From a bacterium (GTDB taxonomy: Bacteria > Cyanobacteriota > Vampirovibrionia > Gastranaerophilales > UBA9971), in the NCBI GenBank assembly GCA_037147175.1, contig JBAWVS010000001.1:43680-107679 (forward strand): a stretch of DNA of 64,000 nucleotides, read 5' to 3'. The translations under genes were made by a program, and so were the position numbers. This document shows positions 1 to 64,000 of the stretch, in pieces (positions within the stretch are counted from its first letter, which is position 1; each line of letters starts with the position of its first letter). The notes under the pieces were generated by a model, which saw nothing but the letters and a program-made list of their open reading frames with translations, had not been told where the DNA came from and ran no database searches.

Positions 1-549
1 CTGTTCAGATATATCTTTATTACTTAATCCTTCTGCAATAAGCCTCAAAACGTCTTTTTCTCTTGGAGTTAATCCAAAATCAGTATAAGTTTCTTGATTT
101 TCTTTTTGTATTTGATTACTAATTGTTTTTGACTGAAGATATTCCATAATATATGCAGCAACAGAAGAATCAATCCACATAGTTCCTTCATTAACAGTTT
201 TTATTATATTTATAAGCTCATCAATTTTAATATTTTTCATACAATATGCATCAGCACCTGAATTAAAGGCAGACAATACATTTTCTTTTTCGGTATAAGA
301 CGTAAACATAATAATTTTGATATTCGGATTATATTGTTTAATTTCTTTTGTGGCATCAATTCCGTTCAAAACAGGCATTGATATATCCATTAAAATTAAA
401 TCAGGATTTAATTTTATCGCTAAATCTATAATTTTCTTACCATTTTCAGCTTCTGCCAAAACTTCAATTTCCGAATATTTTTTTAATCCGAAAGCTATTC
501 TTTGTCTTGTAAGTTCATGATCTTCAGCGATAAGTATTTTTATTTTCAT
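1..549 (-). CDS. NarL/FixJ-family response regulator (REC + LuxR-type HTH), C-terminus cut by window edge
   Basis: Absent from the ORF track because it runs off the window. My minus-strand translation from ATG at 549: MKIKILIAEDHELTRQRIAFGLKK...DLILMDISMPVLNG... then LTPREKDVLRLIAEGLSNKDISEQ (LuxR HTH). Starts 7 nt after the kinase stop, so an HK-RR operon. Track ORF 317..520(+) is antisense noise. Confidence 0.85.
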   Translation of the reverse strand, partial: MKIKILIAEDHELTRQRIAFGLKKYSEIEVLAEAENGKKIIDLAIKLNPDLILMDISMPVLNGIDATKEIKQYNPNIKIIMFTSYTEKENVLSAFNSGADAYCMKNIKIDELINIIKTVNEGTMWIDSSVAAYIMEYLQSKTISNQIQKENQETYTDFGLTPREKDVLRLIAEGLSNKDISEQ

Positions 550-555
550 AATTAT

Positions 556-2211
556 TTATATCCAATTCTCTTCAAATTTAGTAGGCAATTTTATTATAAA
601 TCTTGTATATTTATCTTTTTCGCTTTGAACGGAGATTTCTCCGTTATGAAGCCGGATTAACTCTTTACATACAAATAATCCCAGACCCGAACCTATTTTT
701 CTTTCATAACTTTTCCCTGTAAAGTACCGATCAAATATATGTTCAATGTCTTCCTGCAAAATACCGTTCCCGTTATCTTCAATATTAATATTAATGAATT
801 TTTCATAAGAATCCACAGATATCAAAACTTTGCCTTCATCTGAGATATTTTCAATTGAATTTGATACAAGGTTTAAAAATATTCTGTTTAAAGAATTTTG
901 ATCAGCAACTATAAAGGGAAAATCATTCGGGATTTGATTTATTAAACATATATTTTTCTCTTGAGCTAAAATTTGTAGTTGCTCAAAGCAATTTTCGACC
1001 ACATCATAAAGATTTATCTTTGTCATAGTGAGTTTTAAATCTTTTAAGTCAAAGCGGTATGCTTCAAGAATAAGGTTTACCATTCTCAAAATATGGCTGT
1101 TATTTTTTTCAAGATTTTTCGCCAGTTCAAAACTGTCTTTTAATCCTAATTCTTCAAATTCTTTTGAAATTAATTCAAGCGTTTTTTCCTGAGCTATCAA
1201 AGGAGTTCTAAGATCATGGGTCAGGTTTGATATAAAACTGTTTCTTATTTCTTCTTTCTCTTTTAATCCTGTTACGACTTTATTAAAACTTTCAAACGCA
1301 TGTTGTAATTCTTTTTGGGCGATATTTGTATTTAATTGGGACAATAATTCACCCTGTTGTAATTTATTTAAAGCATTAGACAGGGTTAACAAAGGTTTTA
1401 TAAAGTTATTATTGAGATATAAGCCAATAAATAAACTAAATAATGCGCCTGTAAATAAAATTATCATTCCGAGTTTTTCAGGTGCAATCCAAGGTCCGGG
1501 GGGCGGATTATGACGTTTTAACAATATTGAAGCAATTGTTTTACCTCTATAATCAGTTAATTTTATTACATCATGCGGAATATTTTTATTTTTTGGAATT
1601 CCCGTAAGTTCATTTTCCGGTAATCTTTTTTTATTTTCTTTTAATAGAAATGGCGGTGAAAACGGATCTTTTACTGTTTCCAAAAGATTATTTTTATTTA
1701 TTTTATCTCCTGAATACAACTCCATATCGAAAGGACCTGCCGGAAATAATTCTTTAATATCAACTTTATAAACAATCTTAATTCCGCTGATATCAACTTT
1801 TTTAAAAGGGACAATATAAACAGCTGACAATTCCGGTTTTTTATTGTCCTGATTTTCCGTTAAATCATAATATGCAGTTATTCTTTCATATTGATTTAAG
1901 TTTTTGACTACAAAGTCCTTATTAGCAGCTATCCAACTTACCTGTTTTACTTCTAAAATATTTTTTAATTGTTTTAAAGAAATATCTTTTATCGGAGTAT
2001 TTTCTATAACTCGTAAAATATTATTCTCTCTTACTTTTAAATAGTTTTTACTTGTAAAATTCAACTGCTTAAAGCCAATTGAAAAAATACGCTGTTCTTT
2101 ATCTTTCTTTAAATGTTTCTCTTGATATTGATGCCAGGAAAACATTAAAAACAAAGGCAAAATAGCAGAAATTAAAAATAAAATAATGAAATATTTTGAA
2201 AACTTAAGCAT
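556..2211 (-). CDS. Sensor histidine kinase (HisKA + HATPase_c)
   Basis: 551 aa. N-terminal TM helix, second TM near residue 250. H-box SNLTHDLRTPL; N/G boxes FLNLVSNSIEN, IEDNGNGI, GSGLGL. Confidence 0.9.
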   Translation of the reverse strand: MLKFSKYFIILFLISAILPLFLMFSWHQYQEKHLKKDKEQRIFSIGFKQLNFTSKNYLKVRENNILRVIENTPIKDISLKQLKNILEVKQVSWIAANKDFVVKNLNQYERITAYYDLTENQDNKKPELSAVYIVPFKKVDISGIKIVYKVDIKELFPAGPFDMELYSGDKINKNNLLETVKDPFSPPFLLKENKKRLPENELTGIPKNKNIPHDVIKLTDYRGKTIASILLKRHNPPPGPWIAPEKLGMIILFTGALFSLFIGLYLNNNFIKPLLTLSNALNKLQQGELLSQLNTNIAQKELQHAFESFNKVVTGLKEKEEIRNSFISNLTHDLRTPLIAQEKTLELISKEFEELGLKDSFELAKNLEKNNSHILRMVNLILEAYRFDLKDLKLTMTKINLYDVVENCFEQLQILAQEKNICLINQIPNDFPFIVADQNSLNRIFLNLVSNSIENISDEGKVLISVDSYEKFININIEDNGNGILQEDIEHIFDRYFTGKSYERKIGSGLGLFVCKELIRLHNGEISVQSEKDKYTRFIIKLPTKFEENWI

Positions 2212-2301
2212 TTATATTTTCCTGCAAAACCAGCTATTATATAATAATTAGAATACCATTTAATTAGTGTTTACTGATTAGTTCTTAAGAATAGTTTTTA
2301 G

Positions 2302-2637
2302 TTGATATTTTATCTCAATTAGGACACAGGAAATTTATGTCGTTCCCAGATAGCACAAGGTTTATTGCTTCATTATTATGAAGATAAATATGAAGTTTTT
2401 AGTGCAGGAACAAAACCATCTGTTGTCAATAAAAATGCAATAAAAGTGATGAAAGAAATCGGCATTGATATTTCAGGACAAAAATCTAAGCATGTTAATG
2501 AATTTATAAATCAGACTTTTGACATAATAATAACGGTTTGTGATAATGCTAAAGAAGCTTGTCCTGTTTTTCTAGGCAAGGTTTTTAGAGAAGTACGAAA
2601 TCAGATTAAAGATAAAATAACTGATTATTTCAACTAA
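2302..2637 (+). pseudogene. arsC: Decayed thioredoxin-type arsenate reductase (LMW-PTP family ArsC)
   Basis: Track ORF 2365..2637 matches the ArsC core (YEVFSAGT..NAIKVMKEIGIDISGQ..TVCDNAKEACP). Reading upstream in the same frame gives LIFYLN*DTGNLCRSQIAQG. The P-loop CTGNSCRS is recognisable, but the catalytic Cys position reads N-stop-D (TAG at 2320). About 25 aa (the HWGFDDP region) are missing before FREVRNQIKDKI. Confidence 0.7.
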
Positions 2638-2686
2638 TTTAGGCTATCCTGATTTTACAAAACTTGGAACTGTTTCTCTTTAAGTT

Positions 2687-3037
2687 TTAATGACTGCAAC
2701 CGCAACTACAGGAATTAGAAACTGTTTTTAAAGCTCCATTCAAATAATCCAAAACAAGTTTTTCAGGTTCTTCAATCGGAGCCCCAACAATAACTTTAAT
2801 TCCTTGCTGTTTAAGCATTTCCTGTGCAGGAATTCCCATTCCTCCTGCTATAACAATAGTTGCTCCATTTTCCGATACCCATGGTGACATGTATTCATGA
2901 CAATGCCCTTCAGGTTTTTTTGTTTCTTTGGAGATTATTTTATTTGATGTTTCATCAACTTCAATAAATGTAAAAAGCTTACAGCTTCCAAAGTGAGCAC
3001 ATAATTTATCATTCTCTGTCGGAATCGCAATTTTCAT
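2687..3037 (-). CDS. NifB/NifX-like (dinitrogenase FeMo-cofactor-binding fold) small protein
   Basis: MKIAIPTENDKLCAHFGSCKLFTFIEVD...IVIAGGMGIPAQEMLKQQGIKVI is typical of this fold; Cys-rich tail SCSCGCSH. Start moved to the second Met (3037), which has a GAAGGGGA SD; the track start is 3067. Confidence 0.7.
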   Translation of the reverse strand: MKIAIPTENDKLCAHFGSCKLFTFIEVDETSNKIISKETKKPEGHCHEYMSPWVSENGATIVIAGGMGIPAQEMLKQQGIKVIVGAPIEEPEKLVLDYLNGALKTVSNSCSCGCSH

Positions 3038-3139
3038 AAGTTTAGTCCCCTTCTGTTTTTTGGTCATTAAAATTTAAAAAATTTACCGCTGCTTATTTTC
3101 ATAGTAAACTCTTATTGAATGTTACTATTATAATATAAG

Positions 3140-3159
3140 TTGACAATTTGAATTGTCAA
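3140..3159. promoter_or_regulatory. 9-2-9 perfect palindrome TTGACAATT-tg-AATTGTCAA, candidate MerR-type operator overlapping a -35 TTGACA
   Basis: Read directly. Lies 52 nt upstream of the MerR-family gene start (3211), in the divergent region with the NifX-like gene. The -10 candidates ATTAAA and TAAAAT sit 19 and 21 nt after TTGACA; long spacers are typical of MerR promoters. Confidence 0.5.
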
Positions 3160-3210
3160 GTGCAATTAAAATTTTAGATAATGAGTTAAATATCTTTAAT
3201 TAGGTGAAAA

Positions 3211-3600
3211 ATGCAAGTTGATGAAAATTTACCTGTATATCCTATGGGTGTAGCTTCTAAGATTCTGGATGTCCACCCTAGAACCCTGCGGATTTATGAA
3301 GATGAAGGATTGATTAAACCTTCTCGACAAGGCGGGAAGAGAATGTTTTCTCAAAATGACATAGCGTGGATTCAATGTATAAGAAAACTTATCCATGAAG
3401 AAAATCTAAGTATTCCCGGAATCAAAAAATTACTGGAATTTATGCCATGCTGGAAGTTAAAAGATTGTCCGCTTGAAGTAAGAATAAATTGTGCTGCTTT
3501 AAAAGAACGTGAAAAAAAATGCTGGGAACTTGCACAGAAAGCTTGCGAGAAGTCTTGTCAGAGTTGTGAAGTGTACTTAAAAGAGAATAAAAATGACTGA
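3211..3600 (+). CDS. MerR-family transcriptional regulator with Cys-rich C-terminal domain
   Basis: N-terminal MerR/HspR-like HTH (YPMGVASKILDVHPRTLRIYEDEGLIKPSR). Seven Cys between residues 80 and 119, including CEKSCQSC (CX3CX2C). Confidence 0.8.
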   Translation: MQVDENLPVYPMGVASKILDVHPRTLRIYEDEGLIKPSRQGGKRMFSQNDIAWIQCIRKLIHEENLSIPGIKKLLEFMPCWKLKDCPLEVRINCAALKEREKKCWELAQKACEKSCQSCEVYLKENKND

Positions 3601-4171
3601 ATCCATTAAATTTGACCCTAAAAAACTGGAAAAATTAAACAATCCTGATAGGGCAAAAACGCTGAATCCTGATTTAATCTGGGAAACATTAAACATGTCG
3701 AATCCTGAAGCCTTAGTTGATGTAGGAGCAGGTACAGGATTTTTTGCTTCACTGTTCTGTAAAAAAATGACTCAAGGAAAAATATATGCCTGTGATACAG
3801 CAGACATTATGATTAACTGGATGAAAGAAAACCTTTCTAATGAAGGGAATTGCAGTATTATTCCAACAAAATGCGAAGAAAATTTAATCCCAATTCCTGA
3901 TGGCATAGCAGACTTAGCTTATTTTATAAATTTGTATCATGAACTTGAAGAACCTAAATCAATGCTCTTAGAATCTTATCGCCTTTTAAAGAATAGCGGA
4001 AAAATTGCTGTAATTGACTGGAAGCCAGAAGAAACTCCGGAAGGACCTCCTGCTAAAATTCGTATATCAGAAAATATTGTATTTAATCATCTTGAAGCTT
4101 CAGGATTTACTAACATTAAAAATCATAATATTTTACCTTATCACTACTTTTTTACAGGAGAAAAATTATAA
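3593..4171 (+). CDS. Class I SAM-dependent methyltransferase
   Basis: SAM motif I VDVGAGTGFF. 8-nt overlap with the MerR gene suggests translational coupling. Confidence 0.8.
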   Translation: MTESIKFDPKKLEKLNNPDRAKTLNPDLIWETLNMSNPEALVDVGAGTGFFASLFCKKMTQGKIYACDTADIMINWMKENLSNEGNCSIIPTKCEENLIPIPDGIADLAYFINLYHELEEPKSMLLESYRLLKNSGKIAVIDWKPEETPEGPPAKIRISENIVFNHLEASGFTNIKNHNILPYHYFFTGEKL

Positions 4172-4233
4172 AAAAATACAAATTATTAAGATTTTCTTAA
4201 ATACACTATACTTTTCCAAAAACATATATTAAT

Positions 4234-4265
4234 ATAATTATATAAAGATATTCTTATATAATTAT
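4234..4265. promoter_or_regulatory. AT-rich inverted repeat ATAATTATATAA(A)G-n5-CTTATATAATTAT upstream of trxA; possible ArsR operator or promoter
   Basis: 13-bp arms with one extra A, read directly; 29 nt upstream of the trxA ATG. AT-only palindromes arise easily in this composition. Confidence 0.25.
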
Positions 4266-4293
4266 TATTTTATATAGATAAGGAGAAAAAATT

Positions 4294-4617
4294 ATGAGCA
4301 AAGCATTAGAAGTTTCAGATGTAGTTTTTGATAATGAAGTTAAAAGGTCAACGCTTCCTGTATTGGTTGATTTTTGGGCACCGTGGTGCGGACCTTGTAA
4401 AATGCAGATTCCTGTAATTGATGATTTATCACAGGAATTAGAAGGAAAAGTAAAATTTGTAAAAATAAATGTTGATGAAAACCGGCTAAAGGCAGGTGAA
4501 TTTAATGTAAGCGGAATTCCTGCCCTTCTTTTGTTCAAAGACGGAAAACTTATTGAAAGAATGTCAGGTTTTCATCAAAAAACTCAACTTAAATCAATTT
4601 TACAAAAACATATATAG
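4294..4617 (+). CDS. trxA: Thioredoxin
   Basis: 107 aa, WAPWCGPCK active site, SD AAGGAG upstream. Confidence 0.95.
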   Translation: MSKALEVSDVVFDNEVKRSTLPVLVDFWAPWCGPCKMQIPVIDDLSQELEGKVKFVKINVDENRLKAGEFNVSGIPALLLFKDGKLIERMSGFHQKTQLKSILQKHI

Positions 4618-4630
4618 GATAAAACAAATT

Positions 4631-4918
4631 ATGAAAAACAAATGCGAAGAAATGGCAGAAATATTTAAAGCTTTATCCCATCCGATAAGGCTGAGAATAG
4701 TTTGCGGACTTATACAGAAAAAAGAATGCAACGTAACAAAAATGGTTACTCATTTAAATATGCCTCAGCCTAATGTATCTCAGCATATAAATATTTTAAA
4801 AAATGCTGACATTATAGAAGGATACAGAAACGGAAATGAAATTTGCTATAAAGTAACTAACAAAATTGTTGAAAAAATGATACAAGCCTTGGAGCTTGAA
4901 ACATTGGAGGTAAAATAA
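4631..4918 (+). CDS. ArsR/SmtB-family transcriptional regulator
   Basis: FKALSHPIRLRIV...NVSQHINILKNADII winged HTH. Start placed at MKNKCEE (4631); the track start 4553 would overlap trxA. Confidence 0.85.
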   Translation: MKNKCEEMAEIFKALSHPIRLRIVCGLIQKKECNVTKMVTHLNMPQPNVSQHINILKNADIIEGYRNGNEICYKVTNKIVEKMIQALELETLEVK

Positions 4919-5097
4919 TGATAACAATTGACAAAAATAAGTGCCCTCAAAATCACAGATGTCCCGCAATAAAAGTTTGCCCTGTGAATGCTATTTCTCA
5001 AACAGATTATAAGCTTCCTGTCATTAATAATGAAATCTGTATTGAGTGTAAAAAATGTATAAGCTTTTGCCCTATGCGAGCAATACATGAAGTCTAA
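4918..5097 (+). CDS. Small 4Fe-4S ferredoxin-domain protein (59 aa), missing from the ORF track
   Basis: My translation: MITIDKNKCPQNHRCPAIKVCPVNAISQTDYKLPVINNEICIECKKCISFCPMRAIHEV. Contains CxxCxxCxxxCP plus a second Cys triad ending CP. SD GGAGG lies 8 nt upstream; the ATG overlaps the ArsR stop (TAATG). Confidence 0.75.
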   Translation: MITIDKNKCPQNHRCPAIKVCPVNAISQTDYKLPVINNEICIECKKCISFCPMRAIHEV

Positions 5098-5119
5098 AAT
5101 ATTGTTTCGGAGTTGGAAA

Positions 5120-6469
5120 ATGCGTAAATTATTAATATTTCTAACATTTTTATTACTTATAAATCCTGTATTTGCACAACAGGAGATAAAACCTTCTTCT
5201 GCTTTATCTATGAAAGAAGCTATTAACTGTGCCCTTCAAAACAACAATGAATTAAAAGCATTAAGAAATTCCTTATCGGCGCAACAAAGAGAAATAGGCA
5301 TCGCCAAAAGCGACCTTATGCCGAAAGTCAGATTTGATGAAATTTTTATAAGCACAAACAATCCTGCTGTTGATTTTGCTCTCAGGATAAATCAGAGAAG
5401 GTTTACTTCCGGGGATTTAGCCAATGCACCCGGGTCGTTTAATAAGCCTGATACAATAAACAATTTTCTTACAGCCGTAACTCTGGAACAACCGATATAT
5501 GTCAGAAAATCTTTTGTAGGGTTGGATATGGCAAAAAAAGAATACTCTGCTCAGACTTTTGATTTTTTCAGAAAGCAGGAAGAAATTGCTTTTAATGTTT
5601 CTAAAACTTATTTATCGGCAATGACGGCACAAGAATACATTAATGTATCTCAAAAAGCAGTTGTTGATTCAAAAGAACATTTAAGAATTGCGCAGGTTAG
5701 ATTTAAAACAGGGTTAGGGCTATACTCTGATGTTTTAAGAGCTTCTACGGCAGTAACGGAGGCTGAACAAAAGCTTGTTTCAGCCAATAAGAATTTAAGT
5801 CTTGCCAAAAGAGCATTGGGATTGCTTCTCGGAATACGTACTTCTGTGGAGATAAATTCCGTAACTCCTCAGCTCTGTATAAAAAATATCGATTATGCAG
5901 ATACAGCTATTGCTTCTCGAAATGACGTAAAATCCCTCGAAGCAAAAGTTGAAAATGCCAACAACAATGTTAAATATGCAGAATCTGATTATTACCCGAG
6001 TGTATCAAGCTTCGGTTCGTATCAGCTTTATGATAACAGAGCGCCTTTTGCAGCGGAAGGACATAACTTTATTGCAGGTGCTGCTGTTAAATGGGAAGTT
6101 TTTGACGGATTAAAGACAAAAAACAAAAAATTACAGGCAAAAGACATGGTTTTAGAAGCACAGGACTATCTTGAAGGGTTTAAGAATCAAATAGCATACA
6201 AGATTTTTGAATCCTGTCAAAACATAGAAGAAGTTCAGAAAAATCTTGAACTCTCAACTTCTGCTTTAAAAACCGCTGAAGAAGGTAAAAGGCTTGTTTT
6301 AAAGAGATGGGAAAACTCTTTATCACCTATGGTTGACCTGCTTGATGCTCAGATTAATCTTGATAAAGCAAGAGCGGATGTGGTTAAAACTACTAACGAT
6401 TATAAAGTTGCATTACTGAGTCTTAGTTTTGAAAGCGGTATTTTGTTCAAAGACTTGGGGATTGAGTAG
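5120..6469 (+). CDS. TolC-family outer-membrane efflux protein
   Basis: Signal peptide MRKLLIFLTFLLLINPVFAQQ; two OEP-type repeat halves. Start moved from 5087 to 5120. Confidence 0.85.
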   Translation: MRKLLIFLTFLLLINPVFAQQEIKPSSALSMKEAINCALQNNNELKALRNSLSAQQREIGIAKSDLMPKVRFDEIFISTNNPAVDFALRINQRRFTSGDLANAPGSFNKPDTINNFLTAVTLEQPIYVRKSFVGLDMAKKEYSAQTFDFFRKQEEIAFNVSKTYLSAMTAQEYINVSQKAVVDSKEHLRIAQVRFKTGLGLYSDVLRASTAVTEAEQKLVSANKNLSLAKRALGLLLGIRTSVEINSVTPQLCIKNIDYADTAIASRNDVKSLEAKVENANNNVKYAESDYYPSVSSFGSYQLYDNRAPFAAEGHNFIAGAAVKWEVFDGLKTKNKKLQAKDMVLEAQDYLEGFKNQIAYKIFESCQNIEEVQKNLELSTSALKTAEEGKRLVLKRWENSLSPMVDLLDAQINLDKARADVVKTTNDYKVALLSLSFESGILFKDLGIE

Positions 6470-6483
6470 AAAGGAAAACAATT

Positions 6484-7563
6484 ATGAAAAAAATAATACT
6501 TTCATTGATAATATTGTCTGCATTAACAGCAGGTTGTACGTCTAAAAAGGAACAAGCCTCAGATAAACCTCAAATTTCAGGCATTGAAGTCAAAGCCATA
6601 AATAAAACAGCTGTTGATGATTTTTATGAAACTTCTGCAACTGTCAAATCTAAGATTTCAAGTGTTGTTTCAAGCATGATAATGGGGCGGGTGACTTCTT
6701 TAAGAGTGAAGGAGGGCGATAAGGTAAGAGCAGGGCAGCTTTTATTAACTATAGACAGCAGAGATACCGTTCAAAAAGCTATTGGTGCTCAGGCAGGAGT
6801 TAATGAAGCATTGAAAGGAACAGAAGAAGCTGACCAAAACAGAAAACTAACAAATAAAACCTATCAGCGATATGAAAATTTATATAAAGAAAATGTCCTC
6901 ACCAAACAGGAATTTGACCAGATTTCCACCCAAAAACAAGTTGCTGATTTGGAATACCAAAAGGCAATGCAGGGAGTAAAAAGAGCTAAAGCAGGTCTGG
7001 GAGAAGTCGGCGTTTATCAGAGTTATTCAAGAGTAACTGCACCTGTGTCGGGCATAGTTGTTGAGAAAAATATTGATTTAGGAAGTATGGCAGTTTCGGG
7101 ACAGCCTCTATTAACTATCGAAACCACTTCAAACCTTGAACTTGTTGCAGATATTAACGAAAGTATGATTGATAAAATCAAAATCGGCACACCTGTTTAT
7201 CTTGAATCAGATGGCAAAGAAATTAAAAGTAAAATAACTTCTGTAATTCCTAAAATAGACCCGATGACAAGAACTTTCAAGGTTAAAATTGCTTTTTTAG
7301 GTTTAAATTCAGGCGGTTACGTCAAAGTTAAAATACCCACCGCTAAAAAAGAAGCTATAGCTGTTCCTCAAAATTCAGTTGTCCAAAAAGGACAATTGAC
7401 AGGAGTTTATACGGTTGATGAGAAAAATATAATTTCTTACAGACTGATAAGAACAGGAAAAACTTTTGGCAATAATGTTGAAGTGCTTTCAGGTTTAAAC
7501 AATGGCGATAAAGTTATAACAAAGGGTGTTGATAAAGCTGTTGACGGGGGAGAAGTTAAATGA
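6484..7563 (+). CDS. RND efflux periplasmic adaptor (MFP/HlyD family), lipoprotein
   Basis: Lipobox LTAGC. Biotinyl-lipoyl-like, coiled-coil and beta-barrel segments ([17 protein letters not shown]). Confidence 0.85.
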
Positions 7564-10500
7564 ATCTCGGAATATCAGGCAGAATTGCTAAAGCTTTTAT
7601 ACAATCAAAACTTACTCCGCTTATAATTTTAGCTTCTATAATTCTGGGAATATTCGCGGTGGCGGTTACTCCGAGAGAAGAAGAACCGCAAATTATTGTT
7701 CCTATGGCAGATGTTTTTGTGCAAGCTCCGGGGCTTTCTGCTCATGAAGTGGAATCACGTGTTACAAAGCCTATGGAAAAACTTTTATGGGAAATAAAAG
7801 GCGTTGAATATGTTTATTCTATCGTCAAACCAGGCATGAATTTAACTATAGTCAGGTTTTATGTTGGACAAGACCAAGAAAAGAGTATAGTTAAGCTTTA
7901 TAACAAATTAATGTCGAATTATGACAAAATTCCGCAGGGAGTATCGCAGCCGTTGGTTAAAGTTCGGTCGATTGACGATGTTCCGATTCTTTCTATGACT
8001 TTATCAAGCACCGATAAAAACTATTCAGGATACGAATTAAGAAGAATAGCAGGAGAAGTCGGTGATGAACTCAAAAAAGGTAATGATGTTTCCGAAGTTA
8101 ATATAATAGGCGGGCAGAAAAGACAGGTAAAAGTAACTTTTGACCCCGTAAAACTCAGAGGATATAACTTAAGTCCGTTTCAAATAACCCAAGCCATTCA
8201 GAAGTCAAATTTTATTGCAGATTCTGGAAAATTTTCTTCAAACAATAATGAATTTACCGTTCAGACAGGCGGATTCTTAAATAATTCTGACGAAATAGGT
8301 AATCTTGTCGTAAATACTTCTAACGGAGCACCTGTTTATCTCAAAGATGTTGCGGATATTCAGGATACAGCGGAAGAACCTTCTAACTATGTTTTTAATT
8401 GGGATAAAAAAACAGGCTCTAATGAAGCTGTGACAATTTCTTTGTCAAAGAAAAAAGGAGCTAATGCAACTGTTATAGCCGAAGATGCTATTAAAAAAGT
8501 CGAAGCTTTAAAAGGCGAACTTATCCCTCACGATGTAAATGTCACAGTAACCAGAAATTACGGAGAAACTGCAAAAGACAAGTCTGATGAACTTCTTGAG
8601 CATATGATGATTGCTACGATTTCTGTAATTATACTCATTGCTTTATTTTTAGGCAAAAGAGAAGCGGTTGTCGTAGCGGTCGCAGTTCCTGTAACTCTTG
8701 CACTGACTTTGTTAATAAGTTATCTGCTCGGCTATACTTTAAACAGGGTGACACTTTTTGCCCTTATATTCTCGATAGGGATTCTTGTAGATGATGCAAT
8801 AGTGGTCGTAGAGAATATTCACAGGCACTTCAAAATAGAAGGAGCCAGTCTGAAAACTGCGATAAAAGCTGTTGACGAAGTAGGAAACCCTACTATTCTT
8901 GCAACATTTACAGTAGTTGCTTCGCTTTTACCTATGGCATTTGTATCGGGTCTTATGGGTCCTTATATGCGCCCGATTCCTGTCGGTGCTTCTGCTGCTA
9001 TGGTGTTTTCATTGCTTGTAGCTTTTATAGTCAGTCCGTGGCTCAGTTTTATAGTTTTGAAAAATGTAAAATCAACAGGTCACGATGAAGAAGAAGACAG
9101 CAAATTTATTGATTATTATAAAAAAATCATAACTTCATTAATTGAAAACAGAAATAAACGCCTGAAAGCTATTGCTGTAATTCTCGGGTTGCTAGTTGTT
9201 TCGATGCTATTAATTCCGCTGAAAGCCGTACAATTTAAGATGCTGCCGTTTGATAACAAAAGCGAACTTCAGTTGATAATTGATATGCCGGCGGGAACGA
9301 CACTTGAACAGACGGCTATGGTTACTCAGGAACTCGGCAAGTATATTCAGACAGTTCCTGAAGTTGTAAATTATCAAAGCTATGTCGGAACTTCAGCTCC
9401 GTATAATTTTAACGGACTTGTAAGACATTATTTTCTTAGACAAGAAAGCAATGTAGCCGATATTCAGATTAATTTTCTTCCAAAAGATAAGAGAAAATCG
9501 CAAAGTCATGCAATAGCAAAAAGACTCCGACCTGAATTAAAGAAAATCGGCGATAAATACGGAGCTAAAATAAAACTTGCAGAAATTCCACCCGGTCCTC
9601 CTGTTCTCAGCACCCTTGTTGCAGAAGTTTACGGACCTAATGAAAAAAGACAGGTTGAAATTGCAAAGCAAATCAAAAATATTTTCAATAATACCAAAGG
9701 CGTTGTTGATGTTGACTGGTATGTTGAAGATGACCAATCAAAGATAACTTTTGAAGTCGACAAAGAAAAAGCGGCTTTAAACGGAATAAGTTCAGAAGTA
9801 ATTGCTCAAAGTCTACAAACAGCGCTTGGCGGAACTTCGGCAGGATTATTGCACCTTAATAACGAAAAAGAGCCTGTCGAGATATTAGTCAGAATGCCTC
9901 AATCTCAAAGAGCGGACATTCAATCTTTAAATTCCGTAAGTGTTCCGACTTCATCAGGCGGGTTTGTACAGTTGTCTGAGCTTGTAAAACAGAAGCAGGG
10001 CATAGAAGACAAAACAATTTATCATAAAAACCTCAAGAGAGTCACTTATGTAATAGGTGATGTTGCGCAAGAATACGAAAGCCCTGTCTATGCAATATTA
10101 GATATGCAGAAGAAAGTTGAAAAACTCAACCTTGCCGAAGGTTACAAACTTAAGCAGTACAATATAGTTCAACCTTGGTTAGAAAATAAATATTCCATGA
10201 AGTGGGACGGCGAATGGCATATTACTATTGAAGTTTTCAGAGATATGGGAATTGCATTTGCAGCGGTTTTAGTACTGATTTATGTGCTGGTAGTTGCTTG
10301 GTTTAAGAATTTTATAACCCCATTAATCATCATGGCACCGATTCCGTTGACTTTAGTCGGAATTTTACCTGGGCATTGGATATTCGGAGCGTTTTTTACC
10401 GCAACTTCAATGATTGGATTTATAGCGCTTTCGGGAATAATAGTCAGGAATTCAATCTTGTTGGTTGATTTCATTCAACTTGAACAGGAGGCGGGAAGCA

Positions 10501-10718
10501 GCTTAAAAGATGCGGTAATAAAAGCAGGTGCTGTAAGATTCAGACCTATTGTTTTAACGGCTTTAGCTGTAGTTGTCGGTTCGTTTGTAATGGTACTCGA
10601 CCCGATATTTCAGGGGCTTGCAATTGCTATGATGTTCGGTGCGGTAGTTGCTACGATTCTAACCTTGATTATCGTTCCGATTTTATATTACGAATTTTTC
10701 AGAAATAAAGGAGAATAA
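7560..10718 (+). CDS. RND-superfamily efflux permease
   Basis: 1052 aa, about 12 TM with two large periplasmic loops. Motif [20 protein letters not shown]. 4-nt overlap with the MFP gene. Confidence 0.9.
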
Positions 10719-10720
10719 TT

Positions 10721-10945
10721 ATGTATTTTGCAAAAACAGATAAATGGTATTTAGAAAGAGTTATTTGGCTTATTGCAGGAACTATCACAATAATAAGTGC
10801 TGTTCTTTCATACTTTGTAAGTCCATATTGGCTTATTTTAACTGCATTAGTCGGACTTAATCTTATAATATTTGCTTTTACAGGTTTCTGTATTATGGCA
10901 AACTTGCTTGTTAAATTAGGATTTAAGTCAGGAATACAAAATTAA
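10721..10945 (+). CDS. DUF2892 (YgaP-like) small membrane protein
   Basis: 74 aa, two TM, FTGFC motif typical of the family. Confidence 0.6.
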   Translation: MYFAKTDKWYLERVIWLIAGTITIISAVLSYFVSPYWLILTALVGLNLIIFAFTGFCIMANLLVKLGFKSGIQN

Positions 10946-10964
10946 GATAAAAGAGGAAATAAAC

Positions 10965-11402
10965 ATGAGTAAATTTACACAACTTGCAAAAGAACATTAT
11001 GAAAAGGGCAGTTCTTGTTCAGAGGCTGTTATTAAAGCAGCACACGACTGTGGTATTTATAAATCTGACAATATAGAAGAAATCCATAAAATTGCTTCAA
11101 TGTTTTCAGGGGGAATGTCGAGCGGTTGTGTTTGCGGTGCCGTTGCAGGGGCACAAATAGTGCTTGGCTGTGTATTTGGCAAAAATTCCACAGGAAATAC
11201 TAATTTAAACAGAACTGTTGCGAGTGATTTTATAAAAAAGTTTAAAGAAAAAAGAAAAGTAACTTGCTGTACTTCTTTAAGTGCTCCGTACAAAAATAAT
11301 CCCACTGAACGCAGAAAAAACTGTGTTTCTATAGTTGAAGAATCTGCACAAATTCTTGAAAATCTTGTAAATATCTACTCAAAAGAAGAAATTAATGTTT
11401 GA
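10965..11402 (+). CDS. C_GCAxxG_C_C family putative redox protein
   Basis: SCSEAV ... GGMSSGCVCGAVAGAQIVLG ... CC and CV Cys positions fit the family signature. Confidence 0.7.
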   Translation: MSKFTQLAKEHYEKGSSCSEAVIKAAHDCGIYKSDNIEEIHKIASMFSGGMSSGCVCGAVAGAQIVLGCVFGKNSTGNTNLNRTVASDFIKKFKEKRKVTCCTSLSAPYKNNPTERRKNCVSIVEESAQILENLVNIYSKEEINV

Positions 11403-12393
11403 GATTAAGAAATATTTAAGCGGTTTAATTCTTGTAGCTGTACTTACAACTTTGGCTGTTTATATTCAAAATATTCCGTTAGTTAAAAGTTTAAGCCTGA
11501 GTGCGATTATTATTGCAATACTTCTCGGAATGCTGATAAAAAATACTATCGGCACAAAAGAGATTATGAACGAAGGCATTAAACTCTGCTCTAAAAAAGT
11601 ATTAAGACTTGCGATAATCCTGTTGGGTTTTAAACTAAGCCTTTTAGAAGTTTCTAAACTCGGCTTTAAAGCCGCAATAATTATTCTTATAATCACTTCA
11701 GCTACTTTGATTTTTACAAGGTATCTCGGTAAAAAACTTAATATATCTCGCAGTTTATCAATTCTAATCGGTGCAGGTACTTCAATTTGCGGAGCTTCTG
11801 CAATAGTTGCAGTAAACGCTGTTACTAAGTCAGAAAATGAAGAAGATGTTGCATTTGCTGTCGGCATAGTAACAATTTTTGGAACAGTATTTATGCTTTT
11901 CTATCCGGTTTTATTTCACGTTTTTCATATAAATACAATTTTTTATTCGTTATGGGCAGGAAGTTCTATTCATGAAGTTGCTCAAGTTGTAGCGGCAGGT
12001 TTTGCTGCGTCAAATCAGGCAGGAACTTTTGCTACTGTGGTTAAACTTACAAGAGTATTGCTTATAGTTCCTGTTACAATTCTTTTAAGCATAAGAGAAT
12101 CTAAAAGAAAGAATTCAGATAAATTCAGCTTTAAAAATATAACAATACCTTGGTTTGTGTTGATGTTTTTGGGAGTAATAATAATAAATTCGCTAAATAT
12201 AATTCCGCAGAATATATCAAAAAGCTTAATAAATATTGATAATTATCTAATGACCGCAGCTATGATCGGATTAGGACTTGAAACAAGTTTGTCAGGAATG
12301 AAAAAAACAGGACTCAAACCAATATATCTGGGAGCTATTTCATCTGTATTTATCTCTGTTTTTAGCATAATAGTCATTTTCTTCATTAAATAA
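11395..12393 (+). CDS. YeiH/UPF0324-family membrane protein (putative sulfate-exporter family)
   Basis: 332 aa polytopic protein. GAGTSICGASAIVA motif characteristic of YeiH. 8-nt overlap with the preceding gene. Confidence 0.7.
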   Translation: MFEIKKYLSGLILVAVLTTLAVYIQNIPLVKSLSLSAIIIAILLGMLIKNTIGTKEIMNEGIKLCSKKVLRLAIILLGFKLSLLEVSKLGFKAAIIILIITSATLIFTRYLGKKLNISRSLSILIGAGTSICGASAIVAVNAVTKSENEEDVAFAVGIVTIFGTVFMLFYPVLFHVFHINTIFYSLWAGSSIHEVAQVVAAGFAASNQAGTFATVVKLTRVLLIVPVTILLSIRESKRKNSDKFSFKNITIPWFVLMFLGVIIINSLNIIPQNISKSLINIDNYLMTAAMIGLGLETSLSGMKKTGLKPIYLGAISSVFISVFSIIVIFFIK

Positions 12394-12415
12394 TTTAAAA
12401 TAGTTTTTTATTTAC

Positions 12416-12697
12416 CTAAAAGTCAAAAGCACTCATTTTCAGGCATTGTTCAAGCTCATAGCGGTCAATATGGCTTTTTAAAAGATATCCGATTATTAAA
12501 GAGCTGGAGATTACATCTTTTACGCTAATATCAACGTTATTTCTTGCCATATCAAGTAACTCAGCATAATCATTTATAGCCTGAAGAACTTCTAAATTCA
12601 TTCTTTCTTCCATTAATTTCTCAGTTTTCTTAGATTTCTCAAGGCTAGTAAAGAATTTTTTTATTTGTTTCCTTAAGCTCATTTTATTTAACCCCAA
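12416..12697 (-). CDS. Hypothetical protein (93 aa)
   Basis: ORF only; no recognisable motif. Confidence 0.4.
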   Translation of the reverse strand: MGLNKMSLRKQIKKFFTSLEKSKKTEKLMEERMNLEVLQAINDYAELLDMARNNVDISVKDVISSSLIIGYLLKSHIDRYELEQCLKMSAFDF

Positions 12698-12859
12698 TGA
12701 GGATATTAATATGCTTGAGTTATACCCTTAAGCGTGATTTTTTAAACAGTTTTTAATTTATTTCCGTACGTAATTGGTTAGGTTCCAGACAAGAGCTATG
12801 AACCTGTGTTATCAGAAGAAGAGAAAATGTTATTACAGAATTTGGAAAACTCTTTTCTT

Positions 12860-13456
12860 TTATTTTGACTTCATCCTGACAAAATCTAATAGTAATTTAA
12901 ACTGACCGTTGTCAGCTGCTTTTAATGCTTGAATATATTTATTTCTTAACTCTGAAGATTCAAGAAGACTGCCTTCTCCCCAAGAAAACCGAGGCTGCCC
13001 TAAGTCTTTCATTAAAATATCTGTCATTAACCTTGAATGCCTGCCATTCCCATTTGGAAAAGGATGAATCCATACTAAACGGTGATGAAACCTTGCCCCT
13101 ATTTCATCAGGTGGATAAGTTTCATTTTCAATCCAGCATTTTGTATCTTCGAGGAGATTTCTAAGATCATTTACTATTTGCCAAGCAGGAACTCCTATGT
13201 TTCTTTCCGTTGTTCGAAATCTTCCTGCCCAACTCCAAACATCTCCGAACATTTTTTTATGAAGTTTTTTAATAAAATCTTCTGTTAAAATATTTTTTTG
13301 TTTTCTGCTAAAAACCCATTTTTCAGCATTTAATATCCCTGCACGTTCAATTTCATTAAGCTCTTTTCTTAATGTAATCCATGTAGGAATCAATTCATTT
13401 TTTTCTTCTTCCGTTAAAGGCGTTGAAGATTCATCAACTTCAAATAAATTATCCAT
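12860..13456 (-). CDS. Fic/DOC-family protein, 'mobile mystery protein B' type
   Basis: Fic motif HPFPNGNGRHSR. About 198 aa; start overlaps the stop of the upstream XRE gene (TAATG). Confidence 0.85.
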   Translation of the reverse strand: MDNLFEVDESSTPLTEEEKNELIPTWITLRKELNEIERAGILNAEKWVFSRKQKNILTEDFIKKLHKKMFGDVWSWAGRFRTTERNIGVPAWQIVNDLRNLLEDTKCWIENETYPPDEIGARFHHRLVWIHPFPNGNGRHSRLMTDILMKDLGQPRFSWGEGSLLESSELRNKYIQALKAADNGQFKLLLDFVRMKSK

Positions 13457-13917
13457 TACTCTTCATCCCATAATCTTGCCGTAGAGCCGCTGAGTAGCTC
13501 TTGGACAAGAGTTTCAATTTCATTATGTGTATTACTGACTGAAGCTTGATTTTCGAGCCTCATAGTGTGTTCTGCTTTATTTAATAATGTCATTGCCTTT
13601 TTCTTAGCTTGTTCATGTACCATTGATTCTAAATCTTGTTCAGGTACGAGTGCATATACGAATCTACAACCTAATGCCTCTGCAACACTTTCTATAGTAT
13701 TAAGTTTTAAATTTCCTAAAACTTCATCTTTTTCAATTGCTATTACTCTTGGTTGAGCAACATTCAATCTTTTTGCCAGTTGAGCTGTAGTCATCCCTAG
13801 TGCATTACGAATAGCCCTTATCCATCCTTTTTGAGGACGTACAAAAATGCTTAAATTTTTAATTTCTGAAAACTTTGCATCAAGATGTTTTCTTGCTATT
13901 TTACTACTGTTGCCCAT
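13456..13917 (-). CDS. XRE-family HTH protein, 'mobile mystery protein A' type
   Basis: HTH GMTTAQLAKRLNVAQPRVIAIE. 153 aa, always-paired architecture with the Fic partner. Confidence 0.8.
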   Translation of the reverse strand: MGNSSKIARKHLDAKFSEIKNLSIFVRPQKGWIRAIRNALGMTTAQLAKRLNVAQPRVIAIEKDEVLGNLKLNTIESVAEALGCRFVYALVPEQDLESMVHEQAKKKAMTLLNKAEHTMRLENQASVSNTHNEIETLVQELLSGSTARLWDEE

Positions 13918-13921
13918 AATG

Positions 13922-14003
13922 ATAACCTATACATTATTTTATTCTTTATTTATTATAACCTATAGATTATTAATGTCAATAAATATTATAACCTATATAT
14001 TAT
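13922..14003. repeat. Three direct repeats ATAACCTATAnATTAT at exact 33-bp spacing (iteron/operator-like)
   Basis: Copies start at 13922, 13955 and 13988, read directly. The first begins 4 nt upstream of the XRE gene start. Confidence 0.7.
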
Positions 14004-14245
14004 AATATTTATTTAAGGAGTTAATTGTAAAAAATAGTAAATATTATGATAAAATCGTTACTTAAGTTCATGAATCATAAAAAATTATAAAAAACCGCCG
14101 TCTAAATCCCGTCTAATTGAATAAATTTTGCTTTAGTTTGCGGTAATTATATAAAAACAACAAAAAAATGGAATTTCAAGATATTTGTAGATTACAGCAA
14201 GCCAAATGGCAGCAAAAGCAAGTATATAGCGACTTTGGGGTGGTA

Positions 14246-14276
14246 GGGGTCGCAGGTTCAAATCCTGTCGTTCCGA
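14246..14276 (+). other. tRNA 3'-half-like fragment (T-arm GCAGG-TTCAAAT-CCTGT + 7-nt acceptor strand + discriminator), no 5' half
   Basis: GGTTCAAATCC T-loop followed by CGTTCCG-A. No complementary CGGAACG within 300 nt upstream, so it is not an intact tRNA. Confidence 0.5.
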
Positions 14277-14283
14277 TTCTTTT

Positions 14284-15315
14284 TTAAGCTTCCATCAGAT
14301 TAATTTTTTTTAAATAAAGCTCTTGAACCAATACACAAATAGAAGCCGCGAGAGCCGGTGACAAAATTATTCCAAATAGACCTAACGTGCTTCCCGCTAT
14401 TAAAATAGCTGAAATTATAATTATAGGATGGAGTTCAAGGAATTTACCAAGAATTAAAGGCATTAATAAAACATTTTCAACACGATGTATTACAAAATAT
14501 GCAACTACTACATATAAAGCGAGCCATGGATTATCAGCAAGAGCTACTATAATTGCAGGAAGGGTAGCTATTATGGGTCCGACAATCGGTACTATTTCCA
14601 GAAGTCCCGCTATTAAACCTAATAAAAAGGCAAATTTGATACCCACAATCGCCAAACTAAGAGATGAAAGTACACCGACAGCCAACATAAGCAAAAGCTC
14701 CCCTCTTACATAACCGCCAACTTTTTTTGAAATTGTAGCAATTATAAATTCGGTTTTTTCTCTGTAGTTAAATGGGAAAAACCTTAAAACACCCGTTTTT
14801 ATTTCTTCTTTATCAAGAAGAAGGAATAATACCAGTACTGCAAGTGTAAATGTCATTATAATTCCGGCAAAAATATTGACTGTAAGACTTATTGATTGAT
14901 TTACTATATCTTTGCTAAAAGCAGTTATATTTGTAAATGCCTGCGAATAATCAGGAATATAGCCGGTACTTTCTATTAAAACTTCTCCTTTATCAATTAA
15001 AAATTGAACATGCGTCCAATATTTAGGGAAATCTTTAACGAATTCTTGTGTTTGATCCGTTAAAATTGCAAAAAACGGTACTGAAAGAATAGATAAAATC
15101 GTTAGTCCAACAAGATAAATTATTCCAACTGCAATGCCTCGTTTCATTCTTTTGCTCATCCAGTCAACAGTGGGATAAAGAGCGCTTGCAATTACAAAAG
15201 ACGCAAATAAAAGCAAAATAACATCTTTTGTGTGGTAAATAAAAATAACCAGAAGAGTAAACGCTATTAAAGCTGCGATGCTTTTAGGAGAAATTATTAT
15301 CTTTAAAGAACTCAT
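14284..15315 (-). CDS. AI-2E family transporter (PerM/UPF0118)
   Basis: 343 aa, about 8 TM. LLEIVPIVGPIIATLPAIIVAL motif typical of the family. Confidence 0.8.
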   Translation of the reverse strand: MSSLKIIISPKSIAALIAFTLLVIFIYHTKDVILLLFASFVIASALYPTVDWMSKRMKRGIAVGIIYLVGLTILSILSVPFFAILTDQTQEFVKDFPKYWTHVQFLIDKGEVLIESTGYIPDYSQAFTNITAFSKDIVNQSISLTVNIFAGIIMTFTLAVLVLFLLLDKEEIKTGVLRFFPFNYREKTEFIIATISKKVGGYVRGELLLMLAVGVLSSLSLAIVGIKFAFLLGLIAGLLEIVPIVGPIIATLPAIIVALADNPWLALYVVVAYFVIHRVENVLLMPLILGKFLELHPIIIISAILIAGSTLGLFGIILSPALAASICVLVQELYLKKINLMEA

Positions 15316-15336
15316 AATGTCTTTCCTTTTTGATAA

Positions 15337-16641
15337 TCACTCTATCACTTTAATTATTAAATCCGGTATTTGAGGCTTTTCAAAAGAAATTTCGTAAGCC
15401 TGATTTAAAAGTTCCTTTGCATTTTGACCTGATTCTTCAGAATTTGCGTAAATTTTAGCTAAAGGCTCACCTTTAGTTATCGGATCACCTGTTTTTTTGT
15501 ATAAACGTACGCCCGCTGTGTAATCTATGGGATCTTCTTTCTTTTCTCTTCCTGTTCCAAGAGCTTTGCTGGCTTTTGCTACGGTAAGCGCATCAAGTCT
15601 GTTTATATATCCTGAAGACTCAGAAACAAGCTCATATTCAAACTTTGTTCTGATTAAAATATCAGGATCTTCCAAATATGAAACATCTCCATTTTGAGCT
15701 TTAATAATTTGTTTGAATTTTTCAAAAGCACTGCCATCTTTAAGTTTTTGGGCTAATAATTCTTTTCCTTCTTCTATAGTTTTAACTTTGCCTGCTTTGA
15801 TAAGACTAATGGCTCCAAGATATAAGCAAAGTTCGGTTAAATCAGAAGGACCTTTGTTTTGAAGAGTTTTAACAGATTCGTAAACTTCAATACCGTTTCC
15901 TACTGTGTTTCCAAGAGGCTGCTCCATTGATGTAATTACGCATATAACAGGTTTCTCCGCTCTTTTGCCTATTTCTGTCATTGTAACGGAAAGTTTTTCG
16001 GCTTCCTCAAGAGTTTTCATAAAAGCGCCGCTTCCGCATTTTACATCAAGAACTATAATATTTGAGCCTGCAGCAAACTTTTTAGATACTACAGAAGCTG
16101 CTATTAAAGGAATACTGTCAATGGTAGAAGTAACATCCCTTAATTCATAGATTTTTTTGTCAGCAGGAGTGAGATTAGCAGTCTGAGAAACAATTGCAGC
16201 TCCGACATTTTTTACCTGATTTATAAATTCTTCGTTAGAAAGCGAAGCTCTAAACCCTTTTATTGATTCAAGTTTATCAATAGTGCCACCTGTAAAACCA
16301 AGCCCTCTTCCGGAAATCTTAGCAACGGGGATACCGGCAGCTGCTAGAAGTGCAGCTAAAATAAGAGTTGTTTTATCACCGACACCACCTGTACTGTGTT
16401 TGTCAACAATAACATCTCCCAAATCACTTAAATCAATGATATCTCCTGAATTTACGATAGCTTGAGTAAGCATATAGCTTTCATCGAAATTCATGCCTTT
16501 TAAGCAAACAGCCATGAGCCACGCAGAAAGCTGGTAATCAGGAACAGTACCATCAAGGATTCCTTTTGTAATAAAATTTATTTCTTCTTGAGAATTAGCA
16601 TTTCCGCTTTTTTTTATAGCTATAATGTCTACCATTCTCAT
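15337..16641 (-). CDS. pdp: Pyrimidine-nucleoside (thymidine) phosphorylase
   Basis: 434 aa. DKHSTGGVGDKT and GRGLGFTGGTIDKLES motifs. Confidence 0.9.
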   Translation of the reverse strand: MRMVDIIAIKKSGNANSQEEINFITKGILDGTVPDYQLSAWLMAVCLKGMNFDESYMLTQAIVNSGDIIDLSDLGDVIVDKHSTGGVGDKTTLILAALLAAAGIPVAKISGRGLGFTGGTIDKLESIKGFRASLSNEEFINQVKNVGAAIVSQTANLTPADKKIYELRDVTSTIDSIPLIAASVVSKKFAAGSNIIVLDVKCGSGAFMKTLEEAEKLSVTMTEIGKRAEKPVICVITSMEQPLGNTVGNGIEVYESVKTLQNKGPSDLTELCLYLGAISLIKAGKVKTIEEGKELLAQKLKDGSAFEKFKQIIKAQNGDVSYLEDPDILIRTKFEYELVSESSGYINRLDALTVAKASKALGTGREKKEDPIDYTAGVRLYKKTGDPITKGEPLAKIYANSEESGQNAKELLNQAYEISFEKPQIPDLIIKVIE

Positions 16642-16682
16642 AATACAGATTTATTCCTGTTTTATCTTTCCGAAGAATTTTA

Positions 16683-17705
16683 TTATACTCTTATTTTATT
16701 AACTGTAAAAGCTTTATTTGTATTTAAACTTAGTCTGTTTGCCAAATTAATTGCTTCCAGCATGCTTTGATAATTTGCCTTATTTTGTCCTGCAATATCA
16801 TATGCCGTCCCATGACTGGGAGAAGTCCTCAGTACAGTAAGGTTTATCGTGGTATTTACGGCTTTATCCATTGCAAGCATTTTAACAGGAATCAAACCTT
16901 GATCATGATAGCAAGCTATATAAGCATCATAAGGCAAAGCTTCCCCTCTCAGGTACGAATTTGCTGCTTTTGCCCATAAAGTATCTGCCGGAAAAGAACC
17001 TTCTATGGATATTTTATGTTCGTTTTTAAGATTATTTAGTGCAGGTTTAATTAAACAATTTTCTTCATTTCCCAATAAACCGTTCTCGCCTGCATGAGGA
17101 TTTAATCCGCAAATCGCAATTCTCGGGTTAGTTAATTTAAAATCTTTAATTAAAGAATTATTTAAAGCTAAAATTGATTTTATAATGCCTTTTGTAGTTA
17201 ATGAAGAAGCAATAGCATCAAGCTTAATATGTCGTGTAAGCAGCATTACCCTTAAATTTTCTGCAACAAAAAGCATTTCAGGGCTTGCATCCGGGTCAGT
17301 TCCTAAAAATTTTTCTAAAATTTCTGTTTGACCTGTGTAATGATAACCGGCATTGTTAATCGCCTCTTTTGATAAAGGAGCTGTAACTATAGCCTTAATC
17401 TTTTCTTTATTTGCAAGTTCGCACGCTGTTTTAAGAGAAAGAAAAGAATGTTCTCCTGCTTCTACAGTTGGTTTTCCGATTATAATTTTTGAAACATCAA
17501 GCGGAATATTAAAAAATTCAATTTCATCAGGTAAATTAAAACCCAATTCGGCGGCAGTGTTAAAAAGTAAATTTGTATTTCCTATAAGTATAATTTCATC
17601 CGGACTCACAGAAAGATTCGGGGAATTAAGCGCCTTAATTATTATTTCAGGACCAATCCCGCCCACATCGCCTATTGTTATTGCTATTTTTTTGCTGCGT
17701 TCCAT
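16683..17705 (-). CDS. pdxA: PdxA-family NAD-dependent 4-hydroxythreonine-4-phosphate / 4-phospho-tetronate dehydrogenase
   Basis: GLNPHAGENG and SPSHGTAYDIAG motifs. The adjacent DUF1537 kinase raises a PdxA2-type role (see findings). Confidence 0.8.
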   Translation of the reverse strand: MERSKKIAITIGDVGGIGPEIIIKALNSPNLSVSPDEIILIGNTNLLFNTAAELGFNLPDEIEFFNIPLDVSKIIIGKPTVEAGEHSFLSLKTACELANKEKIKAIVTAPLSKEAINNAGYHYTGQTEILEKFLGTDPDASPEMLFVAENLRVMLLTRHIKLDAIASSLTTKGIIKSILALNNSLIKDFKLTNPRIAICGLNPHAGENGLLGNEENCLIKPALNNLKNEHKISIEGSFPADTLWAKAANSYLRGEALPYDAYIACYHDQGLIPVKMLAMDKAVNTTINLTVLRTSPSHGTAYDIAGQNKANYQSMLEAINLANRLSLNTNKAFTVNKIRV

Positions 17706-17734
17706 TATTTCCTCAAGATGACAAAAAAGAAAAC

Positions 17735-19027
17735 CTAGGGCTGATGCTGCTTAAAGTATTTAAGAATGCTTACCAGCGTGTTTGGCATTCCAAAGTTGCC
17801 TGATTTTGTAACAATCCATTGAGCATCCAGGTCAAGACAAAGAGGAATTGCAGGTTCAACTTCGTCAATAAGTTGTAATTGCTTGCTTCCTATAGCATTG
17901 CAGCACTTATATGACGTTTCTCCTCCAATGGTAAGAAAGATAAGGTTTTGTTTTTTAATGACTTTATTGCTTAAATTTGCCAGATAGTCAGTAATAATTC
18001 TGGAAATCTTTTCTTTTTCCATACCCAATTCTTTAAGTTTTTCTTCTTCATCTTCATCAGAAACATTAATATGCACTGCAACGATTTTTTCTGTTTCAAG
18101 ATGCTCTAAAATTCTTTTTACAAGCTCTTCAGAAGGTTCTAAAAGTACGTCTTCCAACGAAAGCTCGAGTACATAAGAGTCAAACTCGTCAGATTCCGCG
18201 AGTTTTTTAATCTGTGTCTTGGAAAGACTTGCCATACTTCCTGAAACAATAAGAACAGGAAGCTTTGGAATGACTTTAGGGATATGCTGGTATTTTGTAT
18301 CGGGAAGCCATGATTTTGTAAGTACTTGTGCAAGACCGGCAGAACCGCAAGGAAGAAGGTTATAGTTTGATTTTTCAATAGCGAGGGCTATTTGTTCCAT
18401 ATCTGTTGTAGAAACGGCATCAACAACAATGAGTTTTTTCCCTTCTTTGACAAGCCTGTTAAGTTCTAACAGCACGGGACCTGCACCTTTCATAACCGTT
18501 ATTAGCTGAATATGACCGATGATTTCATCATTATCCGCCTGTTGTTTTAAAAGAGTCGGTATATGCGACTGAAATATAGGAGAATGCGGATCTCTGGCAA
18601 CTTCAGTTCTTTCAAGAGGAACCCCTTTTAAAAGATGATAACCTCCTACGGTTGTTCTTCCTTCAGCGGGGAAAGCAGGAACTATAACAGCAGCATCGCC
18701 TTTCATTGTGTTTAACACAGCCAAAGTTTCTTTTGCCACATTACCTCTTAATGTTGAATCTATTTTTTTATAGATATATTCTGCATTAAAATTATTTATA
18801 AGTTTTTGAGTTGCATCAGTAACTACTTCACAAGCTTCTTTGGCAGGTTTATTTCTTGTTTCAGTACTTATAGACCATGCCTGAGTGTTGGATTTTCCTG
18901 AAGGTTCTATAGTGTAATCAAGCAAAATCTGGATATTACAGCCTTTTAAGTGAAATTGCAAAGCAGTATCATTTGCACCGGTTAAATCATCGGCAATTAT
19001 ACCGATAGTTTTACTTTTTAAAGTCAA
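17735..19027 (-). CDS. Four-carbon acid sugar kinase family protein (DUF1537)
   Basis: N-terminal IGIIADDLTGANDTALQF, 430 aa. Confidence 0.75.
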   Translation of the reverse strand: MTLKSKTIGIIADDLTGANDTALQFHLKGCNIQILLDYTIEPSGKSNTQAWSISTETRNKPAKEACEVVTDATQKLINNFNAEYIYKKIDSTLRGNVAKETLAVLNTMKGDAAVIVPAFPAEGRTTVGGYHLLKGVPLERTEVARDPHSPIFQSHIPTLLKQQADNDEIIGHIQLITVMKGAGPVLLELNRLVKEGKKLIVVDAVSTTDMEQIALAIEKSNYNLLPCGSAGLAQVLTKSWLPDTKYQHIPKVIPKLPVLIVSGSMASLSKTQIKKLAESDEFDSYVLELSLEDVLLEPSEELVKRILEHLETEKIVAVHINVSDEDEEEKLKELGMEKEKISRIITDYLANLSNKVIKKQNLIFLTIGGETSYKCCNAIGSKQLQLIDEVEPAIPLCLDLDAQWIVTKSGNFGMPNTLVSILKYFKQHQP

Positions 19028-19047
19028 TTATTTTCTCCTTAATAGAA

Positions 19048-19383
19048 TTATTCATTCACAAAGGATGATTCGCCCTTGCCACCAAGAAGACGCAGATTGG
19101 TACCTCTTACAAAGTATCTTTCTCTTTTGTTTCCTTCGTTATCTGTCCATCCGCTTACGTCAAGACGACCTTCTATTGCAACAAGACGACCTTTTTTAAC
19201 ATATTCACCGGCTATTTCAGCGCTTTTATCCCATAATTCTATGTTAAACCAGTCAGTTTTATCGCCTTCTTTGGTCCATCTGTTTACGGCAACAGAAAAA
19301 GCAGTTTTAACTTTACCGGATTCAAAATATTTCATTTCCGGATCTTGACCGACTCTCCCTACAAGAACAACAGAATTTATCAT
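19048..19383 (-). CDS. ssb: Single-stranded DNA-binding protein, short form without acidic tail
   Basis: OB-fold VVLVGRVGQDPEMKYF...DWFNIELW. Ends ...GGKGESSFVNE with no DDDxPF tip. Confidence 0.85.
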   Translation of the reverse strand: MINSVVLVGRVGQDPEMKYFESGKVKTAFSVAVNRWTKEGDKTDWFNIELWDKSAEIAGEYVKKGRLVAIEGRLDVSGWTDNEGNKRERYFVRGTNLRLLGGKGESSFVNE

Positions 19384-19592
19384 ATAATATCCTCTTTTTT
19401 TGGACTTTATTTTTCAACACTAACCATTAATCGATTACATTATACCAAAAACAAAAATAATAAAATTGCATGTGAATTATCTTCATTGTATTGTCATTGC
19501 GTAGAATAAAACATACTGTCTTCGCGAACTTGTTTCTGTAGGACAAAGGAAAATTATAAATAAAAAAAGTATAAAAATATAAGGAAATAAAC

Positions 19593-20396
19593 ATGACAAA
19601 CAAAATCAAAGTAGCGGTAAGCGGTGCTTGCGGAAAAATGGGTCAGGCAGTCATAAAAGCAGTTAATGCAGAGGCTGATTTGGAGCTTGTTTCGGCTATA
19701 GATGTTATAAATACAGGAAAAGACATCGGTGAAATTGTCGAAAATAAAACCTGCGGGGTTTTAATAGAAAATTCCCTTGAGCATGCTTTAAAAACAAAAA
19801 AAATTGATGTTGTTGTTGACTTTACAAATCCTGATCTGGTGTTTGAAAACTCAAAACTGATTCTTGAAAACGGCGCAAGACCTGTAATTGGCACAACAGG
19901 ACTTACTGTAAGCCAGCTTGAAGAACTTAAAAAATTGTCTGAACAGAAAGAATTGGGGGCTTTAGTTGCACCAAATTTTGCAGTAGGTGCAGTTTTAATG
20001 ATGATGTTTTCTCAGAAAGCTTCAAAATATTTTTCTAACGCAGAAATTATCGAACTTCATCACAATAACAAAAAAGATGCTCCGTCAGGAACTGCAATAA
20101 AAACAGCCCAACTTATGACGCAGGAACGTGCTGAATTCGGAAAAGATAATTGCCCTGAAGTTGAAACCTACAAAGGTTCACGAGGAGGAGTTACAGAATC
20201 AAATATTCATATTCACAGTGTGAGGCTTCCCGGATTTATTGCACATCAGGAAGTTATTTTCGGCTCGGCAGGACAGGCTTTTACACTCAGACATGATTCT
20301 TTTGACAGAATTAGTTTCATGCCGGGCGTTGTGCTTGGTATCAGGCATGTTGTGAATAACAAAGATTTTGTTTACGGACTTGAAAATATTCTTTAG
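19593..20396 (+). CDS. dapB: 4-hydroxy-tetrahydrodipicolinate reductase
   Basis: GACGKMG NAD motif; ELHHNNKKDAPSGTA signature. Confidence 0.95.
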   Translation: MTNKIKVAVSGACGKMGQAVIKAVNAEADLELVSAIDVINTGKDIGEIVENKTCGVLIENSLEHALKTKKIDVVVDFTNPDLVFENSKLILENGARPVIGTTGLTVSQLEELKKLSEQKELGALVAPNFAVGAVLMMMFSQKASKYFSNAEIIELHHNNKKDAPSGTAIKTAQLMTQERAEFGKDNCPEVETYKGSRGGVTESNIHIHSVRLPGFIAHQEVIFGSAGQAFTLRHDSFDRISFMPGVVLGIRHVVNNKDFVYGLENIL

Positions 20397-20403
20397 ACAA
20401 AAT

Positions 20404-20976
20404 TTATTTGATTGATTCTTTTTGTTTTTCTTGAGGTGCCTTTACTGAAACGCTTTTGGTGAAATAATTGACAACAGCCATTAATCCTCCGCCAATTACA
20501 GCTCCTCCAACTATTCTTGAAACATGCTTGAGAAGTGTGGCTTTTTTTAAAAATTGATGTCCTGTTGATAATAATGCCCCGGTAATGATTCCAATACCAA
20601 TACCAATACGGTTGTGACGGTTGTTTGCGAGTTTTCTTTGTTTCAAAGCTTCTTCTTTAGTTTGTTCTGGAATCACAGGCGGCAGTTCAGCCTCTACATT
20701 ATCTTCTTTGGGACTTTCTTGAATAACTGTCTGCGGTTCTAAGTTAACAATATCTTCTTTAGGAGGTTCTGGAACAACCGGCGGTTCTTCTGCCTTTACT
20801 TCTTCTTTGGGGGATTCAGGAATAACTTGTGATTGCTTTGACTTTACAAAAGCATCTTTTATTTGTTCTTCAAAATCTTTTGGTTGCGATGCTTCAGTGT
20901 TTTCTTTTTCTGCCGCAAATCCTACCCTGTTTAAATTTGCTGCTCTATTCTGCAAAAATTGTATTGATGAAACCAT
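20404..20976 (-). CDS. Hypothetical membrane-anchored protein with Pro/Glu-rich SPKE[ED] repeats
   Basis: 190 aa. Repeats PESPKEEVKAEEPPVVPEPPKED...QESPKEDNVEAELPPVIPE. Two C-terminal Gly-rich TM segments (IGIGIGIITGALL, GGAVIGGGLMAVV). Confidence 0.6.
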   Translation of the reverse strand: MVSSIQFLQNRAANLNRVGFAAEKENTEASQPKDFEEQIKDAFVKSKQSQVIPESPKEEVKAEEPPVVPEPPKEDIVNLEPQTVIQESPKEDNVEAELPPVIPEQTKEEALKQRKLANNRHNRIGIGIGIITGALLSTGHQFLKKATLLKHVSRIVGGAVIGGGLMAVVNYFTKSVSVKAPQEKQKESIK

Positions 20977-21037
20977 AAATTCTTTCCCCTTTTTGTCTTA
21001 TTAAAGTAAGTTAACATCTAAAAGTTTAAAAACAAAA

Positions 21038-21092
21038 CCTGAAAAATAATTGACGCTTTTATCCACATGCTTTTACAAAACTTTACAAAAAA
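21038..21092. promoter_or_regulatory. Conserved intergenic motif, copy 1: CCTnAAAAATAA..TTGA-n3-TTTTATCCA-n3-G-n-TTTTACAAA-n-CTTTACAAAAA
   Basis: About 80% identical by eye to 27800..27855. Contains tandem TTTACAAA about one helical turn apart. Lies in the divergent region between the 190-aa gene and asd. Confidence 0.5.
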
Positions 21093-21158
21093 TTTCTCTG
21101 AACTTGTTGTTTATAATAAACTTAGTATCATGTAATAAAATTAGAGGCGCAAAGAAAA

Positions 21159-22178
21159 ATGACTGAAGTAAATATTGCAATATTGGGAGCAACGGGAGTT
21201 GTAGGAGGAGAAATCCTTAAAATTCTTGAAGAAAGAAGTTTTCCGTATACAGGAATAAAATTTCTTGCAAGTGCAAGAAGCGCAGGAAAAGAAATTGAAT
21301 TTAAAGGAAAAAAATATACTATAGAAGAAGCAAGACCGGAAGCTTTCGAAGGAATAGATATAGTGCTTGCTTCGGCAGGAGCTTCTACAAGCAAAGCTTT
21401 AGCGAATGAAATAGTTAAAAGAGGGGCTATACTTGTTGATAATTCAAGTGCTTTCAGGATGGACAAAGATGTTCCTCTTGTTATTGCAGGGGTTAACGAT
21501 GAAGATTTAAGGCTCAACAAAGGTATAGTAGCTAATCCAAACTGCTCTACTTCTCAATTAATGCTTGTATTAAAACCTCTTCACGATTATGCAAAAATCA
21601 AACGTCTTATAGTAAGCACCTATCAATCAGTCAGCGGCGGCGGTAAAGAAGCCATTGACGACCTTTATGAAGGTACAAAAGCGGCTATAAACGAAGAGCA
21701 ATATAACTATAAAAAATTCATAACAAAGCCAATCGCCTTTAATTTAATTCCGCAAATAGATGTTTTTTGCGAAAACGGCTACACAAAAGAAGAAATGAAA
21801 GTATCGGAAGAAACAAAAAAAATTCTTCACCTTGCTGATGATACCCCTATTTCTTGTACAGCCGTTAGAGTACCGGTATTTATAAGCCATAGTGAAGCTG
21901 TAAGTGTTGAATTTGAAACAGAAATCACTCCTGAAAAAGCAACAGAACTTCTATCAAATGCTTATGGTGTTACAGTTATAGATAATCCTGCAAGATCAGA
22001 GTATCCTACCCCTCTGGAAGCCGCAGGGAAAGACCCGGTTTATGTAGGAAGAATAAGAAAAGAACTTGCTCTTGATAACGGGCTTGCTTTATGGGTTGTT
22101 GCCGATAATTTGAGAATCGGTGCAGCTCTAAACACAGTAAGACTTGCTGAAAAACTTGTAGAAATGAATTTACTTTAG
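21159..22178 (+). CDS. asd: Aspartate-semialdehyde dehydrogenase
   Basis: GATGVVGGE NAD motif, active-site NPNCSTS, 339 aa. Confidence 0.95.
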   Translation: MTEVNIAILGATGVVGGEILKILEERSFPYTGIKFLASARSAGKEIEFKGKKYTIEEARPEAFEGIDIVLASAGASTSKALANEIVKRGAILVDNSSAFRMDKDVPLVIAGVNDEDLRLNKGIVANPNCSTSQLMLVLKPLHDYAKIKRLIVSTYQSVSGGGKEAIDDLYEGTKAAINEEQYNYKKFITKPIAFNLIPQIDVFCENGYTKEEMKVSEETKKILHLADDTPISCTAVRVPVFISHSEAVSVEFETEITPEKATELLSNAYGVTVIDNPARSEYPTPLEAAGKDPVYVGRIRKELALDNGLALWVVADNLRIGAALNTVRLAEKLVEMNLL

Positions 22179-22183
22179 GCAAC

Positions 22184-22228
22184 TATAGATTGCCACTTCA
22201 GAGCTAAAACTCTTCCTCGCAATGACAA
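22184..22228. repeat. Half copy (right arm) of the GTCATTGCGAG/CTCGCAATGAC palindromic repeat family
   Basis: ATAGATTGCC...CTCTTCCTCGCAATGACAA matches the right arms at 62990-63040 and 63920-63962. Confidence 0.55.
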
Positions 22229-22255
22229 TAAAATGATAAAAAAGGAGAAATTAGT

Positions 22256-23140
22256 ATGCGCATAAACGTAGGTGAAGTAGTTACCGCAATGGTGACCCCG
22301 TTTAATGAAAATTTTGAAGTAGATTATAATACAGTTGAAAAACTGGCAGATTATCTTATAAATAATGGTTCTGATGCTATTCTTGTGGCAGGAACAACAG
22401 GAGAATCACCAACTTTAACCCATGAAGAAGAACTCGAAATTTTAAAAGTCGTAAAAAATGTTGTAGGAAACAAAGCCAAAGTTGTAATGGGTGCAGGTTC
22501 AAACAGCACAAAAACAGCTGTTGAAACTTCTACAAAGGTTGAAAAAGCAGGAGCTGACGCAATTTTATCGGTTGTTCCTTATTACAATAAACCTTCTCAA
22601 GCAGGTTTGTTAGAGCATTTCGGGCAAATTGCAAAAGCGACAAGCCTTCCGATAATTTTGTATAATATCCCCGGAAGAACAGGCATAAACATGGAGCCTG
22701 AAACAATTTCGAAACTTGCGCAAAACCATAAAAATATTGCGGCAGTGAAACAGAGCAATCCTAATATTGATCTGGTTACCGAAATCAGAATACAAACGCC
22801 TGATGATTTTGTTATTTATAGCGGGGATGACAGTTTAACTCTTCCGATGTTAGCAATTGGAGCTTACGGAGTGATTAGTGTTGCTTCTCATATCATTGGA
22901 AAAGATATTAAGCAAATAATTACCGAATTTAAATCAGGAAATATTGCAAAAGCAAAAGAAATTCATTTAAAATCATATCCAATGTTCAAAGCAATATTCA
23001 CTTCCCCCAATCCTATTCCTGTAAAAGCCGTGTTAGCAAAACAAGGACTTCTTGAAGAAACTGTAAGATCACCTCTTGTTAAACTTACAGCTTCTGAAAA
23101 GGAAAAACTTTATAATTCAATTGCTGCTTATAGCATTTAA
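22256..23140 (+). CDS. dapA: 4-hydroxy-tetrahydrodipicolinate synthase
   Basis: 294 aa. GTTGESPTL and YNIPGRTG motifs. Confidence 0.95.
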   Translation: MRINVGEVVTAMVTPFNENFEVDYNTVEKLADYLINNGSDAILVAGTTGESPTLTHEEELEILKVVKNVVGNKAKVVMGAGSNSTKTAVETSTKVEKAGADAILSVVPYYNKPSQAGLLEHFGQIAKATSLPIILYNIPGRTGINMEPETISKLAQNHKNIAAVKQSNPNIDLVTEIRIQTPDDFVIYSGDDSLTLPMLAIGAYGVISVASHIIGKDIKQIITEFKSGNIAKAKEIHLKSYPMFKAIFTSPNPIPVKAVLAKQGLLEETVRSPLVKLTASEKEKLYNSIAAYSI

Positions 23141-23159
23141 TCAAATAAATAATATTCTT

Positions 23160-23189
23160 AAAAAGCCGACATTTATTGTCGGCTTTTTG
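23160..23189 (+). terminator. Rho-independent terminator after dapA
   Basis: GCCGACA-tttat-TGTCGGC followed by TTTTT. The A-run on the other side means it could act in both directions. Confidence 0.8.
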
Positions 23190-23257
23190 TCTTAGCAGAG
23201 AAAGCGTTGCAGCGTCTAATAAAATACTTGGTGATTTATCAAGTAAATAATTTTGAT

Positions 23258-23297
23258 AAAAATAAAGAAACAGGGCGGTAACACCGCCCTGTTTCTT
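23258..23297 (-). terminator. Rho-independent terminator after glnA
   Basis: 14-bp stem AAGAAACAGGGCGG-taaca-CCGCCCTGTTTCTT, followed on the minus strand by TATTTTTAT. Confidence 0.8.
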
Positions 23298-23313
23298 GTT
23301 ATAGAACTAATTT

Positions 23314-24675
23314 CTAGTATTTTTCTAAATAAGCATCGATTTCCCATGGGCTTACAGCAGTTCTGTAAGAATCCCATTCTCTTCTCTTGGCTGAAATAAA
23401 TTCATTAAAAATGTGTTCTCCAAGAGCTTCTTTAGCAACTGTGCTTTTTTCAACCAAATCAAGAGCTTCTTCTAAACTGCCGGGTAAAGAATCTATTCTT
23501 AATTTTTTTCTTTCTTTTTCGGTCAAGTGGTAGATGTTTGTTTCAGCAGGAGCCGGCGGATCAATTTTGTTTTGAATACCGTCTAAAGCGGCAGTTAAAA
23601 TCGCAGCAAATGCCATATATGGGTTGCAGCTTGGATCCGGTGATCTTAACTCAACTCTTGTAGCAGGACCGCGTTTTGCAGGGACTCTTAATAAAGCGCT
23701 TCTATTAGCAGCTGACCATGCAAGATAAACAGGTGCTTCGTACCCTGGAACTAAACGTTTGTAACTATTAACCGTAGGGTTAGTAATAGCAGCAATACCT
23801 CTAATGTTTCTAAGAACTCCACCAATTGCCCAGAGAGCTTCCTGGCTAAGTTGATATGGTTTTGACTCATCAAGGAACGCATTTTTGCCGTCTTTATTAA
23901 GAGAGAAGTTGCAATGCATACCTGAACCGTTAACACCAAAGATTGGTTTTGGCATGAATGTTGCATGTAAGCCGTATTTAGCCGCGATTGATTTGACAGC
24001 AACTTTGAAAGTTACAACATTATCAGCAGTTGTTAAAGCATCACCATATTTAAAATCAATTTCGTGCTGACCTTCAGCAACTTCGTGGTGGCTTGCTTCA
24101 ATATCAAAGCCCATTTTTTGAAGGGTGGTAACCATCTCAGCTCTAAGATCTTCTCCGAGATCATCAGGACCGACATCATAATAACCTGCAGCATCATGAG
24201 CTACAGCAGTAGGTCTTCCATTTTCATCTTTTTTGAAAAGGAAAAATTCGCATTCAGGTCCAAAATTAATTGTATAACCAAGTTTTCTTGCTTCTTCAAG
24301 AACTTTTTTCAGGTTTGTTCTTGGACAGCCTTCAAAAGGTGTTCCATCAGGATTATAAATATCACAAATCAATCTTGCAACATTTGAAGCCTCTTTGCCT
24401 CTCCAAGGAAGAATACAGAAGGTTTTTCTGTCCGGATAGAAATACATATCTGATGTTTCAATGCTTCTGAAACCTTTAATTGAAGATCCGTCAAGCATAA
24501 TTTCGTTATTGAGAATCTTATCAATCTGTTCTGCGGGAACAGCCATGTTTTTAACCTGACCGTTAATATCAACAAACTGTAGTCTGATAAACTTAACGTT
24601 GTTTTCTGTTATCAATGATTTGATTTCTTCTTTTGATAACTCTTGTCCTCTTGGTATAAATGCTGAATTCACCAT
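23314..24675 (-). CDS. glnA: Glutamine synthetase, type I
   Basis: 453 aa. NGSGMHCNFSL and the ATP-binding region KPIFGVNGSGMH. SD AAGGAGG upstream. Confidence 0.95.
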   Translation of the reverse strand: MVNSAFIPRGQELSKEEIKSLITENNVKFIRLQFVDINGQVKNMAVPAEQIDKILNNEIMLDGSSIKGFRSIETSDMYFYPDRKTFCILPWRGKEASNVARLICDIYNPDGTPFEGCPRTNLKKVLEEARKLGYTINFGPECEFFLFKKDENGRPTAVAHDAAGYYDVGPDDLGEDLRAEMVTTLQKMGFDIEASHHEVAEGQHEIDFKYGDALTTADNVVTFKVAVKSIAAKYGLHATFMPKPIFGVNGSGMHCNFSLNKDGKNAFLDESKPYQLSQEALWAIGGVLRNIRGIAAITNPTVNSYKRLVPGYEAPVYLAWSAANRSALLRVPAKRGPATRVELRSPDPSCNPYMAFAAILTAALDGIQNKIDPPAPAETNIYHLTEKERKKLRIDSLPGSLEEALDLVEKSTVAKEALGEHIFNEFISAKRREWDSYRTAVSPWEIDAYLEKY

Positions 24676-25015
24676 ATTTGCCTCCTTAACATGTTTTAAT
24701 CTAAGCTTTTGAGCTTATATTACTATTTAAACAAAAATATTTCAAATTATTTAATCTGTTTTAATAAATACATACATACCATATATGTTTATATAACATT
24801 AATTACTGGTCAAGTACTGATATAATTTGGTAATATCGGAAATTAATCAATATTTTAGTTTTTTTCTAAAAATACATTAAAAACCATGTTTTTTTGAGTC
24901 AAAAAACAAATTTGCCTTTAATAAATCTGTTTTTTGACTTTTTTAAACTATTAATTTGGTTTTTAGAAGTTTAAAATTAATTTAAAAAACCTTAACATTT
25001 CTTTTTAAACCTTTT

Positions 25016-25777
25016 TTAACAGTCTTTCCAAACAGGAACTCGCTTTTCAATGAAGCTGTTTGTTCCTTCGGCGTAGTCATGAAGTTTTAGCAGTTCCTCG
25101 AGGAAGACTTTTTCTGCAAATTCGATTTTTTCCTTTAAACCGGCATAATTGATTTTTTTATAAGTATTAAGGGTTGTTCTTATTACGCTTGAGCTGTTTT
25201 GGATTATGGAATTTATAAATTCATCAGTTTTTTTGTCGAATTCTTCTTCTGAAAAAACATGATTAACAAGTCCTGCGGCTAGAGCGTCTTTAGATAACAG
25301 TTTTTCTCCCGTTAAAATAAGCTCCAGTGCTTTTTTGTTCCCTGTTAAATAAGTCAAATGAGTTATTGATAAAGGAGGAAAGCAGGCAAGTTTAATTTCA
25401 GGCTGAGCAAAAAAAGCATTTTCTGAAGCGAGAACAAAGTCGCAAAATAAAGCAAATTCGCTTCCTCCTCCAAAACAACCTGATTTTACAAGTGCCAGCG
25501 TTGGTATTTCCAAATCTATCATGGTAAAAATCAACTTATGAAAGGCTTTAATTAATTCGGGAGCTTTTTCAGGCAAATGATCCGCTATATCGACTCCTGC
25601 TGAAAATATTTGTTGGTCGGACTCAAAAATAATCATTCGTAATGTTTTCTGATTTTTCAATTCTTGTAAGGTTTTATCAAGAAAAATCAGGTCTTCAATG
25701 CTGAAAATATTTAACGGAGGCTTTGAAAAAGTTATTTTTGCCCAAGAATCAGTTATTTTTATATTAATATTGTTCAT
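25016..25777 (-). CDS. Enoyl-CoA hydratase/isomerase (crotonase) family protein
   Basis: 253 aa. FSAGVDI oxyanion-hole region, GGGSEFALFCD, C-terminal EGTNSFIEKRVPVWK. Confidence 0.8.
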   Translation of the reverse strand: MNNINIKITDSWAKITFSKPPLNIFSIEDLIFLDKTLQELKNQKTLRMIIFESDQQIFSAGVDIADHLPEKAPELIKAFHKLIFTMIDLEIPTLALVKSGCFGGGSEFALFCDFVLASENAFFAQPEIKLACFPPLSITHLTYLTGNKKALELILTGEKLLSKDALAAGLVNHVFSEEEFDKKTDEFINSIIQNSSSVIRTTLNTYKKINYAGLKEKIEFAEKVFLEELLKLHDYAEGTNSFIEKRVPVWKDC

Positions 25778-25787
25778 TTCTTAAATT

Positions 25788-26219
25788 CTAGTCTTTTTTT
25801 ACCTGCTTGGAATTCATTTTTTTTTCAAGAATAAATTCGGCAAGAATTTTGTCTTCACCAAGAACGTGCTTTCTTATCCAATCTATGAGCTGTACGTTAA
25901 AATCAAGATTGAAATCGGATGAAAAGCCTTCTTTTTTAAACAATTTTTCGAGTTTCAAATAATCTTCCGCAAAAGCTGCATGGTCATTCAAATGCTGTTC
26001 ATAATGAGGATAATTAAGCTTAAGCATGCAATTTTCTTCTGTTGCGAAGTGTTCATTTATGTAATGTTTAATATACTCAAATGTTTCTAGAAGTTTCTCA
26101 GTATCTATCCCTTTTAAATAAGACTCATGAAGTGTTTTTATTCTGGAGATAAGTTCCATGTGCTGAGTATCTATTTCTTCGACTTCCGTAAGAAGTTCTT
26201 CAGGAAAATCATTAAGCAT
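25788..26219 (-). CDS. Hemerythrin-like metal-binding protein (bacteriohemerythrin)
   Basis: IDTQHMELI, HFATEE and HxxxF His/Glu ligand pattern; 143 aa. Confidence 0.8.
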   Translation of the reverse strand: MLNDFPEELLTEVEEIDTQHMELISRIKTLHESYLKGIDTEKLLETFEYIKHYINEHFATEENCMLKLNYPHYEQHLNDHAAFAEDYLKLEKLFKKEGFSSDFNLDFNVQLIDWIRKHVLGEDKILAEFILEKKMNSKQVKKD

Positions 26220-26287
26220 AAAAAATCCTTTTCATATATATTTAGTTATGATAACGCAGAGTCTTTTTATAAAAAACCTTTTAATAC

Positions 26288-27244
26288 TTAATGTAAAGAA
26301 GATCCGCACTTGCCGCAGAAATGAAATTCTTCAGGCAAGTATTTAGTTTTACAGGTTTTGCACTCTTTTAAATTTGCACCCCAGAGTGTTTCAGAGGATT
26401 GGTTATTTTTAGCTTTTTCTCTTATTTTTAAGTAATCAGGATTTCTTTTTTCAACAAAGCCTTGCATTCCTTCATGAACTTCAAGAGATGAAAAATGAAG
26501 GCTTAGCCAATCTTTTGCATGTCCTATAGTACTATGCCATGCGAAATCTTTCCAAAAATTAAGCTGCTGTTTAGTATATCTGGTGCATTCAGGGAATTTA
26601 TTTATAAGTTTTTGGGTTAGTTCATTAATTTTTGAATCAAGTTCTTCATAAGGCACAACATAGTTTACAAGTCCCCACTCAAGGGCTTTTTGTGCATTTA
26701 TAGATTCATTTAATAAAAGAATTTCTCTTGCCCGTCTGTCTCCGACAATAATAGGCAAAAATTGAGTTGCTCCTCCTGCTGCGACGCTTCCTATGCTTGT
26801 TCCTACATGTTTTATAGTAACGTGTTCAGCGGCTACCGCCAAATCGCAAGACATGTTAATTTCGTTTCCCCCACCGACAACCATCCCGTTGAGTCTTGCT
26901 ATTGTGGGTTTTCCGCAATTTCTCAATAAGTCATGAAATTGGTTAAAAACGCCCATCCATTTGTAAAAATCACGCGGTCGGTTTATAAATTCAGAAGCGT
27001 ATTCTTTTACGTCACCGCCTGTGCAAAAAGCTTTTTCTCCTGCTCCTGTTATTATAATTACTGCAATCCCGTCATCCCATGAGGCATCCTGAAGGGCGGT
27101 AATCATTTCTTGAAGGGTAATTATGCTGTAGGCATTGTAAACTTCGGGTCTATTTATTGTGATAGTGCCAACCCAGTCGGATTTTTTATATAGAATTTCT
27201 GAAAAATTAAATTCTTCAGGAATTTTAGGTGTAAATTGTTTCAT
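26288..27244 (-). CDS. Crotonase-superfamily protein (MenB/BadI-like) with C-terminal zinc-ribbon
   Basis: RPEVYNAY, AFCTGGDVKEY, GMVVGGGNEINMSCD. The tail CKTCKTKYLPEEFHFCGKCG carries two CxxC pairs. Confidence 0.75.
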   Translation of the reverse strand: MKQFTPKIPEEFNFSEILYKKSDWVGTITINRPEVYNAYSIITLQEMITALQDASWDDGIAVIIITGAGEKAFCTGGDVKEYASEFINRPRDFYKWMGVFNQFHDLLRNCGKPTIARLNGMVVGGGNEINMSCDLAVAAEHVTIKHVGTSIGSVAAGGATQFLPIIVGDRRAREILLLNESINAQKALEWGLVNYVVPYEELDSKINELTQKLINKFPECTRYTKQQLNFWKDFAWHSTIGHAKDWLSLHFSSLEVHEGMQGFVEKRNPDYLKIREKAKNNQSSETLWGANLKECKTCKTKYLPEEFHFCGKCGSSLH

Positions 27245-27363
27245 ATTTTTCTCCGATTAGCCTTAGTATATCATACAAAACAGGATATTTTAGCCTACCG
27301 GAAAGAAAAGAGCTAAACCGCACTTGATGAGGATGATGCTTTTGCGATTTAACATTTAAATAT

Positions 27364-27738
27364 TTAAGAATTAACCTTCGTTGTTAATTTCGTATAGGTT
27401 TCTAAAATCCATTTTTTTGTCGCATCAGCGCTTTTAAATATAGGATTAGTTACTTTTTCACCGATTGAAGTAGAATCAAAAAGCTGCTGAATACCGCCAA
27501 GCGAGAGAGAAAAGTAAGAGGCAGGAGTTTCCTTTGGTCGATCGACCCCGGATCGATAAAAAACATCGGAATTTGCAGGAACAAAATTTAAATTTAAAGA
27601 ATCTTTAATTCCGTTGTTAGCCAGTTCGGTTTTTGCTGCATTTGCGCCTGCAATAAATTTTTCAAAGAGTTTGTTTTCTTTTTGAATATTAATCTTTAAT
27701 TTAGTCCCAAAAGCAATGTTTGATTGTTGAATTTTCAT
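27364..27738 (-). CDS. Hypothetical protein (124 aa)
   Basis: ORF with SD AAAGGAAG; no recognisable motif. Preceded by conserved motif copy 2. Confidence 0.5.
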   Translation of the reverse strand: MKIQQSNIAFGTKLKINIQKENKLFEKFIAGANAAKTELANNGIKDSLNLNFVPANSDVFYRSGVDRPKETPASYFSLSLGGIQQLFDSTSIGEKVTNPIFKSADATKKWILETYTKLTTKVNS

Positions 27739-27799
27739 TTTTAGTTACTTCCTTTTGTTACTTAATTAATTAAATTTTGTATCTGCTAATTATAATAAT

Positions 27800-27855
27800 C
27801 CTAAAAATAAAAGTTGATAGTTTTATCCATTCGTTTTTACAAATCTTTACAAAAA
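27800..27855. promoter_or_regulatory. Conserved intergenic motif, copy 2
   Basis: CCTAAAAATAAAAGTTGATAGTTTTATCCATTCGTTTTTACAAATCTTTACAAAAAG. Lies between the sbcC stop and the 124-aa gene start. Confidence 0.5.
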
Positions 27856-27892
27856 GTTTTTGTAAGAAAGAGAGAAAGGCATTAAAATTTGC

Positions 27893-30289
27893 TTAATTTC
27901 GGATAATTTTACTGGAACCTTTTTCAGTATTATATTCTATGGTAATTATATTGTCTATTTCATTTTTTATGTCTTCAATATGAGTAATTAAAATTACCTG
28001 CTCGAAGTTATTTATGAGATTTCTCAATAAATTTACTACGTTATTCCTCCTATTTTCGTCAAGAGAACCGAATATTTCATCCAAAATTAATAAAGACAGA
28101 GTTTTACCTGATCGTTGTGCAATTATTTGAGAAATAGCAAGCCTTACACAAAGATTAACAAGGTCTTCTTCTCCTCCTGAGATAACCGGCTTGATTTCAC
28201 CGTCATCATGAAGGCATATTTCATATTTTTCGTTTAATTCAAGCTCTGAATATCTTCCATCAGTGAGATCTACAAGAAATTTGCTTGCAAGTTCCGAAAT
28301 CTCAGGACGTGCCTGATTGTTTAATTTTTCCCAGAATTGACCGTAAAATCTTTCTAATTCGATAAGCAGGTCTAATCGTCCTTGTTTTTCTTTTATATAA
28401 TTGAGTTTTTCCTTGTTGGAATCTTCCTGTTTTTTAATCCATTCAAGCTTATCTTTTTTATTTATTTCTTGCTCTTCAATTTTACCAAGTTCATTTTTTA
28501 AATTATAAAAAGACTCTTTTGTTAATTGAAAAGCCTTTTCGATTTTTAAAAAGCTGTCTTCTGAATAATTAAATTCTTTTAATTCTTTGTCAGCTTGCTT
28601 TTTTTTTGTTTCTATTTCTTGTTTCACTCCTATTGAGTCTTGAAGCTCATTTTTAATTTTGTCAAAGTCAGCTAACTCGGCATTTAACGTTAAAATTTGT
28701 TCGTAATTATTTCTAAGAGGAAGAATTTTTTCTCTTAAGTTGTTTAAAGTCTTATTATCAAATCCTTCCGGTATTTTTACCAGTTCTTCCTTGATTTTTA
28801 TTTTTTCAAGAGTTTTAGTTTCAATTTCATTTTTTATAATTAAAAATCGTCTTTTTTCTTCCTCATACTGACCCTGAAAGTTCATTAACTCAGCGTATTC
28901 TTTTTCTTTTTGTTCTTTTTTCTTTTTAAATTCAGTTAATTCAGCCGAATTAACATTCAATTTTTCGTATTCTGTCTTTAAAATTTGTATTTCTTTTTCT
29001 AAAGTCTTTATCTGGTCTTTAAAATTACCTGTAACTTTCTCAAATTCTCCTTTTAAGGTCCTTTCACAGGTAGGACAAATCCCTTCTTCACCTTTGTTCT
29101 TAATCAAAGAAAGTTGTTTTTGCGTTTTTTCCACTTCTTTCTGCTTTTGAGAAATTAAAACTTCGTTTTCTTTTTTACATGCAGTGATTTTCGTTTCAAT
29201 TTCCTTGATTTTTTCAATTAAATCGGAAATTTCTTCCTTAATAAAAGGTATTTTATCTACAATAAGACGTTTTTCTTTCCCTGACTTAATAACTTCTTCC
29301 TGTTGAAGAGTTTTTTCTTTAATTTCTTTGTCTAAACCCTCAATTTTAGAAAGATAAGTTTGCCGTAATGCTTCTTTTTCCTGTAATTTCTCTAATTCCT
29401 TGATTTTGAAGTCTGTTTCTTTGTACTCTGTCTCAAATTTACTTATTTCTGCAAGAATTTTTGATTTTTCTTCCAGATTTTCAAATTTTTCCTTTAAAGA
29501 AACAATATTTTTTTCCATAAAAGCACTTTTTTCTGTCAAAAATTCGATTTCTCGAGTATTTTTGTCAAATTTTTCCTTAATTTCTTTAATTTTTTCCCAT
29601 TCAGGTTCAATTTTAGCAATTTCATCGGTGCATTTGTTAAATTCTTTTTGCTTCGCGACTAAATTGTTATTAATTTCTTCCAATTCGGCTCGGGCAATCT
29701 TTTTTTCTTCTTTAAGAGAATCCAAATCAGCAATACCTTGCTTTAATCCTGTTATTTCATAGTTAATACTATTTTTATCAGTTCTTATCTGCTCTTGAAT
29801 TTCTCTTATCTTTTCATAGTTCAAAACTTTGGAAATAAATTTCCTTCTTTCAAGCGGTTTCTGGTTTCCTAGAAAATTTAGCTCTTTCTGACCTGTAAAA
29901 TAAGTATTAAAAAACTCATCTTTTGTCATTCCCAGTTTGTCTGTCAGGTATTTAGTAACTTCCTGCTGTGTTGTAACAATCGGAGCCTGATTGTCTCCCA
30001 AATAAAGCTCTGCTTTGTCCAGAAATCTTTCAATTCTGAAAACCTCGTCATCAAGGTAAAAAATAAGTTCAACCCTGACTTTTGCTCTTGCTTTAGCCTT
30101 ATTAAACTTTATTGTGTCCTTATTTCCTCTAGCAGCATCAGTTCCATATATTGACCATGTTATTGCTTCAAGAATAGTACTTTTTCCGGCACCATTAGTG
30201 CCGTTAATTATAGTAATGCCGTCTGTAAACTCTATAAAAGAGTCTTCATGCTGCCTGAAATTCTCAAGTTTTAATGATTTAAGCTTCAT
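27893..30289 (-). CDS. sbcC: Rad50/SbcC-family SMC-like ATPase
   Basis: Walker A GTNGAGKST, long coiled coil, zinc hook CPTC, signature ISGGEEDL, Walker B LLILDE. 798 aa. Confidence 0.9.
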   Translation of the reverse strand: MKLKSLKLENFRQHEDSFIEFTDGITIINGTNGAGKSTILEAITWSIYGTDAARGNKDTIKFNKAKARAKVRVELIFYLDDEVFRIERFLDKAELYLGDNQAPIVTTQQEVTKYLTDKLGMTKDEFFNTYFTGQKELNFLGNQKPLERRKFISKVLNYEKIREIQEQIRTDKNSINYEITGLKQGIADLDSLKEEKKIARAELEEINNNLVAKQKEFNKCTDEIAKIEPEWEKIKEIKEKFDKNTREIEFLTEKSAFMEKNIVSLKEKFENLEEKSKILAEISKFETEYKETDFKIKELEKLQEKEALRQTYLSKIEGLDKEIKEKTLQQEEVIKSGKEKRLIVDKIPFIKEEISDLIEKIKEIETKITACKKENEVLISQKQKEVEKTQKQLSLIKNKGEEGICPTCERTLKGEFEKVTGNFKDQIKTLEKEIQILKTEYEKLNVNSAELTEFKKKKEQKEKEYAELMNFQGQYEEEKRRFLIIKNEIETKTLEKIKIKEELVKIPEGFDNKTLNNLREKILPLRNNYEQILTLNAELADFDKIKNELQDSIGVKQEIETKKKQADKELKEFNYSEDSFLKIEKAFQLTKESFYNLKNELGKIEEQEINKKDKLEWIKKQEDSNKEKLNYIKEKQGRLDLLIELERFYGQFWEKLNNQARPEISELASKFLVDLTDGRYSELELNEKYEICLHDDGEIKPVISGGEEDLVNLCVRLAISQIIAQRSGKTLSLLILDEIFGSLDENRRNNVVNLLRNLINNFEQVILITHIEDIKNEIDNIITIEYNTEKGSSKIIRN

Positions 30290-30302
30290 AAAAAATATCT
30301 TA

Positions 30303-31448
30303 TCATATACTTACAGCCTTTAAATAATCTTTTGCCAGATTGTTAAACATTTCCTGATTCAACCCCTGCGCCAATTCAAAAACATTTAACTCTGCATCAA
30401 GTGCTTCATGAAGGTTTTTTCGTTTTTCGACAGGGTTTCCTTCCTTGTCAAAAGTCAGATTCACGTCCTTTTTTATGAAATTAAGCATGAAATGAACTGC
30501 TTTTTTTCTGTATTCCCTGATTTTAGTGTAATTTAGATTTCTTATCGCCAGAGGGTCTATGTTATCAAGGGTTATTCTAACTATAGAATTTTCAAAATCA
30601 TTTATTTTTGCTACTTCTTCATCAATATAGGCGTTAATTTCCTCTGCGGTGAGAGTATCCGCATTAATTTTTTTTATATCAACCACTGTTCTTGGTGTTT
30701 GGAGCGGATGAAACGTTATTTTTTTTGTTTCAAGGTTATATTCAATGAAACCTTTAGGGTCTTTGGCTTCTTGCCAAATATTTGAGCTGGTTCTTTCTAT
30801 CGCTCCAGAGTAATATATGTTTTCTTCAAGCTCTGTATATTTGTGATAGTGCCCCAGAGCTACATAATCCCACTCTGAACCGTTAATCTTCTCTGAATCA
30901 ACAAGTTCTTCGGAGCTATGTTTGGATAATTCAGGGCATTTTACGCTGTTATAAGAACAATGCATAGTCAAAACATTGTATTTATAACCTCTATCAGGAG
31001 TTAAAGTTGTTTTATTGAGTTCATACAAAGCATTATGCGGAATGCATAAAATGCTTGCATTTAAATTCTCGAAGACAACCTGTTCAATTTGCCCATCTAC
31101 AACTTTAACATTTGGAATGGTAGTTTCAAGAAGTTTTAGAATACTTCCTGATTCCACCGACTTTGAAGACTCATGGTTGCCTGAAATTAGAACTATAGGA
31201 GCATTGCAGTTTTTTCTGAAATTATTAAGAAGCTTAATCGTCAAATAAATTGTGGAATTGCTCGGTCTTGGCTTGTGAAAAATATCTCCCGCCATCAAAA
31301 CAAGGTCAGGTTTAAGTTCTGAAACCTTATCAAGTGCTTCTTTAAATGTTTTGACAACATCTTTTTCCCGAATATTCAAGCCTTCAGGACTTAATTTATT
31401 ATATGACCTGTAGCCCAGATGCAAATCGGCAAGATGAATAATTTTCAT
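30303..31448 (-). CDS. sbcD: Mre11/SbcD-family nuclease (calcineurin-like phosphoesterase)
   Basis: HLADLHLG, GDIFH, GNHE, MHC and GHYH phosphoesterase motifs. 381 aa. Confidence 0.9.
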   Translation of the reverse strand: MKIIHLADLHLGYRSYNKLSPEGLNIREKDVVKTFKEALDKVSELKPDLVLMAGDIFHKPRPSNSTIYLTIKLLNNFRKNCNAPIVLISGNHESSKSVESGSILKLLETTIPNVKVVDGQIEQVVFENLNASILCIPHNALYELNKTTLTPDRGYKYNVLTMHCSYNSVKCPELSKHSSEELVDSEKINGSEWDYVALGHYHKYTELEENIYYSGAIERTSSNIWQEAKDPKGFIEYNLETKKITFHPLQTPRTVVDIKKINADTLTAEEINAYIDEEVAKINDFENSIVRITLDNIDPLAIRNLNYTKIREYRKKAVHFMLNFIKKDVNLTFDKEGNPVEKRKNLHEALDAELNVFELAQGLNQEMFNNLAKDYLKAVSI

Positions 31449-31454
31449 AGTGTT

Positions 31455-33440
31455 TTACTCTTTTAACCAGTCGTCAATATCTGTATTGCCTACCGATGGA
31501 GAAAGTTTTTCTTCAAAGCTTTCTCTTTGAGGCTTTTTTCGCAATATATTTTTAAAATATTCGAGAGGATTGTCTTTGCCTTTCCTCTCGGTTTCATTGA
31601 AAGCCCTTTTTACTTCTTCTTTATCGACATCGCAAATAGCGTTTTTAATATCATTCGCTTTGATTTTATGGTCAAGGCGTTTGAAATTAATAATCATTGC
31701 ATCTTCAAAATTTCTTTCCGCTACGGGAGGAAACTTTTTAGAGCCGTCCTGACTTGTCATAAAAGGCGGGCGCGGGAATCTTACAAAGATATACTGATTA
31801 AAATGCGGATGCCTGATGAGAAGTTTCCCTTTTTCAAGTACTGTTAATTCGGCTTTAATACTTGAAGGCATGACACTGTAGCCCTGAGAAGCCAGTTCGT
31901 CCATGTCCATACGTCCGTAAATACTTGTTCCGCAGTTTCCGACAATTCTTTTGTGAACCTGTGATTTAAACTGCTGTGCAGAAAAGAGGATTAAGCCCAA
32001 GTATCTTCCTCTTTCGGAAATTTCCAGCAGGGTTTGTTTGAGATAAGAATTTCCAGAGTCGCCGGAAGCGTATTTATTAAGCTCATCCACAAAAATTATG
32101 ACCTTATCAACGCCAAGTTTCTTGTTTTCAAGCTGTTCTTTCAGTTTTTCAACAGTTCTGGTAAACACCAAATCCTGAGCAATAGGAATCATTCCTGCTA
32201 TATCTACAACATAAACCCCTTTGTCTTTAAATTCTCCCCATGGTAAGTCATGCATGGAAGAATCATTAGTCACAAGTCCTTTGCAGCGGGTTTTTATGTT
32301 CATAAGCCTGTTATAAATTTTTCTTATTGTAGGGATTGCATGCCCTCTCCACTGTTGTTTCCCTTCGCCGTTGCCTTTTTCTTCATCTCCTGCTTCTGCG
32401 AAAATCCTCTGAAACCATTCTTCAAGGTCGTTAAAATTCTTTATTTTCTTATGTACGCAATAATGAGAATCCGGTTTATCTTGATTTATCACTTTTTCTT
32501 TCATGAAAGAAAGAAAAGCATCCGCCTTTGCATCGATATCATCATTGTTTAAAAGCACCTGCACATGGTCAAAAATCTCTTCCAAACCCCAGCTTAATGG
32601 ATTTACGTTGTGCATAAGGTGATCATTTGTTCTTAAGGTGTTTAAATTTACTCCGTCATCCTTATAAGGAGCGTAATATTCAACATTTTCAAAAGCATTT
32701 ACTTCCATACCAAGCTTTTTATACATTTCTTTTTCTTCTTCAGAAAGATTTTCCGCAGGCTGGTCAAGAAACAAAAGGTCATAACCTTTTACATTAAAAA
32801 GAACCGTAGCAATTTTTTCATTGTTATCGCTCTGATACTTTTGAAAAATGCTGCTCAAAAGGAATTCTATAATGCTGGTCTTTGTTGCAAGCCCTGAAAC
32901 TCCTGTAACATTCAAATGTGCGGCTTCCGGCCCTAAAAGGAAATTAGAATCAAGATAAACAGGAGATTGGTTTTCCCCGTTTACGTAAAGCCCGACAGGG
33001 ATTTGGGAATCTTCAAATTTATCCATTCTCAGGGATTTTTTTACGTCAGCATCCTCCGCCAGAAAGACATTTCCGATCGGGACAGGCTGAATAGGTTCTT
33101 CAGGTTCCATTTTTAAGACAGATGCCGTGTAATACCTTATTTCCGGTCTTTCTGTCTGGGCAAGGCGGTTTTCTTGAGGCTCCCTATCGGCACTTATGTA
33201 ATCATGCATCGGTGATTCCAGGTCGGTGTAGCTTATGCCTTCATTTACAATTCCGTAAATCGTTCTTTTGTATTCCGCATTTTTTTTATCGGAATAAACC
33301 CTGTCGCTCTCAATCTTGACAATGGTTCCAATTCCTACAGGAGAGTCAAGATTTGTCCAAAAACTGAAAGTCTGTGCAGTATTAGGCTTTTTTTCAGTTG
33401 CAACAACTCTTCCTATAACTTTATTTTCTGTTTCGTTCAT
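31455..33440 (-). CDS. herA: HerA-like (FtsK/HerA clade) ATPase with N-terminal HAS-barrel-like region and atypical P-loop
   Basis: N-terminus VIGRVVATEKKP..FSFWT...VGIGTIVKIE is barrel-like. Walker B VIIFVDELNKY. ILFSAQQFKSQVHKRIVGNCGTSIYGRM resembles the HerA xxQRPSxxxxxxxxQCNxxxxxR block. The P-loop reads TGVSGLATKTS rather than GxxGSGKS. Confidence 0.7.
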   Translation of the reverse strand: MNETENKVIGRVVATEKKPNTAQTFSFWTNLDSPVGIGTIVKIESDRVYSDKKNAEYKRTIYGIVNEGISYTDLESPMHDYISADREPQENRLAQTERPEIRYYTASVLKMEPEEPIQPVPIGNVFLAEDADVKKSLRMDKFEDSQIPVGLYVNGENQSPVYLDSNFLLGPEAAHLNVTGVSGLATKTSIIEFLLSSIFQKYQSDNNEKIATVLFNVKGYDLLFLDQPAENLSEEEKEMYKKLGMEVNAFENVEYYAPYKDDGVNLNTLRTNDHLMHNVNPLSWGLEEIFDHVQVLLNNDDIDAKADAFLSFMKEKVINQDKPDSHYCVHKKIKNFNDLEEWFQRIFAEAGDEEKGNGEGKQQWRGHAIPTIRKIYNRLMNIKTRCKGLVTNDSSMHDLPWGEFKDKGVYVVDIAGMIPIAQDLVFTRTVEKLKEQLENKKLGVDKVIIFVDELNKYASGDSGNSYLKQTLLEISERGRYLGLILFSAQQFKSQVHKRIVGNCGTSIYGRMDMDELASQGYSVMPSSIKAELTVLEKGKLLIRHPHFNQYIFVRFPRPPFMTSQDGSKKFPPVAERNFEDAMIINFKRLDHKIKANDIKNAICDVDKEEVKRAFNETERKGKDNPLEYFKNILRKKPQRESFEEKLSPSVGNTDIDDWLKE

Positions 33441-33503
33441 ATTAAAACCTTATTTTTATACTTATAATAATACTTTAACAATATAAATTTTGTTATAAAA
33501 AAA

Positions 33504-34565
33504 TCAAGAAAGACTTTCAATCATTGTCCAACCGGGAGCTTTTGCTTTCAAATAGTCTTCGCAGTATTTAATGGGATAAATCATCCTATCCCAACGTGAA
33601 GCAGGAAATCCGACTGGTTTTGTTTCCAGCAAAATCCATGAACTTATCTCATCAACTCTGCTAATAAGTTCTTTTTTAGCTGGAATTTCTACTCTTACAA
33701 TCCCAAAATCGTTTACACCATTGCGTTTGTCATGGTGCAGTCTTAAATACCATGTAAAAATATCTTTTTTCTTCCCTGTTTTATCATATGGTTGAAAAAC
33801 GCTTGAACGTTGACCTTTCTCCATAGAATAAAGTTCACACATCTTTTCAAAAGGGAAATAATAAACTCCGTGAGATTTGACTATTCCTGCAATATTTGAA
33901 CTTTCCAGAATATTTTGGCTTTTAGTATTCAAAGTCCCGTCCACAAAAAGCCAGCCGTCTTTAAATTTTGAGTCCAGCCATTTATTTGTCAGTTTATCTT
34001 CAATTTTTCTTCTTTTTTCCTGTATTTCACTGTGAGCCTGTTGGATAAATTCATCGGGGAATACGGGATAGGCTTTTCTTTTTCCCTGATTTGGAATTAT
34101 GCCGACATTTTTATAATTATTTTTTATTTTTTCGATTTCTTTAAGCTCAAAATAGTGTGAAGGGCAATTATTATTTTCTTTCACAGGAATATAAAAAATT
34201 CCCTCCCCTATTTCTAAGTCTGTAGAATGCAAAGTTTTATCAGTCCTTTTTAAAACTGCCGCTCCGACATAACCGTAAATAACAGGGATAGTCCGAAGAT
34301 AGCAAAGTATTTTTTTTCTTTCAATTCCGTCAAGAAAATAAGAAAACCCTGAAGCAGCTGTTTTTATTTGAATTTTTTTAAATTTTAATTCTCCGCAGGG
34401 TTCATCTTCTTTTATAATGTCTGCTTTTCTTTGTTCAAAATCATTTTCAGGTTTGGAAAAGTTATCATTTTCGGAATTAAAAAAAGTTTTGGGGATTTTT
34501 ATATCTTCCCCGTTAAGTTTTTTTTCTTTTATAAAACCCTGAAAAATTTTTAATTCTAAAGTCAT
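33504..34565 (-). CDS. nurA: NurA-like nuclease
   Basis: Two DG motifs at NurA-like spacing (YFLDGIERKK near residue 78, WLFVDGTLN near 210) and GIVKSHG. 353 aa, immediately upstream of herA. Confidence 0.6.
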   Translation of the reverse strand: MTLELKIFQGFIKEKKLNGEDIKIPKTFFNSENDNFSKPENDFEQRKADIIKEDEPCGELKFKKIQIKTAASGFSYFLDGIERKKILCYLRTIPVIYGYVGAAVLKRTDKTLHSTDLEIGEGIFYIPVKENNNCPSHYFELKEIEKIKNNYKNVGIIPNQGKRKAYPVFPDEFIQQAHSEIQEKRRKIEDKLTNKWLDSKFKDGWLFVDGTLNTKSQNILESSNIAGIVKSHGVYYFPFEKMCELYSMEKGQRSSVFQPYDKTGKKKDIFTWYLRLHHDKRNGVNDFGIVRVEIPAKKELISRVDEISSWILLETKPVGFPASRWDRMIYPIKYCEDYLKAKAPGWTMIESLS

Positions 34566-34702
34566 TTAAAACCCTTCTCTTTTGAATTAATTTTAAGGCT
34601 TATTATAAAATTTTGAAAGATATTTTTTAAATGAACTTCGCCGATATTTTATTATTTGTAATGACAAAAATATTTTGATTTTAAAATAATATAAAAATTT
34701 GC

Positions 34703-34780
34703 AAAAAAAATGCCGCTCTTTTTGGGGCGGCTACTAGACTCGGGGGAGGAGGTTTGGGTAGGGTCTTTATGACCTTACTT
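34703..34780 (-). ncRNA. Candidate sRNA, copy A (5' hairpin, C-rich anti-SD tract, intrinsic terminator)
   Basis: Minus-strand reading: GGUC-AUAAA-GACC, CUACCCAAACCUCCUCCCCCGAGUCUAGUA, GCCGC-loop-GCGGC, then A+U8. Strand and ends are inferred only. Confidence 0.35.
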
Positions 34781-34859
34781 TTACTATATCGGTATTTTAT
34801 TTTAAAACTTTAATGTTTTTTTAAAATAAAAAGGGAAATTTTTATTCCTGTTATTGAGC

Positions 34860-34935
34860 AAAAAAAATGCCGCTCTTTTGGGGCGGCTACTAGACTCGGG
34901 GGAGGAGGTTTGGGTATGGTCGATTAGGACCTTAC
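34860..34935 (-). ncRNA. Candidate sRNA, copy B (tandem duplicate of copy A, 157 bp away)
   Basis: The 58-nt core is identical to copy A except for a 1-nt indel in the terminator loop. The 5' hairpin keeps the GGUC/GACC stem with a different loop (CUAAUC). Confidence 0.35.
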
Positions 34936-34973
34936 ATTATTTGTTTCGACATTCTTTTATAAAAACTTTAATG

Positions 34974-35008
34974 ATTTCCTGCTTTTGTTACAACATCTTT
35001 ACAAAAAA
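34974..35008. promoter_or_regulatory. Conserved intergenic motif, copy 3 (looser)
   Basis: TTTCCTGCTTTTGTTACAACATCTTTACAAAAAAA aligns with the TTTTACAAA-n-CTTTACAAAAA end of copies 1 and 2. It abuts repeat unit B. Confidence 0.35.
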
Positions 35009-35250
35009 ACTCAACTTAAAATAATATTTTAATTAAAAATTTTTTAAAAAAAATACTGAAATTAAAAGAATTTTTAGACCCGATTAATGCCCGACCGTTT
35101 AAATTAATAACTCTTCAAAATAACATTATTTTTGAATATTAGACAGGCAGGTTATATAAAATTTTTGAATATTAAACAAAAATTAAACAGTATAAACAGT
35201 CGTTTAGTTTACCGTTTAAATACATGAGTATATTTTTGTAGGGAGGAAAA

Positions 35251-35373
35251 ATGAGTAACATTGCGGATGGTTTTTTAAGAATACTAAAAAGTCACTTATA
35301 TTTGTCATTTCCGATTATTTTGATTTCTATTCTTAATACTTTTATATTTATGTTTTTATTTAAAACTTTTTAA
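35251..35373 (+). CDS. Small hydrophobic protein (40 aa), below the ORF-track cutoff
   Basis: My translation: MSNIADGFLRILKSHLYLSFPIILISILNTFIFMFLFKTF. Strong SD GGGAGGA ends 4 nt before the ATG. One predicted TM helix. Confidence 0.45.
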   Translation: MSNIADGFLRILKSHLYLSFPIILISILNTFIFMFLFKTF

Positions 35374-35395
35374 GCAAATAAACATGTTTTGAACT

Positions 35396-35998
35396 TTATT
35401 TATTTTTCGAATTGTTTAATATTGTTAAAACGCTTTTTAGATGCTCTTCCAGTTCTTCTTTAGAAACATTATCCCTTACACCAAATAGAATTTCATTGTA
35501 ATATTTACCTTTTAATAGCGAAATTAAATGATCAGCATATTTTGAGGGAGAAGAGACCTGTATTAACCCTTTTGCTGCGGCTTTTGAAATAAATTTTTCC
35601 AGCATAATGTAGGTTATCGAAGGGCCTATGTTATAAAAATTCTTTGTTATGTTAGGATTAGTAGCCATTTCGCTTAAAACTATGCGATGAACCGCGCATA
35701 ATTTCTCGTCGATTACAAGTTTTAGAAAATTTTTGCAAAATTTTTCCAGTAAAATATCAAAATTTTCTTCAGTAACTTCTACGTCTTCAATATCTTTATA
35801 GTATTTTTTGCTTTGATTAATCACAATTTTTTGCAAAATAATTTGTTTATTTTCAAAATTATTATAAATAGTTTGCTTGGAAACACCTGCTTCTTTCGCC
35901 ACTTCATCCATAGAAGTGTTATTATAACCGCATTTTAAAAATAATTTAAAGGCGGCATTAAATATTAACTCTGATTTGTTTTTCATAATAATTCGCAT
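35396..35998 (-). CDS. TetR/AcrR-family transcriptional regulator
   Basis: HTH TSMDEVAKEAGVSKQTIYNNFENK. 200 aa; start may be the second Met at 35986. Confidence 0.9.
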   Translation of the reverse strand: MRIIMKNKSELIFNAAFKLFLKCGYNNTSMDEVAKEAGVSKQTIYNNFENKQIILQKIVINQSKKYYKDIEDVEVTEENFDILLEKFCKNFLKLVIDEKLCAVHRIVLSEMATNPNITKNFYNIGPSITYIMLEKFISKAAAKGLIQVSSPSKYADHLISLLKGKYYNEILFGVRDNVSKEELEEHLKSVLTILNNSKNK

Positions 35999-36020
35999 TT
36001 TCTAGTTCATTGGATCATTT

Positions 36021-36063
36021 TACAGAAAATAGACTTGACAGTCCAGTCCACTTTCTGTAGTCT
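36021..36063 (+). promoter_or_regulatory. Sigma70-like promoter (TTGACA-17 nt-TAGTCT) bracketed by inverted repeat TACAGAAA/TTTCTGTA; candidate TetR operator
   Basis: TTGACA at 36035-36040; IR arms at 36021-36028 and 36052-36059. Lies in the divergent region between the TetR gene and the TPR-PKS operon. Confidence 0.55.
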
Positions 36064-36102
36064 TAACAATATTCTTAATAATTTTCAAATGGAGAATAAA
36101 AA

Positions 36103-36762
36103 ATGATTAAAAAAAGAGCATATTTTTTTATTTGCTTAATTGCATTGATGTCTAATGTGGGTTGTCTTGCCGTCAGTGCATTTAATTTAATTTCTTTTGA
36201 TGAAGAAATAGCGCAAATTCGTTATAATGTAACTGCTATCGAACATATATATTCCAAGAACGATAATGCAGGAAAAACCAGAGCGTACGAAGAACTTATC
36301 AAAAAAGCCGATAAATTAGTTGTACAATATCCTGATAGGGCAGAACCCTATGTTTGGGAAGGAATAGCTTTATCTGCTCAGGCAAAATACAAAGGAATCG
36401 GAGCAATATCAAATGTAAATACAGCAAAAGCGTTGTTGGAAAAATCAGTAAAAATTAATCCCGATGCTTCGGGTGCGGCAGGGCTGAATGCCCTTGGAAT
36501 GTTGTATTATAAAGTTCCTGCATGGCCTGTTAGCTTCGGTAATGATAAAAAAGCTCAAGAATATTTCTATAGAGCCCTATCAATATCTTCCAACCTCGAT
36601 ACAAATTATAGATACGGTGAATTTTTATTGGAAGAATCCAAAATAAAAGAAGGACTGAGTTATCTTAATAAAGCTTTAAATTTCCCCTTAAGGTCAGGCA
36701 GAAAAGAAGATCCGTTAAAAAAAGAAGATATTAAAAAACTAATTGAAAAGTATAAAGGGTAA
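36103..36762 (+). CDS. TPR-repeat protein with signal/lipoprotein-like N-terminus
   Basis: LMSNVGC lipobox-like sequence; TPR-like helical repeats (AEPYVWEGIAL, ALGMLYYK, AQEYFYRAL). Confidence 0.6.
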   Translation: MIKKRAYFFICLIALMSNVGCLAVSAFNLISFDEEIAQIRYNVTAIEHIYSKNDNAGKTRAYEELIKKADKLVVQYPDRAEPYVWEGIALSAQAKYKGIGAISNVNTAKALLEKSVKINPDASGAAGLNALGMLYYKVPAWPVSFGNDKKAQEYFYRALSISSNLDTNYRYGEFLLEESKIKEGLSYLNKALNFPLRSGRKEDPLKKEDIKKLIEKYKG

Positions 36763-36771
36763 AAATAAAGT

Positions 36772-37818
36772 ATGACGTGTGTGATAAAAACAAATACTTT
36801 GCTTCCTGAATATAAGCATTCTGAGCAGGAAGCCATAGAACAATATAAAAATTGGGTATCGGAAAAAAGCCAATCGTTTCAAAACAAAGCAATAAAAATC
36901 TTTGAAAGTGCTGTTATAAAAGAAAAACATACAATTGCACCTGCTGAAGTTCTTTTTAGCAAAAGAACTTTTGAAGAAACAAATAATTTATACAAAGAAA
37001 AAGCAGTGGAATTTGGAACAAAAATTTTAGCGGATACATTGCAAAAAACAGAAATTAAACCTGAAGAATTGGACTTTATCATAACCACATCCTGTACAGG
37101 GTTTATGATTCCTTCATTTGATACTTATGTGATTAACAGTTTGGGATTGAGAAAAGACATAAAGAAGCTTCCGATAACCGAAATTGGTTGTGCGGCAGGA
37201 GCATCAGCATTAATTTATGCCAACGATTTTTTAAAAGCATATCCTGATAAGAAAGCAGCTGTTATTACTCTTGAATTTCCTAGTAATACAATCCAGTTGG
37301 ATGATTATAGCTGGGATAATATTGTAGGGACAGCATTATTTGCTGATGGAATAGGATGCGCAATACTGGGAGAAAATATTCGGGGGTGTCCTGAAATTAT
37401 TGATTCACAAATGCATCAGGTGGTCGATACAACTGAAATTTTAGGTTATAACATTACAAACACAGGTTTGAAAATGAATCTCGATAAAACTATTCCGAAT
37501 GTGATTGAAGAACATTTTGAACAGATAGTTTCGGATTTTTTAAACACAAATGGCTTAAAAATAGAAGATGTAGACCATTTTCTGATTCATCCGGGCGGAA
37601 TAAAAATTCTTAACAAAATTGAAAATATTCTTTCTAAATATAATAAAAATGTCGATATTTCCAGAAAAATTATGGAAACATACGGCAATTTATCGAGCAG
37701 TACAATACTTTTTATTTTAAATGAATATATGAATAATACTGCCGCTGGAGAAACTGCTTTAGTATTGAGCTTTGGTCCCGGATTTTCAGCGCATCAGTTA
37801 CTTTTAAGATGGAATTAA
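36772..37818 (+). CDS. Type III polyketide synthase (chalcone/stilbene synthase family)
   Basis: Catalytic Cys (TTSCTGFMIPS), His (FLIHPGGIKIL) and Asn (YGNLSSSTILF), plus the GPGF loop. 348 aa. Confidence 0.9.
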   Translation: MTCVIKTNTLLPEYKHSEQEAIEQYKNWVSEKSQSFQNKAIKIFESAVIKEKHTIAPAEVLFSKRTFEETNNLYKEKAVEFGTKILADTLQKTEIKPEELDFIITTSCTGFMIPSFDTYVINSLGLRKDIKKLPITEIGCAAGASALIYANDFLKAYPDKKAAVITLEFPSNTIQLDDYSWDNIVGTALFADGIGCAILGENIRGCPEIIDSQMHQVVDTTEILGYNITNTGLKMNLDKTIPNVIEEHFEQIVSDFLNTNGLKIEDVDHFLIHPGGIKILNKIENILSKYNKNVDISRKIMETYGNLSSSTILFILNEYMNNTAAGETALVLSFGPGFSAHQLLLRWN

Positions 37819-38411
37819 AAAAAATGAACAAAAAGAAAAAAATATTATTAATAGACTTACACCCTGACAGTCAAAGTTTTTGCTCTGTTATGGCACAAAA
37901 ATACGTAGACGGTGCTATTGCTTCAGAATTTGAGGTGAAAATTATCAAGGTCAGAGAATTGAATTTCGATAATGTGCTTCATTTCGGTTATAGAGAAATT
38001 CAAGCTCTTGAACCAGACTTGATTCAAGCACAGGAAGAAATTAAGTGGTGCAGCCACCTTGTATTTATCACTCCAGTGTGGTGGGGCTCTATTCCTTCCA
38101 GTGCAAAGGGCTTTATTGACAGAGTTTTATTAAGCGGATTTTCTTATAAGTTTGATATAAAGAAAAAAAGACCTGTCGGTTTACTGAAAAACAGGTCGGC
38201 AAGCGTGATTTATACACAGGGAGCGCCTTTTATTTACAGCAAATTTTTTACAGGAGATGCCTTCTGGAATTTTATGAAAATTTGTATTCTTCAGTTTTGC
38301 GGCTTTTCAAACATTAAAAGAAAATGCTTTGATAAAGTAAAGTCGGGAACAGATAAAGAAAGATTGAAAATTTTAAACGAAACTTATGAACTTGGAAAAA
38401 AAGGATTTTAA
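37809..38411 (+). CDS. Flavodoxin-like-fold NAD(P)H (quinone) oxidoreductase family protein
   Basis: KILLIDLHPDSQSF and ITPVWWGSIPSSAKGFIDRV resemble the NQO1/MdaB/KefF family. Alternative start at 37824. Confidence 0.7.
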   Translation: MELKKMNKKKKILLIDLHPDSQSFCSVMAQKYVDGAIASEFEVKIIKVRELNFDNVLHFGYREIQALEPDLIQAQEEIKWCSHLVFITPVWWGSIPSSAKGFIDRVLLSGFSYKFDIKKKRPVGLLKNRSASVIYTQGAPFIYSKFFTGDAFWNFMKICILQFCGFSNIKRKCFDKVKSGTDKERLKILNETYELGKKGF

Positions 38412-38414
38412 GAT

Positions 38415-39182
38415 ATGACTATTCATGACAACAAGTCCAAATTACAACTTCTGGAAGATGTGGGATTTGTAAAATATTTTACCGGAAACTCATGGAGTGA
38501 GTATAACAGGAAATTTTTTGATAATCTTGCCAAAAAATATGATGCCACAAACGCTTTGCATAGCTTTGGCACGAAAAGTATTATTGACAAAAAATCAATT
38601 GAAAAAATCCATTTTCCTGTAAACGCCTCTGTGCTTGATTTATGTACAGGAAGTGGAGATATCTGCATTAGGATAGCAAAGAAACATCCTGATTTTAAAA
38701 TTATAGCTCTCGATGCATCGGAAAAAATGCTTGAAATAGCAAAACAAAAAGCAAAAGGCTGCAATAATATTGATTTTGTAAAAGGTGACGCCTTAAGCCT
38801 GCCTTATGAAGATAATTCATTTGATGTTTTAATAATAAGTTTCGGACTTCGGAATCTTGAAAATATTCAGGCAGGACTTAAAGAAATGCAAAGAGTTGTA
38901 AAATCCGGCGGTTATGTAGTTAATATTGATCAGGGAAAACCTGAAAATCCTGTCTTTAAAGCTCTTTATCAAGTTTATTTTTACGGCATAGCTCCATTAA
39001 TAGGGAAATTAATTTTTCATATGGGAGAATTTAATTCTTTCAAATATTTGCCCGAATCTAACAAATATTTTCCTTCCCAGCAAGAACTTGTGAAAATTTT
39101 TGAAGAAGTCGGATTTAAAGATATAAATAATTACAATTACTGGCTTGGCGCGATTTCTCAACAAATTGCGAGGGTCGAATAA
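38415..39182 (+). CDS. ubiE: UbiE/MenG-family quinone C-methyltransferase
   Basis: FDNLAKKYDATNALHSFG, SAM motif LDLCTGSGD, and YLPESNKYFPSQQELVKIFEEVGF match UbiE/MenG blocks. Confidence 0.8.
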   Translation: MTIHDNKSKLQLLEDVGFVKYFTGNSWSEYNRKFFDNLAKKYDATNALHSFGTKSIIDKKSIEKIHFPVNASVLDLCTGSGDICIRIAKKHPDFKIIALDASEKMLEIAKQKAKGCNNIDFVKGDALSLPYEDNSFDVLIISFGLRNLENIQAGLKEMQRVVKSGGYVVNIDQGKPENPVFKALYQVYFYGIAPLIGKLIFHMGEFNSFKYLPESNKYFPSQQELVKIFEEVGFKDINNYNYWLGAISQQIARVE

Positions 39183-40393
39183 TGAAATTATCGATTGCTA
39201 CAAATTTTGATAATGAATTAATAGAACAAATAAAAGATTATCCTGTCGAAGAGCTTTATGGAAAACTTTCAAAGGACTTTGTCGGAGGAGGAAGATCTTC
39301 CTATATGCTTGCACCTGTTGAAAAAAACATATTAGTAGAACATATAGCCCATGCAAAAAAATACAATATAGGATTCAATTATCTTTTGAATGCAAGTTGT
39401 ATAGATAACCTTGAAACAACCAGAGATGGGCAGAAACAAATCAGAAAATTGCTGGACTGGCTTACAAAAATAGGCGTAACTTCACTTACTGTGTCGACTC
39501 CATTTTTATTGCAGACAATAAAAAAGAGTTATCCGCACTTTCGTGTGAGAATTTCTGTTTTTGCGTGTGTTAATAACCTTAGAAAAGCACAATACTGGGA
39601 AGAAATGGGTGCAGATATAATTGCGCTTGATTCGCATGTATTAAACAAAGATTTTAAAACACTCAAGCTTTTAAAAGAAAAACTTTCCTGCGGGATGGAA
39701 ATTTTGACTAACGGAAATTGCCTTATGAATTGCATGATGGCTCATGTGCATCCGAATTTAATGGCTCATAGCTCGCAATCAAAGCATACTTCCGACGGAT
39801 TTGTTATAGACCACTGTTTTTTGTACTGTCAAAAAAAGAAAACGGAAGAACCCGCAAATTATTTAAAGTCAGACTGGATACGCCCTGAGGATATACATTA
39901 CTATGAAGAAATAGGCTATGAAAACTTTAAGCTGGTAGAAAGAAATATCAAAACGGAAGAAATGGTAAAAAGAGTAAAAGCTTATTCCAATCGTTCTTAT
40001 GACGGAAACTTACTTGATTTGGTTCAGGGGTTTGGATTTAAGGACCAACAAAAACTTTCAGCAAATTCAAAGTTTAATAAACTGGCATTTTTCTTTAAAC
40101 CTACAAAAATTAATATGTTTAAATTAAATAAAATTAAAGAACTCTGCACAAGAAAAGGAATGTTGTTGCCGCTTAAATCTGTTCCCGTTTATATTGATAA
40201 CAAAAAACTGGATGGATTTATTGAACCTTTTTTAAAAAGATCCTGTATGGATTTAAATTGCGGGATTGACTGCAAACATTGCGATTACTATGCCGACAAA
40301 GTTATCACAATTGATACTGCATTTCAAAAAGATTGTATTCAACTCCATAAAGATATAGATGATGATATTTATTCAGGAAAAATGTGGAAATAA
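39182..40393 (+). CDS. U32-peptidase-family-like protein (possible UbiU/UbiV-type Fe-S hydroxylase)
   Basis: N-terminus MKLSIATNFDNELIEQI, FNYLLNA, and the Cys cluster EILTNGNCLMNCMMAH...DHCFLYC recall U32 (PF01136) members. Recognised from memory only. The ATG overlaps the ubiE stop. Confidence 0.5.
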   Translation: MKLSIATNFDNELIEQIKDYPVEELYGKLSKDFVGGGRSSYMLAPVEKNILVEHIAHAKKYNIGFNYLLNASCIDNLETTRDGQKQIRKLLDWLTKIGVTSLTVSTPFLLQTIKKSYPHFRVRISVFACVNNLRKAQYWEEMGADIIALDSHVLNKDFKTLKLLKEKLSCGMEILTNGNCLMNCMMAHVHPNLMAHSSQSKHTSDGFVIDHCFLYCQKKKTEEPANYLKSDWIRPEDIHYYEEIGYENFKLVERNIKTEEMVKRVKAYSNRSYDGNLLDLVQGFGFKDQQKLSANSKFNKLAFFFKPTKINMFKLNKIKELCTRKGMLLPLKSVPVYIDNKKLDGFIEPFLKRSCMDLNCGIDCKHCDYYADKVITIDTAFQKDCIQLHKDIDDDIYSGKMWK

Positions 40394-40411
40394 TATCCGA
40401 ATTTTTATAAA

Positions 40412-43400
40412 TTATTGATATTTATTTTCGTTGTCATTTGAGGAATCCAGTGTTTCTCCTGTAGGAGCAATAGTTTTATTCTTCCTGAAATTTTCCCTTA
40501 AAGACAGAACTAAAATATAAAAAACAGGAATAAAAAGCAGGTTTAAAACTGTTGAAACCAGCATTCCGCCAAATATAGCTGTTCCCATAGACTGACGGCT
40601 CGCAGAACCGGCTCCGGTTGATAAGACTAACGGCAAAATACCAAGCATAAATGACAGTGATGTCATTAAAATGGGGCGAAAACGAATGGCTGCTGCCTGC
40701 ATTACCGCATTTTTTATTGATAATCCTTTTTCATGAAGCTGATTTGCAAATTCAACTATTAAAATAGCGTTTTTGCTTGCAAGACCAATCAGCATAACCA
40801 TACCAATCTGACAAAAAACGTCATTTTGAAACCCGCGTGTAAATTGTGCCAATAATGCCCCAAAAATAGCCACCGGTACAGCCATTAAGATTATAACAGG
40901 ATTCATAAAGCTTTCATATTGGGCTACAAGTATTAAAAATATAAATATAAAACTTAAAGCAAAAATAAATGTGGCTTTAGAGCCTGATTCCATTTCTTCT
41001 AATGCAGTTCCAGACCATTCAAAAGACATTCCCTGAGGGAGAACTTTTTTGGCAATAGACTCCATTTCCTTAATCGCTTCGCCTGAACTGCGTCCAAAGA
41101 AAGGAGAGCCGTTTATTTCAGAAGATCTGAACAGGTTGTAATGACTTATTGTCTGCGCAGTATATGTTTGTGAAGTTGAGATAAGGTTTGAAAGCTGAAT
41201 CATAGAGCCGTTTTGTGAACGGACATAGAATTGACCGATATTGTCAGGATTGTTTCTGAATTGCTGATCAGCCTGAATATAAACTCTGTATACCTTGTTA
41301 AGATAGTCAAAATCATTGACGTACATTGAACCTAAAAATACTTGCATAGTCGTATAGATGTCCTGCAAGGAAATATTTAATTGTTTTGCCTTGAATTTAT
41401 CAACTTTAACCATTACCTGTGGGTTGTTTGCACTGAAACTCGAAAAAAGACCGAGCAGGACAGGTGATTTGCTTCCTGTCGCAATGACAGACTGAGTTGC
41501 CGAACTTAATTCATTAAGAGTATGTCCGTCCTCATCTTTAATTTCAAACTGAAATCCTCCGATATTTCCGACACCTTGAATTGCAGGCGGTTCAAACGGC
41601 ATAATAATAGCGTTCGGTATTCCCATGAGTTGACCTCTGAGTCTGTTTACAACGGCATTTACAGAATGTTCATTGCCGCTTCTTTCCCTGAGAGGTTTTA
41701 AGGAAATAAACTGGATGCCTTTATTAGGTCCGTTTCCCATAAAGCTAAAACCTCCTATGGAAACGGCATAAGCAATTTCAGGAGTTTGACGATAAATATA
41801 TTCGGCCTGATCAAGAACTTTTTCAGTTTGAGAAAGAGAAGACCCTTCAGGTGTTTGAATAATTGAAACAATAAATCCCTGATCTTCATTTGGAACAAAG
41901 GCTGAAGGAACTATTTTGAACAATAAATATGTTGCTCCGATTAAAAGACAAAATATAGTCAAAGTGGGCTTTATATGCTGAATAACAAAGTTGAGTAATT
42001 TGTTATAAAAATTTCTGGTATTTTGAATAAAAATATTTACTTTGTCAAAGAACAATGATTCTTTATGTTGATGAGAAATTAATAAAGCCGCCAAGGCAGG
42101 GGTTAATGTTAATGCATTAAATGTCGATATTGCGATAGAAAAGGCAATTGTGAGAGCAAATTGTTTGTACAGCTGACCGGTTACTCCGGGGAAAAAAGCA
42201 ATCGGGACAAAAACGGCTATAAGTACAAGAGATGTTGCTATAACTGCGCTAAACACTTCTTTTGTTGCTTCTACTGCTGCTATAGCAGGAGGCATGCCCT
42301 TTTCTTTTATAAAACGTTCAATATTTTCAATAACAACGATTGCATCATCAACAACAAGACCTGTTGCCAGAGTTATTCCAAACAATGTAAGTGTATTTAT
42401 CGAGAATCCAAAAAGCTTCAAGAAGGCAAAAGTTCCTATTAAAGAAATAGGTATTGTAATTGCCGGAATAATAGTTGTTCTCCAGTTTTGAAGAAAAATA
42501 TAAATTACCGCTATAACAAGTAAAATTGCGCCTAAAAGAGTGAAAAGAACTTCCTTGATGGACTCATTGACAACTTCTGTCTCATCAACAATTTGCTTGT
42601 ACTTCAAACCTGCAGGAAAGCTTTCAGAAATCTTTTGCATTTCTTTTTTTACATTATTGCTGACTTCCAACGCATTGGCATTTGGAAGCTGGAAAACACC
42701 TAAAGCAATAAATTCCTGCCCCATAAATTTGGCTGTTGAAGAATAGTTCTCTGCACCGAGTTCTGCATAACCGACATCGCTTAATCTTACAAAACTGCCG
42801 TTTGAGCCTGTTTTTATTATAAGATCATTAAATTCTTTAACAGTTTGTAATCTTCCGGAAGTTTTAACACTCATTTGTATTGATTGATTGCTGTTAACGG
42901 GGGGTTGACCTATTTGACCCGCTGCTACCTGAATATTTTGTTCTTGAAGAGCTTTAATCACGTCACCGGCGATTAATAATCTGGCTGCAAGTTTCCCCGG
43001 ATCAAGCCAAAGTCGCATTGCATACTTTCTTTCTCCGAATATATTAACTGAACCAACGCCTTTTACCTGTTTTAACCTGTCTTTTATAAAACGATCCGCA
43101 TAATTGCTTATGAAAGAATTATCGTATTTGCCGCCATCCGAGTATAAACCGTAGATTAAGAGCATTGCGGTTGAATTTTTTTGAATGCTGATGCCGGTTG
43201 ATTTAACTTCAGCAGGGAGTCTTGCCTCTGCCATTTTTACCCTGTTCTGTACTTCCATCAAAGCCGCATCAAGGTTTCTGTTCAAATCAAAGACAATATT
43301 AATAACGCTTGTTCCATCGTTACTGCTGCTGGAAGTAATATATTTCATTCCTTCTACGCCGTTAATTTCCTGTTCTAAAGGCGTAGTTACAGAAGATTCA

Positions 43401-43573
43401 ACAGTTTGTGAATTAGCTCCGATATAATTTGTTGTTACTGTGATTTGAGGGGGAGCGATTTGTGGATATTGGGCAACAGGAAGCATCGGAATACAAATAG
43501 CACCTATTAACAGAATTATTGCAGAACAAACTCCTGCAAATCGTGGTCTTTTAACAAAAAAATCTATAAACAT
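40412..43573 (-). CDS. AcrB-type (HAE1) RND multidrug efflux permease
   Basis: MFIDFFVKRPRFA...LPVAQYPQIAPPQITV N-terminus; GLVVDDAIVVIENIER. 1053 aa. Confidence 0.95.
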   Translation of the reverse strand: MFIDFFVKRPRFAGVCSAIILLIGAICIPMLPVAQYPQIAPPQITVTTNYIGANSQTVESSVTTPLEQEINGVEGMKYITSSSSNDGTSVINIVFDLNRNLDAALMEVQNRVKMAEARLPAEVKSTGISIQKNSTAMLLIYGLYSDGGKYDNSFISNYADRFIKDRLKQVKGVGSVNIFGERKYAMRLWLDPGKLAARLLIAGDVIKALQEQNIQVAAGQIGQPPVNSNQSIQMSVKTSGRLQTVKEFNDLIIKTGSNGSFVRLSDVGYAELGAENYSSTAKFMGQEFIALGVFQLPNANALEVSNNVKKEMQKISESFPAGLKYKQIVDETEVVNESIKEVLFTLLGAILLVIAVIYIFLQNWRTTIIPAITIPISLIGTFAFLKLFGFSINTLTLFGITLATGLVVDDAIVVIENIERFIKEKGMPPAIAAVEATKEVFSAVIATSLVLIAVFVPIAFFPGVTGQLYKQFALTIAFSIAISTFNALTLTPALAALLISHQHKESLFFDKVNIFIQNTRNFYNKLLNFVIQHIKPTLTIFCLLIGATYLLFKIVPSAFVPNEDQGFIVSIIQTPEGSSLSQTEKVLDQAEYIYRQTPEIAYAVSIGGFSFMGNGPNKGIQFISLKPLRERSGNEHSVNAVVNRLRGQLMGIPNAIIMPFEPPAIQGVGNIGGFQFEIKDEDGHTLNELSSATQSVIATGSKSPVLLGLFSSFSANNPQVMVKVDKFKAKQLNISLQDIYTTMQVFLGSMYVNDFDYLNKVYRVYIQADQQFRNNPDNIGQFYVRSQNGSMIQLSNLISTSQTYTAQTISHYNLFRSSEINGSPFFGRSSGEAIKEMESIAKKVLPQGMSFEWSGTALEEMESGSKATFIFALSFIFIFLILVAQYESFMNPVIILMAVPVAIFGALLAQFTRGFQNDVFCQIGMVMLIGLASKNAILIVEFANQLHEKGLSIKNAVMQAAAIRFRPILMTSLSFMLGILPLVLSTGAGSASRQSMGTAIFGGMLVSTVLNLLFIPVFYILVLSLRENFRKNKTIAPTGETLDSSNDNENKYQ

Positions 43574-43576
43574 TGA

Positions 43577-44755
43577 TTAATTACCTTTTTCAATAATTGC
43601 GACAGGAGCGCCATCCATTAATTTCTGTATTCCCTGTGTTACAATTTGCTCACCTTGAGTCAAACCGCCGAGAATAACGTATTTGTCACCTTGAATATTA
43701 CCAAGTTTAACCGGTTTTTGTTTTACAAAAGGCTTTTTGTCTTTTAAATTAACGACATATACAAAGTCCTGACCGCCAAAATTAACTATTGAACCTGTCG
43801 GAACTAAAATTCCTTTGATATCACTGTAAACAACCCGTGCTTTAACTGATTGATCGGCTTTTAAAATCCCGTCAGCATTAGAAATAATTGCTTTAACTAA
43901 AATTGTTTGAGTGTCTTTATCTATAACAGGGGATACAAAAGAGATTTTTGAACGTTTGATTACATTATTGTCGTTATCTAAAATCTCAACAGACAAGCCA
44001 TTTTTAACATCAAACACCTTGTCTGAAGGCAATCCGACATTGGTTTCCAGCGTATCATTTTGTGTAATGCTTAATAAAGGCGTGGTTGGATTTACATAAC
44101 TTCCTGTTTTTACCGGAATATCGCCAACAATTCCATAATAAGGAGCTGTAATTTTGTAATATTGAAGCTGTAGTTGCTGTTCTTTAATGGCAAAATCGGC
44201 TTTTTCAATTTCTGCTTTTTGCGCTTCAATTTGTGCAGCATTAGCCTCAAGATCAAATCTGGCTTTGTTATAGCTGTCAGTATATTTTTCTAAATCCTGC
44301 TTACTGACGGTATTCTTTGAATATAAAGCTTTATATCTTTCATACATTTGTTTGTTATATTCAAAATTTGATTCTGAAATTTTTCTTTGAGCCTGATAAT
44401 TATAAAGAGCTGCCTTTGCCGCAGAAACATTTGCCTGACTTGAATTTAAAACTGATTCCTGTTTGCGTTTGTCAATAAGCATTAATAATTGACCCGCTTT
44501 GACATGTTCACCTGCTTTAACGTAAATATTCGCAATTTGACCCGAAATTTGGGGTTGAAGAACAACCGAATAGCGAGAAATAAGATTTGCCTGATAGATC
44601 TCGGAATTTATAACTTTTGATGCTTTTATAACAGTTGTTTCTACCGGCATGGGAGGCATTGCCCCCATAAACGGAGGTTTGTTGCATCCTGTCAAACCGA
44701 TTAATGAAACAATCATTAATGAAATTAAAGTTAATTTATTTTTAGCGCTATTCAT
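43577..44755 (-). CDS. AcrA-type RND periplasmic adaptor lipoprotein
   Basis: Lipobox LTGC, coiled-coil hairpin, ITAPYYGIVGDIPVKTGSYV. Confidence 0.9.
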   Translation of the reverse strand: MNSAKNKLTLISLMIVSLIGLTGCNKPPFMGAMPPMPVETTVIKASKVINSEIYQANLISRYSVVLQPQISGQIANIYVKAGEHVKAGQLLMLIDKRKQESVLNSSQANVSAAKAALYNYQAQRKISESNFEYNKQMYERYKALYSKNTVSKQDLEKYTDSYNKARFDLEANAAQIEAQKAEIEKADFAIKEQQLQLQYYKITAPYYGIVGDIPVKTGSYVNPTTPLLSITQNDTLETNVGLPSDKVFDVKNGLSVEILDNDNNVIKRSKISFVSPVIDKDTQTILVKAIISNADGILKADQSVKARVVYSDIKGILVPTGSIVNFGGQDFVYVVNLKDKKPFVKQKPVKLGNIQGDKYVILGGLTQGEQIVTQGIQKLMDGAPVAIIEKGN

Positions 44756-44796
44756 ATTTATTTAACTCCTGTGTTTTAAGAAACAAGTATAATACG

Positions 44797-46026
44797 TTAT
44801 TCATACCTGAGGGCATCTATCGGGCTGAGCAAAGAGGCTTTGTATGCAGGATAAAACCCGAAGAAAATACCCACTACCCCTGAAAATCCAAATGAAAGAA
44901 TTATTGATAAAGGCGAAACCATTGTAGGCCAACCGGCAGCAGATGAAATTAAGTTCGCTCCGAGTATGCCGATTAAAATTCCGACAATGCCACCTGATAA
45001 TGACAGCATGAGGGCTTCTATAAGAAATTGAAGGCGAATATCCCATGTTTTTGCGCCTATTGCCATTCTTATTCCTATTTCTTTCGTTCTTTCAGTGACA
45101 GAAACAAGCATTATGTTCATAATTCCTATACCTCCGACAAGCAAAGAAATAGACGCAATTGCTCCAAGCAATAAAGCCATTACATTTGATGCCTGTTGAG
45201 CCATTTGCATCATCTGAGTGAGGTTTCTTATGCTAAAATCATCTTCCTGTTTCAGCCCAATATGATGTTTTTCTTTTAATAAAGCCGTTATTTCTTCTTC
45301 CGAAGTGCTTAAGGCTTCTGCATTATTTGCTTTTACCATAATAATCCTGACCATTCCTGGAAATTCAGAGCCAAAAAGTTTTTTCTGCCCGGTTGTCAGA
45401 GGAATATAAATCCCGTCATCCTGATCTTGACCGACCATAGATTGTCCTTTTCTTTCAAGAGTCCCTATAACTTTGAACGGAATCCCTTTTATCCTGATGA
45501 TTTTTCCAAGAGGATCAAGGTCGCCAAAAAGGTTTATAACAACAGTTTGCCCTAAGATACAAACTTTTGTGGCATTTTTTACGTCTTCATTAGTGAATAT
45601 ATTGCCTGAAGAAAGTCCCCAATCTCTAATATCAAGTAAATTAGGGGTTGAGCCTATAATTTGTGTAGACCAGTTCTGGTTTCCGAATACAATTTGACCT
45701 GTGCCCGAAACAATCGGAGCAACATTAGCAACAGAAGAACATTCTTTTTTTATAGCCTCGGCGTCTTTTACTGTTAAAGTCGGTTTGCTGCCCATGCTCA
45801 TTCTCGTTCCTCCGGAAGTTGTTGCTCCAGGCATTACGATAAGAAGATTACTTCCCATTGTTGAAATCTGGTCTGAGACTTGCTTGCTTGCTCCAGAGCC
45901 TACTGCAAGCATTATTATAACGGCGCTAACCCCTATAATTATCCCGAGACTGGTCAGGATTGAGCGCATTTTATTGACTTTTAGGGCTCTATATGCAATT
46001 TTTATCGTGGAAGAAAGGTCAATCAT
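44797..46026 (-). CDS. MacB/FtsX-type ABC transporter permease
   Basis: MacB_PCD-like periplasmic domain between TM1 and TM2; C-terminal FtsX domain (RTKEIGIRMAIGA). 409 aa. Confidence 0.9.
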   Translation of the reverse strand: MIDLSSTIKIAYRALKVNKMRSILTSLGIIIGVSAVIIMLAVGSGASKQVSDQISTMGSNLLIVMPGATTSGGTRMSMGSKPTLTVKDAEAIKKECSSVANVAPIVSGTGQIVFGNQNWSTQIIGSTPNLLDIRDWGLSSGNIFTNEDVKNATKVCILGQTVVINLFGDLDPLGKIIRIKGIPFKVIGTLERKGQSMVGQDQDDGIYIPLTTGQKKLFGSEFPGMVRIIMVKANNAEALSTSEEEITALLKEKHHIGLKQEDDFSIRNLTQMMQMAQQASNVMALLLGAIASISLLVGGIGIMNIMLVSVTERTKEIGIRMAIGAKTWDIRLQFLIEALMLSLSGGIVGILIGILGANLISSAAGWPTMVSPLSIILSFGFSGVVGIFFGFYPAYKASLLSPIDALRYE

Positions 46027-46051
46027 AATTATTTGCTTTTTCTCTCTTTTA

Positions 46052-46747
46052 TTACCGGTATTTGGTTTTAATTTCGTCGCTTACAACGTATCCGTCTTTA
46101 AATCTTATAATTCTTTTCGAATATTCGGCAATTTCTGGCTCATGAGTTACCAGAATTATGGTTTTTTTTGATTCCTTATTAAGTTTAACAAACAGTTCCA
46201 TTATTTCACAGCTTGTTTTTGTGTCCAAGTTTCCTGTGGGTTCATCTGCCATAATTATAGGCGCATCATTAACTATAGCCCTTGCTATTGCCACTCTTTG
46301 TTGCTGCCCGCCGGAAAGCTGATTAGGTGTATGATGAATCCGTCCTTCAAGACCTACTGTTTTAAGGGCTTCTGTTGTTTTAATTTTTCTTTCAAATAAA
46401 GATTTGCCGCTGTATATCATAGGCAGTTCAACATTTTCCATTGCAGAAGTCCTCGGCACAAGGTTAAAACCCTGAAAAACAAACCCTATCTTTTCGTTTC
46501 TGATGCTTGCAAGTTCATCTCTCTTTAAATTGCTTATATTTATGCCGTCAAGCAGGTATTTTCCTTCTGTAGGTTTGTCAAGGCAGCCGATAATATTCAT
46601 AAAAGTTGACTTGCCTGAGCCGGATTGTCCCATTATTGAAACAAAATCGCCTGCTTCAATAGATAATGAAACATCTTGAAGCGCATTAACCTCAACATCG
46701 CCCATTATATAGGTTTTTCTAAGCTGACTTGTACTTATAAGTGACAT
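46052..46747 (-). CDS. MacB/LolD-type ABC transporter ATP-binding protein
   Basis: Walker A GQSGSGKST, signature LSGGQQQR, Walker B IIMADEPTGNLD. Confidence 0.95.
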   Translation of the reverse strand: MSLISTSQLRKTYIMGDVEVNALQDVSLSIEAGDFVSIMGQSGSGKSTFMNIIGCLDKPTEGKYLLDGINISNLKRDELASIRNEKIGFVFQGFNLVPRTSAMENVELPMIYSGKSLFERKIKTTEALKTVGLEGRIHHTPNQLSGGQQQRVAIARAIVNDAPIIMADEPTGNLDTKTSCEIMELFVKLNKESKKTIILVTHEPEIAEYSKRIIRFKDGYVVSDEIKTKYR

Positions 46748-46748
46748 A

Positions 46749-47912
46749 CTACCGCATTCCCATTCCCATTCCCTGAGGTCTGCTTTTTTGCCCTTTTGCT
46801 TTATCTATTTCGTGTATAATCACTTCTTGACCTTCATGGAGCTTTCCTGAAACTATTTCAATGTTTTCTCCGTCGCTGATGCCTGTTTTTATTTTAATTC
46901 TTTCAGGTTCTTTATTTTTTAATATCCAGATTCCTTGATCTTTATATTTAGGGGCATCCTCGTCAGTATTTGGAGTAAATCTCAAGCCTGCATTAGGAAT
47001 CATCAATATATTTTTCTTTTTAGAACTAATTATAGACACATTTGCGGTCATACCCGGTTTAAGTTTCAGGTCTTTGTTATCTACATTTACGACAACATCG
47101 TAGGTAACAACGTTTTGGACAGTTGTCGGAGTGATTCTTATTTGCTTTACCTTTCCTTTAAAAGTCATATCGGGATACCCGTCGAGAGTATATTCAACAT
47201 CCTGATTGAGTTGAACTTTGCCTATATCCGCTTCTGCCACGTTTGTGTCAATCTGCATTTTTGTTAAATCTTGTGCTACAAGGAATAATGTCGGAGTTTG
47301 AAAGCTTGCTGCCACAGTTTGACCGACATCTACGTTTCTTGTAATAACTATACCGTTAACAGGTGAGATGATTCTTGTATATCTTAAATTTGTCTGATTG
47401 TTTCTTAATGCCGCGGAAGCCTGTGCGATTTGCGCCTGTGCTGAAGCTATCTGAGCTTTGTCGGAATTATAAGTTGTTTCCGCCAGATCAACCTCGCTTT
47501 TGGAGATAAAATTTCTTTCATACAGCGATTTATTGCGATTATAAGTTTTTTCATCGTTTATTAAAATACTTTTTATCTTTTGAAGATTTGCCTGAGCATT
47601 GTATACATTTGCGCTTCCTTGAGCCACCTGGGCTTCAAAGATAGACGGATCAATCTGAGCCAGCAGCTGACCCTTTTTTACGGGAGAATTAAAGTCTACA
47701 TACAAGTCTTTAATGGTTCCTGAAACCTGGGTTCCAACGCTGATGCTGGTTACGGGATTTACTGTTCCTGATGCGGTAATTGATTCAATTATATCTCCTT
47801 TAGCAACAGGTTCTGTTTTGTATTTTACAGGGCTTTTTGTTCCTTTAATTATAAAAATCGACAGAGAAACAATTGATATTAAAACGATTATGCTGATAAT
47901 TATTTTTTTCAT
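46749..47912 (-). CDS. MacA-type periplasmic adaptor (HlyD/MFP family)
   Basis: Single N-terminal TM, long coiled coil, IISPVNGIVITRNVDVGQTV. C-terminal GMGMGMR tail. Confidence 0.85.
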   Translation of the reverse strand: MKKIIISIIVLISIVSLSIFIIKGTKSPVKYKTEPVAKGDIIESITASGTVNPVTSISVGTQVSGTIKDLYVDFNSPVKKGQLLAQIDPSIFEAQVAQGSANVYNAQANLQKIKSILINDEKTYNRNKSLYERNFISKSEVDLAETTYNSDKAQIASAQAQIAQASAALRNNQTNLRYTRIISPVNGIVITRNVDVGQTVAASFQTPTLFLVAQDLTKMQIDTNVAEADIGKVQLNQDVEYTLDGYPDMTFKGKVKQIRITPTTVQNVVTYDVVVNVDNKDLKLKPGMTANVSIISSKKKNILMIPNAGLRFTPNTDEDAPKYKDQGIWILKNKEPERIKIKTGISDGENIEIVSGKLHEGQEVIIHEIDKAKGQKSRPQGMGMGMR

Positions 47913-49423
47913 TTTACCCCCATTGCATTTTCAAGGTTTATGTATGCTGTATTATAATCATAAAAAGCTTCTACATAAGATAATTGAGCATTATTGTAAC
48001 TTATTTCCGCATCATTAACTTCTATAGAACTTCCAACACCCACTTTATACCTTCCGTTAGCCAAATCAAAGTTTTCCTTTGCCTGTTTAACTGTTAATTC
48101 TGTAATAGGTATTCTTTTTTCCGCTTCCGTAAGACTTATATATGCCTGTTTAACCTGTAAATATATATTCTGTTTAAGTATTTCAATGTTTAATTTTGCA
48201 ATATCCAGATTTGTTCTGGCTTCAGCTACTTGATTTTTTGTTAAAAGCCCGTTAAAAACAGGAATATCAACATTTGCGCCGAAAGACCAGCCGTTATCAA
48301 GAGGAAATTTCTGACCGCCGATGCCATAATTTGCATAACCTGTTAAAGCAGGGTAATAGTCTTTCTGAGCAAGTTTTATTGATTCGTTTGCTATGGTTTC
48401 TTTTGTTATTAAAGATTTTAAATCATAGCGATTCTCAAAAGACTTTTTAAGAGCTTCTTCGAGAGTTATATCGAATTTTTTAAAAGAAAGATCGCTGATA
48501 ATACTGTGTTTTTCAACTGCTGATTTTAAAACAGTACCTTTAGCTGCTGATTCTATGTTGTTTTTGGCTTTATATGCTATTTTTATATCTTTATTTGTTA
48601 TGTTTTGGGGTCTATTAAAAGTAATAGTGTCTGCAACATCATATTCCGGAGCATCAAATATTCCCATTGCGTTGTTTAAAGCGGCTATTGCTGTTTTGTA
48701 CGAATCTGTTGCTTTGATATAATTTAATTTTGCATTGCTAAGATTGACTTCTGCTGTTGTTACGTCAATTTTTGACCTGATTCCTATTTCAAAAAAAGCA
48801 TTTGCCTGTTTTAAATGTTTTTCGTACTGATTAATAGACTGTTCAAAGATATCCCTGTTTATTTTTGATAAAAGTGCGGAATAATAAGCCTGTTTGACAT
48901 TATATGCTATTTGGACTGTTTTATCTTCAACATCAGAGGTAGCCGCATTTAAATTCAATTTTTGAATGTTAGTTTTTGTAGGTGTTTTCCCAAAATCATA
49001 AATAAGTTGATTTACGCTTATGTTACCGGAATACTGGTTGCTGTTTTTGTCAATTGGTGAACTTGTAATGGCATTTTGTCTGCCATAACCTGATGATACA
49101 TTTAATTGAGGGAAATAATTTGATTTTGCTTGACCTATTTTACTTTGATAAATTTTTGTTGTGCTCTTGGCAAGATCGATATTAGGATTATTTTGGAAAG
49201 CTATATCAAGACAGCGTTCTAAAGTAAGGACTTCATTTTTTTTTATGGTGAGATTTGTTGTTTCTTTAGCAGGGGAGATAGCCTGATTTTCGTGTGCTTT
49301 CCCTGATGCTGATTTGGAAAGCTGTAAATTGTTTTCTGCCAATGCTTGAAAATTCAGGACAAAAATCGATGAAATGCTTAAAAATGTTATTATGACTTTA
49401 TTCACGAAAAATTTATATCTCAT
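47909..49423 (-). CDS. TolC-family outer-membrane factor
   Basis: 504 aa with signal peptide and two OEP repeats. 4-nt overlap with the macA-like gene. Confidence 0.85.
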   Translation of the reverse strand: MRYKFFVNKVIITFLSISSIFVLNFQALAENNLQLSKSASGKAHENQAISPAKETTNLTIKKNEVLTLERCLDIAFQNNPNIDLAKSTTKIYQSKIGQAKSNYFPQLNVSSGYGRQNAITSSPIDKNSNQYSGNISVNQLIYDFGKTPTKTNIQKLNLNAATSDVEDKTVQIAYNVKQAYYSALLSKINRDIFEQSINQYEKHLKQANAFFEIGIRSKIDVTTAEVNLSNAKLNYIKATDSYKTAIAALNNAMGIFDAPEYDVADTITFNRPQNITNKDIKIAYKAKNNIESAAKGTVLKSAVEKHSIISDLSFKKFDITLEEALKKSFENRYDLKSLITKETIANESIKLAQKDYYPALTGYANYGIGGQKFPLDNGWSFGANVDIPVFNGLLTKNQVAEARTNLDIAKLNIEILKQNIYLQVKQAYISLTEAEKRIPITELTVKQAKENFDLANGRYKVGVGSSIEVNDAEISYNNAQLSYVEAFYDYNTAYINLENAMGVK

Positions 49424-49527
49424 TTTAATTAGCCAATAAATTAATTTTAGTACAAATCCATAATAATAACGAAATCAAAATTTTTAAAGTTCATTTATTT
49501 ACGAAAATATTGCTCATAAAGAATCAA

Positions 49528-49543
49528 TGTTATTATAATAACA
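49528..49543. promoter_or_regulatory. 16-bp perfect palindrome TGTTATTATAATAACA upstream of the six-gene efflux operon; candidate operator
   Basis: Verified by eye as its own reverse complement. Extra half-sites TAATAACA at 49551-49558 and TAATAATAACG near 49461. Lies 105 nt upstream of the tolC-like start. Confidence 0.4.
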
Positions 49544-49670
49544 ATTACCATAATAACATTGTTTTTATGGACTTACAAGAAAAAATTTCAAAACTATAAG
49601 ACTTGTAATTATTTCAAGAGAAGAAACCGCTGAGTTGCTTTCAGTGTTTAGGAAATGGATGAAATTAAAT

Positions 49671-49701
49671 ATGCCTCTATTATCCTGTCTAATAGAGGCA
49701 T
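49671..49701 (-). terminator. Rho-independent terminator after the glycoside hydrolase gene
   Basis: 12-bp stem ATGCCTCTATTA-tcctgtc-TAATAGAGGCAT, followed on the minus strand by ATTTAATTT. Confidence 0.65.
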
Positions 49702-49726
49702 ATCTTTGAATTAAACTTAATTAAAT

Positions 49727-51871
49727 TTAATTTATAATAACAGGAACGATTGTTGAACCGGTTGATTCACCTGCCGAGTTAAAAGATGTTACTTTGTAAT
49801 AATAAGAGCCTGCAATAGTTTGAGGATGAATTACCATTACTGTGTTTTTGTCGGTTACTCCGGCATTAGTGAAAGGTCCGCTTTCCGAAGTGGCAAAATA
49901 GATTTTAAAGCCCTGTTCATTAATCGAATTATCTGCCCATGACAGAATAACAGCAGGTTTGTTATTTGTATCTTTCAATCCGACTGCTTTTAATTTAGAA
50001 GGATTTGGGGAAATATATTCTTTAACTGTTGTACTTGCTACGTTTGAGCTTTGAGTGGTACCATCGGCAAATTTAGCAACAACTTTATAATAATATGTTC
50101 CATATGGTGGATTTGCTCCTATGGTGTACGTGTTGTTAGCGCTGCCTGTTCCTGCAAAAGTAGCTGTACTGCCGACCAGTTTGAAGTTATTGGTGTCAGT
50201 AACAGATTGATATATATCATACCCTGTTTCATTAGTGGCACTGTCTCTCCAGTTAAGTATTGCCATATACGTACTTGTTGAAGTTATTATCCCTATTTTT
50301 GCAGTTAAACTTGATGGTGGTGCTGTTGTTGCAGGTGTAGTTGTAATATTAGTGTTCACCACATTTGAGGGTTGCGATTTCCCCGCAGTGTTTACCGCTA
50401 AAATTTGATAATAGTAAGCTCCCTGCGTTGGTGTTGCCCCGAGATTTATTCCGGCACCGGTACTATTTTGCGCAGGAGTCGCAATAGTCTGGAAGTTGGT
50501 AGTAGAATTTATTGATTGTTGTACCTCAAAACTGGTTTCATTGCTGGAATTATCAGACCAGCTGAGATTTACAACATAATTTCCTGTTGTGGCTCCTTTT
50601 GTTACACTGGTTACCAGAATATTAGAAGGAGAGGCAGGAATAGTTACTACCGGAGGAGTTGAAGGTGCGTTTTTTACATAAATTGGAGTGCCTGTCAAAT
50701 TAACTGACTGTCCGTAAACAGTAATTGCATGAGCCGTCCCTGTAGTCCATGCTACAGTAGTTTTTGCTCCTGAAGTGTTTGTGTATTCAAAAATGTAATC
50801 AGAAGCAGCAGAAGAGAGTCTTCCTGAATAAGTCATACCTGATAATGTCTGATTAAAAGTTTGAACAGCGGTGTATGCTAATTTTAAACTGTTATCAGCT
50901 TTGACTAAGCCAAAATTGTGTTCAGCATTGGTTGAATCTGTTCCATCATTCTTAAAATCATAAATCATTGAGACAGGAATGCTTTTATAATCGTGATATG
51001 CAAGTTGACGAACCAAATATTGCGCCTCTGTAGTTTCATTTTGTATATTTGACCATGTTGTGCTAAAACCGAATTCTCCGCCGATTATAGGTAAATTTGG
51101 ATTGCTTGGATTATATGTTTTTATTTGATTTCTTATTGTGTCGTATAAATAATCAAGACCTCCGTTGTCAGGAGCAGCATTTTGGTAAGGATGAACGCTT
51201 ATTGCATCTACAAGCCCATACAAGCCTTGTTTTCCGCACCCATCAAGGAAAGAAAATGTATTTGCAGTAAAAGCTACTGCGGGAGCTATAACTATTGCAT
51301 TGGGATCAGCAGCTTTAATTGCAGGAACTGCTGATTTTAGCAGTGTCATATACTGATCGACGCTATTGGAAGGATTCCAAAATGTATCAAGGTTGGGTTC
51401 ATTCCATATTTCCCAGATTATACCTTTTCCTTTATAACGGGCGGCAGCAGCAGCGGCAAAATTGGTGAAACCTTGAACTTGAGCAGGAGTACATATACCG
51501 ACAAGTTCGCTTTGTGCCAGATAGTTAGGATTGTTGTAATCAAGAATAAAATAAGGTCTTATTCCTCTTGATGTTAAATCATTTACCAGCTGGTCAGCGG
51601 CTGCCCAGTTATATTGACCTTTTACATTTTCGACTTGACCCCATTTAAAATCTGTACGCGCTATAGTAAAGCCGGCAGCTTTTACCATATCCAGGTCTTG
51701 TGCAGCGCCGGAATGAATACAAACCCCTATCCCTTTTGGTATCGGTACGGTTGCAAAACTTGCATTTGTACAAAAACCAAAACAAAGAAAAGCTGCGAAA
51801 AGAAATAATAGTAACTTTGATCTCAAAATAATCCTCCTTATTTTAAATTTTAACTTGTCTGTTTTTTTCAA
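49727..51871 (-). CDS. Secreted clan GH-A glycoside hydrolase (GH5/GH39-like) with three C-terminal fibronectin type III repeats
   Basis: Signal peptide. Acid/base motif IWEIWNEPN; nucleophile region IIGGEFG. Three ~100-aa repeats each contain W(S/R/A)D(N/S)..NE.(S/G)(F/Y).(V/I). Confidence 0.8.
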   Translation of the reverse strand: MKKTDKLKFKIRRIILRSKLLLFLFAAFLCFGFCTNASFATVPIPKGIGVCIHSGAAQDLDMVKAAGFTIARTDFKWGQVENVKGQYNWAAADQLVNDLTSRGIRPYFILDYNNPNYLAQSELVGICTPAQVQGFTNFAAAAAARYKGKGIIWEIWNEPNLDTFWNPSNSVDQYMTLLKSAVPAIKAADPNAIVIAPAVAFTANTFSFLDGCGKQGLYGLVDAISVHPYQNAAPDNGGLDYLYDTIRNQIKTYNPSNPNLPIIGGEFGFSTTWSNIQNETTEAQYLVRQLAYHDYKSIPVSMIYDFKNDGTDSTNAEHNFGLVKADNSLKLAYTAVQTFNQTLSGMTYSGRLSSAASDYIFEYTNTSGAKTTVAWTTGTAHAITVYGQSVNLTGTPIYVKNAPSTPPVVTIPASPSNILVTSVTKGATTGNYVVNLSWSDNSSNETSFEVQQSINSTTNFQTIATPAQNSTGAGINLGATPTQGAYYYQILAVNTAGKSQPSNVVNTNITTTPATTAPPSSLTAKIGIITSTSTYMAILNWRDSATNETGYDIYQSVTDTNNFKLVGSTATFAGTGSANNTYTIGANPPYGTYYYKVVAKFADGTTQSSNVASTTVKEYISPNPSKLKAVGLKDTNNKPAVILSWADNSINEQGFKIYFATSESGPFTNAGVTDKNTVMVIHPQTIAGSYYYKVTSFNSAGESTGSTIVPVIIN

Positions 51872-51892
51872 GTAACCTCCACCTCTATATAG

Positions 51893-52072
51893 TTTGAGTT
51901 GCTAAATAAATTAATCGTTCTGTCATTGCGAGGAAGCTCGAAGAGCTGACGCGGCAATCTATTTAGGTTTTAAACAAATATTATAATTCGATAGATTCGC
52001 ACGTTCCTTTTAGTCGCTCAGAATGGCAATGTCAATGTTCATGCTGATTTTCGCTAAACAGCAATTTGAGTT
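51893..52072. repeat. Degenerate full copy of the GTCATTGCGAG palindromic repeat family (MITE/REP-like)
   Basis: TTTGAGTTGCTAAAT...TCTGTCATTGCGAGGAAGC...GCGGCAATCTA ... ATAGATTCGC...CTCAGAATGGCAATGTC...GCAATTTGAGTT. Confidence 0.5.
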
Positions 52073-52218
52073 ATATAATTTTTTGCTAATTACAAACACC
52101 CGACAAAGTTTACTAATTAAAATTCTGGCATATTAATAAATATAAAAAAATTCCAAACCGTATATATGTTTATAAAAACAAATAAACTTTTTGTTACGTA
52201 AGCGTTTGAGGCTGTAAA

Positions 52219-52320
52219 ATTTGTTTTAACATTTCTTCATAATGTCCAATCAGGCAATATTTTTATACATTGTCGGGTAATTTACCAATAAGTTTTTTTT
52301 AGTGTCCAATTAAATAATTC
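52219..52320 (+). promoter_or_regulatory. Duplicated ~100-nt leader/promoter element, copy A
   Basis: About 88% identical by eye to 53351..53452. Contains GTCCAAT twice and the palindrome GGTAATTTACC. Ends about 26 nt before the acyltransferase ATG. Confidence 0.5.
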
Positions 52321-52346
52321 AACAAAAAATAAAAGGAAGTTAATGA

Positions 52347-53345
52347 ATGAAGAGCAGGTTGCATTGGGTTGATTTTGCAAAAGGGCTGGGAATAATTCTG
52401 GTAGTCTACGGGCATGTTCTCAGAGGATTGAATTCTGCTAATCTTTGCAACGGTCTTTTTTTTAAAGTATCGGATAATTTGATTTATGGTTTTCATATGC
52501 CTTTATTTTTCTTTTTATCAGGCATTTTTACAGAAAAGTGGGTATTAAAAGATTTTAAAAACGCTTTTTCGGATAAACTAAAATTTTTAGTTTATCCGTA
52601 TTTTGTTTGGTCGCTCTTGCAGGGGAGCTTCAATGTTTTATTATCAAAATATACAAACAATGCAATTACTTGGGGGACTTTGTTAAACATATTTTATCAG
52701 CCCATTGGGCAATTCTGGTTTTTATATGCATTATTTTTTGTCTTTTTTATCTATTACTTATTGAGAAAAAAGTTTAACTTAATCCAAATTTTTATGTTTT
52801 CACTGGGTTTTTATTTTATTTCTCCGTTTACAAGAGTGCAAATATTAGGAAATATTTTTAAAAATTTCCTCTTTTTTGTATTTGGCATTTTGTACGTAAC
52901 AAAATTGGATTATAAAATTGTTATTTCCAAATTATCTGAAATAAGACCGCTAATTATAACCTCTTGCCTGTTCATTTTAGCTAATATATTTTATCTGTCG
53001 GTTTATTCTGTATTAGGTCCTATAAAACTAAAATTAGTGCAGATTCCAATTGCATTGATAGGGATTTTGTTTGTTTTATCAATATCTTCGCATCTTGAAA
53101 AACTCAAAAGCTTTAATTTCTTTAAATATTTAGGGATGTTGTCAGTTGTAATATATGTTGCTCATATATTAATAACTGCTTCAACAAGAATATTTCTTAT
53201 GAAGTTTCTGCATATTAGTAATTTATATATTCATATTGCAGTAGGAACTACAGTTGGTGTGATTTTGCCTGTTGTTTTTTATGCTCTCATAAAAAAATTT
53301 CAAATGGTCCATGTTTTATTCGGTAAAAATATAGAGAAAGCATAA
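52347..53345 (+). CDS. Acyltransferase family 3 membrane O-acyltransferase
   Basis: 332 aa, about 10 TM. N-terminal RLHWVDFAKGLGIILVVYGH and HMPLFFFLSG motifs. Confidence 0.85.
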   Translation: MKSRLHWVDFAKGLGIILVVYGHVLRGLNSANLCNGLFFKVSDNLIYGFHMPLFFFLSGIFTEKWVLKDFKNAFSDKLKFLVYPYFVWSLLQGSFNVLLSKYTNNAITWGTLLNIFYQPIGQFWFLYALFFVFFIYYLLRKKFNLIQIFMFSLGFYFISPFTRVQILGNIFKNFLFFVFGILYVTKLDYKIVISKLSEIRPLIITSCLFILANIFYLSVYSVLGPIKLKLVQIPIALIGILFVLSISSHLEKLKSFNFFKYLGMLSVVIYVAHILITASTRIFLMKFLHISNLYIHIAVGTTVGVILPVVFYALIKKFQMVHVLFGKNIEKA

Positions 53346-53350
53346 AAAAG

Positions 53351-53452
53351 ATTTGCTTTAACATTTCTTCAGAATGTCCAATCAGGCAATATTTTTATGC
53401 ATTGCAGGGTAATTTACCAATGAGGTTCTTTTAGTGTCCAATTAAATAATTC
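53351..53452 (+). promoter_or_regulatory. Duplicated ~100-nt leader/promoter element, copy B
   Basis: See copy A. Ends about 31 nt before the ATG at 53484. Confidence 0.5.
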
Positions 53453-53483
53453 TGTAACGATAAAAAAATAAAGAAGGGTATCA

Positions 53484-55106
53484 ATGAAAATTGCTGTTTT
53501 GATAGATTCTTTTAAATTGCCTAGTTGGAAATCTAAAATTATAGAGGACTTATATAACAATGAATCTACAGAAGTATATTTGATTGAGTTAAAATACAGT
53601 CCCATACAAAAACTCTTTAATTTTTTAAAAAAGTTTAACTGCATTTTATTTTATTTTTATGAAAGCCTGGATTATCTGGTTTTTAGCAAGAGCAATAAAT
53701 TTAAGGAAATAAAAGACCAAAAAGATGCATTACAAAAAATCAATATAAAAAACCCGAAATATAAAACAATTAGAATTGAATTTAGGAAAAACAAACTGCT
53801 TTGCATTCATAACTGTCCTCATAAAGAAGAGTTGGATTTTGATTTGATTGTAGATTTGACTAAAACATTAACAAAAGATTTTTATGAAAATTTTATTGCG
53901 CTTTCAAAAAAAGGAATTTGTTTTTTTGAATTAGGTGAACAATCTGACTCATTTGTTCATTTTTTCAAAGAAATTTATTTTAACATTCCGACAATAAATG
54001 TTTGTTTAAGCATTACTGATGGAAAATATAAAAAAACTTTGTATGAATCTTGTTCTGAAACATTCAATATTTCTTTTTACTTAAACAGTAATAAAAACCT
54101 GTGGAAAATATCGAATTTTATAAAGAGAAAAATTGATAAAATCAATGATTTTTCTCTTTCTGATTTTAATTCCGATGACAAATGTTTTCGATATGATATC
54201 AAAGTTCCGTCAAACGGTTTAATGCTTAAATTTATCTCTAAAATTTTAAAAAACATATTAAAAACTAAATTATTAAATTCAAAATTCAAAAGCCAGTGGT
54301 TTTTAGCCTATGAAAAGACAAATCCGGAAATAGATTTAATAAATGAAGATAAATCAAATTTTAAAATTATAGCTCCACCTGATGATAAATTTTTTGCTGA
54401 CCCTTTTATAGTTAATGAGAACAATAAAAGTTATGTGTTTTTTGAAGAATATTGTTATTTAAAACAAAAGGGAATGATTTCCTATTTGGAAATAGACGAA
54501 AATGAAAAGATTTCATCTCCTCAGGTTATTCTTGAAAAGGATTATCATATTTCTTATCCTTTTGTTTATAAACATGAAAACAAGTATTATATGATACCCG
54601 AAACACTTGCTAACAAGACAATAGAGTTGTATGAAGCAACAGATTTTCCTGAAAAATGGGAATTAAAGAAAGTTTTGTTTGACAATATCAATGCCGTAGA
54701 CAGCTCTCTGGTATTTTATAATCAAAAATTCTGGTTATTTACTAATGTATCAACAAGAGGAGCTGCTTTAGCAGATGAGCTTTTTATTTTTTATTCAGAG
54801 TCTCTTTTGGGAGAATGGCAAGCGCATTCTAAAAATCCGGTTGTCTCAAATTCAAAAACGGCAAGATCTGCCGGAAAATTTTTCTTTAACAAAGGCAGAC
54901 TTATAAGACCCAGTCAGGAAAGTTCCTTGCGTTACGGCTATGCTTTAAATTTTAACAATGTGGATATTCTTACAGAAAATGATTATCAGGAAACCTTGAT
55001 AAAAAACATAAAGCCCGAATTTATTGATGATAACCTCGCGATACATACTTTTAACAGTAACAATATTTATAACTTTATAGACGGAATGAGACTTATAAAA
55101 AAATAA
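53484..55106 (+). CDS. Hypothetical polysaccharide-locus protein; C-terminal half resembles the bacterial GINT1-like (glucosamine inositolphosphorylceramide transferase-like) beta-propeller family
   Basis: 540 aa. FADPFIV..., ISYPFVY..YYMIPE, VDSSLVFYNQKFWLFTN are recalled family blocks. The functional call is weak. Confidence 0.45.
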   Translation: MKIAVLIDSFKLPSWKSKIIEDLYNNESTEVYLIELKYSPIQKLFNFLKKFNCILFYFYESLDYLVFSKSNKFKEIKDQKDALQKINIKNPKYKTIRIEFRKNKLLCIHNCPHKEELDFDLIVDLTKTLTKDFYENFIALSKKGICFFELGEQSDSFVHFFKEIYFNIPTINVCLSITDGKYKKTLYESCSETFNISFYLNSNKNLWKISNFIKRKIDKINDFSLSDFNSDDKCFRYDIKVPSNGLMLKFISKILKNILKTKLLNSKFKSQWFLAYEKTNPEIDLINEDKSNFKIIAPPDDKFFADPFIVNENNKSYVFFEEYCYLKQKGMISYLEIDENEKISSPQVILEKDYHISYPFVYKHENKYYMIPETLANKTIELYEATDFPEKWELKKVLFDNINAVDSSLVFYNQKFWLFTNVSTRGAALADELFIFYSESLLGEWQAHSKNPVVSNSKTARSAGKFFFNKGRLIRPSQESSLRYGYALNFNNVDILTENDYQETLIKNIKPEFIDDNLAIHTFNSNNIYNFIDGMRLIKK

Positions 55107-55112
55107 GGGAGA

Positions 55113-56468
55113 ATGAGCAAAATGTCAGGCGTTATTATAGAAAATTTAACCACTAAAAAAGTGTTGTTTAATAATGCTTTAATAAGCTTATTTGTTCAGG
55201 CAGGACCTGCACTTATAGCATTTTTTACTATTCCTGCAATGATAAAAGGGCTCGGTACTGAAAAATTCGGGATTTTAACTATTATCTGGTCTATAATAGG
55301 CGCTTCCAGTATTCTTGATTTTGGGTTAGGTCACGCATTAACCCAATTTGTTTCCAGAAAAATTGGCTTAAAAGAAACAGACGAGCTTCCAAACTATATA
55401 ATTACAGCTATTATCTTTATTTTTATGTTGGGAATTATTGCGACAATTCTTGTATATTTATTAGCGCCGTTAATAGCCGGAAAGTTTATGCATACATCGG
55501 CGGCTTATATTAATGATGTTATCAGTTCATTCAGGCTGCTTGCAATAACCATACCGTTTTTAATGATTAATATATGTCTGGTGGGCTTTCTTGAATCCTG
55601 TCAAAAATTTGGAATAATCGGCATACTTAAAATTCCTATTCTTTTTTGCAATTATGTCGCTCCTTTATTTGTTCTTTGTTTCTTCAAAAGTTTAATTGCG
55701 GTTGTAAGTGTGCTTGTAATAGGAAGGATTATTTCATGTGCCGCATATTTTTGGTTTAGCATGAAAATAATTCGTACTTTTGCCAAAAAAATAAAAATAG
55801 ATATTAAATGCATAAAGCCTTTATTAAGTTTTGGCGGATGGATGACCTTAAGTAACATAATAGTTACGCTTGTTTCAAATATTGACCGTTTTGTTATTGC
55901 AGGATTGATTTCTGCTAAAGTGGTCGCTTATTATACAACACCTCTTGATACTTTAGTAAAAATATGGACAATACCCTTTGCGATTATGAGTGTAATGTTT
56001 CCTGCGTTCAGTTCCGAGTTTTTTGCGAACAGGGAAAGAGCCAAAAGGCTTTATTATAAATGTCTTCAAACAATATTTATTATAATTTTCCCGATATGCC
56101 TTATTCTTTTTATATATGCAAAACCAGGGCTTACTCTCTGGATAGGGAGCGAATTTGGTGAAAGAAGCTGTCTTCTGTCAAAAATAATAATAGTAGGGGT
56201 GTTTTTACACAGTTTAAATATAATTAATTATACTTTTATACAGTCAACAGGAAAATCCGAGATACAGGCAAAAATACATCTTGCTGAGCTTCCGGCTTAT
56301 TTGGCTATTTTGTGGTTTTTTGTAAAACATTTTGGACTGATAGGAGCTGCTTTTGCATGGTTGGTTAGAATTATTATAGATTTTGCATTGTTTAATTTTT
56401 TCTCATTATATCTTATGAAATCAAAGATCCCCTCTGAAGTTGAAGAACCTGATTTGAATTTAGTTTAA
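55113..56468 (+). CDS. Wzx-type polysaccharide flippase (MOP superfamily)
   Basis: 451 aa, about 12-14 TM; position within a glycan locus. Confidence 0.75.
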   Translation: MSKMSGVIIENLTTKKVLFNNALISLFVQAGPALIAFFTIPAMIKGLGTEKFGILTIIWSIIGASSILDFGLGHALTQFVSRKIGLKETDELPNYIITAIIFIFMLGIIATILVYLLAPLIAGKFMHTSAAYINDVISSFRLLAITIPFLMINICLVGFLESCQKFGIIGILKIPILFCNYVAPLFVLCFFKSLIAVVSVLVIGRIISCAAYFWFSMKIIRTFAKKIKIDIKCIKPLLSFGGWMTLSNIIVTLVSNIDRFVIAGLISAKVVAYYTTPLDTLVKIWTIPFAIMSVMFPAFSSEFFANRERAKRLYYKCLQTIFIIIFPICLILFIYAKPGLTLWIGSEFGERSCLLSKIIIVGVFLHSLNIINYTFIQSTGKSEIQAKIHLAELPAYLAILWFFVKHFGLIGAAFAWLVRIIIDFALFNFFSLYLMKSKIPSEVEEPDLNLV

Positions 56469-56495
56469 ACAAACAATCTTATAAGAAGGAAATTT

Positions 56496-58379
56496 GTGAT
56501 GGAGAAGAAAGACTCTGTATTTTTAACAAAAAATATAAAATTAGTTATTTGGGATTTAGATGAAACCTTCTGGAAAGGGACATTGTCAGAAGAAGGTATT
56601 CATATAATAGAGAAAAATCCGAATATCGTAAAACATCTTGTTGATAGAGGCATAATGAATTCCATAGCCTCAAAAAATAATTATAATGATGTAAAAGATA
56701 TCTTGATTAATTTAAATGTCTGGGATTATTTTATTTTTCCCTGTATAGATTGGGTTGGCAAAGGTGAAATGATAAAATGGATACTGGAAAAAGCTCAATT
56801 AAGAGATGAAAATACTCTGTTTATTGATGATAATCATCTGAATTTATCTGAAGCAAAGTTTTATAATCCTGAACTTAATATCGCGAGTCCTGAATTTATC
56901 GATGAAATATTATCACATGAATCTTTTTTAGGAAAAGACGATAGGAATCATTCAAGGCTAAAACAATATAAAATCCTTGAGAACAAAGAAGAAAGCAAAA
57001 AGTTTTTTTCAAATGATACAGAGTTTCTCGTTAGTTCAATGATTAAAGTTGAAATAATTAAAGATACAAAAAAGCATTTTGACAGGATATTTGAACTAAT
57101 AGAGCGAACAAACCAGCTGAATTTTACAAAAAAAAGAAGGTCAGAAGATGAAATAAGAACACTTCTTAGCAATCTCGATTTTGAGAATGCCTGTATACAA
57201 GTAAAAGATAAGTATGGAGATTATGGTATTGCGGGATTTTATTCTTTAAATAAGCAAAATAATGAACTGGAACATTTTTTGTTCTCTTGTAGAGTATTAA
57301 ATTTGGGTATTGAACAATATATTTATGCTTTGCTCGGCCTCCCTGAAATAAAAATTGTCCCCGAAGTGGCCTCTCAACTGGATAATAAGGAAAAGCCATT
57401 CTGGATTAATTCTGATGACAAAGCAGAAAAAGTTTTTGTAAAAAAGAAAAAAAAGAAACAGTACAACTTGTTGCTCAAGGGCGGGTGTGATTTAGAACAG
57501 ATATTTCACTATTTGCAGCATGAAAATATTAATCTTAAAACAGAATTTCCCCTGACATTTAAGAGCCATCATCAATTACGAAGCGACTGCACTCTGTGCA
57601 TGAGAAATTCTGTCGAATTGAAAAGAGAAATTCAGGATAAATTAATAAACGAAGTTCCTTTTTTGGGCAGGCATTTATTTGAAACAGAAGTTTTTAATAA
57701 TGATTATGATGTCCTAATACTTAGCCTTGTAAATAATTATTGGACAGCGGTTTATAAAGAAAAAACTTCCGGAATAAAAATTCCGTCTGTTCACAGGATA
57801 TTTGATGAAGCCACAGGCGAATTAGATGAATATTTTATAATAAGAGGTATTCAATATGATAATGAGCTGCTAAAAGTGTTTAAGGAACGCTATGACTATG
57901 AGGGAAAGTTATCACCCGATGAATTTAAAGCTAACCTGAAATTTTTACTCCAAAAAATAACAAAGCCTGTAATATTTATTAATGCAACTGAAATTCCTTT
58001 TGTGGATCGAGGATTTACATCTGAAGCGGCGAGAATAGATATTTCAACAGATAGAATTATTGAAATGAATCGGGTGTTGGATGATATTATTGCCGGAAAT
58101 AAAAATTGTTATCTTTTAGATATGAGAAAAATAGCTCTTAAAAATACTGATATGAAGATTTCACCTTTTCATTACAGAAGAGAAATTTATATAAAGATGT
58201 CTGAAAATCTTTTTAGAATGATTGAAAATTTTGATAATTCCGGATTTAAATTAAACAGGGTAAATTTTGTCGGAGCTGTTATTTTAAAGTTTTTTACAGA
58301 TGGCAAAGATAAAATAAAATATTCGATAATTGATTTATATAGAGCTGCTAAGTCCAAACTAAGCAAATTTAGACTTTAA
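56496..58379 (+). CDS. HAD-IIIC / FkbH-like domain protein
   Basis: LVIWDLDETFWKGTL (DxDxT HAD motif I) and TLFIDDN (motif IV). 627 aa. GTG start; ATG at 56499 is an alternative. Confidence 0.7.
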   Translation: MMEKKDSVFLTKNIKLVIWDLDETFWKGTLSEEGIHIIEKNPNIVKHLVDRGIMNSIASKNNYNDVKDILINLNVWDYFIFPCIDWVGKGEMIKWILEKAQLRDENTLFIDDNHLNLSEAKFYNPELNIASPEFIDEILSHESFLGKDDRNHSRLKQYKILENKEESKKFFSNDTEFLVSSMIKVEIIKDTKKHFDRIFELIERTNQLNFTKKRRSEDEIRTLLSNLDFENACIQVKDKYGDYGIAGFYSLNKQNNELEHFLFSCRVLNLGIEQYIYALLGLPEIKIVPEVASQLDNKEKPFWINSDDKAEKVFVKKKKKKQYNLLLKGGCDLEQIFHYLQHENINLKTEFPLTFKSHHQLRSDCTLCMRNSVELKREIQDKLINEVPFLGRHLFETEVFNNDYDVLILSLVNNYWTAVYKEKTSGIKIPSVHRIFDEATGELDEYFIIRGIQYDNELLKVFKERYDYEGKLSPDEFKANLKFLLQKITKPVIFINATEIPFVDRGFTSEAARIDISTDRIIEMNRVLDDIIAGNKNCYLLDMRKIALKNTDMKISPFHYRREIYIKMSENLFRMIENFDNSGFKLNRVNFVGAVILKFFTDGKDKIKYSIIDLYRAAKSKLSKFRL

Positions 58380-59372
58380 TTCTTTTAGTGAGTGATATAT
58401 AAAATCATATTTTTTCAAAAGAGGTGTATTGGTTTTTATACATAAAACAATAGATTCGGAATTTATAAAATTATATTTATAAGAGTAGGCTCCCACCCCA
58501 AAATCAATAAGAGAACAATTTTTCTCAAAAGCTTTATTGAAAAAATGATAATGAATTAATAAACTTGGCGAAATAATTTCAAAACTCGGATCAAAAGCAG
58601 AAGCCATTATTGAAATTTTATCAAAATATTTGTAGGATAGCTGAAAAGAAATTGAATTTTGTGTATTTTCATGTGAAAGCCTTGATAACAAAAGTAAGTC
58701 AGTATTATAATAAAGATCTTTTATAAAAAGTTCTTTTTCTTTTGATCTAAATAGAGACCATCTTTTTTTGTGGAAGGAAAGCATTTTTTCAAAAAAACCG
58801 GAATCTTTCGAGGTTTCATATTCAAAGTTTAATTTTTGATTATATTTATTGTTTGAACTCGTTATTTTTCTTTTTATTCTAGAAGAAAAAGATTTTTCAA
58901 ATTTAAAATCAGAGTCGGCTTTAGGTTTTAAAGTACTGGAATATATTTTTTTTGAAAAATTTTTATTGTTTTCAATTTCTCTTAAGAAGACTTTTATAAA
59001 ATCACTTTCAGGATTAACAAACCTGAAGTCAACTTTCAGCTCTTTATTCAGGATATCTTCAACAAGATTATTTATATAATTAATTGAAGTTGATAAAATA
59101 TTGAATTCATCATAAAAATCAGGCTTTGAACCTATTAAACAAAGAACTTTGCCGCTTAGATAAAACGGAGCAACCAATTTTAGATTGTCATCTTCCCATG
59201 CGGTATAAATAAAAAGTTTTTTATTTTTGTCTCCAAAATATTTAAACCATATTGAACACCATTCAGGACTAAGATTGTAAGCTCCTTTTAAAAGTTCAAA
59301 AAGTTTTTGCCATTCTGTTAAAAGATTTTCATCAAACTCATTATATATTTTAAGAATAGTTGTATCTTTCAT
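58359..59372 (-). CDS. Putative GNAT/FemAB-like (CelD/BcsL-type) acyltransferase
   Basis: 337 aa. Overall layout (N-terminal ..W..LF......SPEW, C-terminal IDFGVG..YKY) recalls the CelD/BcsL family. Weak call. Confidence 0.4.
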   Translation of the reverse strand: MKDTTILKIYNEFDENLLTEWQKLFELLKGAYNLSPEWCSIWFKYFGDKNKKLFIYTAWEDDNLKLVAPFYLSGKVLCLIGSKPDFYDEFNILSTSINYINNLVEDILNKELKVDFRFVNPESDFIKVFLREIENNKNFSKKIYSSTLKPKADSDFKFEKSFSSRIKRKITSSNNKYNQKLNFEYETSKDSGFFEKMLSFHKKRWSLFRSKEKELFIKDLYYNTDLLLLSRLSHENTQNSISFQLSYKYFDKISIMASAFDPSFEIISPSLLIHYHFFNKAFEKNCSLIDFGVGAYSYKYNFINSESIVLCIKTNTPLLKKYDFIYHSLKELKSKFA

Positions 59373-59429
59373 TTTTTACTCCAAATAAATTAGTTGCCGG
59401 AAAAACACAAGCTTTAGCAAGAGATATTC

Positions 59430-60407
59430 TTAATAATTTTTAAATTTTTCCCAACTGTAAGCTGTTTTGCAAATAAGCTCTATATCGTTATATTTTGGAA
59501 ACCACCCCATCTCAGTTTTGATTTTAGAGTTATCTGCAATTACAATTTCAGGATCGCCTAATCTTCTTAAAGTGGTTTCTGTTTTGAAATTAATTCCGCT
59601 GACTTTTCTCATAGTGTTGACAACCTCTTTAACGCTGTAACCTGTTCCGTATCCGCAATTAAAGATATTACTCCTGTTTGTCTTCAAATAATCAAGAGCT
59701 TTAATATGCGCATTCGCAAGATCTTCAACGTGTATGTAATCTCGTATTGCCGTACCGTCATTAGTGGAATAATCTTCTCCGAAGATATATATTTTCCCCC
59801 TTTTACCTGCAGCTGTTTCGGCTGCAACTTTAATAAGATTTGTAGCATTTGGAAAAGATTGACCGATTTTGTTGTTAATATCTGCACCGGAAACATTAAA
59901 ATATCTTAGAATCACGTATTTGAAATCAGGATGAGATTTTCCTGCGTCTATAATAACTTTTTCGCTCATTAATTTACTCATTCCGTACGGATTTATCGGA
60001 TTTAGAGGAACACTTTCTTTTACGGGAGTATTATCGGTTTCTCCGTATACGGCAGCTGTTGATGAAAATATAAAGTTTTTAATTTTGTGTTTAATACAAA
60101 GGTTCACAAGATTTATAGTGTTAGCCGTATTATTTAAATAATATTTCATAGGATTTTCAATAGATTCAGGGACGGTTATCGATGCCGAAAAATGTATTAC
60201 AGCGTCAAAATTGCCTTTTTCTATTATTTCTTCAACCTTTTTTGTATTTGATAAATCTTCACGAATTAAGTTTCCGTACAATACAGCCTCTGCTTTTCCT
60301 GTAGACAAATTGTCCAAAATTTTAAGCGAATGCAAAGTGTTTTCTCCAAGCTGTTTAACAACATGGCTGCCTATATATCCTGCTCCGCCGGTAATTAAAA
60401 TATTCAT
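59430..60407 (-). CDS. galE: UDP-glucose 4-epimerase
   Basis: GGAGYIGSH Rossmann motif, catalytic YGMSK, 325 aa. Confidence 0.9.
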   Translation of the reverse strand: MNILITGGAGYIGSHVVKQLGENTLHSLKILDNLSTGKAEAVLYGNLIREDLSNTKKVEEIIEKGNFDAVIHFSASITVPESIENPMKYYLNNTANTINLVNLCIKHKIKNFIFSSTAAVYGETDNTPVKESVPLNPINPYGMSKLMSEKVIIDAGKSHPDFKYVILRYFNVSGADINNKIGQSFPNATNLIKVAAETAAGKRGKIYIFGEDYSTNDGTAIRDYIHVEDLANAHIKALDYLKTNRSNIFNCGYGTGYSVKEVVNTMRKVSGINFKTETTLRRLGDPEIVIADNSKIKTEMGWFPKYNDIELICKTAYSWEKFKNY

Positions 60408-60413
60408 TTTCAG

Positions 60414-61412
60414 CTACAGCTTCAGCGAATTACTTGATAACGATTTTAAGCGTTCTTCCCGGTTGATTTTTGAACCATATAAAGATAACTCCGGTTTTTT
60501 CTTTGCATAATCGCTGTAAGCTTTTTGCCATGAAGGTGAAACTGCTTTAAGTTCGGACTCATCCATTATTTTTGACTCAAAAAAACCGCAGTATCCGCAT
60601 AATAAGCCCAATTGTGTTCTGAATTTTTCTTCTGTTATTTCATTAAAATTCTTTATGCCGATGTCTAATCCTAAAACCCTGTCAACGCTTGCAGCAGCGC
60701 CGCATGAGTAATAGCCGTACCTCGTTAGCGCAGAACCTGCTGTTGATACTGTTTTACATCCTTTTGAAAAATCTGTTTCAGTATTACTGTATTTTTCCAT
60801 GTCAATAGGTGCAATATTAAAGGTATAAAATAAAGTGTTTTTTATTGAAGTTTTACTGCTGTTTTCATGATGGATAATATCGGGTAAATTTGCTAAAACT
60901 TTTTTTGTTTCATCGGTTAAGCCATTTGTGGATATAGTTATTTTGGTATTAGGGGAATGTTTTAACTTATAGTCAACAAAAAGATCGCATATTTCATAGA
61001 TATTAGGGTGCAAAGTTGGCTCGCCCCCTATTAGTACTATAAAAAGCCATTTATTATTTGTTTTTATACTTTCATCAATAAAATATTTTATTTGATCAAG
61101 AGTCATATACTCATCGCTCGGAGCCTGCCTGCATGACCTGTCGCAGTGATAACATTTCATGCTGCACTTTGTGGTAATTTCGAGTTCGATTTTGTTTTTA
61201 TGAATAAAAAATGGCAGGTTTCTGTTTTTTTTATACTTTATATTTAAGCTTCTATAAAGTTTAAATATACCTTGCCAGTAAGCAATATAATTTAAAAAAG
61301 ATAATTTTCGCAAAATTGATTTTGGGAAACTATAATTTTTGTCGATAAAACGAAATTCTTTTTCCAGAAAGTTTAAGCATTTTGCAACCGTTAATTTGTA
61401 AGAATAAGACAT
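60414..61412 (-). CDS. Radical SAM protein
   Basis: CSMKCYHC (CX3CX2C) near residue 83, GGEPTL motif, C-terminal Cys pairs (CGYCGFF). Confidence 0.8.
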   Translation of the reverse strand: MSYSYKLTVAKCLNFLEKEFRFIDKNYSFPKSILRKLSFLNYIAYWQGIFKLYRSLNIKYKKNRNLPFFIHKNKIELEITTKCSMKCYHCDRSCRQAPSDEYMTLDQIKYFIDESIKTNNKWLFIVLIGGEPTLHPNIYEICDLFVDYKLKHSPNTKITISTNGLTDETKKVLANLPDIIHHENSSKTSIKNTLFYTFNIAPIDMEKYSNTETDFSKGCKTVSTAGSALTRYGYYSCGAAASVDRVLGLDIGIKNFNEITEEKFRTQLGLLCGYCGFFESKIMDESELKAVSPSWQKAYSDYAKKKPELSLYGSKINREERLKSLSSNSLKL

Positions 61413-61620
61413 AATAAATACCTTTAGCTGTTAATTCAGTAAGACTTAAATTTTATTTTTAAATTTAATTATTTTTAATTACCCTGTTTTATATTTTTTT
61501 GTGTAGTTGCTTTTATAAAAAATAATTAACCTTATTGTGCAATTCCTTTAACTCCTGAATTGATTGAAAATTTTTTCAATGTACTTATTGATAAAATTTG
61601 AGGAAATAATATATCAAAAA

Positions 61621-62916
61621 ATGAAAGTGATGCTTATAAACAATACATTTGGAGATTTTGGCGGGGGCGACGGAAAAATAACTTATGACACAGGAAAGCT
61701 TCTGCGTGAAAAAGGTTTTGAAGTTTTTTTCTTTTCAAGTACTAAAAAACCTTATTATGAAGAAAATTATGAATATAGCCCTTTTTTCCCTAAAGAGTTT
61801 AAGAAATTTCAAATGATTAATCCGATAAGAATATTTTATAATTTTGAAGCGGAAAAAAAATTATCAAGATTAATACAAATAATAAAACCTGATATTGTTC
61901 ATATTAATAATATTCAGTACAATTTAACGCCTTCAGTTCTTGTTTCCTGCAAAAAAAATAAAATACCTGTAGTAATGACTTTTCACGATTCTCATTGTGT
62001 TTGTCCTACGGCAACTTTAATAAAAGGAAAAAGCGGTTACTGCAAAAACAGAGAATGTAGAAGTGGAAACATTCTTTCTTGCATAATAAATAAATGTTTC
62101 AGCAGCAGTTTTTTAAAAAGTTGTATAGCAGGATTTGAATTTTTATTCAGGAAAAAAATGAATTTTTATGATATTCCCGATGCTTTTATTTGTCCGAGTA
62201 ATTATGTATATGATATTGCACTCAAATCAGGGATTAAAAAGGATAAACTGTTTGTTGTAACCAACTTTGTAAACAGTGAATATTTAGATATTCAGCCTTC
62301 ATATACCAATCAAAATTATTTTTTATATGTAGGCAGACTTGTTAAAGAAAAAGGTCTTGATTATTTATTGAAAGCCTTTAAAGACTTGCCTGAAATAAAA
62401 CTTAAAATCGTAGGAGACGGTAATTATAAAAATAATCTTGAAAAGCTTGCAAAAGATTTGAATTTATTAAATGTTGAATTTCTCGGATTTAAAAATGGAA
62501 TTGAACTTGAAAATGAATACAAAAACGCTAAAGCAATATTTTTACCCAGCATTTGCTCGGAAAACTCCCCTTTGACAATACTGGAATCATTTGCCTGGGG
62601 AAAATCGGTAATTGCAAGTGATATTGGAGGTATTCCAGAAATTGTGATTAATAATTACAATGGTTTTACAGTTCCTCCCTCAAATTCAATGGAAATAACA
62701 AAAGCTGTCAGAAAACTTCACGGCAACAAAGAACTCGCTTTGAAGTTGGGGGTCAACGCAAGAAAAACTCTTGAAAAAAAATACAATTCCGAAATTTATT
62801 TTGAAAAGTTAAAAAATATTTATTATTGTGTATTAAATAAATATTCAAATTGCGAAAATAAAACAGATTTTCCCGAAAAAACCAATGTTGAATATAAAAG
62901 TCTCATTAATAAATAA
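61621..62916 (+). CDS. Glycosyltransferase family 4 (GT-B)
   Basis: ENSPLTILESFAWGKSVIASDIGGIPEIV is the EX7E-type C-terminal motif. Start moved to MKVMLINN (61621); track start is 61564. Confidence 0.85.
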   Translation: MKVMLINNTFGDFGGGDGKITYDTGKLLREKGFEVFFFSSTKKPYYEENYEYSPFFPKEFKKFQMINPIRIFYNFEAEKKLSRLIQIIKPDIVHINNIQYNLTPSVLVSCKKNKIPVVMTFHDSHCVCPTATLIKGKSGYCKNRECRSGNILSCIINKCFSSSFLKSCIAGFEFLFRKKMNFYDIPDAFICPSNYVYDIALKSGIKKDKLFVVTNFVNSEYLDIQPSYTNQNYFLYVGRLVKEKGLDYLLKAFKDLPEIKLKIVGDGNYKNNLEKLAKDLNLLNVEFLGFKNGIELENEYKNAKAIFLPSICSENSPLTILESFAWGKSVIASDIGGIPEIVINNYNGFTVPPSNSMEITKAVRKLHGNKELALKLGVNARKTLEKKYNSEIYFEKLKNIYYCVLNKYSNCENKTDFPEKTNVEYKSLINK

Positions 62917-62926
62917 AAGACAGTGA

Positions 62927-63062
62927 AACTCGAATTGTTAAATTGCCAAAATCGTCATTGTTCGCAAAGCGAAGCAATCAATAAAAAACAAAACGGATTG
63001 CCTTGTCTAGCCTAAAGCCTCTCCTTGCAATGACGCGTAAATTAAATTAGCAATTCGAGTTA
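62927..63062. repeat. Full copy of the palindromic MITE/REP-like element
   Basis: Nested inverted repeats: ACTCGAATTG/CAATTCGAGT (10/10), CGTCATTG/CAATGACG, GCAATC/GATTGC. Lies between the convergent GT4 and gmhA genes. Confidence 0.7.
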
Positions 63063-63076
63063 CTGAATAATCAGAA

Positions 63077-63670
63077 CTAAACGTATTCTTTAGTCAAAAC
63101 TTTTTTCTCAACAGAAATATGATTATTTAGTACGGTCATTATCAGATGAGTGATCATCATGTGTAAATCTTCTGTTATTTGCATATTATTAACATTAACG
63201 TTAACGCTGTATCTGGCAATTTTCTTTAAATTGCCCCCGTCAAAACCTGTTATTCCTACGGTTAGATTGTTTTTCTGATTAGCATATTCTATTGCTTTTA
63301 AGACGTTTTTTGAATTTCCGCTTCCTGAAATACCGATGACCACGTCATCTTCTTTTAAAAAGTTTTTTAACTGTTCTACAAATAAAGAGTTATAATCAAT
63401 ATCATTTGCATAAGCCAGCATAGTAGGTATGTTGTCGGTTAAAGATAAAACTCTGAACTTTTTAAATAAATTGGAATTAATTCCTTTATTAAAATCACAG
63501 GCAAAATGCGATGCAGTAGAAGCACTTCCTCCGTTGCCAAAAATATAAATATTGCTGCCTTTTTCATAAGCGTCTATTAATATTTTGATAAAATTATTAA
63601 TTTCATTTAAATCTAACATGTCTATAGCTTGTTTTGCAGAAGCCAGATATTTGCTTATTTCATGCTGCAT
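63077..63670 (-). CDS. gmhA: SIS-domain D-sedoheptulose-7-phosphate isomerase
   Basis: GNGGSASTASHFACDF and GISGSGNSKNV motifs. 197 aa. Confidence 0.85.
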   Translation of the reverse strand: MQHEISKYLASAKQAIDMLDLNEINNFIKILIDAYEKGSNIYIFGNGGSASTASHFACDFNKGINSNLFKKFRVLSLTDNIPTMLAYANDIDYNSLFVEQLKNFLKEDDVVIGISGSGNSKNVLKAIEYANQKNNLTVGITGFDGGNLKKIARYSVNVNVNNMQITEDLHMMITHLIMTVLNNHISVEKKVLTKEYV

Positions 63671-63852
63671 TTTTTAATCCTTCCTTAAGTCGTAATAAAA
63701 ATAATTTTGAAAAATATATAGTACGGAAGATATACTATACTTCATTGAAAATAATTAAACCCTCCTTGTGTATATAACTTTCTGTTCAATTTTATTTTAA
63801 ATCTTAATTATCCTCTATTATTAAATATGCAAACTAATAAATATTGCTATAA

Positions 63853-63984
63853 AATTCGAATTGCTAAATCGCCAAAATCGTCATTGCGAGCATAGCGAAG
63901 CAATCTATAATAAACAAAATAGATTGCCAAATCGAGTCAAAAGCCTCTTCTCGCAATGACGCGTAAATTTAATTAATTCGAGTT
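63853..63984. repeat. Full copy of the palindromic MITE/REP-like element
   Basis: CGTCATTGCGAG/CTCGCAATGACG (12/12), GCAATCTA/TAGATTGC (8/8), outer ATTCGAATT/AATTCGAGT. Same orientation as the copy at 62927. Confidence 0.7.
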
Positions 63985-64000
63985 ATAACAGAAAAAATCT

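Follow-up and report, generated by a model that had tools for sequence, protein, structure and literature searches.

We analysed a 64-kb stretch of DNA (64,000 nt, hereafter the window) from a Gastranaerophilales-like MAG, whose host is a Melainabacterium, a non-photosynthetic relative of cyanobacteria. The window carries metabolic, efflux and cell-envelope genes; we found no mobile-element genes in it, and no recognisable defence genes beyond one Fic/HTH pair. It also contains the following features, given from upstream to downstream:

34602-34631, minus strand: candidate sigma-70-type promoter, TTTAAA-18-TATAAT, from a consensus scan only, ~37 nt before the start codon side of nurA
33504-34565, minus strand: nurA, ORF of 353 aa, bacterial-type NurA, predicted nuclease, first of the four genes
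31455-33440, minus strand: herA, ORF of 661 aa, bacterial-type HerA, predicted hexameric DNA translocase/ATPase
30303-31448, minus strand: mre11/sbcD, ORF of 381 aa, Mre11-family phosphoesterase nuclease
27893-30289, minus strand: rad50/sbcC, ORF of 798 aa, Rad50-family SMC-like ABC ATPase with a CPTC zinc hook

The ORFs and junction sequences agree with the original prediction, which described four co-directional genes with successive gaps of 63, 6 and 13 nt. No convincing minus-strand terminator was found inside the four-gene block. From the packing of the genes, these gaps and the lack of an internal terminator, the four genes are predicted to be one tight operon. The promoter candidate is weak evidence because the DNA is AT-rich and a consensus scan alone identified it; two terminator hairpins with U-runs (~34701-34730 and ~34858-34886) precede it. 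In GC content the operon resembles its surroundings. The structured RNA-like repeats and small peptide that had been remarked on upstream of the operon are real, but they do not accompany the operon in relatives.

Identities of the four proteins

All of the motifs originally named for the four proteins were located in the translations, and profile and fold evidence upheld the proposed identities. The profiles suggested for checking the first two genes, PF09376 and PF01935, gave nothing for the window proteins at E ≤ 10, and these identities were established by other routes. Pfam and NCBIfam searches as a whole returned zero matches for the 661-aa protein, which contains the motifs VIIFVDE and SAQQF...GNCGTSIYGR. 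This null result reflects a gap in profile sensitivity, since phmmer matched the same protein to D. radiodurans HerA (PDB 7f6d_B) at 6e-45. In this alignment the P-loop GVSGLATKTS pairs with GISGVATKTS and the Walker B segment FVDELNKYA pairs with VLDELNKYA. Residues K187-T188 and D452-E453, the Walker A Lys-Thr and Walker B Asp-Glu of the window protein, align with K175/T176 and D487/E488, the Walker residues of the D. radiodurans enzyme (PMC9960219), and are invariant in 23 homologues. An AF2 model (pLDDT 76) showed a HAS-barrel N-terminus, with all-beta strands at residues 8-71 and 101-164, followed by a RecA-like core and a helical C-terminus. Foldseek aligned this model with D. radiodurans HerA over ~620 alignment columns (TM 0.65-0.79, E 3.7e-35, 25% identity), and the HAS-barrel and overall HerA fold were both found. 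Archaeal HerA matched with 13-15% identity (E 1.4e-22 and 2.5e-19), and defence HerAs (~1e-17) ranked below both. Sequence searches with the window HerA retrieved no archaeal HerA. Together, the sequence and fold matches indicate that the 661-aa protein is HerA, of the bacterial, NurA-partnered type.

The 353-aa protein contains the motifs FLDG, VDG and GIVKSHG and likewise had no Pfam or NCBIfam match. Among its relatives, PF09376 was matched by 11 of 47 close members (best E 2.8e-8) and 10 of 44 distant members (best E 4.8e-7). A family profile, A1, matched D. radiodurans NurA (7f6d_H) at 3.5e-6, and a broader NurA profile, A3, matched both TM1739, the T. maritima NurA (1.7e-11), and D. radiodurans NurA (2.3e-10). 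The only significant Foldseek match of the AF2 model (pLDDT 84.4) was D. radiodurans NurA (7f6d_G; 3.7e-12, probability 1.0), and the next matches were Argonaute PIWI domains, so the modelled protein has the RNase H/PIWI-like fold of NurA. In the broad NurA family (44 divergent members) five residues are invariant, namely D79 (of FLDG), E189, D209 (of VDG), K230 and E293, and profile alignment places the Asp of FLDG with that of FVDG in TM1739. These residues are candidate counterparts of D53, a conserved acidic catalytic residue, and of K201 and R309 in D. radiodurans NurA. Archaeal NurA was matched neither by sequence nor by fold, and the matched NurA structures were bacterial only. The family profiles and the fold match indicate that this protein is NurA of the Deinococcus/Thermotoga type; the family comprises 1428 representatives at 50% clustering.

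Sequence evidence also confirmed the identities of Mre11/SbcD and Rad50/SbcC. Mre11 has all of the phosphoesterase motifs I-V (DLHLG, GDIFH, GNHE, the H in LTMHCS, and GHYH), and it matched Pfam Metallophos (6.7e-15) and TIGR00619 sbcd (89.4 bits against a cutoff of 77.65), which places it in the family. Its top PDB matches were M. jannaschii and P. furiosus Mre11 (~2e-17). Rad50 has the split ABC head, long coiled coil and CxxC zinc hook of its family, with the motifs GTNGAGKST, CPTC at the coil apex, SGGE (SGGEEDL), LLILDE and LITH, and it matched SMC_N, AAA_27 and SbcC_Walker_B in Pfam. Its best NCBIfam match was archaeal Rad50, PRK03918 (1.5e-56), ahead of sbcc TIGR00618 (8e-31), although it reached no NCBIfam equivalog cutoff (191.9 bits against 700 for PRK03918). 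PDB matches were P. furiosus Rad50 (3e-30), T. maritima Rad50 (4e-16) and E. coli SbcC (6e-8). The genes for E. coli SbcCD are likewise adjacent and nuclease first, but SbcC is 1048 aa long, compared with 798 aa for the window Rad50, and partner genes for HerA and NurA are lacking in E. coli.

For both NurA and HerA, the best sequence and fold match is the D. radiodurans NurA-HerA complex (PDB 7f6d, 7wrw and 7wrx). Common to the two systems are the unusual P-loop G-x-S-G-x-A-T-K-T-S, the Walker B sequence DELNKYA, the HAS-barrel, RecA-like and helical-bundle architecture of HerA, the bacterial-type NurA fold and the position of nurA directly upstream of herA. The proteins are distant (~25% identity for HerA and ~13% for NurA), and the window HerA has an extra C-terminal region of ~60 aa. 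Unlike the window operon, the D. radiodurans and Thermus nurA-herA pairs are unlinked to sbcCD.

Distribution and gene order in bacteria

Conservation of the neighbourhood in other genomes had been set as a test of the original prediction, which would have been refuted by unrelated protein families or by fortuitous adjacency. The order nurA-herA-mre11-rad50 on one strand was found at 50 of 56 assessable bacterial genome loci, mostly from Gemmatimonadota but also from Armatimonadota and Melainabacteria. Because so many loci hold the same four-gene order, the linkage is under selection and the adjacency is not due to chance, so neither of those two outcomes was found. Among sampled Gemmatimonadota the operon was near-universal, and its flanks were kept: thymidine kinase at 24 of 29 loci, an aminotransferase at 22 and GNAT at 27. 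When enough flanking sequence was available, the bacterial NurA-HerA subfamily was usually in one operon with Mre11-Rad50, and the motif patterns were matched in >568 species-level genomes. Distant copies of the four genes lie on plasmids from cyanobacteria, Chloroflexota and Streptomyces, a Nonomuraea replicon has the operon too, and the same four families were linked in five distant replicons with HerA identities of 26-30%. That the association recurs independently in subfamilies so far apart, and in both gene orders, speaks for a functional coupling and against coincidence. The distance matrices of the four proteins also correlate (Mantel r 0.38-0.84, observed value reached in 0 of 500 permutations, n=54), although such correlations are expected of any vertically inherited genes and do not in themselves prove functional coupling.

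The association is looser in some lineages. Two melainabacterial loci (L002 and L090) keep the order despite inserted unrelated genes, a third (L091) has nurA-herA with no mre11-rad50 nearby, and two others have nurA alone (L092) or herA alone (L007). None of the three partners was found near oxyphotobacterial HerA orthologues. HerA itself has >6000 homologues and is much more conserved than NurA, Mre11 and Rad50, with identities of 55% to cyanobacterial and 51-53% to Gemmatimonadota and Armatimonadota orthologues; the HerAs of Melainabacteria, cyanobacteria, Gemmatimonadota and Armatimonadota together form a subfamily with >48% identity.

The original prediction described the operon as archaeal-style. 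The archaeal operon of Sulfolobus, Pyrococcus and Thermococcus shares with it the four families, the herA-mre11-rad50 core order and the presumed function, and it is archaeal models and structures that give the window Mre11 and Rad50 their highest scores. In Sulfolobus the order is herA-mre11-rad50-nurA, and the four archaeal genes are co-operonic and essential (PMC4351679). The window operon differs in that nurA comes first rather than last, the nearest structures to its HerA and NurA are bacterial, and the host is a mesophilic bacterium. We therefore did not assign it to the archaeal type, and that label is not retained.

The rarity implied for a bacterial genome did not hold either. Recent structural papers confine NurA-HerA to "a few bacteria such as Deinococcus-Thermus", whereas the four-gene module occurs in a much broader range of bacteria than published accounts state. 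There is also a precedent in another phylum, Deinococcota: Oceanithermus profundus has the published order nurA-hepA(herA)-sbcD-sbcC, in which sbcD and sbcC follow nurA-herA as they do in the window and which Blesa et al. (2017) mentioned in passing and likened to the archaeal architecture for DSB repair (PMC5448004).

Probable DNA end processing and competing explanations

We consider it probable that the operon encodes a chromosomal housekeeping machine for processing DSB ends, and that it is an old bacterial module inherited with its host lineages. The ATPase, nuclease and zinc-hook motifs are intact in the sequences of the four proteins. Going by the homologous D. radiodurans NurA-HerA complex and the Mre11-Rad50 complexes of archaea and bacteria, dimers of Rad50 joined at the CPTC zinc hook would, together with Mre11, recognise DNA ends and clean those that are blocked or form hairpins. 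HerA, by analogy with 7f6d, would form a hexameric ring that binds a NurA dimer on its HAS-barrel face and translocates double-stranded DNA, using ATP to thread the duplex through its central pore into NurA. The strands would be separated there and cut by NurA, leaving the 3' single-stranded tails needed by RecA. In D. radiodurans, NurA-HerA does couple end resection to translocation, but nurA and herA deletions in D. radiodurans and Thermus have only modest effects on damage resistance or even improve it, and the biological role of the pair has been called "controversial" (PMC9960219). A 2026 study found that T. kodakarensis HerA-NurA degrades both strands, questioned its role in resection and proposed an antiviral one (PMC12977600). 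These findings count against an end-processing machine, as do the non-obligatory linkage in Melainabacteria and the partnerless HerA of oxyphotobacteria.

An antiviral role would fit a different explanation, in which the genes make up a defence against phages or plasmids. Mre11-Rad50 and NurA-HerA would then jointly recognise and destroy free ends of incoming linear DNA, a role likened to the defensive side of RecBCD and to the HerA-Sir2 and HerA-DUF4297 systems. Some distant plasmid modules do lie beside ImmA/IrrE, a TIR-domain protein, transposases and Wadjet-like genes (TIGR02678, TIGR02680 and DUF2397); a nurA-herA pair is present on a Marinitoga virus, and the genes inserted within the cluster at L090 include toxin-antitoxin genes. 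PADLOC gave a weak, partial match of HerA to mad8 (4.7e-7) and weak matches of Rad50 to LmuB, mad3 and PbeC, but the latter reflect generic SMC-head similarity, the HerA defence models reached only ~1e-3, and NurA and Mre11 had no match. Sir2-HerA/Nezha and DUF4297-HerA likewise place a HerA-family hexameric ATPase beside a nuclease or NADase effector gene, whereas the effector here is NurA, in a housekeeping context and at a conserved locus, and the fold of the window HerA is nearer to NurA-partnered than to defence HerAs. No Sir2, DUF4297, methyltransferase or LmuA-like gene was found at the locus; with these partners absent and no confident PADLOC match, we rejected membership of Sir2-HerA, DUF4297-HerA, MADS, Lamassu and PbeABC. 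Searches of 72,556 plasmids and 50,697 phage records turned up HerA relatives on only 6 of the former (all ≤30% identity) and in 2 of the latter (27-34% identity), with no close orthologue in either collection, and 51% HerA identity between phyla is atypical of arms-race genes. The housekeeping surroundings, the site and flanks kept across Gemmatimonadota species and the virtual absence from plasmids and phages are more in keeping with a chromosomal machine. A defence function is accordingly unlikely, including the HerA-effector conflict system that had been suggested for this locus.

If nurA-herA and mre11-rad50 were independent pairs and neighbours by chance, NurA-HerA could have another task, for instance in DNA transfer, chromosome segregation or the processing of replication forks; such roles have been considered for Thermus HepA and archaeal HerA. 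The separated or interrupted melainabacterial loci and the persistence of HerA alone in oxyphotobacteria are in line with this, and the conservation of HerA above that of its partners hints at extra constraints; with all four genes in one order at 50 of 56 loci, we regard chance adjacency as quite improbable. Recent horizontal gain of an archaeal herA-mre11-rad50-nurA operon by this bacterium is very improbable. An archaeal origin of bacterial herA-nurA has been assumed in the literature (PMC12977600; PMC5448004), and, by model and structure scores, Mre11 and Rad50 are closer to their archaeal counterparts than to E. coli-type SbcCD. Yet HerA and NurA are of bacterial type, with no archaeal sequence match and a fold ranking that puts bacterial above archaeal structures, nurA occupies a different position and the GC content is unremarkable. 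Since Gemmatimonadota and Armatimonadota share the operon, with HerA identities of 51-53%, any transfer would have been ancient and not specific to this genome.

More tentatively, several of these observations could be combined, in a joint reading that we consider possible but doubtful: an ancient, vertically inherited resection machine that stands in for RecBCD/AddAB, with an extra role for HerA and a plasmid offshoot. The operon may then be the main DSB resection pathway of whole Gemmatimonadota, Armatimonadota and Melainabacteria, replacing RecBCD/AddAB. The exceptionally conserved HerA, alone in photosynthetic cyanobacteria, may have an additional essential role, and the plasmid sister modules in defence-island-like contexts may be a derived, conflict-related offshoot.

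The four-gene arrangement was already known from Oceanithermus, and the main value of the present analysis is the breadth of its occurrence in bacteria. The complete failure of Pfam and NCBIfam to detect the window NurA and HerA reveals an annotation blind spot. Bacterial NurA-HerA is not confined to a few bacteria: a distinct, highly conserved subfamily of it is widespread, and cultivated Gemmatimonas are tractable organisms that carry the operon. Among comparative arguments for a joint action of bacterial NurA-HerA and Mre11-Rad50 on DNA ends, this genetic linkage is the strongest to date.

Protein identities and operon layout

The original prediction had described four minus-strand genes of an archaeal-style nurA-herA-mre11-rad50 operon. 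Its coordinates agree exactly with the open reading frames (ORFs), its gaps of 63, 6 and 13 nt agree with the junction sequences, and every motif that it quoted is found in the four translations.

33504-34565, minus strand: nurA, 353 aa (ORF)
31455-33440, minus strand: herA, 661 aa (ORF)
30303-31448, minus strand: mre11/sbcD, 381 aa (ORF)
27893-30289, minus strand: rad50/sbcC, 798 aa (ORF)
34631-34602, minus strand: promoter-like site TTTAAA-18-TATAAT just upstream of nurA (consensus scan)

A consensus scan found no convincing minus-strand terminator inside the four-gene block, and the GC content of the operon is not unusual.

The profile searches that had been proposed as a check on the 353-aa and 661-aa proteins proved uninformative rather than refuting, as neither protein matched Pfam or NCBIfam even at E ≤ 10; PADLOC gave weak HerA-like matches only. 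Direct comparison of the 661-aa protein with D. radiodurans HerA (7f6d_B) gave 6e-45, and the two have in common a Walker B motif, DELNKYA, and an unusual P-loop, G(V/I)SG(L/V)ATKTS. The Walker residues of the D. radiodurans protein are K175/T176 and D487/E488 (PMC9960219). Within our HerA family alignment (A2), the P-loop GxSGLATKTS is invariant; it is non-canonical, being one residue longer than the GxxxxGK[ST] consensus. An AlphaFold2 (AF2) model of the protein (pLDDT 76) ranked D. radiodurans HerA first among known folds (3.7e-35, TM up to 0.79), followed by the HerA proteins of T. kodakarensis (1.4e-22) and S. solfataricus (2.5e-19), with the HerA proteins of the Sir2-HerA and DUF4297-HerA defence systems behind these at about 1e-17. 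On sequence and predicted fold, we assign the 661-aa protein to HerA.

Recognition of NurA required family profiles, as phmmer with the single sequence found no match in the PDB. A profile of 47 family sequences gave E-values of 3.5e-6 against D. radiodurans NurA and 7.6e-3 against T. maritima TM1739; with a broader one, built from 50%-cluster representatives, these improved to 2.3e-10 and 1.7e-11, respectively. Individual relatives matched Pfam NurA in 11 of 47 and 10 of 44 cases. The sole significant Foldseek match of the AF2 model (pLDDT 84.4) was D. radiodurans NurA (3.7e-12), with Argonaute PIWI domains next and far weaker. D79 (FLDG), E189, D209 (VDG), K230 and E293 are invariant in this divergent family. 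These profile and model matches identify the predicted 353-aa product as NurA.

Mre11 matched Pfam Metallophos (6.7e-15) and TIGR00619 (SbcD) at 89.4 bits, exceeding the cutoff of 77.65. Rad50 matched SMC_N, AAA_27 and SbcC_Walker_B in Pfam and carries Walker A GTNGAGKST, the zinc hook CPTC, the signature SGGE, Walker B LLILDE and the H-loop LITH. Among NCBIfam models, archaeal Rad50 families ranked top (PRK03918, 1.5e-56), above SbcC TIGR00618 (8.4e-31). Archaeal proteins were also the top matches among solved structures for both Mre11 and Rad50, the values for Rad50 being 3e-30 for P. furiosus, 1e-27 for M. jannaschii, 4e-16 for Thermotoga and 6e-8 for E. coli SbcC. All four genes had been read correctly in the original prediction. 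Because of their own matches in sequence, profile and fold, NurA and HerA are of the bacterial rather than the archaeal type.

Linkage of the four genes across bacteria

To survey the distribution of the operon, we scanned two HerA motifs over one genome per species (GTDB), which gave at least 568 confirmed loci. The best 80 of these are predominantly from Gemmatimonadota and also include Armatimonadota, Longimicrobiales, Gastranaerophilales and cyanobacteria. Searches with the four window proteins (tblastn) found nurA-herA-mre11-rad50 on one strand and in the same order at 50 of the 56 loci with sufficient flanking sequence. Over 54 loci, the four proteins have correlated distance matrices (Mantel r 0.38-0.84, observed value reached in none of 500 permutations), which fits co-inheritance but is expected for any vertically inherited genes. 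Gemmatimonadota loci are also conserved in their flanks, with genes for thymidine kinase at 24 of 29, an aminotransferase at 22, a GNAT protein at 27 and DeaD at 16, indicating a stable core-chromosome site and not a variable island.

Mean pairwise identity over the 54 loci is 0.59 for HerA, 0.50 for Mre11, 0.46 for Rad50 and 0.35 for NurA; HerA is much more strongly conserved than its operon partners.

Linkage varies among Melainabacteria. The operon is tight in the window, two fetched loci (L002 and L090) have the four genes in order with unrelated genes between herA and mre11, and others have nurA-herA only (L091), nurA alone (L092) or herA alone (L007). Insertions recur at the herA-mre11 junction. 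This junction holds a nucleotidyltransferase/HEPN pair together with toxin-antitoxin genes of PIN type in L090 (11139-13355), a pilin-like gene and one unknown gene on the opposite strand in L002 (12075-13768), and an approximately 0.9-kb gene weakly similar to DUF6263 in about 15 Gemmatimonadota loci (such as L053 5824-6732 and L078 10582-11457).

Oxyphotobacterial HerA orthologues are 54-56% identical to the window protein (L001, Synechococcus sp. PCC 7502, 10001-11971; L008; L025), and no homologue of NurA, Mre11 or Rad50 occurs in the retrieved flanking sequence, which extends to 10 kb at most. In PCC 7502, a 666-aa P-loop protein is encoded divergently from herA. We rejected it as an alternative HerA partner because it is unlike NurA, with an hhalign probability of 0.1%, and because the other cyanobacterial loci lack it.

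Neighbouring elements and the surrounding window

The original prediction had also drawn attention to RNA-like repeats and a toxin-like peptide directly upstream of nurA.

34698-34945, minus strand: sRNA-like unit of about 80 nt, present as a tandem pair (157-nt period, identical 35-nt core)
35251-35373, plus strand: 40-aa ORF MSNIADGFLRILKSHLYLSFPIILISILNTFIFMFLFKTF, closely preceded by the Shine-Dalgarno sequence GGGAGG

Each copy of the unit comprises a 5' hairpin (GGUC...GACC) with a loop sequence of its own, a C-rich stretch, CCCAAACCUCCUCCCCCGAG, that is unpaired and anti-Shine-Dalgarno-like in appearance, and a GCCGC/GCGGC hairpin with U8 behind it, an arrangement characteristic of intrinsic terminators. 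Folding gave z-scores of -2.7 and -4.0, and Rfam gave no match on 27000-36200 at E ≤ 1. The element is missing from all 93 other loci, Melainabacteria relatives included, and we therefore do not regard it as part of the repair module. The 40-aa ORF lies between a TetR gene and the repeats, and its predicted product is a small hydrophobic peptide that resembles a type I toxin or a small membrane protein.

Downstream of rad50, after 154 nt, is a 124-aa minus-strand ORF (27364-27738) that has a Shine-Dalgarno-like sequence to itself. Pfam, NCBIfam and PADLOC gave no match for this ORF, and none of the related loci has a homologue; we therefore place it outside the module, apparently as an orphan gene.

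Homologues place the host among the Melainabacteria, as a Gastranaerophilales-like bacterium, and the window belongs to a MAG contig of 194.6 kb. The whole 64 kb is made up of housekeeping genes, among them genes for enoyl-CoA hydratases, hemerythrin, glutamine synthetase, the lysine pathway, SSB, RND/ABC efflux and polysaccharide synthesis. At 35396-40393, a TetR regulator gene is divergent from genes for RMD1-like, type III PKS, flavodoxin-like reductase, UbiE-type methyltransferase and U32 peptidase proteins, a cluster that may serve quinone or alkylresorcinol-type biosynthesis. The sole conflict-type element seen within the window is a minus-strand Fic-domain gene adjoining an HTH_3 gene (about 12860-13917; L093 11466-12523), a pair that looks toxin-antitoxin-like.

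Function and relatives of the module

The identities of the four proteins and the selected linkage of their genes are shown by the present analysis. The best explanation, and in our judgement a probable one, is that the four genes form a chromosomal operon with a housekeeping role in processing the ends of double-strand breaks. By analogy with the D. radiodurans and archaeal complexes, Mre11-Rad50 would sense and clean DNA ends, a HerA hexamer would pump duplex DNA into a NurA dimer, and NurA would cut the strands, leaving a 3' tail for RecA. A division of the operon into functionally independent nurA-herA and mre11-rad50 pairs would suit the loci that carry nurA-herA only; set beside the common order at 50 of 56 loci, we consider it improbable.

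The original prediction had also raised a HerA-effector conflict system, and a recent study casts doubt on resection by archaeal HerA-NurA and puts forward an antiviral role (2026; PMC12977600). HerA relatives are nearly missing from plasmids and phages: they occur in 6 of 72,556 plasmid records, every one at ≤30% identity, and in 2 of 50,697 phage records (27-34% identity). In profile searches of six distant loci, the HerA-like gene had a NurA-family neighbour at all six, and SbcD and SbcC were present as well at five, so the association of the four families recurs across very distant subfamilies. These five four-gene modules (L084, L085, L087, L088 and L089), with HerA identity of 26-30%, are on plasmids or large replicons; a Marinitoga virus has nurA-herA only.

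L085 5741-13149: distant NurA/HerA/SbcD/SbcC module, Chlorohelix plasmid
L088 6608-14195: distant NurA/HerA/SbcD/SbcC module, Streptomyces plasmid

Both of these copies adjoin ImmA/IrrE, TIR-domain, transposase and Wadjet-like genes (TIGR02678, TIGR02680, DUF2397), and such neighbourhoods suggest a conflict-related branch of the module. A defence function is more plausible for the distant plasmid-borne versions than for the window locus, where we regard it as unlikely. PADLOC matches of Rad50 and HerA had pointed to MADS, Lamassu or Pbe; we rejected membership in these systems, since the locus lacks their partner genes and the matches reflect generic ATPase-head similarity.

In archaea, the operon order is given as herA, mre11, rad50, nurA, and S. 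islandicus requires each of the four genes for viability (PMC4351679). The corresponding order, herA-sbcD-sbcC-nurA, is found on two actinobacterial replicons (the Streptomyces plasmid and a Nonomuraea replicon), and the window order on Chlorohelix, Sphaerospermopsis and Aulosira plasmids. Recent transfer from archaea, to which the archaeal top matches of Mre11 and Rad50 might point, is highly improbable given NurA and HerA of bacterial type. Rather than the exceptional archaeal-style acquisition first envisaged, the operon is one more member of a widespread bacterial module. This module was earlier glimpsed in Oceanithermus profundus, which encodes SbcD and SbcC downstream of nurA-hepA, an architecture that Blesa et al. 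(2017; PMC5448004) likened to that of archaea. We found no published description of the operon in Gemmatimonadota, Melainabacteria or cyanobacteria.

The module is thus far broader in bacteria than recent literature states, and the HerA and NurA subfamily of the window is undetected by any Pfam or NCBIfam model. That it is repeatedly linked to Mre11-Rad50 supports a role at DNA ends for bacterial NurA-HerA, the function of which is disputed.

Follow-up and report, generated by a model that had tools for sequence, protein, structure and literature searches.

A conserved tandem pair of candidate small RNA genes upstream of nurA in Melainabacteria

Upstream of nurA, a melainabacterium (its GlnA shares at least 90% identity with the GlnA of Candidatus Melainabacteria bacterium GWA2_34_9) carries two copies of a compact element, and these are probably paralogous minus-strand genes for a ~75-nt trans-acting small RNA (sRNA) that blocks Shine-Dalgarno (SD) regions. 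By searching related genomes and metagenomes, as a preliminary description of this DNA had proposed, we found that at least 11 more metagenomic genomes have this element upstream of nurA, in most cases in two tandem copies, so the pair is a conserved locus and not a chance repeat. The element is kept nearly unchanged across a clade of Melainabacteria and would make up a new family within a known kind of RNA. We favor sRNA genes because of the recurrence in these genomes, an invariant tract with variable loops around it, promoter-like blocks, and the boundary of conservation at T8. The preliminary description had already suggested duplicated sRNA genes with an anti-SD seed; the conservation, the promoter-like block, and the T8 boundary strengthen that idea, while structure-preserving covariation, which could have strengthened it too, is absent.

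The window, by which we mean the whole stretch of 64,000 nt that we analyzed, contains two units (34701-34815 and 34858-34973) with a period of 157 bp. A repeat search reported one pair at 34701-34726 and 34858-34883 (spacing 157) and another at 34720-34765 and 34876-34921 (spacing 156, 98% identity), so the 59/60-nt core (34701-34760 vs. 34858-34916) differs between units only by a one-T indel in a hairpin loop (T5 vs. T4), just as had been described. Beyond the core, the first substitution between units is at 34761 (G vs. T). The second conserved block that had been reported, AAAACTTTAATG, is present at 34804-34815 and 34962-34973. A 24-mer from the core has exactly two matches in the 64 kb and none in 100 dinucleotide-preserving shuffles; the duplication is real and non-random. 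We call the nurA-distal unit copy A and the nurA-proximal unit copy B. The features of the locus are:

33504-34565, minus strand: nurA, first gene of nurA-herA-mre11-rad50 and the context of copy B (homologues carry PF09376, NurA)
34703-34782, minus strand: candidate sRNA gene, copy B, nurA-proximal (match to covariance model R1 at 34701-34782(-), 96.6 bits)
34712-34731, minus strand: copy B 3' hairpin, GCCGC(C)...(G)A-GCGGC, then A and U8 (A8 at 34703-34710 on the plus strand); putative intrinsic terminator
34732-34757, minus strand: copy B seed tract, 5'-CCCAAACCUCCUCCCCCGAGUCUAGUA-3', predicted to be unpaired; contains ACCUCCU
34758-34778, minus strand: copy B 5' hairpin, GUA-A-GGUC / loop AUAAA / GACC-C-UAC
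34789-34817, minus strand: copy B promoter-like block, TTAAAG (34808-34813), 16 nt, CGA (34789-34791), 10 nt, GUAAGG
34860-34939, minus strand: candidate sRNA gene, copy A, nurA-distal (R1 match at 34858-34939(-), 95.4 bits)
34860-34867, 34869-34887, 34888-34913, and 34914-34935, minus strand: U-tract, 3' hairpin, seed tract, and 5' hairpin of copy A
34946-34975, minus strand: copy A promoter-like block, TTAAAG (34966-34971), 17 nt, CGA (34946-34948), 10 nt, GUAAGG
34987-35003, plus strand: direct repeat GTTACA-N5-TTTACA in an 11-bp register, between the copy A promoter block and the ORF40 leader
35251-35373, plus strand: ORF40, a conserved 40-aa hydrophobic small protein (MSNIADGFLRILKSHLYLSFPIILISILNTFIFMFLFKTF) with SD GGGAGG, divergent from copy A

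The start of nurA, at 34565, is about 135 nt downstream of the units on the minus strand. One homologue of its product is named NurA by NCBI, and the downstream ORFs match Mre11/SbcD and Rad50. No tRNA or tmRNA was found in the window.

On the minus strand, both units have the three parts that were originally described: a GGUC/GACC hairpin whose loop differs (AUAAA vs. CUAAUC) and whose stem is kept; an unpaired tract, CCCAAACCUCCUCCCCC; and a GCCGC/GCGGC hairpin followed by U8. The predicted transcript of copy B is about 76-80 nt: it would start at about 34782/34778 and end in the U-tract (34703-34710). The CU-rich tract between the hairpins is 26-27 nt long, contains ACCUCCU, and is unpaired in minimum-free-energy folds except for a weak 3-bp CUC/GAG helix; the loops of both flanking hairpins are variable. 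The 5' hairpin has 3+4 bp around an A-A mismatch and is weakened by a C-A mismatch in most type-A copies. Calling the 3' hairpin a textbook terminator was too generous, as its stem is just 5 bp of GC (or 6 bp with a bulged A), and a consensus terminator scan of the window gave no sites at the units. The scanner was silent on these copies because its fixed rule takes loops of 3-8 nt, and the loops here are 6-10 nt (8-10 nt in the window). By the general criteria for intrinsic terminators, the minus-strand hairpin still qualifies: the stem is GC-rich and has at least 5 bp, the loop is short, and no more than 0-2 nt separate the stem from the U-tract.

The related copies show which parts of the element matter. 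About 40 nt of the RNA (GACCAUACCCAAAACCUCCUCCCCGAGUCUAGUAGCCGCC) is invariant across genomes. In contrast, the NurA proteins of the genomes that carry the element are only 55-78% identical to the protein in the window, and the four-fold-type sites of nurA are 35-65% identical, which is saturation. The seed tract is invariant between genomes except for one A/C shift in the window genome. The stem of the 3' hairpin is invariant in 14 distinct copies, and GCCGC/GCGGC plus 1 nt plus U8 is kept in about 20 copies, while the loop varies in both sequence and length (CCCAAAAAGA, CUAAAAAGA, CCGAAAAGA, CAAAGAA, CAUUAA). Similarly, in the 5' hairpin of type B, GGUC/GACC is invariant and the loops are AAAA, UAAC, UCAA, AUCAAA, AUUUGAA, or AUCUAAA. 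In the alignment, these variable loops with invariant stems and linker fit a two-hairpin RNA with a functional single strand. All copies have the T-tract, 1 variable nt past the GC stem, and it changes only distally (TTTTTCTTT, T7), as would be expected for a terminator. Conservation breaks off right after T8.

At the other end of the element, the register TTAAAG-N16/17-CGA-N10-GTAAGG is fixed in all full-length copies and the spacers vary; by its form, this is the signature of a bipartite promoter. The TTAAAG/CGA motif occurs in the 64 kb only at the two units (vs. 0.37 occurrences expected), with none elsewhere in the window. Copy B also has TATAGT, a -10-like hexamer, 4 nt ahead of GUAAGG. 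The GTTACA-N5-TTTACA repeat is found only with copy A and is nearly invariant in seven genomes; it is a possible operator for a response-regulator-type protein.

Type-B homologues lie directly upstream of nurA in loci L007-L009, L011, L012, L016, L018-L020, and L023, and type B precedes nurA on the same strand in every locus whose downstream side is visible. Type-A homologues are in L011, L015, L016, L017, L019, L020, and L023. Copy A is always accompanied by the divergent 40-aa hydrophobic ORF, and copy B by nurA. Co-occurrence with nurA, which had been proposed as a check, holds for type B; type A stands alone in L015, beside ORF40 and a convergent gene and away from nurA, and four nurA loci lack the element entirely (L010, L021, L022, and L025, with NurA homologues at 54-74% identity). 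Conversely, type B is found ahead of nurA without type A in L018 and L013. From these arrangements, the units appear to behave as independent genes.

A search with a 22-nt degenerate pattern matched 10 metagenome contigs, five of them with tandem pairs. (A 20-mer search of genome contigs gave only a chance match, in a high-GC Bryobacterales contig; that 20-mer held the window genome's own seed variant, AAACC.. vs. AAAACC...) Further copies are at the ends of L007-L009 and in L023/L024. Across 208 kb (the window and the related loci), model R1 had no matches outside the syntenic locus, where a genome fragment never holds more than two copies, and it had no matches in viral contigs. The element is not the generic dispersed repeat that would have spoken against an RNA gene in the preliminary description.

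Five independent short-read contigs end inside the element, just upstream of nurA. These breaks may be due to the duplicated 41-nt identical segment, which would exceed the assembler's word length. As a practical matter, then, the duplication would break short-read assemblies upstream of nurA.

Two other checks that had been proposed were negative. Covariation is absent: each of the 13 base pairs is either invariant or broken, with no compensatory change at any of them, because both stems are invariant, so the case for structure comes solely from thermodynamics and loop variability. Diverged copies were sought for this purpose, but the four nurA loci named above lack the element, and the copies in L023/L024 are unchanged. 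In Rfam, cmscan with all 4,227 families of Rfam 15 found no family at the gathering threshold in the whole window, and a search of 34560-35260 at E ≤ 10 gave only unrelated noise (an RprA-like terminator and snoRNAs).

If the units are sRNA genes, then each would have its own bipartite promoter (TTAAAG-N16/17-CGA), with the 5' end of the RNA about 10 nt further on, at GUAAGG, and its own intrinsic terminator, the GCCGC/GCGGC hairpin with U8. The transcript would fold into the short 5' hairpin and the terminator hairpin, and these would keep the C/U-rich single strand (CCCAAAACCUCCUCCCCGAGUCUAGUA) open. The tract would pair with target mRNAs at their purine-rich ribosome-binding sites (GGAGG/GGGGAGGAGG) and exclude the 30S subunit from these sites; we expect CCUCCUCC to matter for the effect on targets. 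(ACCUCCU, in the seed, has the same letters as the anti-SD core of 16S rRNA.) With one seed and different upstream regions, the two copies would probably be one repressor under two regulatory inputs, or else provide a higher dose.

We infer transcription of the minus strand. The same two genes might instead be transcribed from the plus strand, to give a G-rich RNA that acts as a decoy with SD or GGA motifs; we consider this unlikely. This RNA would consist of A8, a hairpin (GCCGCU/GGCGGC), UACUAGACUCGGGGAGGAGGUUUU, another hairpin (GGGUAUGGUC/GACCUUACUU), and a U-rich tail. Its possible roles would be to sponge a C-rich RNA, or to titrate either a CsrA-like protein or the 3' end of 16S rRNA. 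In cyanobacteria, its counterpart would be Yfr2, which carries a motif complementary to the Yfr1 motif; Yfr2-type RNAs do exist, with genes in multiple copies (PMC6778093). The consensus fold is more stable on the plus strand (-22.3 vs. -11.0 kcal/mol), single-sequence z-scores are equal or better, and a U-rich run past hairpin 2 (UUACUUUUAUUUUAU) could terminate transcription. At four positions, a plus-strand G-U pair corresponds to an A-C or C-A mismatch in the minus-strand RNA, and in most type-A copies (GGCC...GACC) one such mismatch interrupts the 5' hairpin at its center. Changes from U-A to U-G at columns 65/77 (6 copies) and from G-U to G-C at columns 57/85 (5 copies) keep pairing on the plus strand only, and U-G at 17/26 is constant. 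However, this G-U support amounts to about two independent substitutions, and the plus strand is rich in G and U, so extra G-U pairs are expected from composition. The constant U-G at 17/26 could equally be a minus-strand C-G pair with a bulged A.

The boundaries of conservation also argue against the plus strand. Read that way, conservation begins abruptly at A8 with no conserved block upstream, and the TTAAAG/CGA blocks land in the 3' tail, where a fixed register has no obvious reason. The conserved A8 directly 5' of the GC hairpin looks like the complement of a terminator. The proposed extension of a plus-strand stem through G-U pairs is correct for the window genome (7-8 bp) and specific to it; relatives have 6-7 bp. 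The proposed G-quadruplex fared worse: only copy 1 of the window (TAGGG) has a third and a fourth G3 tract, and all other copies have TATGG. We also considered whether the plus strand encodes a peptide. We rejected a 20-aa peptide in unit 1 (ATGCCGCTC...) because the loop indel of one T puts unit 2 into another frame, and we rejected mini-ORFs with an SD and AUG in the hairpin, which range from 3 to more than 15 codons across copies with no conserved length or frame.

What might the minus-strand sRNAs act on? In the window and the related loci, complementarity to the seed is of the generic SD type only, and there is no exact complement of 10 nt or more elsewhere in these sequences. By seed duplex energies, no target stands out among the 51 translation starts in the window: the best duplexes (-21 to -22 kcal/mol) fall inside upstream coding sequence, not at SDs, and they are inside the background distribution, within the 1% tail of random windows. 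Pairing to the starts of nurA, herA, mre11, and rad50 is poor (-5 to -10 kcal/mol).

ORF40 is a candidate target in cis-neighboring position. By tblastn, it is 82-95% identical in L011, L015, L017, L019, L020, and L023, always beside type A, and synonymous changes are visible in the codon alignment, by which it is truly coding. Its anti-SD pairing is the second strongest of the 51 starts. In all seven genomes, the seed pairs with the SD/start region of ORF40 at -16 to -17 kcal/mol (7-9 bp of SD type); compared with random 60-nt windows, this ranks at about the 4th-5th percentile. As a conserved target, we rejected a pairing site upstream of ORF40 (35137-35155), which gives the best duplex in two genomes but is disrupted by an A-C mismatch in the other five; the site is probably spacer rather than mRNA, inside a TTGAAT-17-TATAAA promoter and flanked by its -35 and -10 elements.

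These results bear on a narrower form of our preferred explanation that names the main target: the RNAs might be antitoxin-like partners of ORF40, in a type I toxin-antitoxin-like module beside the repair operon. ORF40 is conserved and coding and is always divergent from type A, even in L015, where nurA is elsewhere; its SD is one of the two strongest in the window; and the seed pairing just described is kept in all seven genomes. Tandem antitoxin sRNA genes (agrA/agrB) and control by DNA damage (tisB, dinQ) are known for this divergent layout. On the other hand, the sRNA has no complementarity of 18 nt or more to the ORF40 mRNA, the pairing is essentially generic to SDs, and the better upstream site (UAYUARAC.GGC.GGUUA, -15 to -19 kcal/mol) is the one with an A-C mismatch in five of the seven genomes. 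Type B occurs without a nearby ORF40 in L018 and L013, and ORF40 matches no toxin family. We are doubtful that ORF40 is the partner in this sense.

Another of the original suggestions was that the units are attenuator modules of nurA-herA-mre11-rad50. As cis-acting leaders, they would begin transcription at the promoter of the unit and mostly end it at U8, and regulated read-through would set the level of these double-strand-break repair genes. The position of type B, directly upstream of nurA and on its strand wherever the downstream side is visible, is as this predicts, and the gap to the nurA start is as short as about 57-60 nt. But the spacer between T8 and nurA ranges from about 57 to about 355 nt and takes unrelated inserts of 120-300 nt in L009 and L011. 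It also contains sigma-70-like hexamers: a promoter scan placed TTTAAA-18-TATAAT at 34631-34602, on the nurA side of the terminator, and by eye we read TTGCAA-17-TAAAAT in the same place in L007. Type A is apart from nurA in L015, and nurA does without the element at four loci. No antiterminator pairing is predicted, no fold for binding a ligand or protein is evident, a terminator has no need for an invariant 26-nt single strand, and the seed pairs weakly with the start region of nurA (-9.9 kcal/mol). We think it improbable that the units gate nurA.

Finally, it is very improbable that the element acts only as DNA, either as a repeated protein-binding site or as a small mobile or repetitive (REP/MITE-like) sequence with chance palindromes. 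In favor of this, the stems never covary, a sequence like TACTAGAC + G-rich recurs in the region upstream of ORF40, and short-read assemblies break within the element. Against it, there are at most two copies per fragment at one syntenic locus (none elsewhere in the 208 kb or in viral contigs), the units lack both terminal inverted repeats and target-site duplications, and an asymmetric 40-nt invariant core with variable loops and T8 is unlike operators or REP elements.

Overall, paired sRNA genes remain our preferred explanation, and the locus is a candidate riboregulator under very strong constraint, with defined boundaries, promoter block, and seed. It can be sought in metatranscriptomes and tested in heterologous reporters. 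Melainabacteria/Vampirovibrionia are non-photosynthetic relatives of cyanobacteria that are known almost entirely from metagenomes, and our literature search found no description of any small RNA from them.

How does the element compare to known systems? Like an attenuator or terminator, it has a GC-rich hairpin and U8 on the strand of the downstream operon, but a promoter-like block of its own and a long invariant single strand precede the hairpin, and it is also found away from nurA. Unlike REP or MITE elements, it does not have many copies at unrelated loci and is confined to the syntenic locus. Type I loci such as tisB/istR-1, dinQ/agrAB, and zorO/orzO pair a divergent upstream sRNA with an ORF that is small and hydrophobic and has a long, conserved leader; they include the tandem sRNA paralogues agrA/agrB and have a link to DNA damage through neighborhood or regulation. 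Here, similarly, the small hydrophobic ORF40 adjoins a candidate sRNA gene and is divergent from type A in seven genomes. The difference is that extended complementarity (about 18-30 nt) is absent, and the seed looks like a generic anti-SD rather than a dedicated one.

C-rich seeds that pair with SD sequences are known from RsaE/RoxS (PMC6158497). Those sRNAs and the staphylococcal sRNAs with UCCC motifs resemble our candidate in having unpaired C-rich motifs against G-rich SDs, which in their case prevent initiation, and in having a duplicated seed (PMC6158497). However, their C-rich motif (CCCC/UCCC) is repeated within one RNA of ~100 nt, while here each gene has one CU-rich tract and there are two genes. 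They also show no similarity in sequence or to a model (Rfam), and differ in phylum, length, and fold.

The closest likeness is to Yfr1, in which the ultraconserved motif ACUCCUCACAC is unpaired between a 5' stem-loop and a terminator (PMC2190773), and which acts by pairing of this motif with ribosome-binding regions (PMC6974561). The size class is similar (54-69 nt for Yfr1 vs. ~75 nt here), and both have a 5' stem-loop, possibly interrupted by an internal loop; an unpaired, ultraconserved C/U-rich motif between two hairpins, with CUCCUC in common; and a GC-rich 3' hairpin with a U-tail as Rho-independent terminator. Also, Cyanobacteria are the sister group of the host's phylum. There are differences as well. 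The motif here is ACCUCCUCCCC instead of ACUCCUCACAC, and since the tract reads ...AAAACCUCCUCCCCGAG..., it shares only CUCCUC with the undecanucleotide that defines Yfr1. The unpaired region is 26-27 nt here vs. 16-20 nt; there are two tandem gene copies here; and the neighbors are ORF40/nurA rather than guaB/trxA. As for the hairpins, the definition of Yfr1 gives 6-10 bp for the 5' stem-loop, with a bulge or internal loop allowed, and 6-9 bp for the 3' hairpin; the counts here are 3+4 bp and 5-6 bp plus U8. No Rfam model matches at E ≤ 10, and we do not claim membership. A bolder proposal is that the pair shares ancestry with Yfr1 and was recruited into a tisB/istR-like module that restrains ORF40, then a membrane peptide, beside the double-strand-break repair operon. 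That combination is speculative and we think it improbable, but if it were true, this type of anti-SD riboregulator would be older than the split between photosynthetic and non-photosynthetic Cyanobacteriota. More broadly, the likeness to Yfr1 raises the question of whether CU-rich anti-SD sRNAs date back to the root of the entire cyanobacterial lineage.

Two G+C-rich islands stand out against the window's G+C content of ~33%. Both lie in an 830-bp intergenic spacer that separates a TetR-family gene from the first gene of a nurA-herA-mre11-rad50-like operon. From the TetR-family gene to nurA, the features are:

35396-35998, minus strand: TetR-family gene
35251-35373, plus strand: ORF40 (MSNIADGFLRILKSHLYLSFPIILISILNTFIFMFLFKTF), 40 amino acids, hydrophobic, with a strong Shine-Dalgarno (SD) sequence, GGGAGG
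~35133-35161: possible ORF40 promoter, TTGAAT-17-TATAAA
34987-35003, plus strand: direct repeat GTTACA-N5-TTTACA, 11-bp register, nearly invariant in seven genomes
34858-34973: type A (nurA-distal) unit, including the short block AAAACTTTAATG (34962-34973)
34701-34815: type B (nurA-proximal) unit, including the same block (34804-34815)
33504-34565, minus strand: nurA, first gene of the operon

A repeat search identified the islands as direct repeats with a period of 156/157 bp. Between 34701-34760 and 34858-34916, the only difference is one T in a T4/T5 run; substitutions begin at 34761. Exactly two matches to a 24-mer of the core were found in the 64 kb, against none in 100 dinucleotide-preserving shuffles. 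These results bear out the duplication reported in the preliminary description. The other elements it listed are also present: the second short block, a GGUC/GACC hairpin with differing loops, a C/U tract, and (on the minus strand) a GCCGC/GCGGC hairpin beside T8. Calling the latter a textbook terminator was an overstatement: the hairpin and T8 exist, but the minus-strand stem is 5-6 bp, the loop is 8-10 nt, and a rule-based scan does not call it. Overall, the tandem units are a genuine candidate small-RNA locus, under strong constraint and not catalogued before.

In the alignment, copies on the nurA strand read (A/T)TCATTAAAG, 16 or 17 variable nt, CGA, 10 variable nt, GUAAGGYC-loop-GACCAUAC, CCAAAACCUCCUCCCCGAGUCUAGUA, GCCGCC-loop-GAGCGGC, N, and U8, after which similarity among copies ceases. 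About 40 consecutive nucleotides (GACC...GCCGCC) are invariant across copies; the sole exception is the window genome, which has a C of the C-run in place of one A of the A-run. Both hairpin loops vary by copy in sequence and length: the 5' loop is 4-9 nt, and terminator loops include CAUUAA, CAAAGAA, CUAAAAAGA and CCGAAAAGA. Between the same genomes, four-fold-type sites of the adjacent nurA are 35-65% identical, or saturated, so the identity of the RNA core indicates strong purifying selection.

The transcribed strand is probably the minus strand. Structure-preserving covariation, which the preliminary description had proposed to look for, is absent: 12 of the 13 pairs never vary, and the exception is a U-A pair of the 5' hairpin, where six type-A copies have C-A. 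On the plus strand, this substitution reads as a U-G wobble, and three further G-U or G-C pairs lengthen the helices. RNAalifold gives -22.3 kcal/mol for the plus strand vs. -11.0 for the minus strand, and single-sequence folds agree. The units might then encode a G-rich decoy RNA on the plus strand, but we consider this unlikely. T8 sits 1 nt past the GC stem, is kept in every copy, and varies only distally. Three upstream blocks hold a fixed register over variable spacers, like a bipartite promoter. Conservation stops sharply past T8, and the plus strand has no conserved sequence upstream. Also, the G/U-rich composition of the plus strand predicts extra wobbles, and the constant U-G reads equally well, on the minus strand, as a C-G pair plus a bulged A. 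(The long plus-strand stem of the preliminary description, which uses G-U pairs, was likewise overstated, being specific to the window genome.)

On the minus strand, TTAAAG-N16/17-CGA is reminiscent of ECF-type promoters. TAnnnT hexamers lie just upstream of GUAAGG or overlap it (such as TAAAAT or TATAGT in type B, TAGAGT or TAATGT in type A). The -10-like hexamer of type A is 4 nt further downstream, so its transcription may start within the 5' arm of the hairpin, which would explain why the type-A 5' hairpin is not maintained.

How might these RNAs act? Predicted to be single-stranded, the invariant tract contains ACCUCCU, whose complement, GGGGAGGAGG, is an over-perfect SD. ACCUCCU is the core of the 16S anti-SD. 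Because of this tract, and because the design is established for Yfr1 and RsaE/RoxS, we propose that the seed (the C/U-rich tract between the hairpins) would occlude SD sequences and repress translation. Among 51 starts in the window, no duplex was above background, and starts of double-strand-break repair genes pair poorly with the seed. Elsewhere in the sequences searched, no complementary stretch reached 10 nt.

ORF40 is always the divergent neighbor of type A. It is 82-95% identical in seven genomes, with synonymous changes, and the ~200 bp upstream (~35030-35250) are highly conserved. In a database of 5.8 billion proteins, it matches only four clusters, none of them annotated. Candidate identities are a type I toxin-like or small regulatory membrane peptide. 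A special case of SD occlusion is that the RNA is a dedicated antitoxin of ORF40, whose SD is the second strongest in the window and, in each of the seven genomes, pairs with the seed at -16 to -17 kcal/mol. We consider that case quite improbable, as the pairing is essentially generic SD pairing. A longer pairing site upstream of ORF40 was rejected as a target: it is not conserved and is probably within the promoter spacer.

We doubt even more that the units are an attenuator of nurA. Type B is always immediately upstream of nurA, but the units are separable. One contig (L015) has type A and ORF40 at another site, beside a convergent gene and without nurA, while two others (L018 and L013) have a solitary type B before nurA. 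This implies separate genes rather than one composite leader. Type A also has extra conserved upstream sequence, including the GTTACA-N5-TTTACA repeat, which is flanked by the ORF40 upstream region on one side and the type-A promoter-like block on the other. The repeat resembles OmpR/PhoB-type or HLR1-like operators, and in L011 and L015 a response-regulator gene is two genes away.

Several other features of these loci were seen. Between the type-B terminator and nurA, two relatives have a G+C-richer insert of 120-300 nt (L009, 51-345; L011, 2355-2466). These are ~69% alike, absent from the window and without an Rfam match; they may represent a further ncRNA, the remains of a gene or a small mobile element. 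The proteins at the HerA and NurA positions (31455-33440 and 33504-34565, both minus strand) have no Pfam or NCBIfam match of their own; some NurA homologs carry PF09376, and the window proteins are divergent bacterial NurA/HerA. In relatives (L008, L010, L022), the operon is split or broken by inserted HEPN/NTase, PIN or HigB genes. Beyond the TetR-family gene, a plus-strand cluster at 36772-40393 codes for a type III polyketide synthase-like protein, a flavodoxin-like FMN reductase, a UbiE-type methyltransferase and a U32 peptidase; the pathway may be of a quinone or alkylresorcinol type.

In three relatives (L007, L008 and L009; NurA 76-78% identical), contigs terminate within the element, ~57-355 nt upstream of nurA, as do two short contigs from the same strain (L002 and L006). 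These five independent short-read contig ends are where the last copy-specific 31-mer ends. Word-based assemblers probably halt at the 41-nt segment common to both copies, which implies that these genomes also hold at least two copies. The duplicated gene systematically interrupts assemblies just upstream of nurA. A collection scan with a 20-mer specific to the window genome's variant gave only a chance match. A 22-mer made degenerate to cover both variants retrieved 10 metagenome contigs, half of which carry two copies at a spacing of 157-298 bp. The pair is also in L023/L024 (NurA 59% identical). No copy was found within 4-10 kb in L010, L021, L022 or L025 (NurA 54-74% identical), nor in viral contigs, and a covariance model based on 14 distinct copies found no more in 208 kb (the window and related loci). 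This distribution argues for a single-locus element, with at most two copies, in one clade; that it is just a DNA-level repeat is highly improbable.

Searches against Rfam 15 found nothing at the gathering score over the whole window and only noise at E ≤ 10 over the spacer, and no tRNA or tmRNA genes were found. The NurA-like protein is on a contig of MAG GCA_964509135.1, and the glutamine synthetase of the window clusters at 90% identity with proteins from 'Candidatus Melainabacteria bacterium GWA2_34_9' and from 'Cyanobacteria bacterium UBA9971'. Named NurA homologs are from Gastranaerophilales and Melainabacteria. These matches identify the host as one of the melainabacteria (Vampirovibrionia), the non-photosynthetic sister group of the Cyanobacteria.

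The candidate sRNA genes are tandem duplicates, syntenic with the nurA operon and with a gene for a putative small membrane peptide. Their interest is mainly that our literature search turned up no account of a small RNA in Melainabacteria, and that the design is Yfr1-like. The candidate sRNA belongs to a well-known kind (an anti-SD-type seed between two hairpins), of which it is a new family; it is not categorically new. In the 54-69 nt of cyanobacterial Yfr1, a 5' stem-loop and a terminator accompany an ultraconserved unpaired ACUCCUCACAC (PMC2190773), and the RNA acts at ribosome-binding regions (PMC6974561). Similarly, C-rich motifs of RsaE/RoxS pair with SD sequences (PMC6158497).
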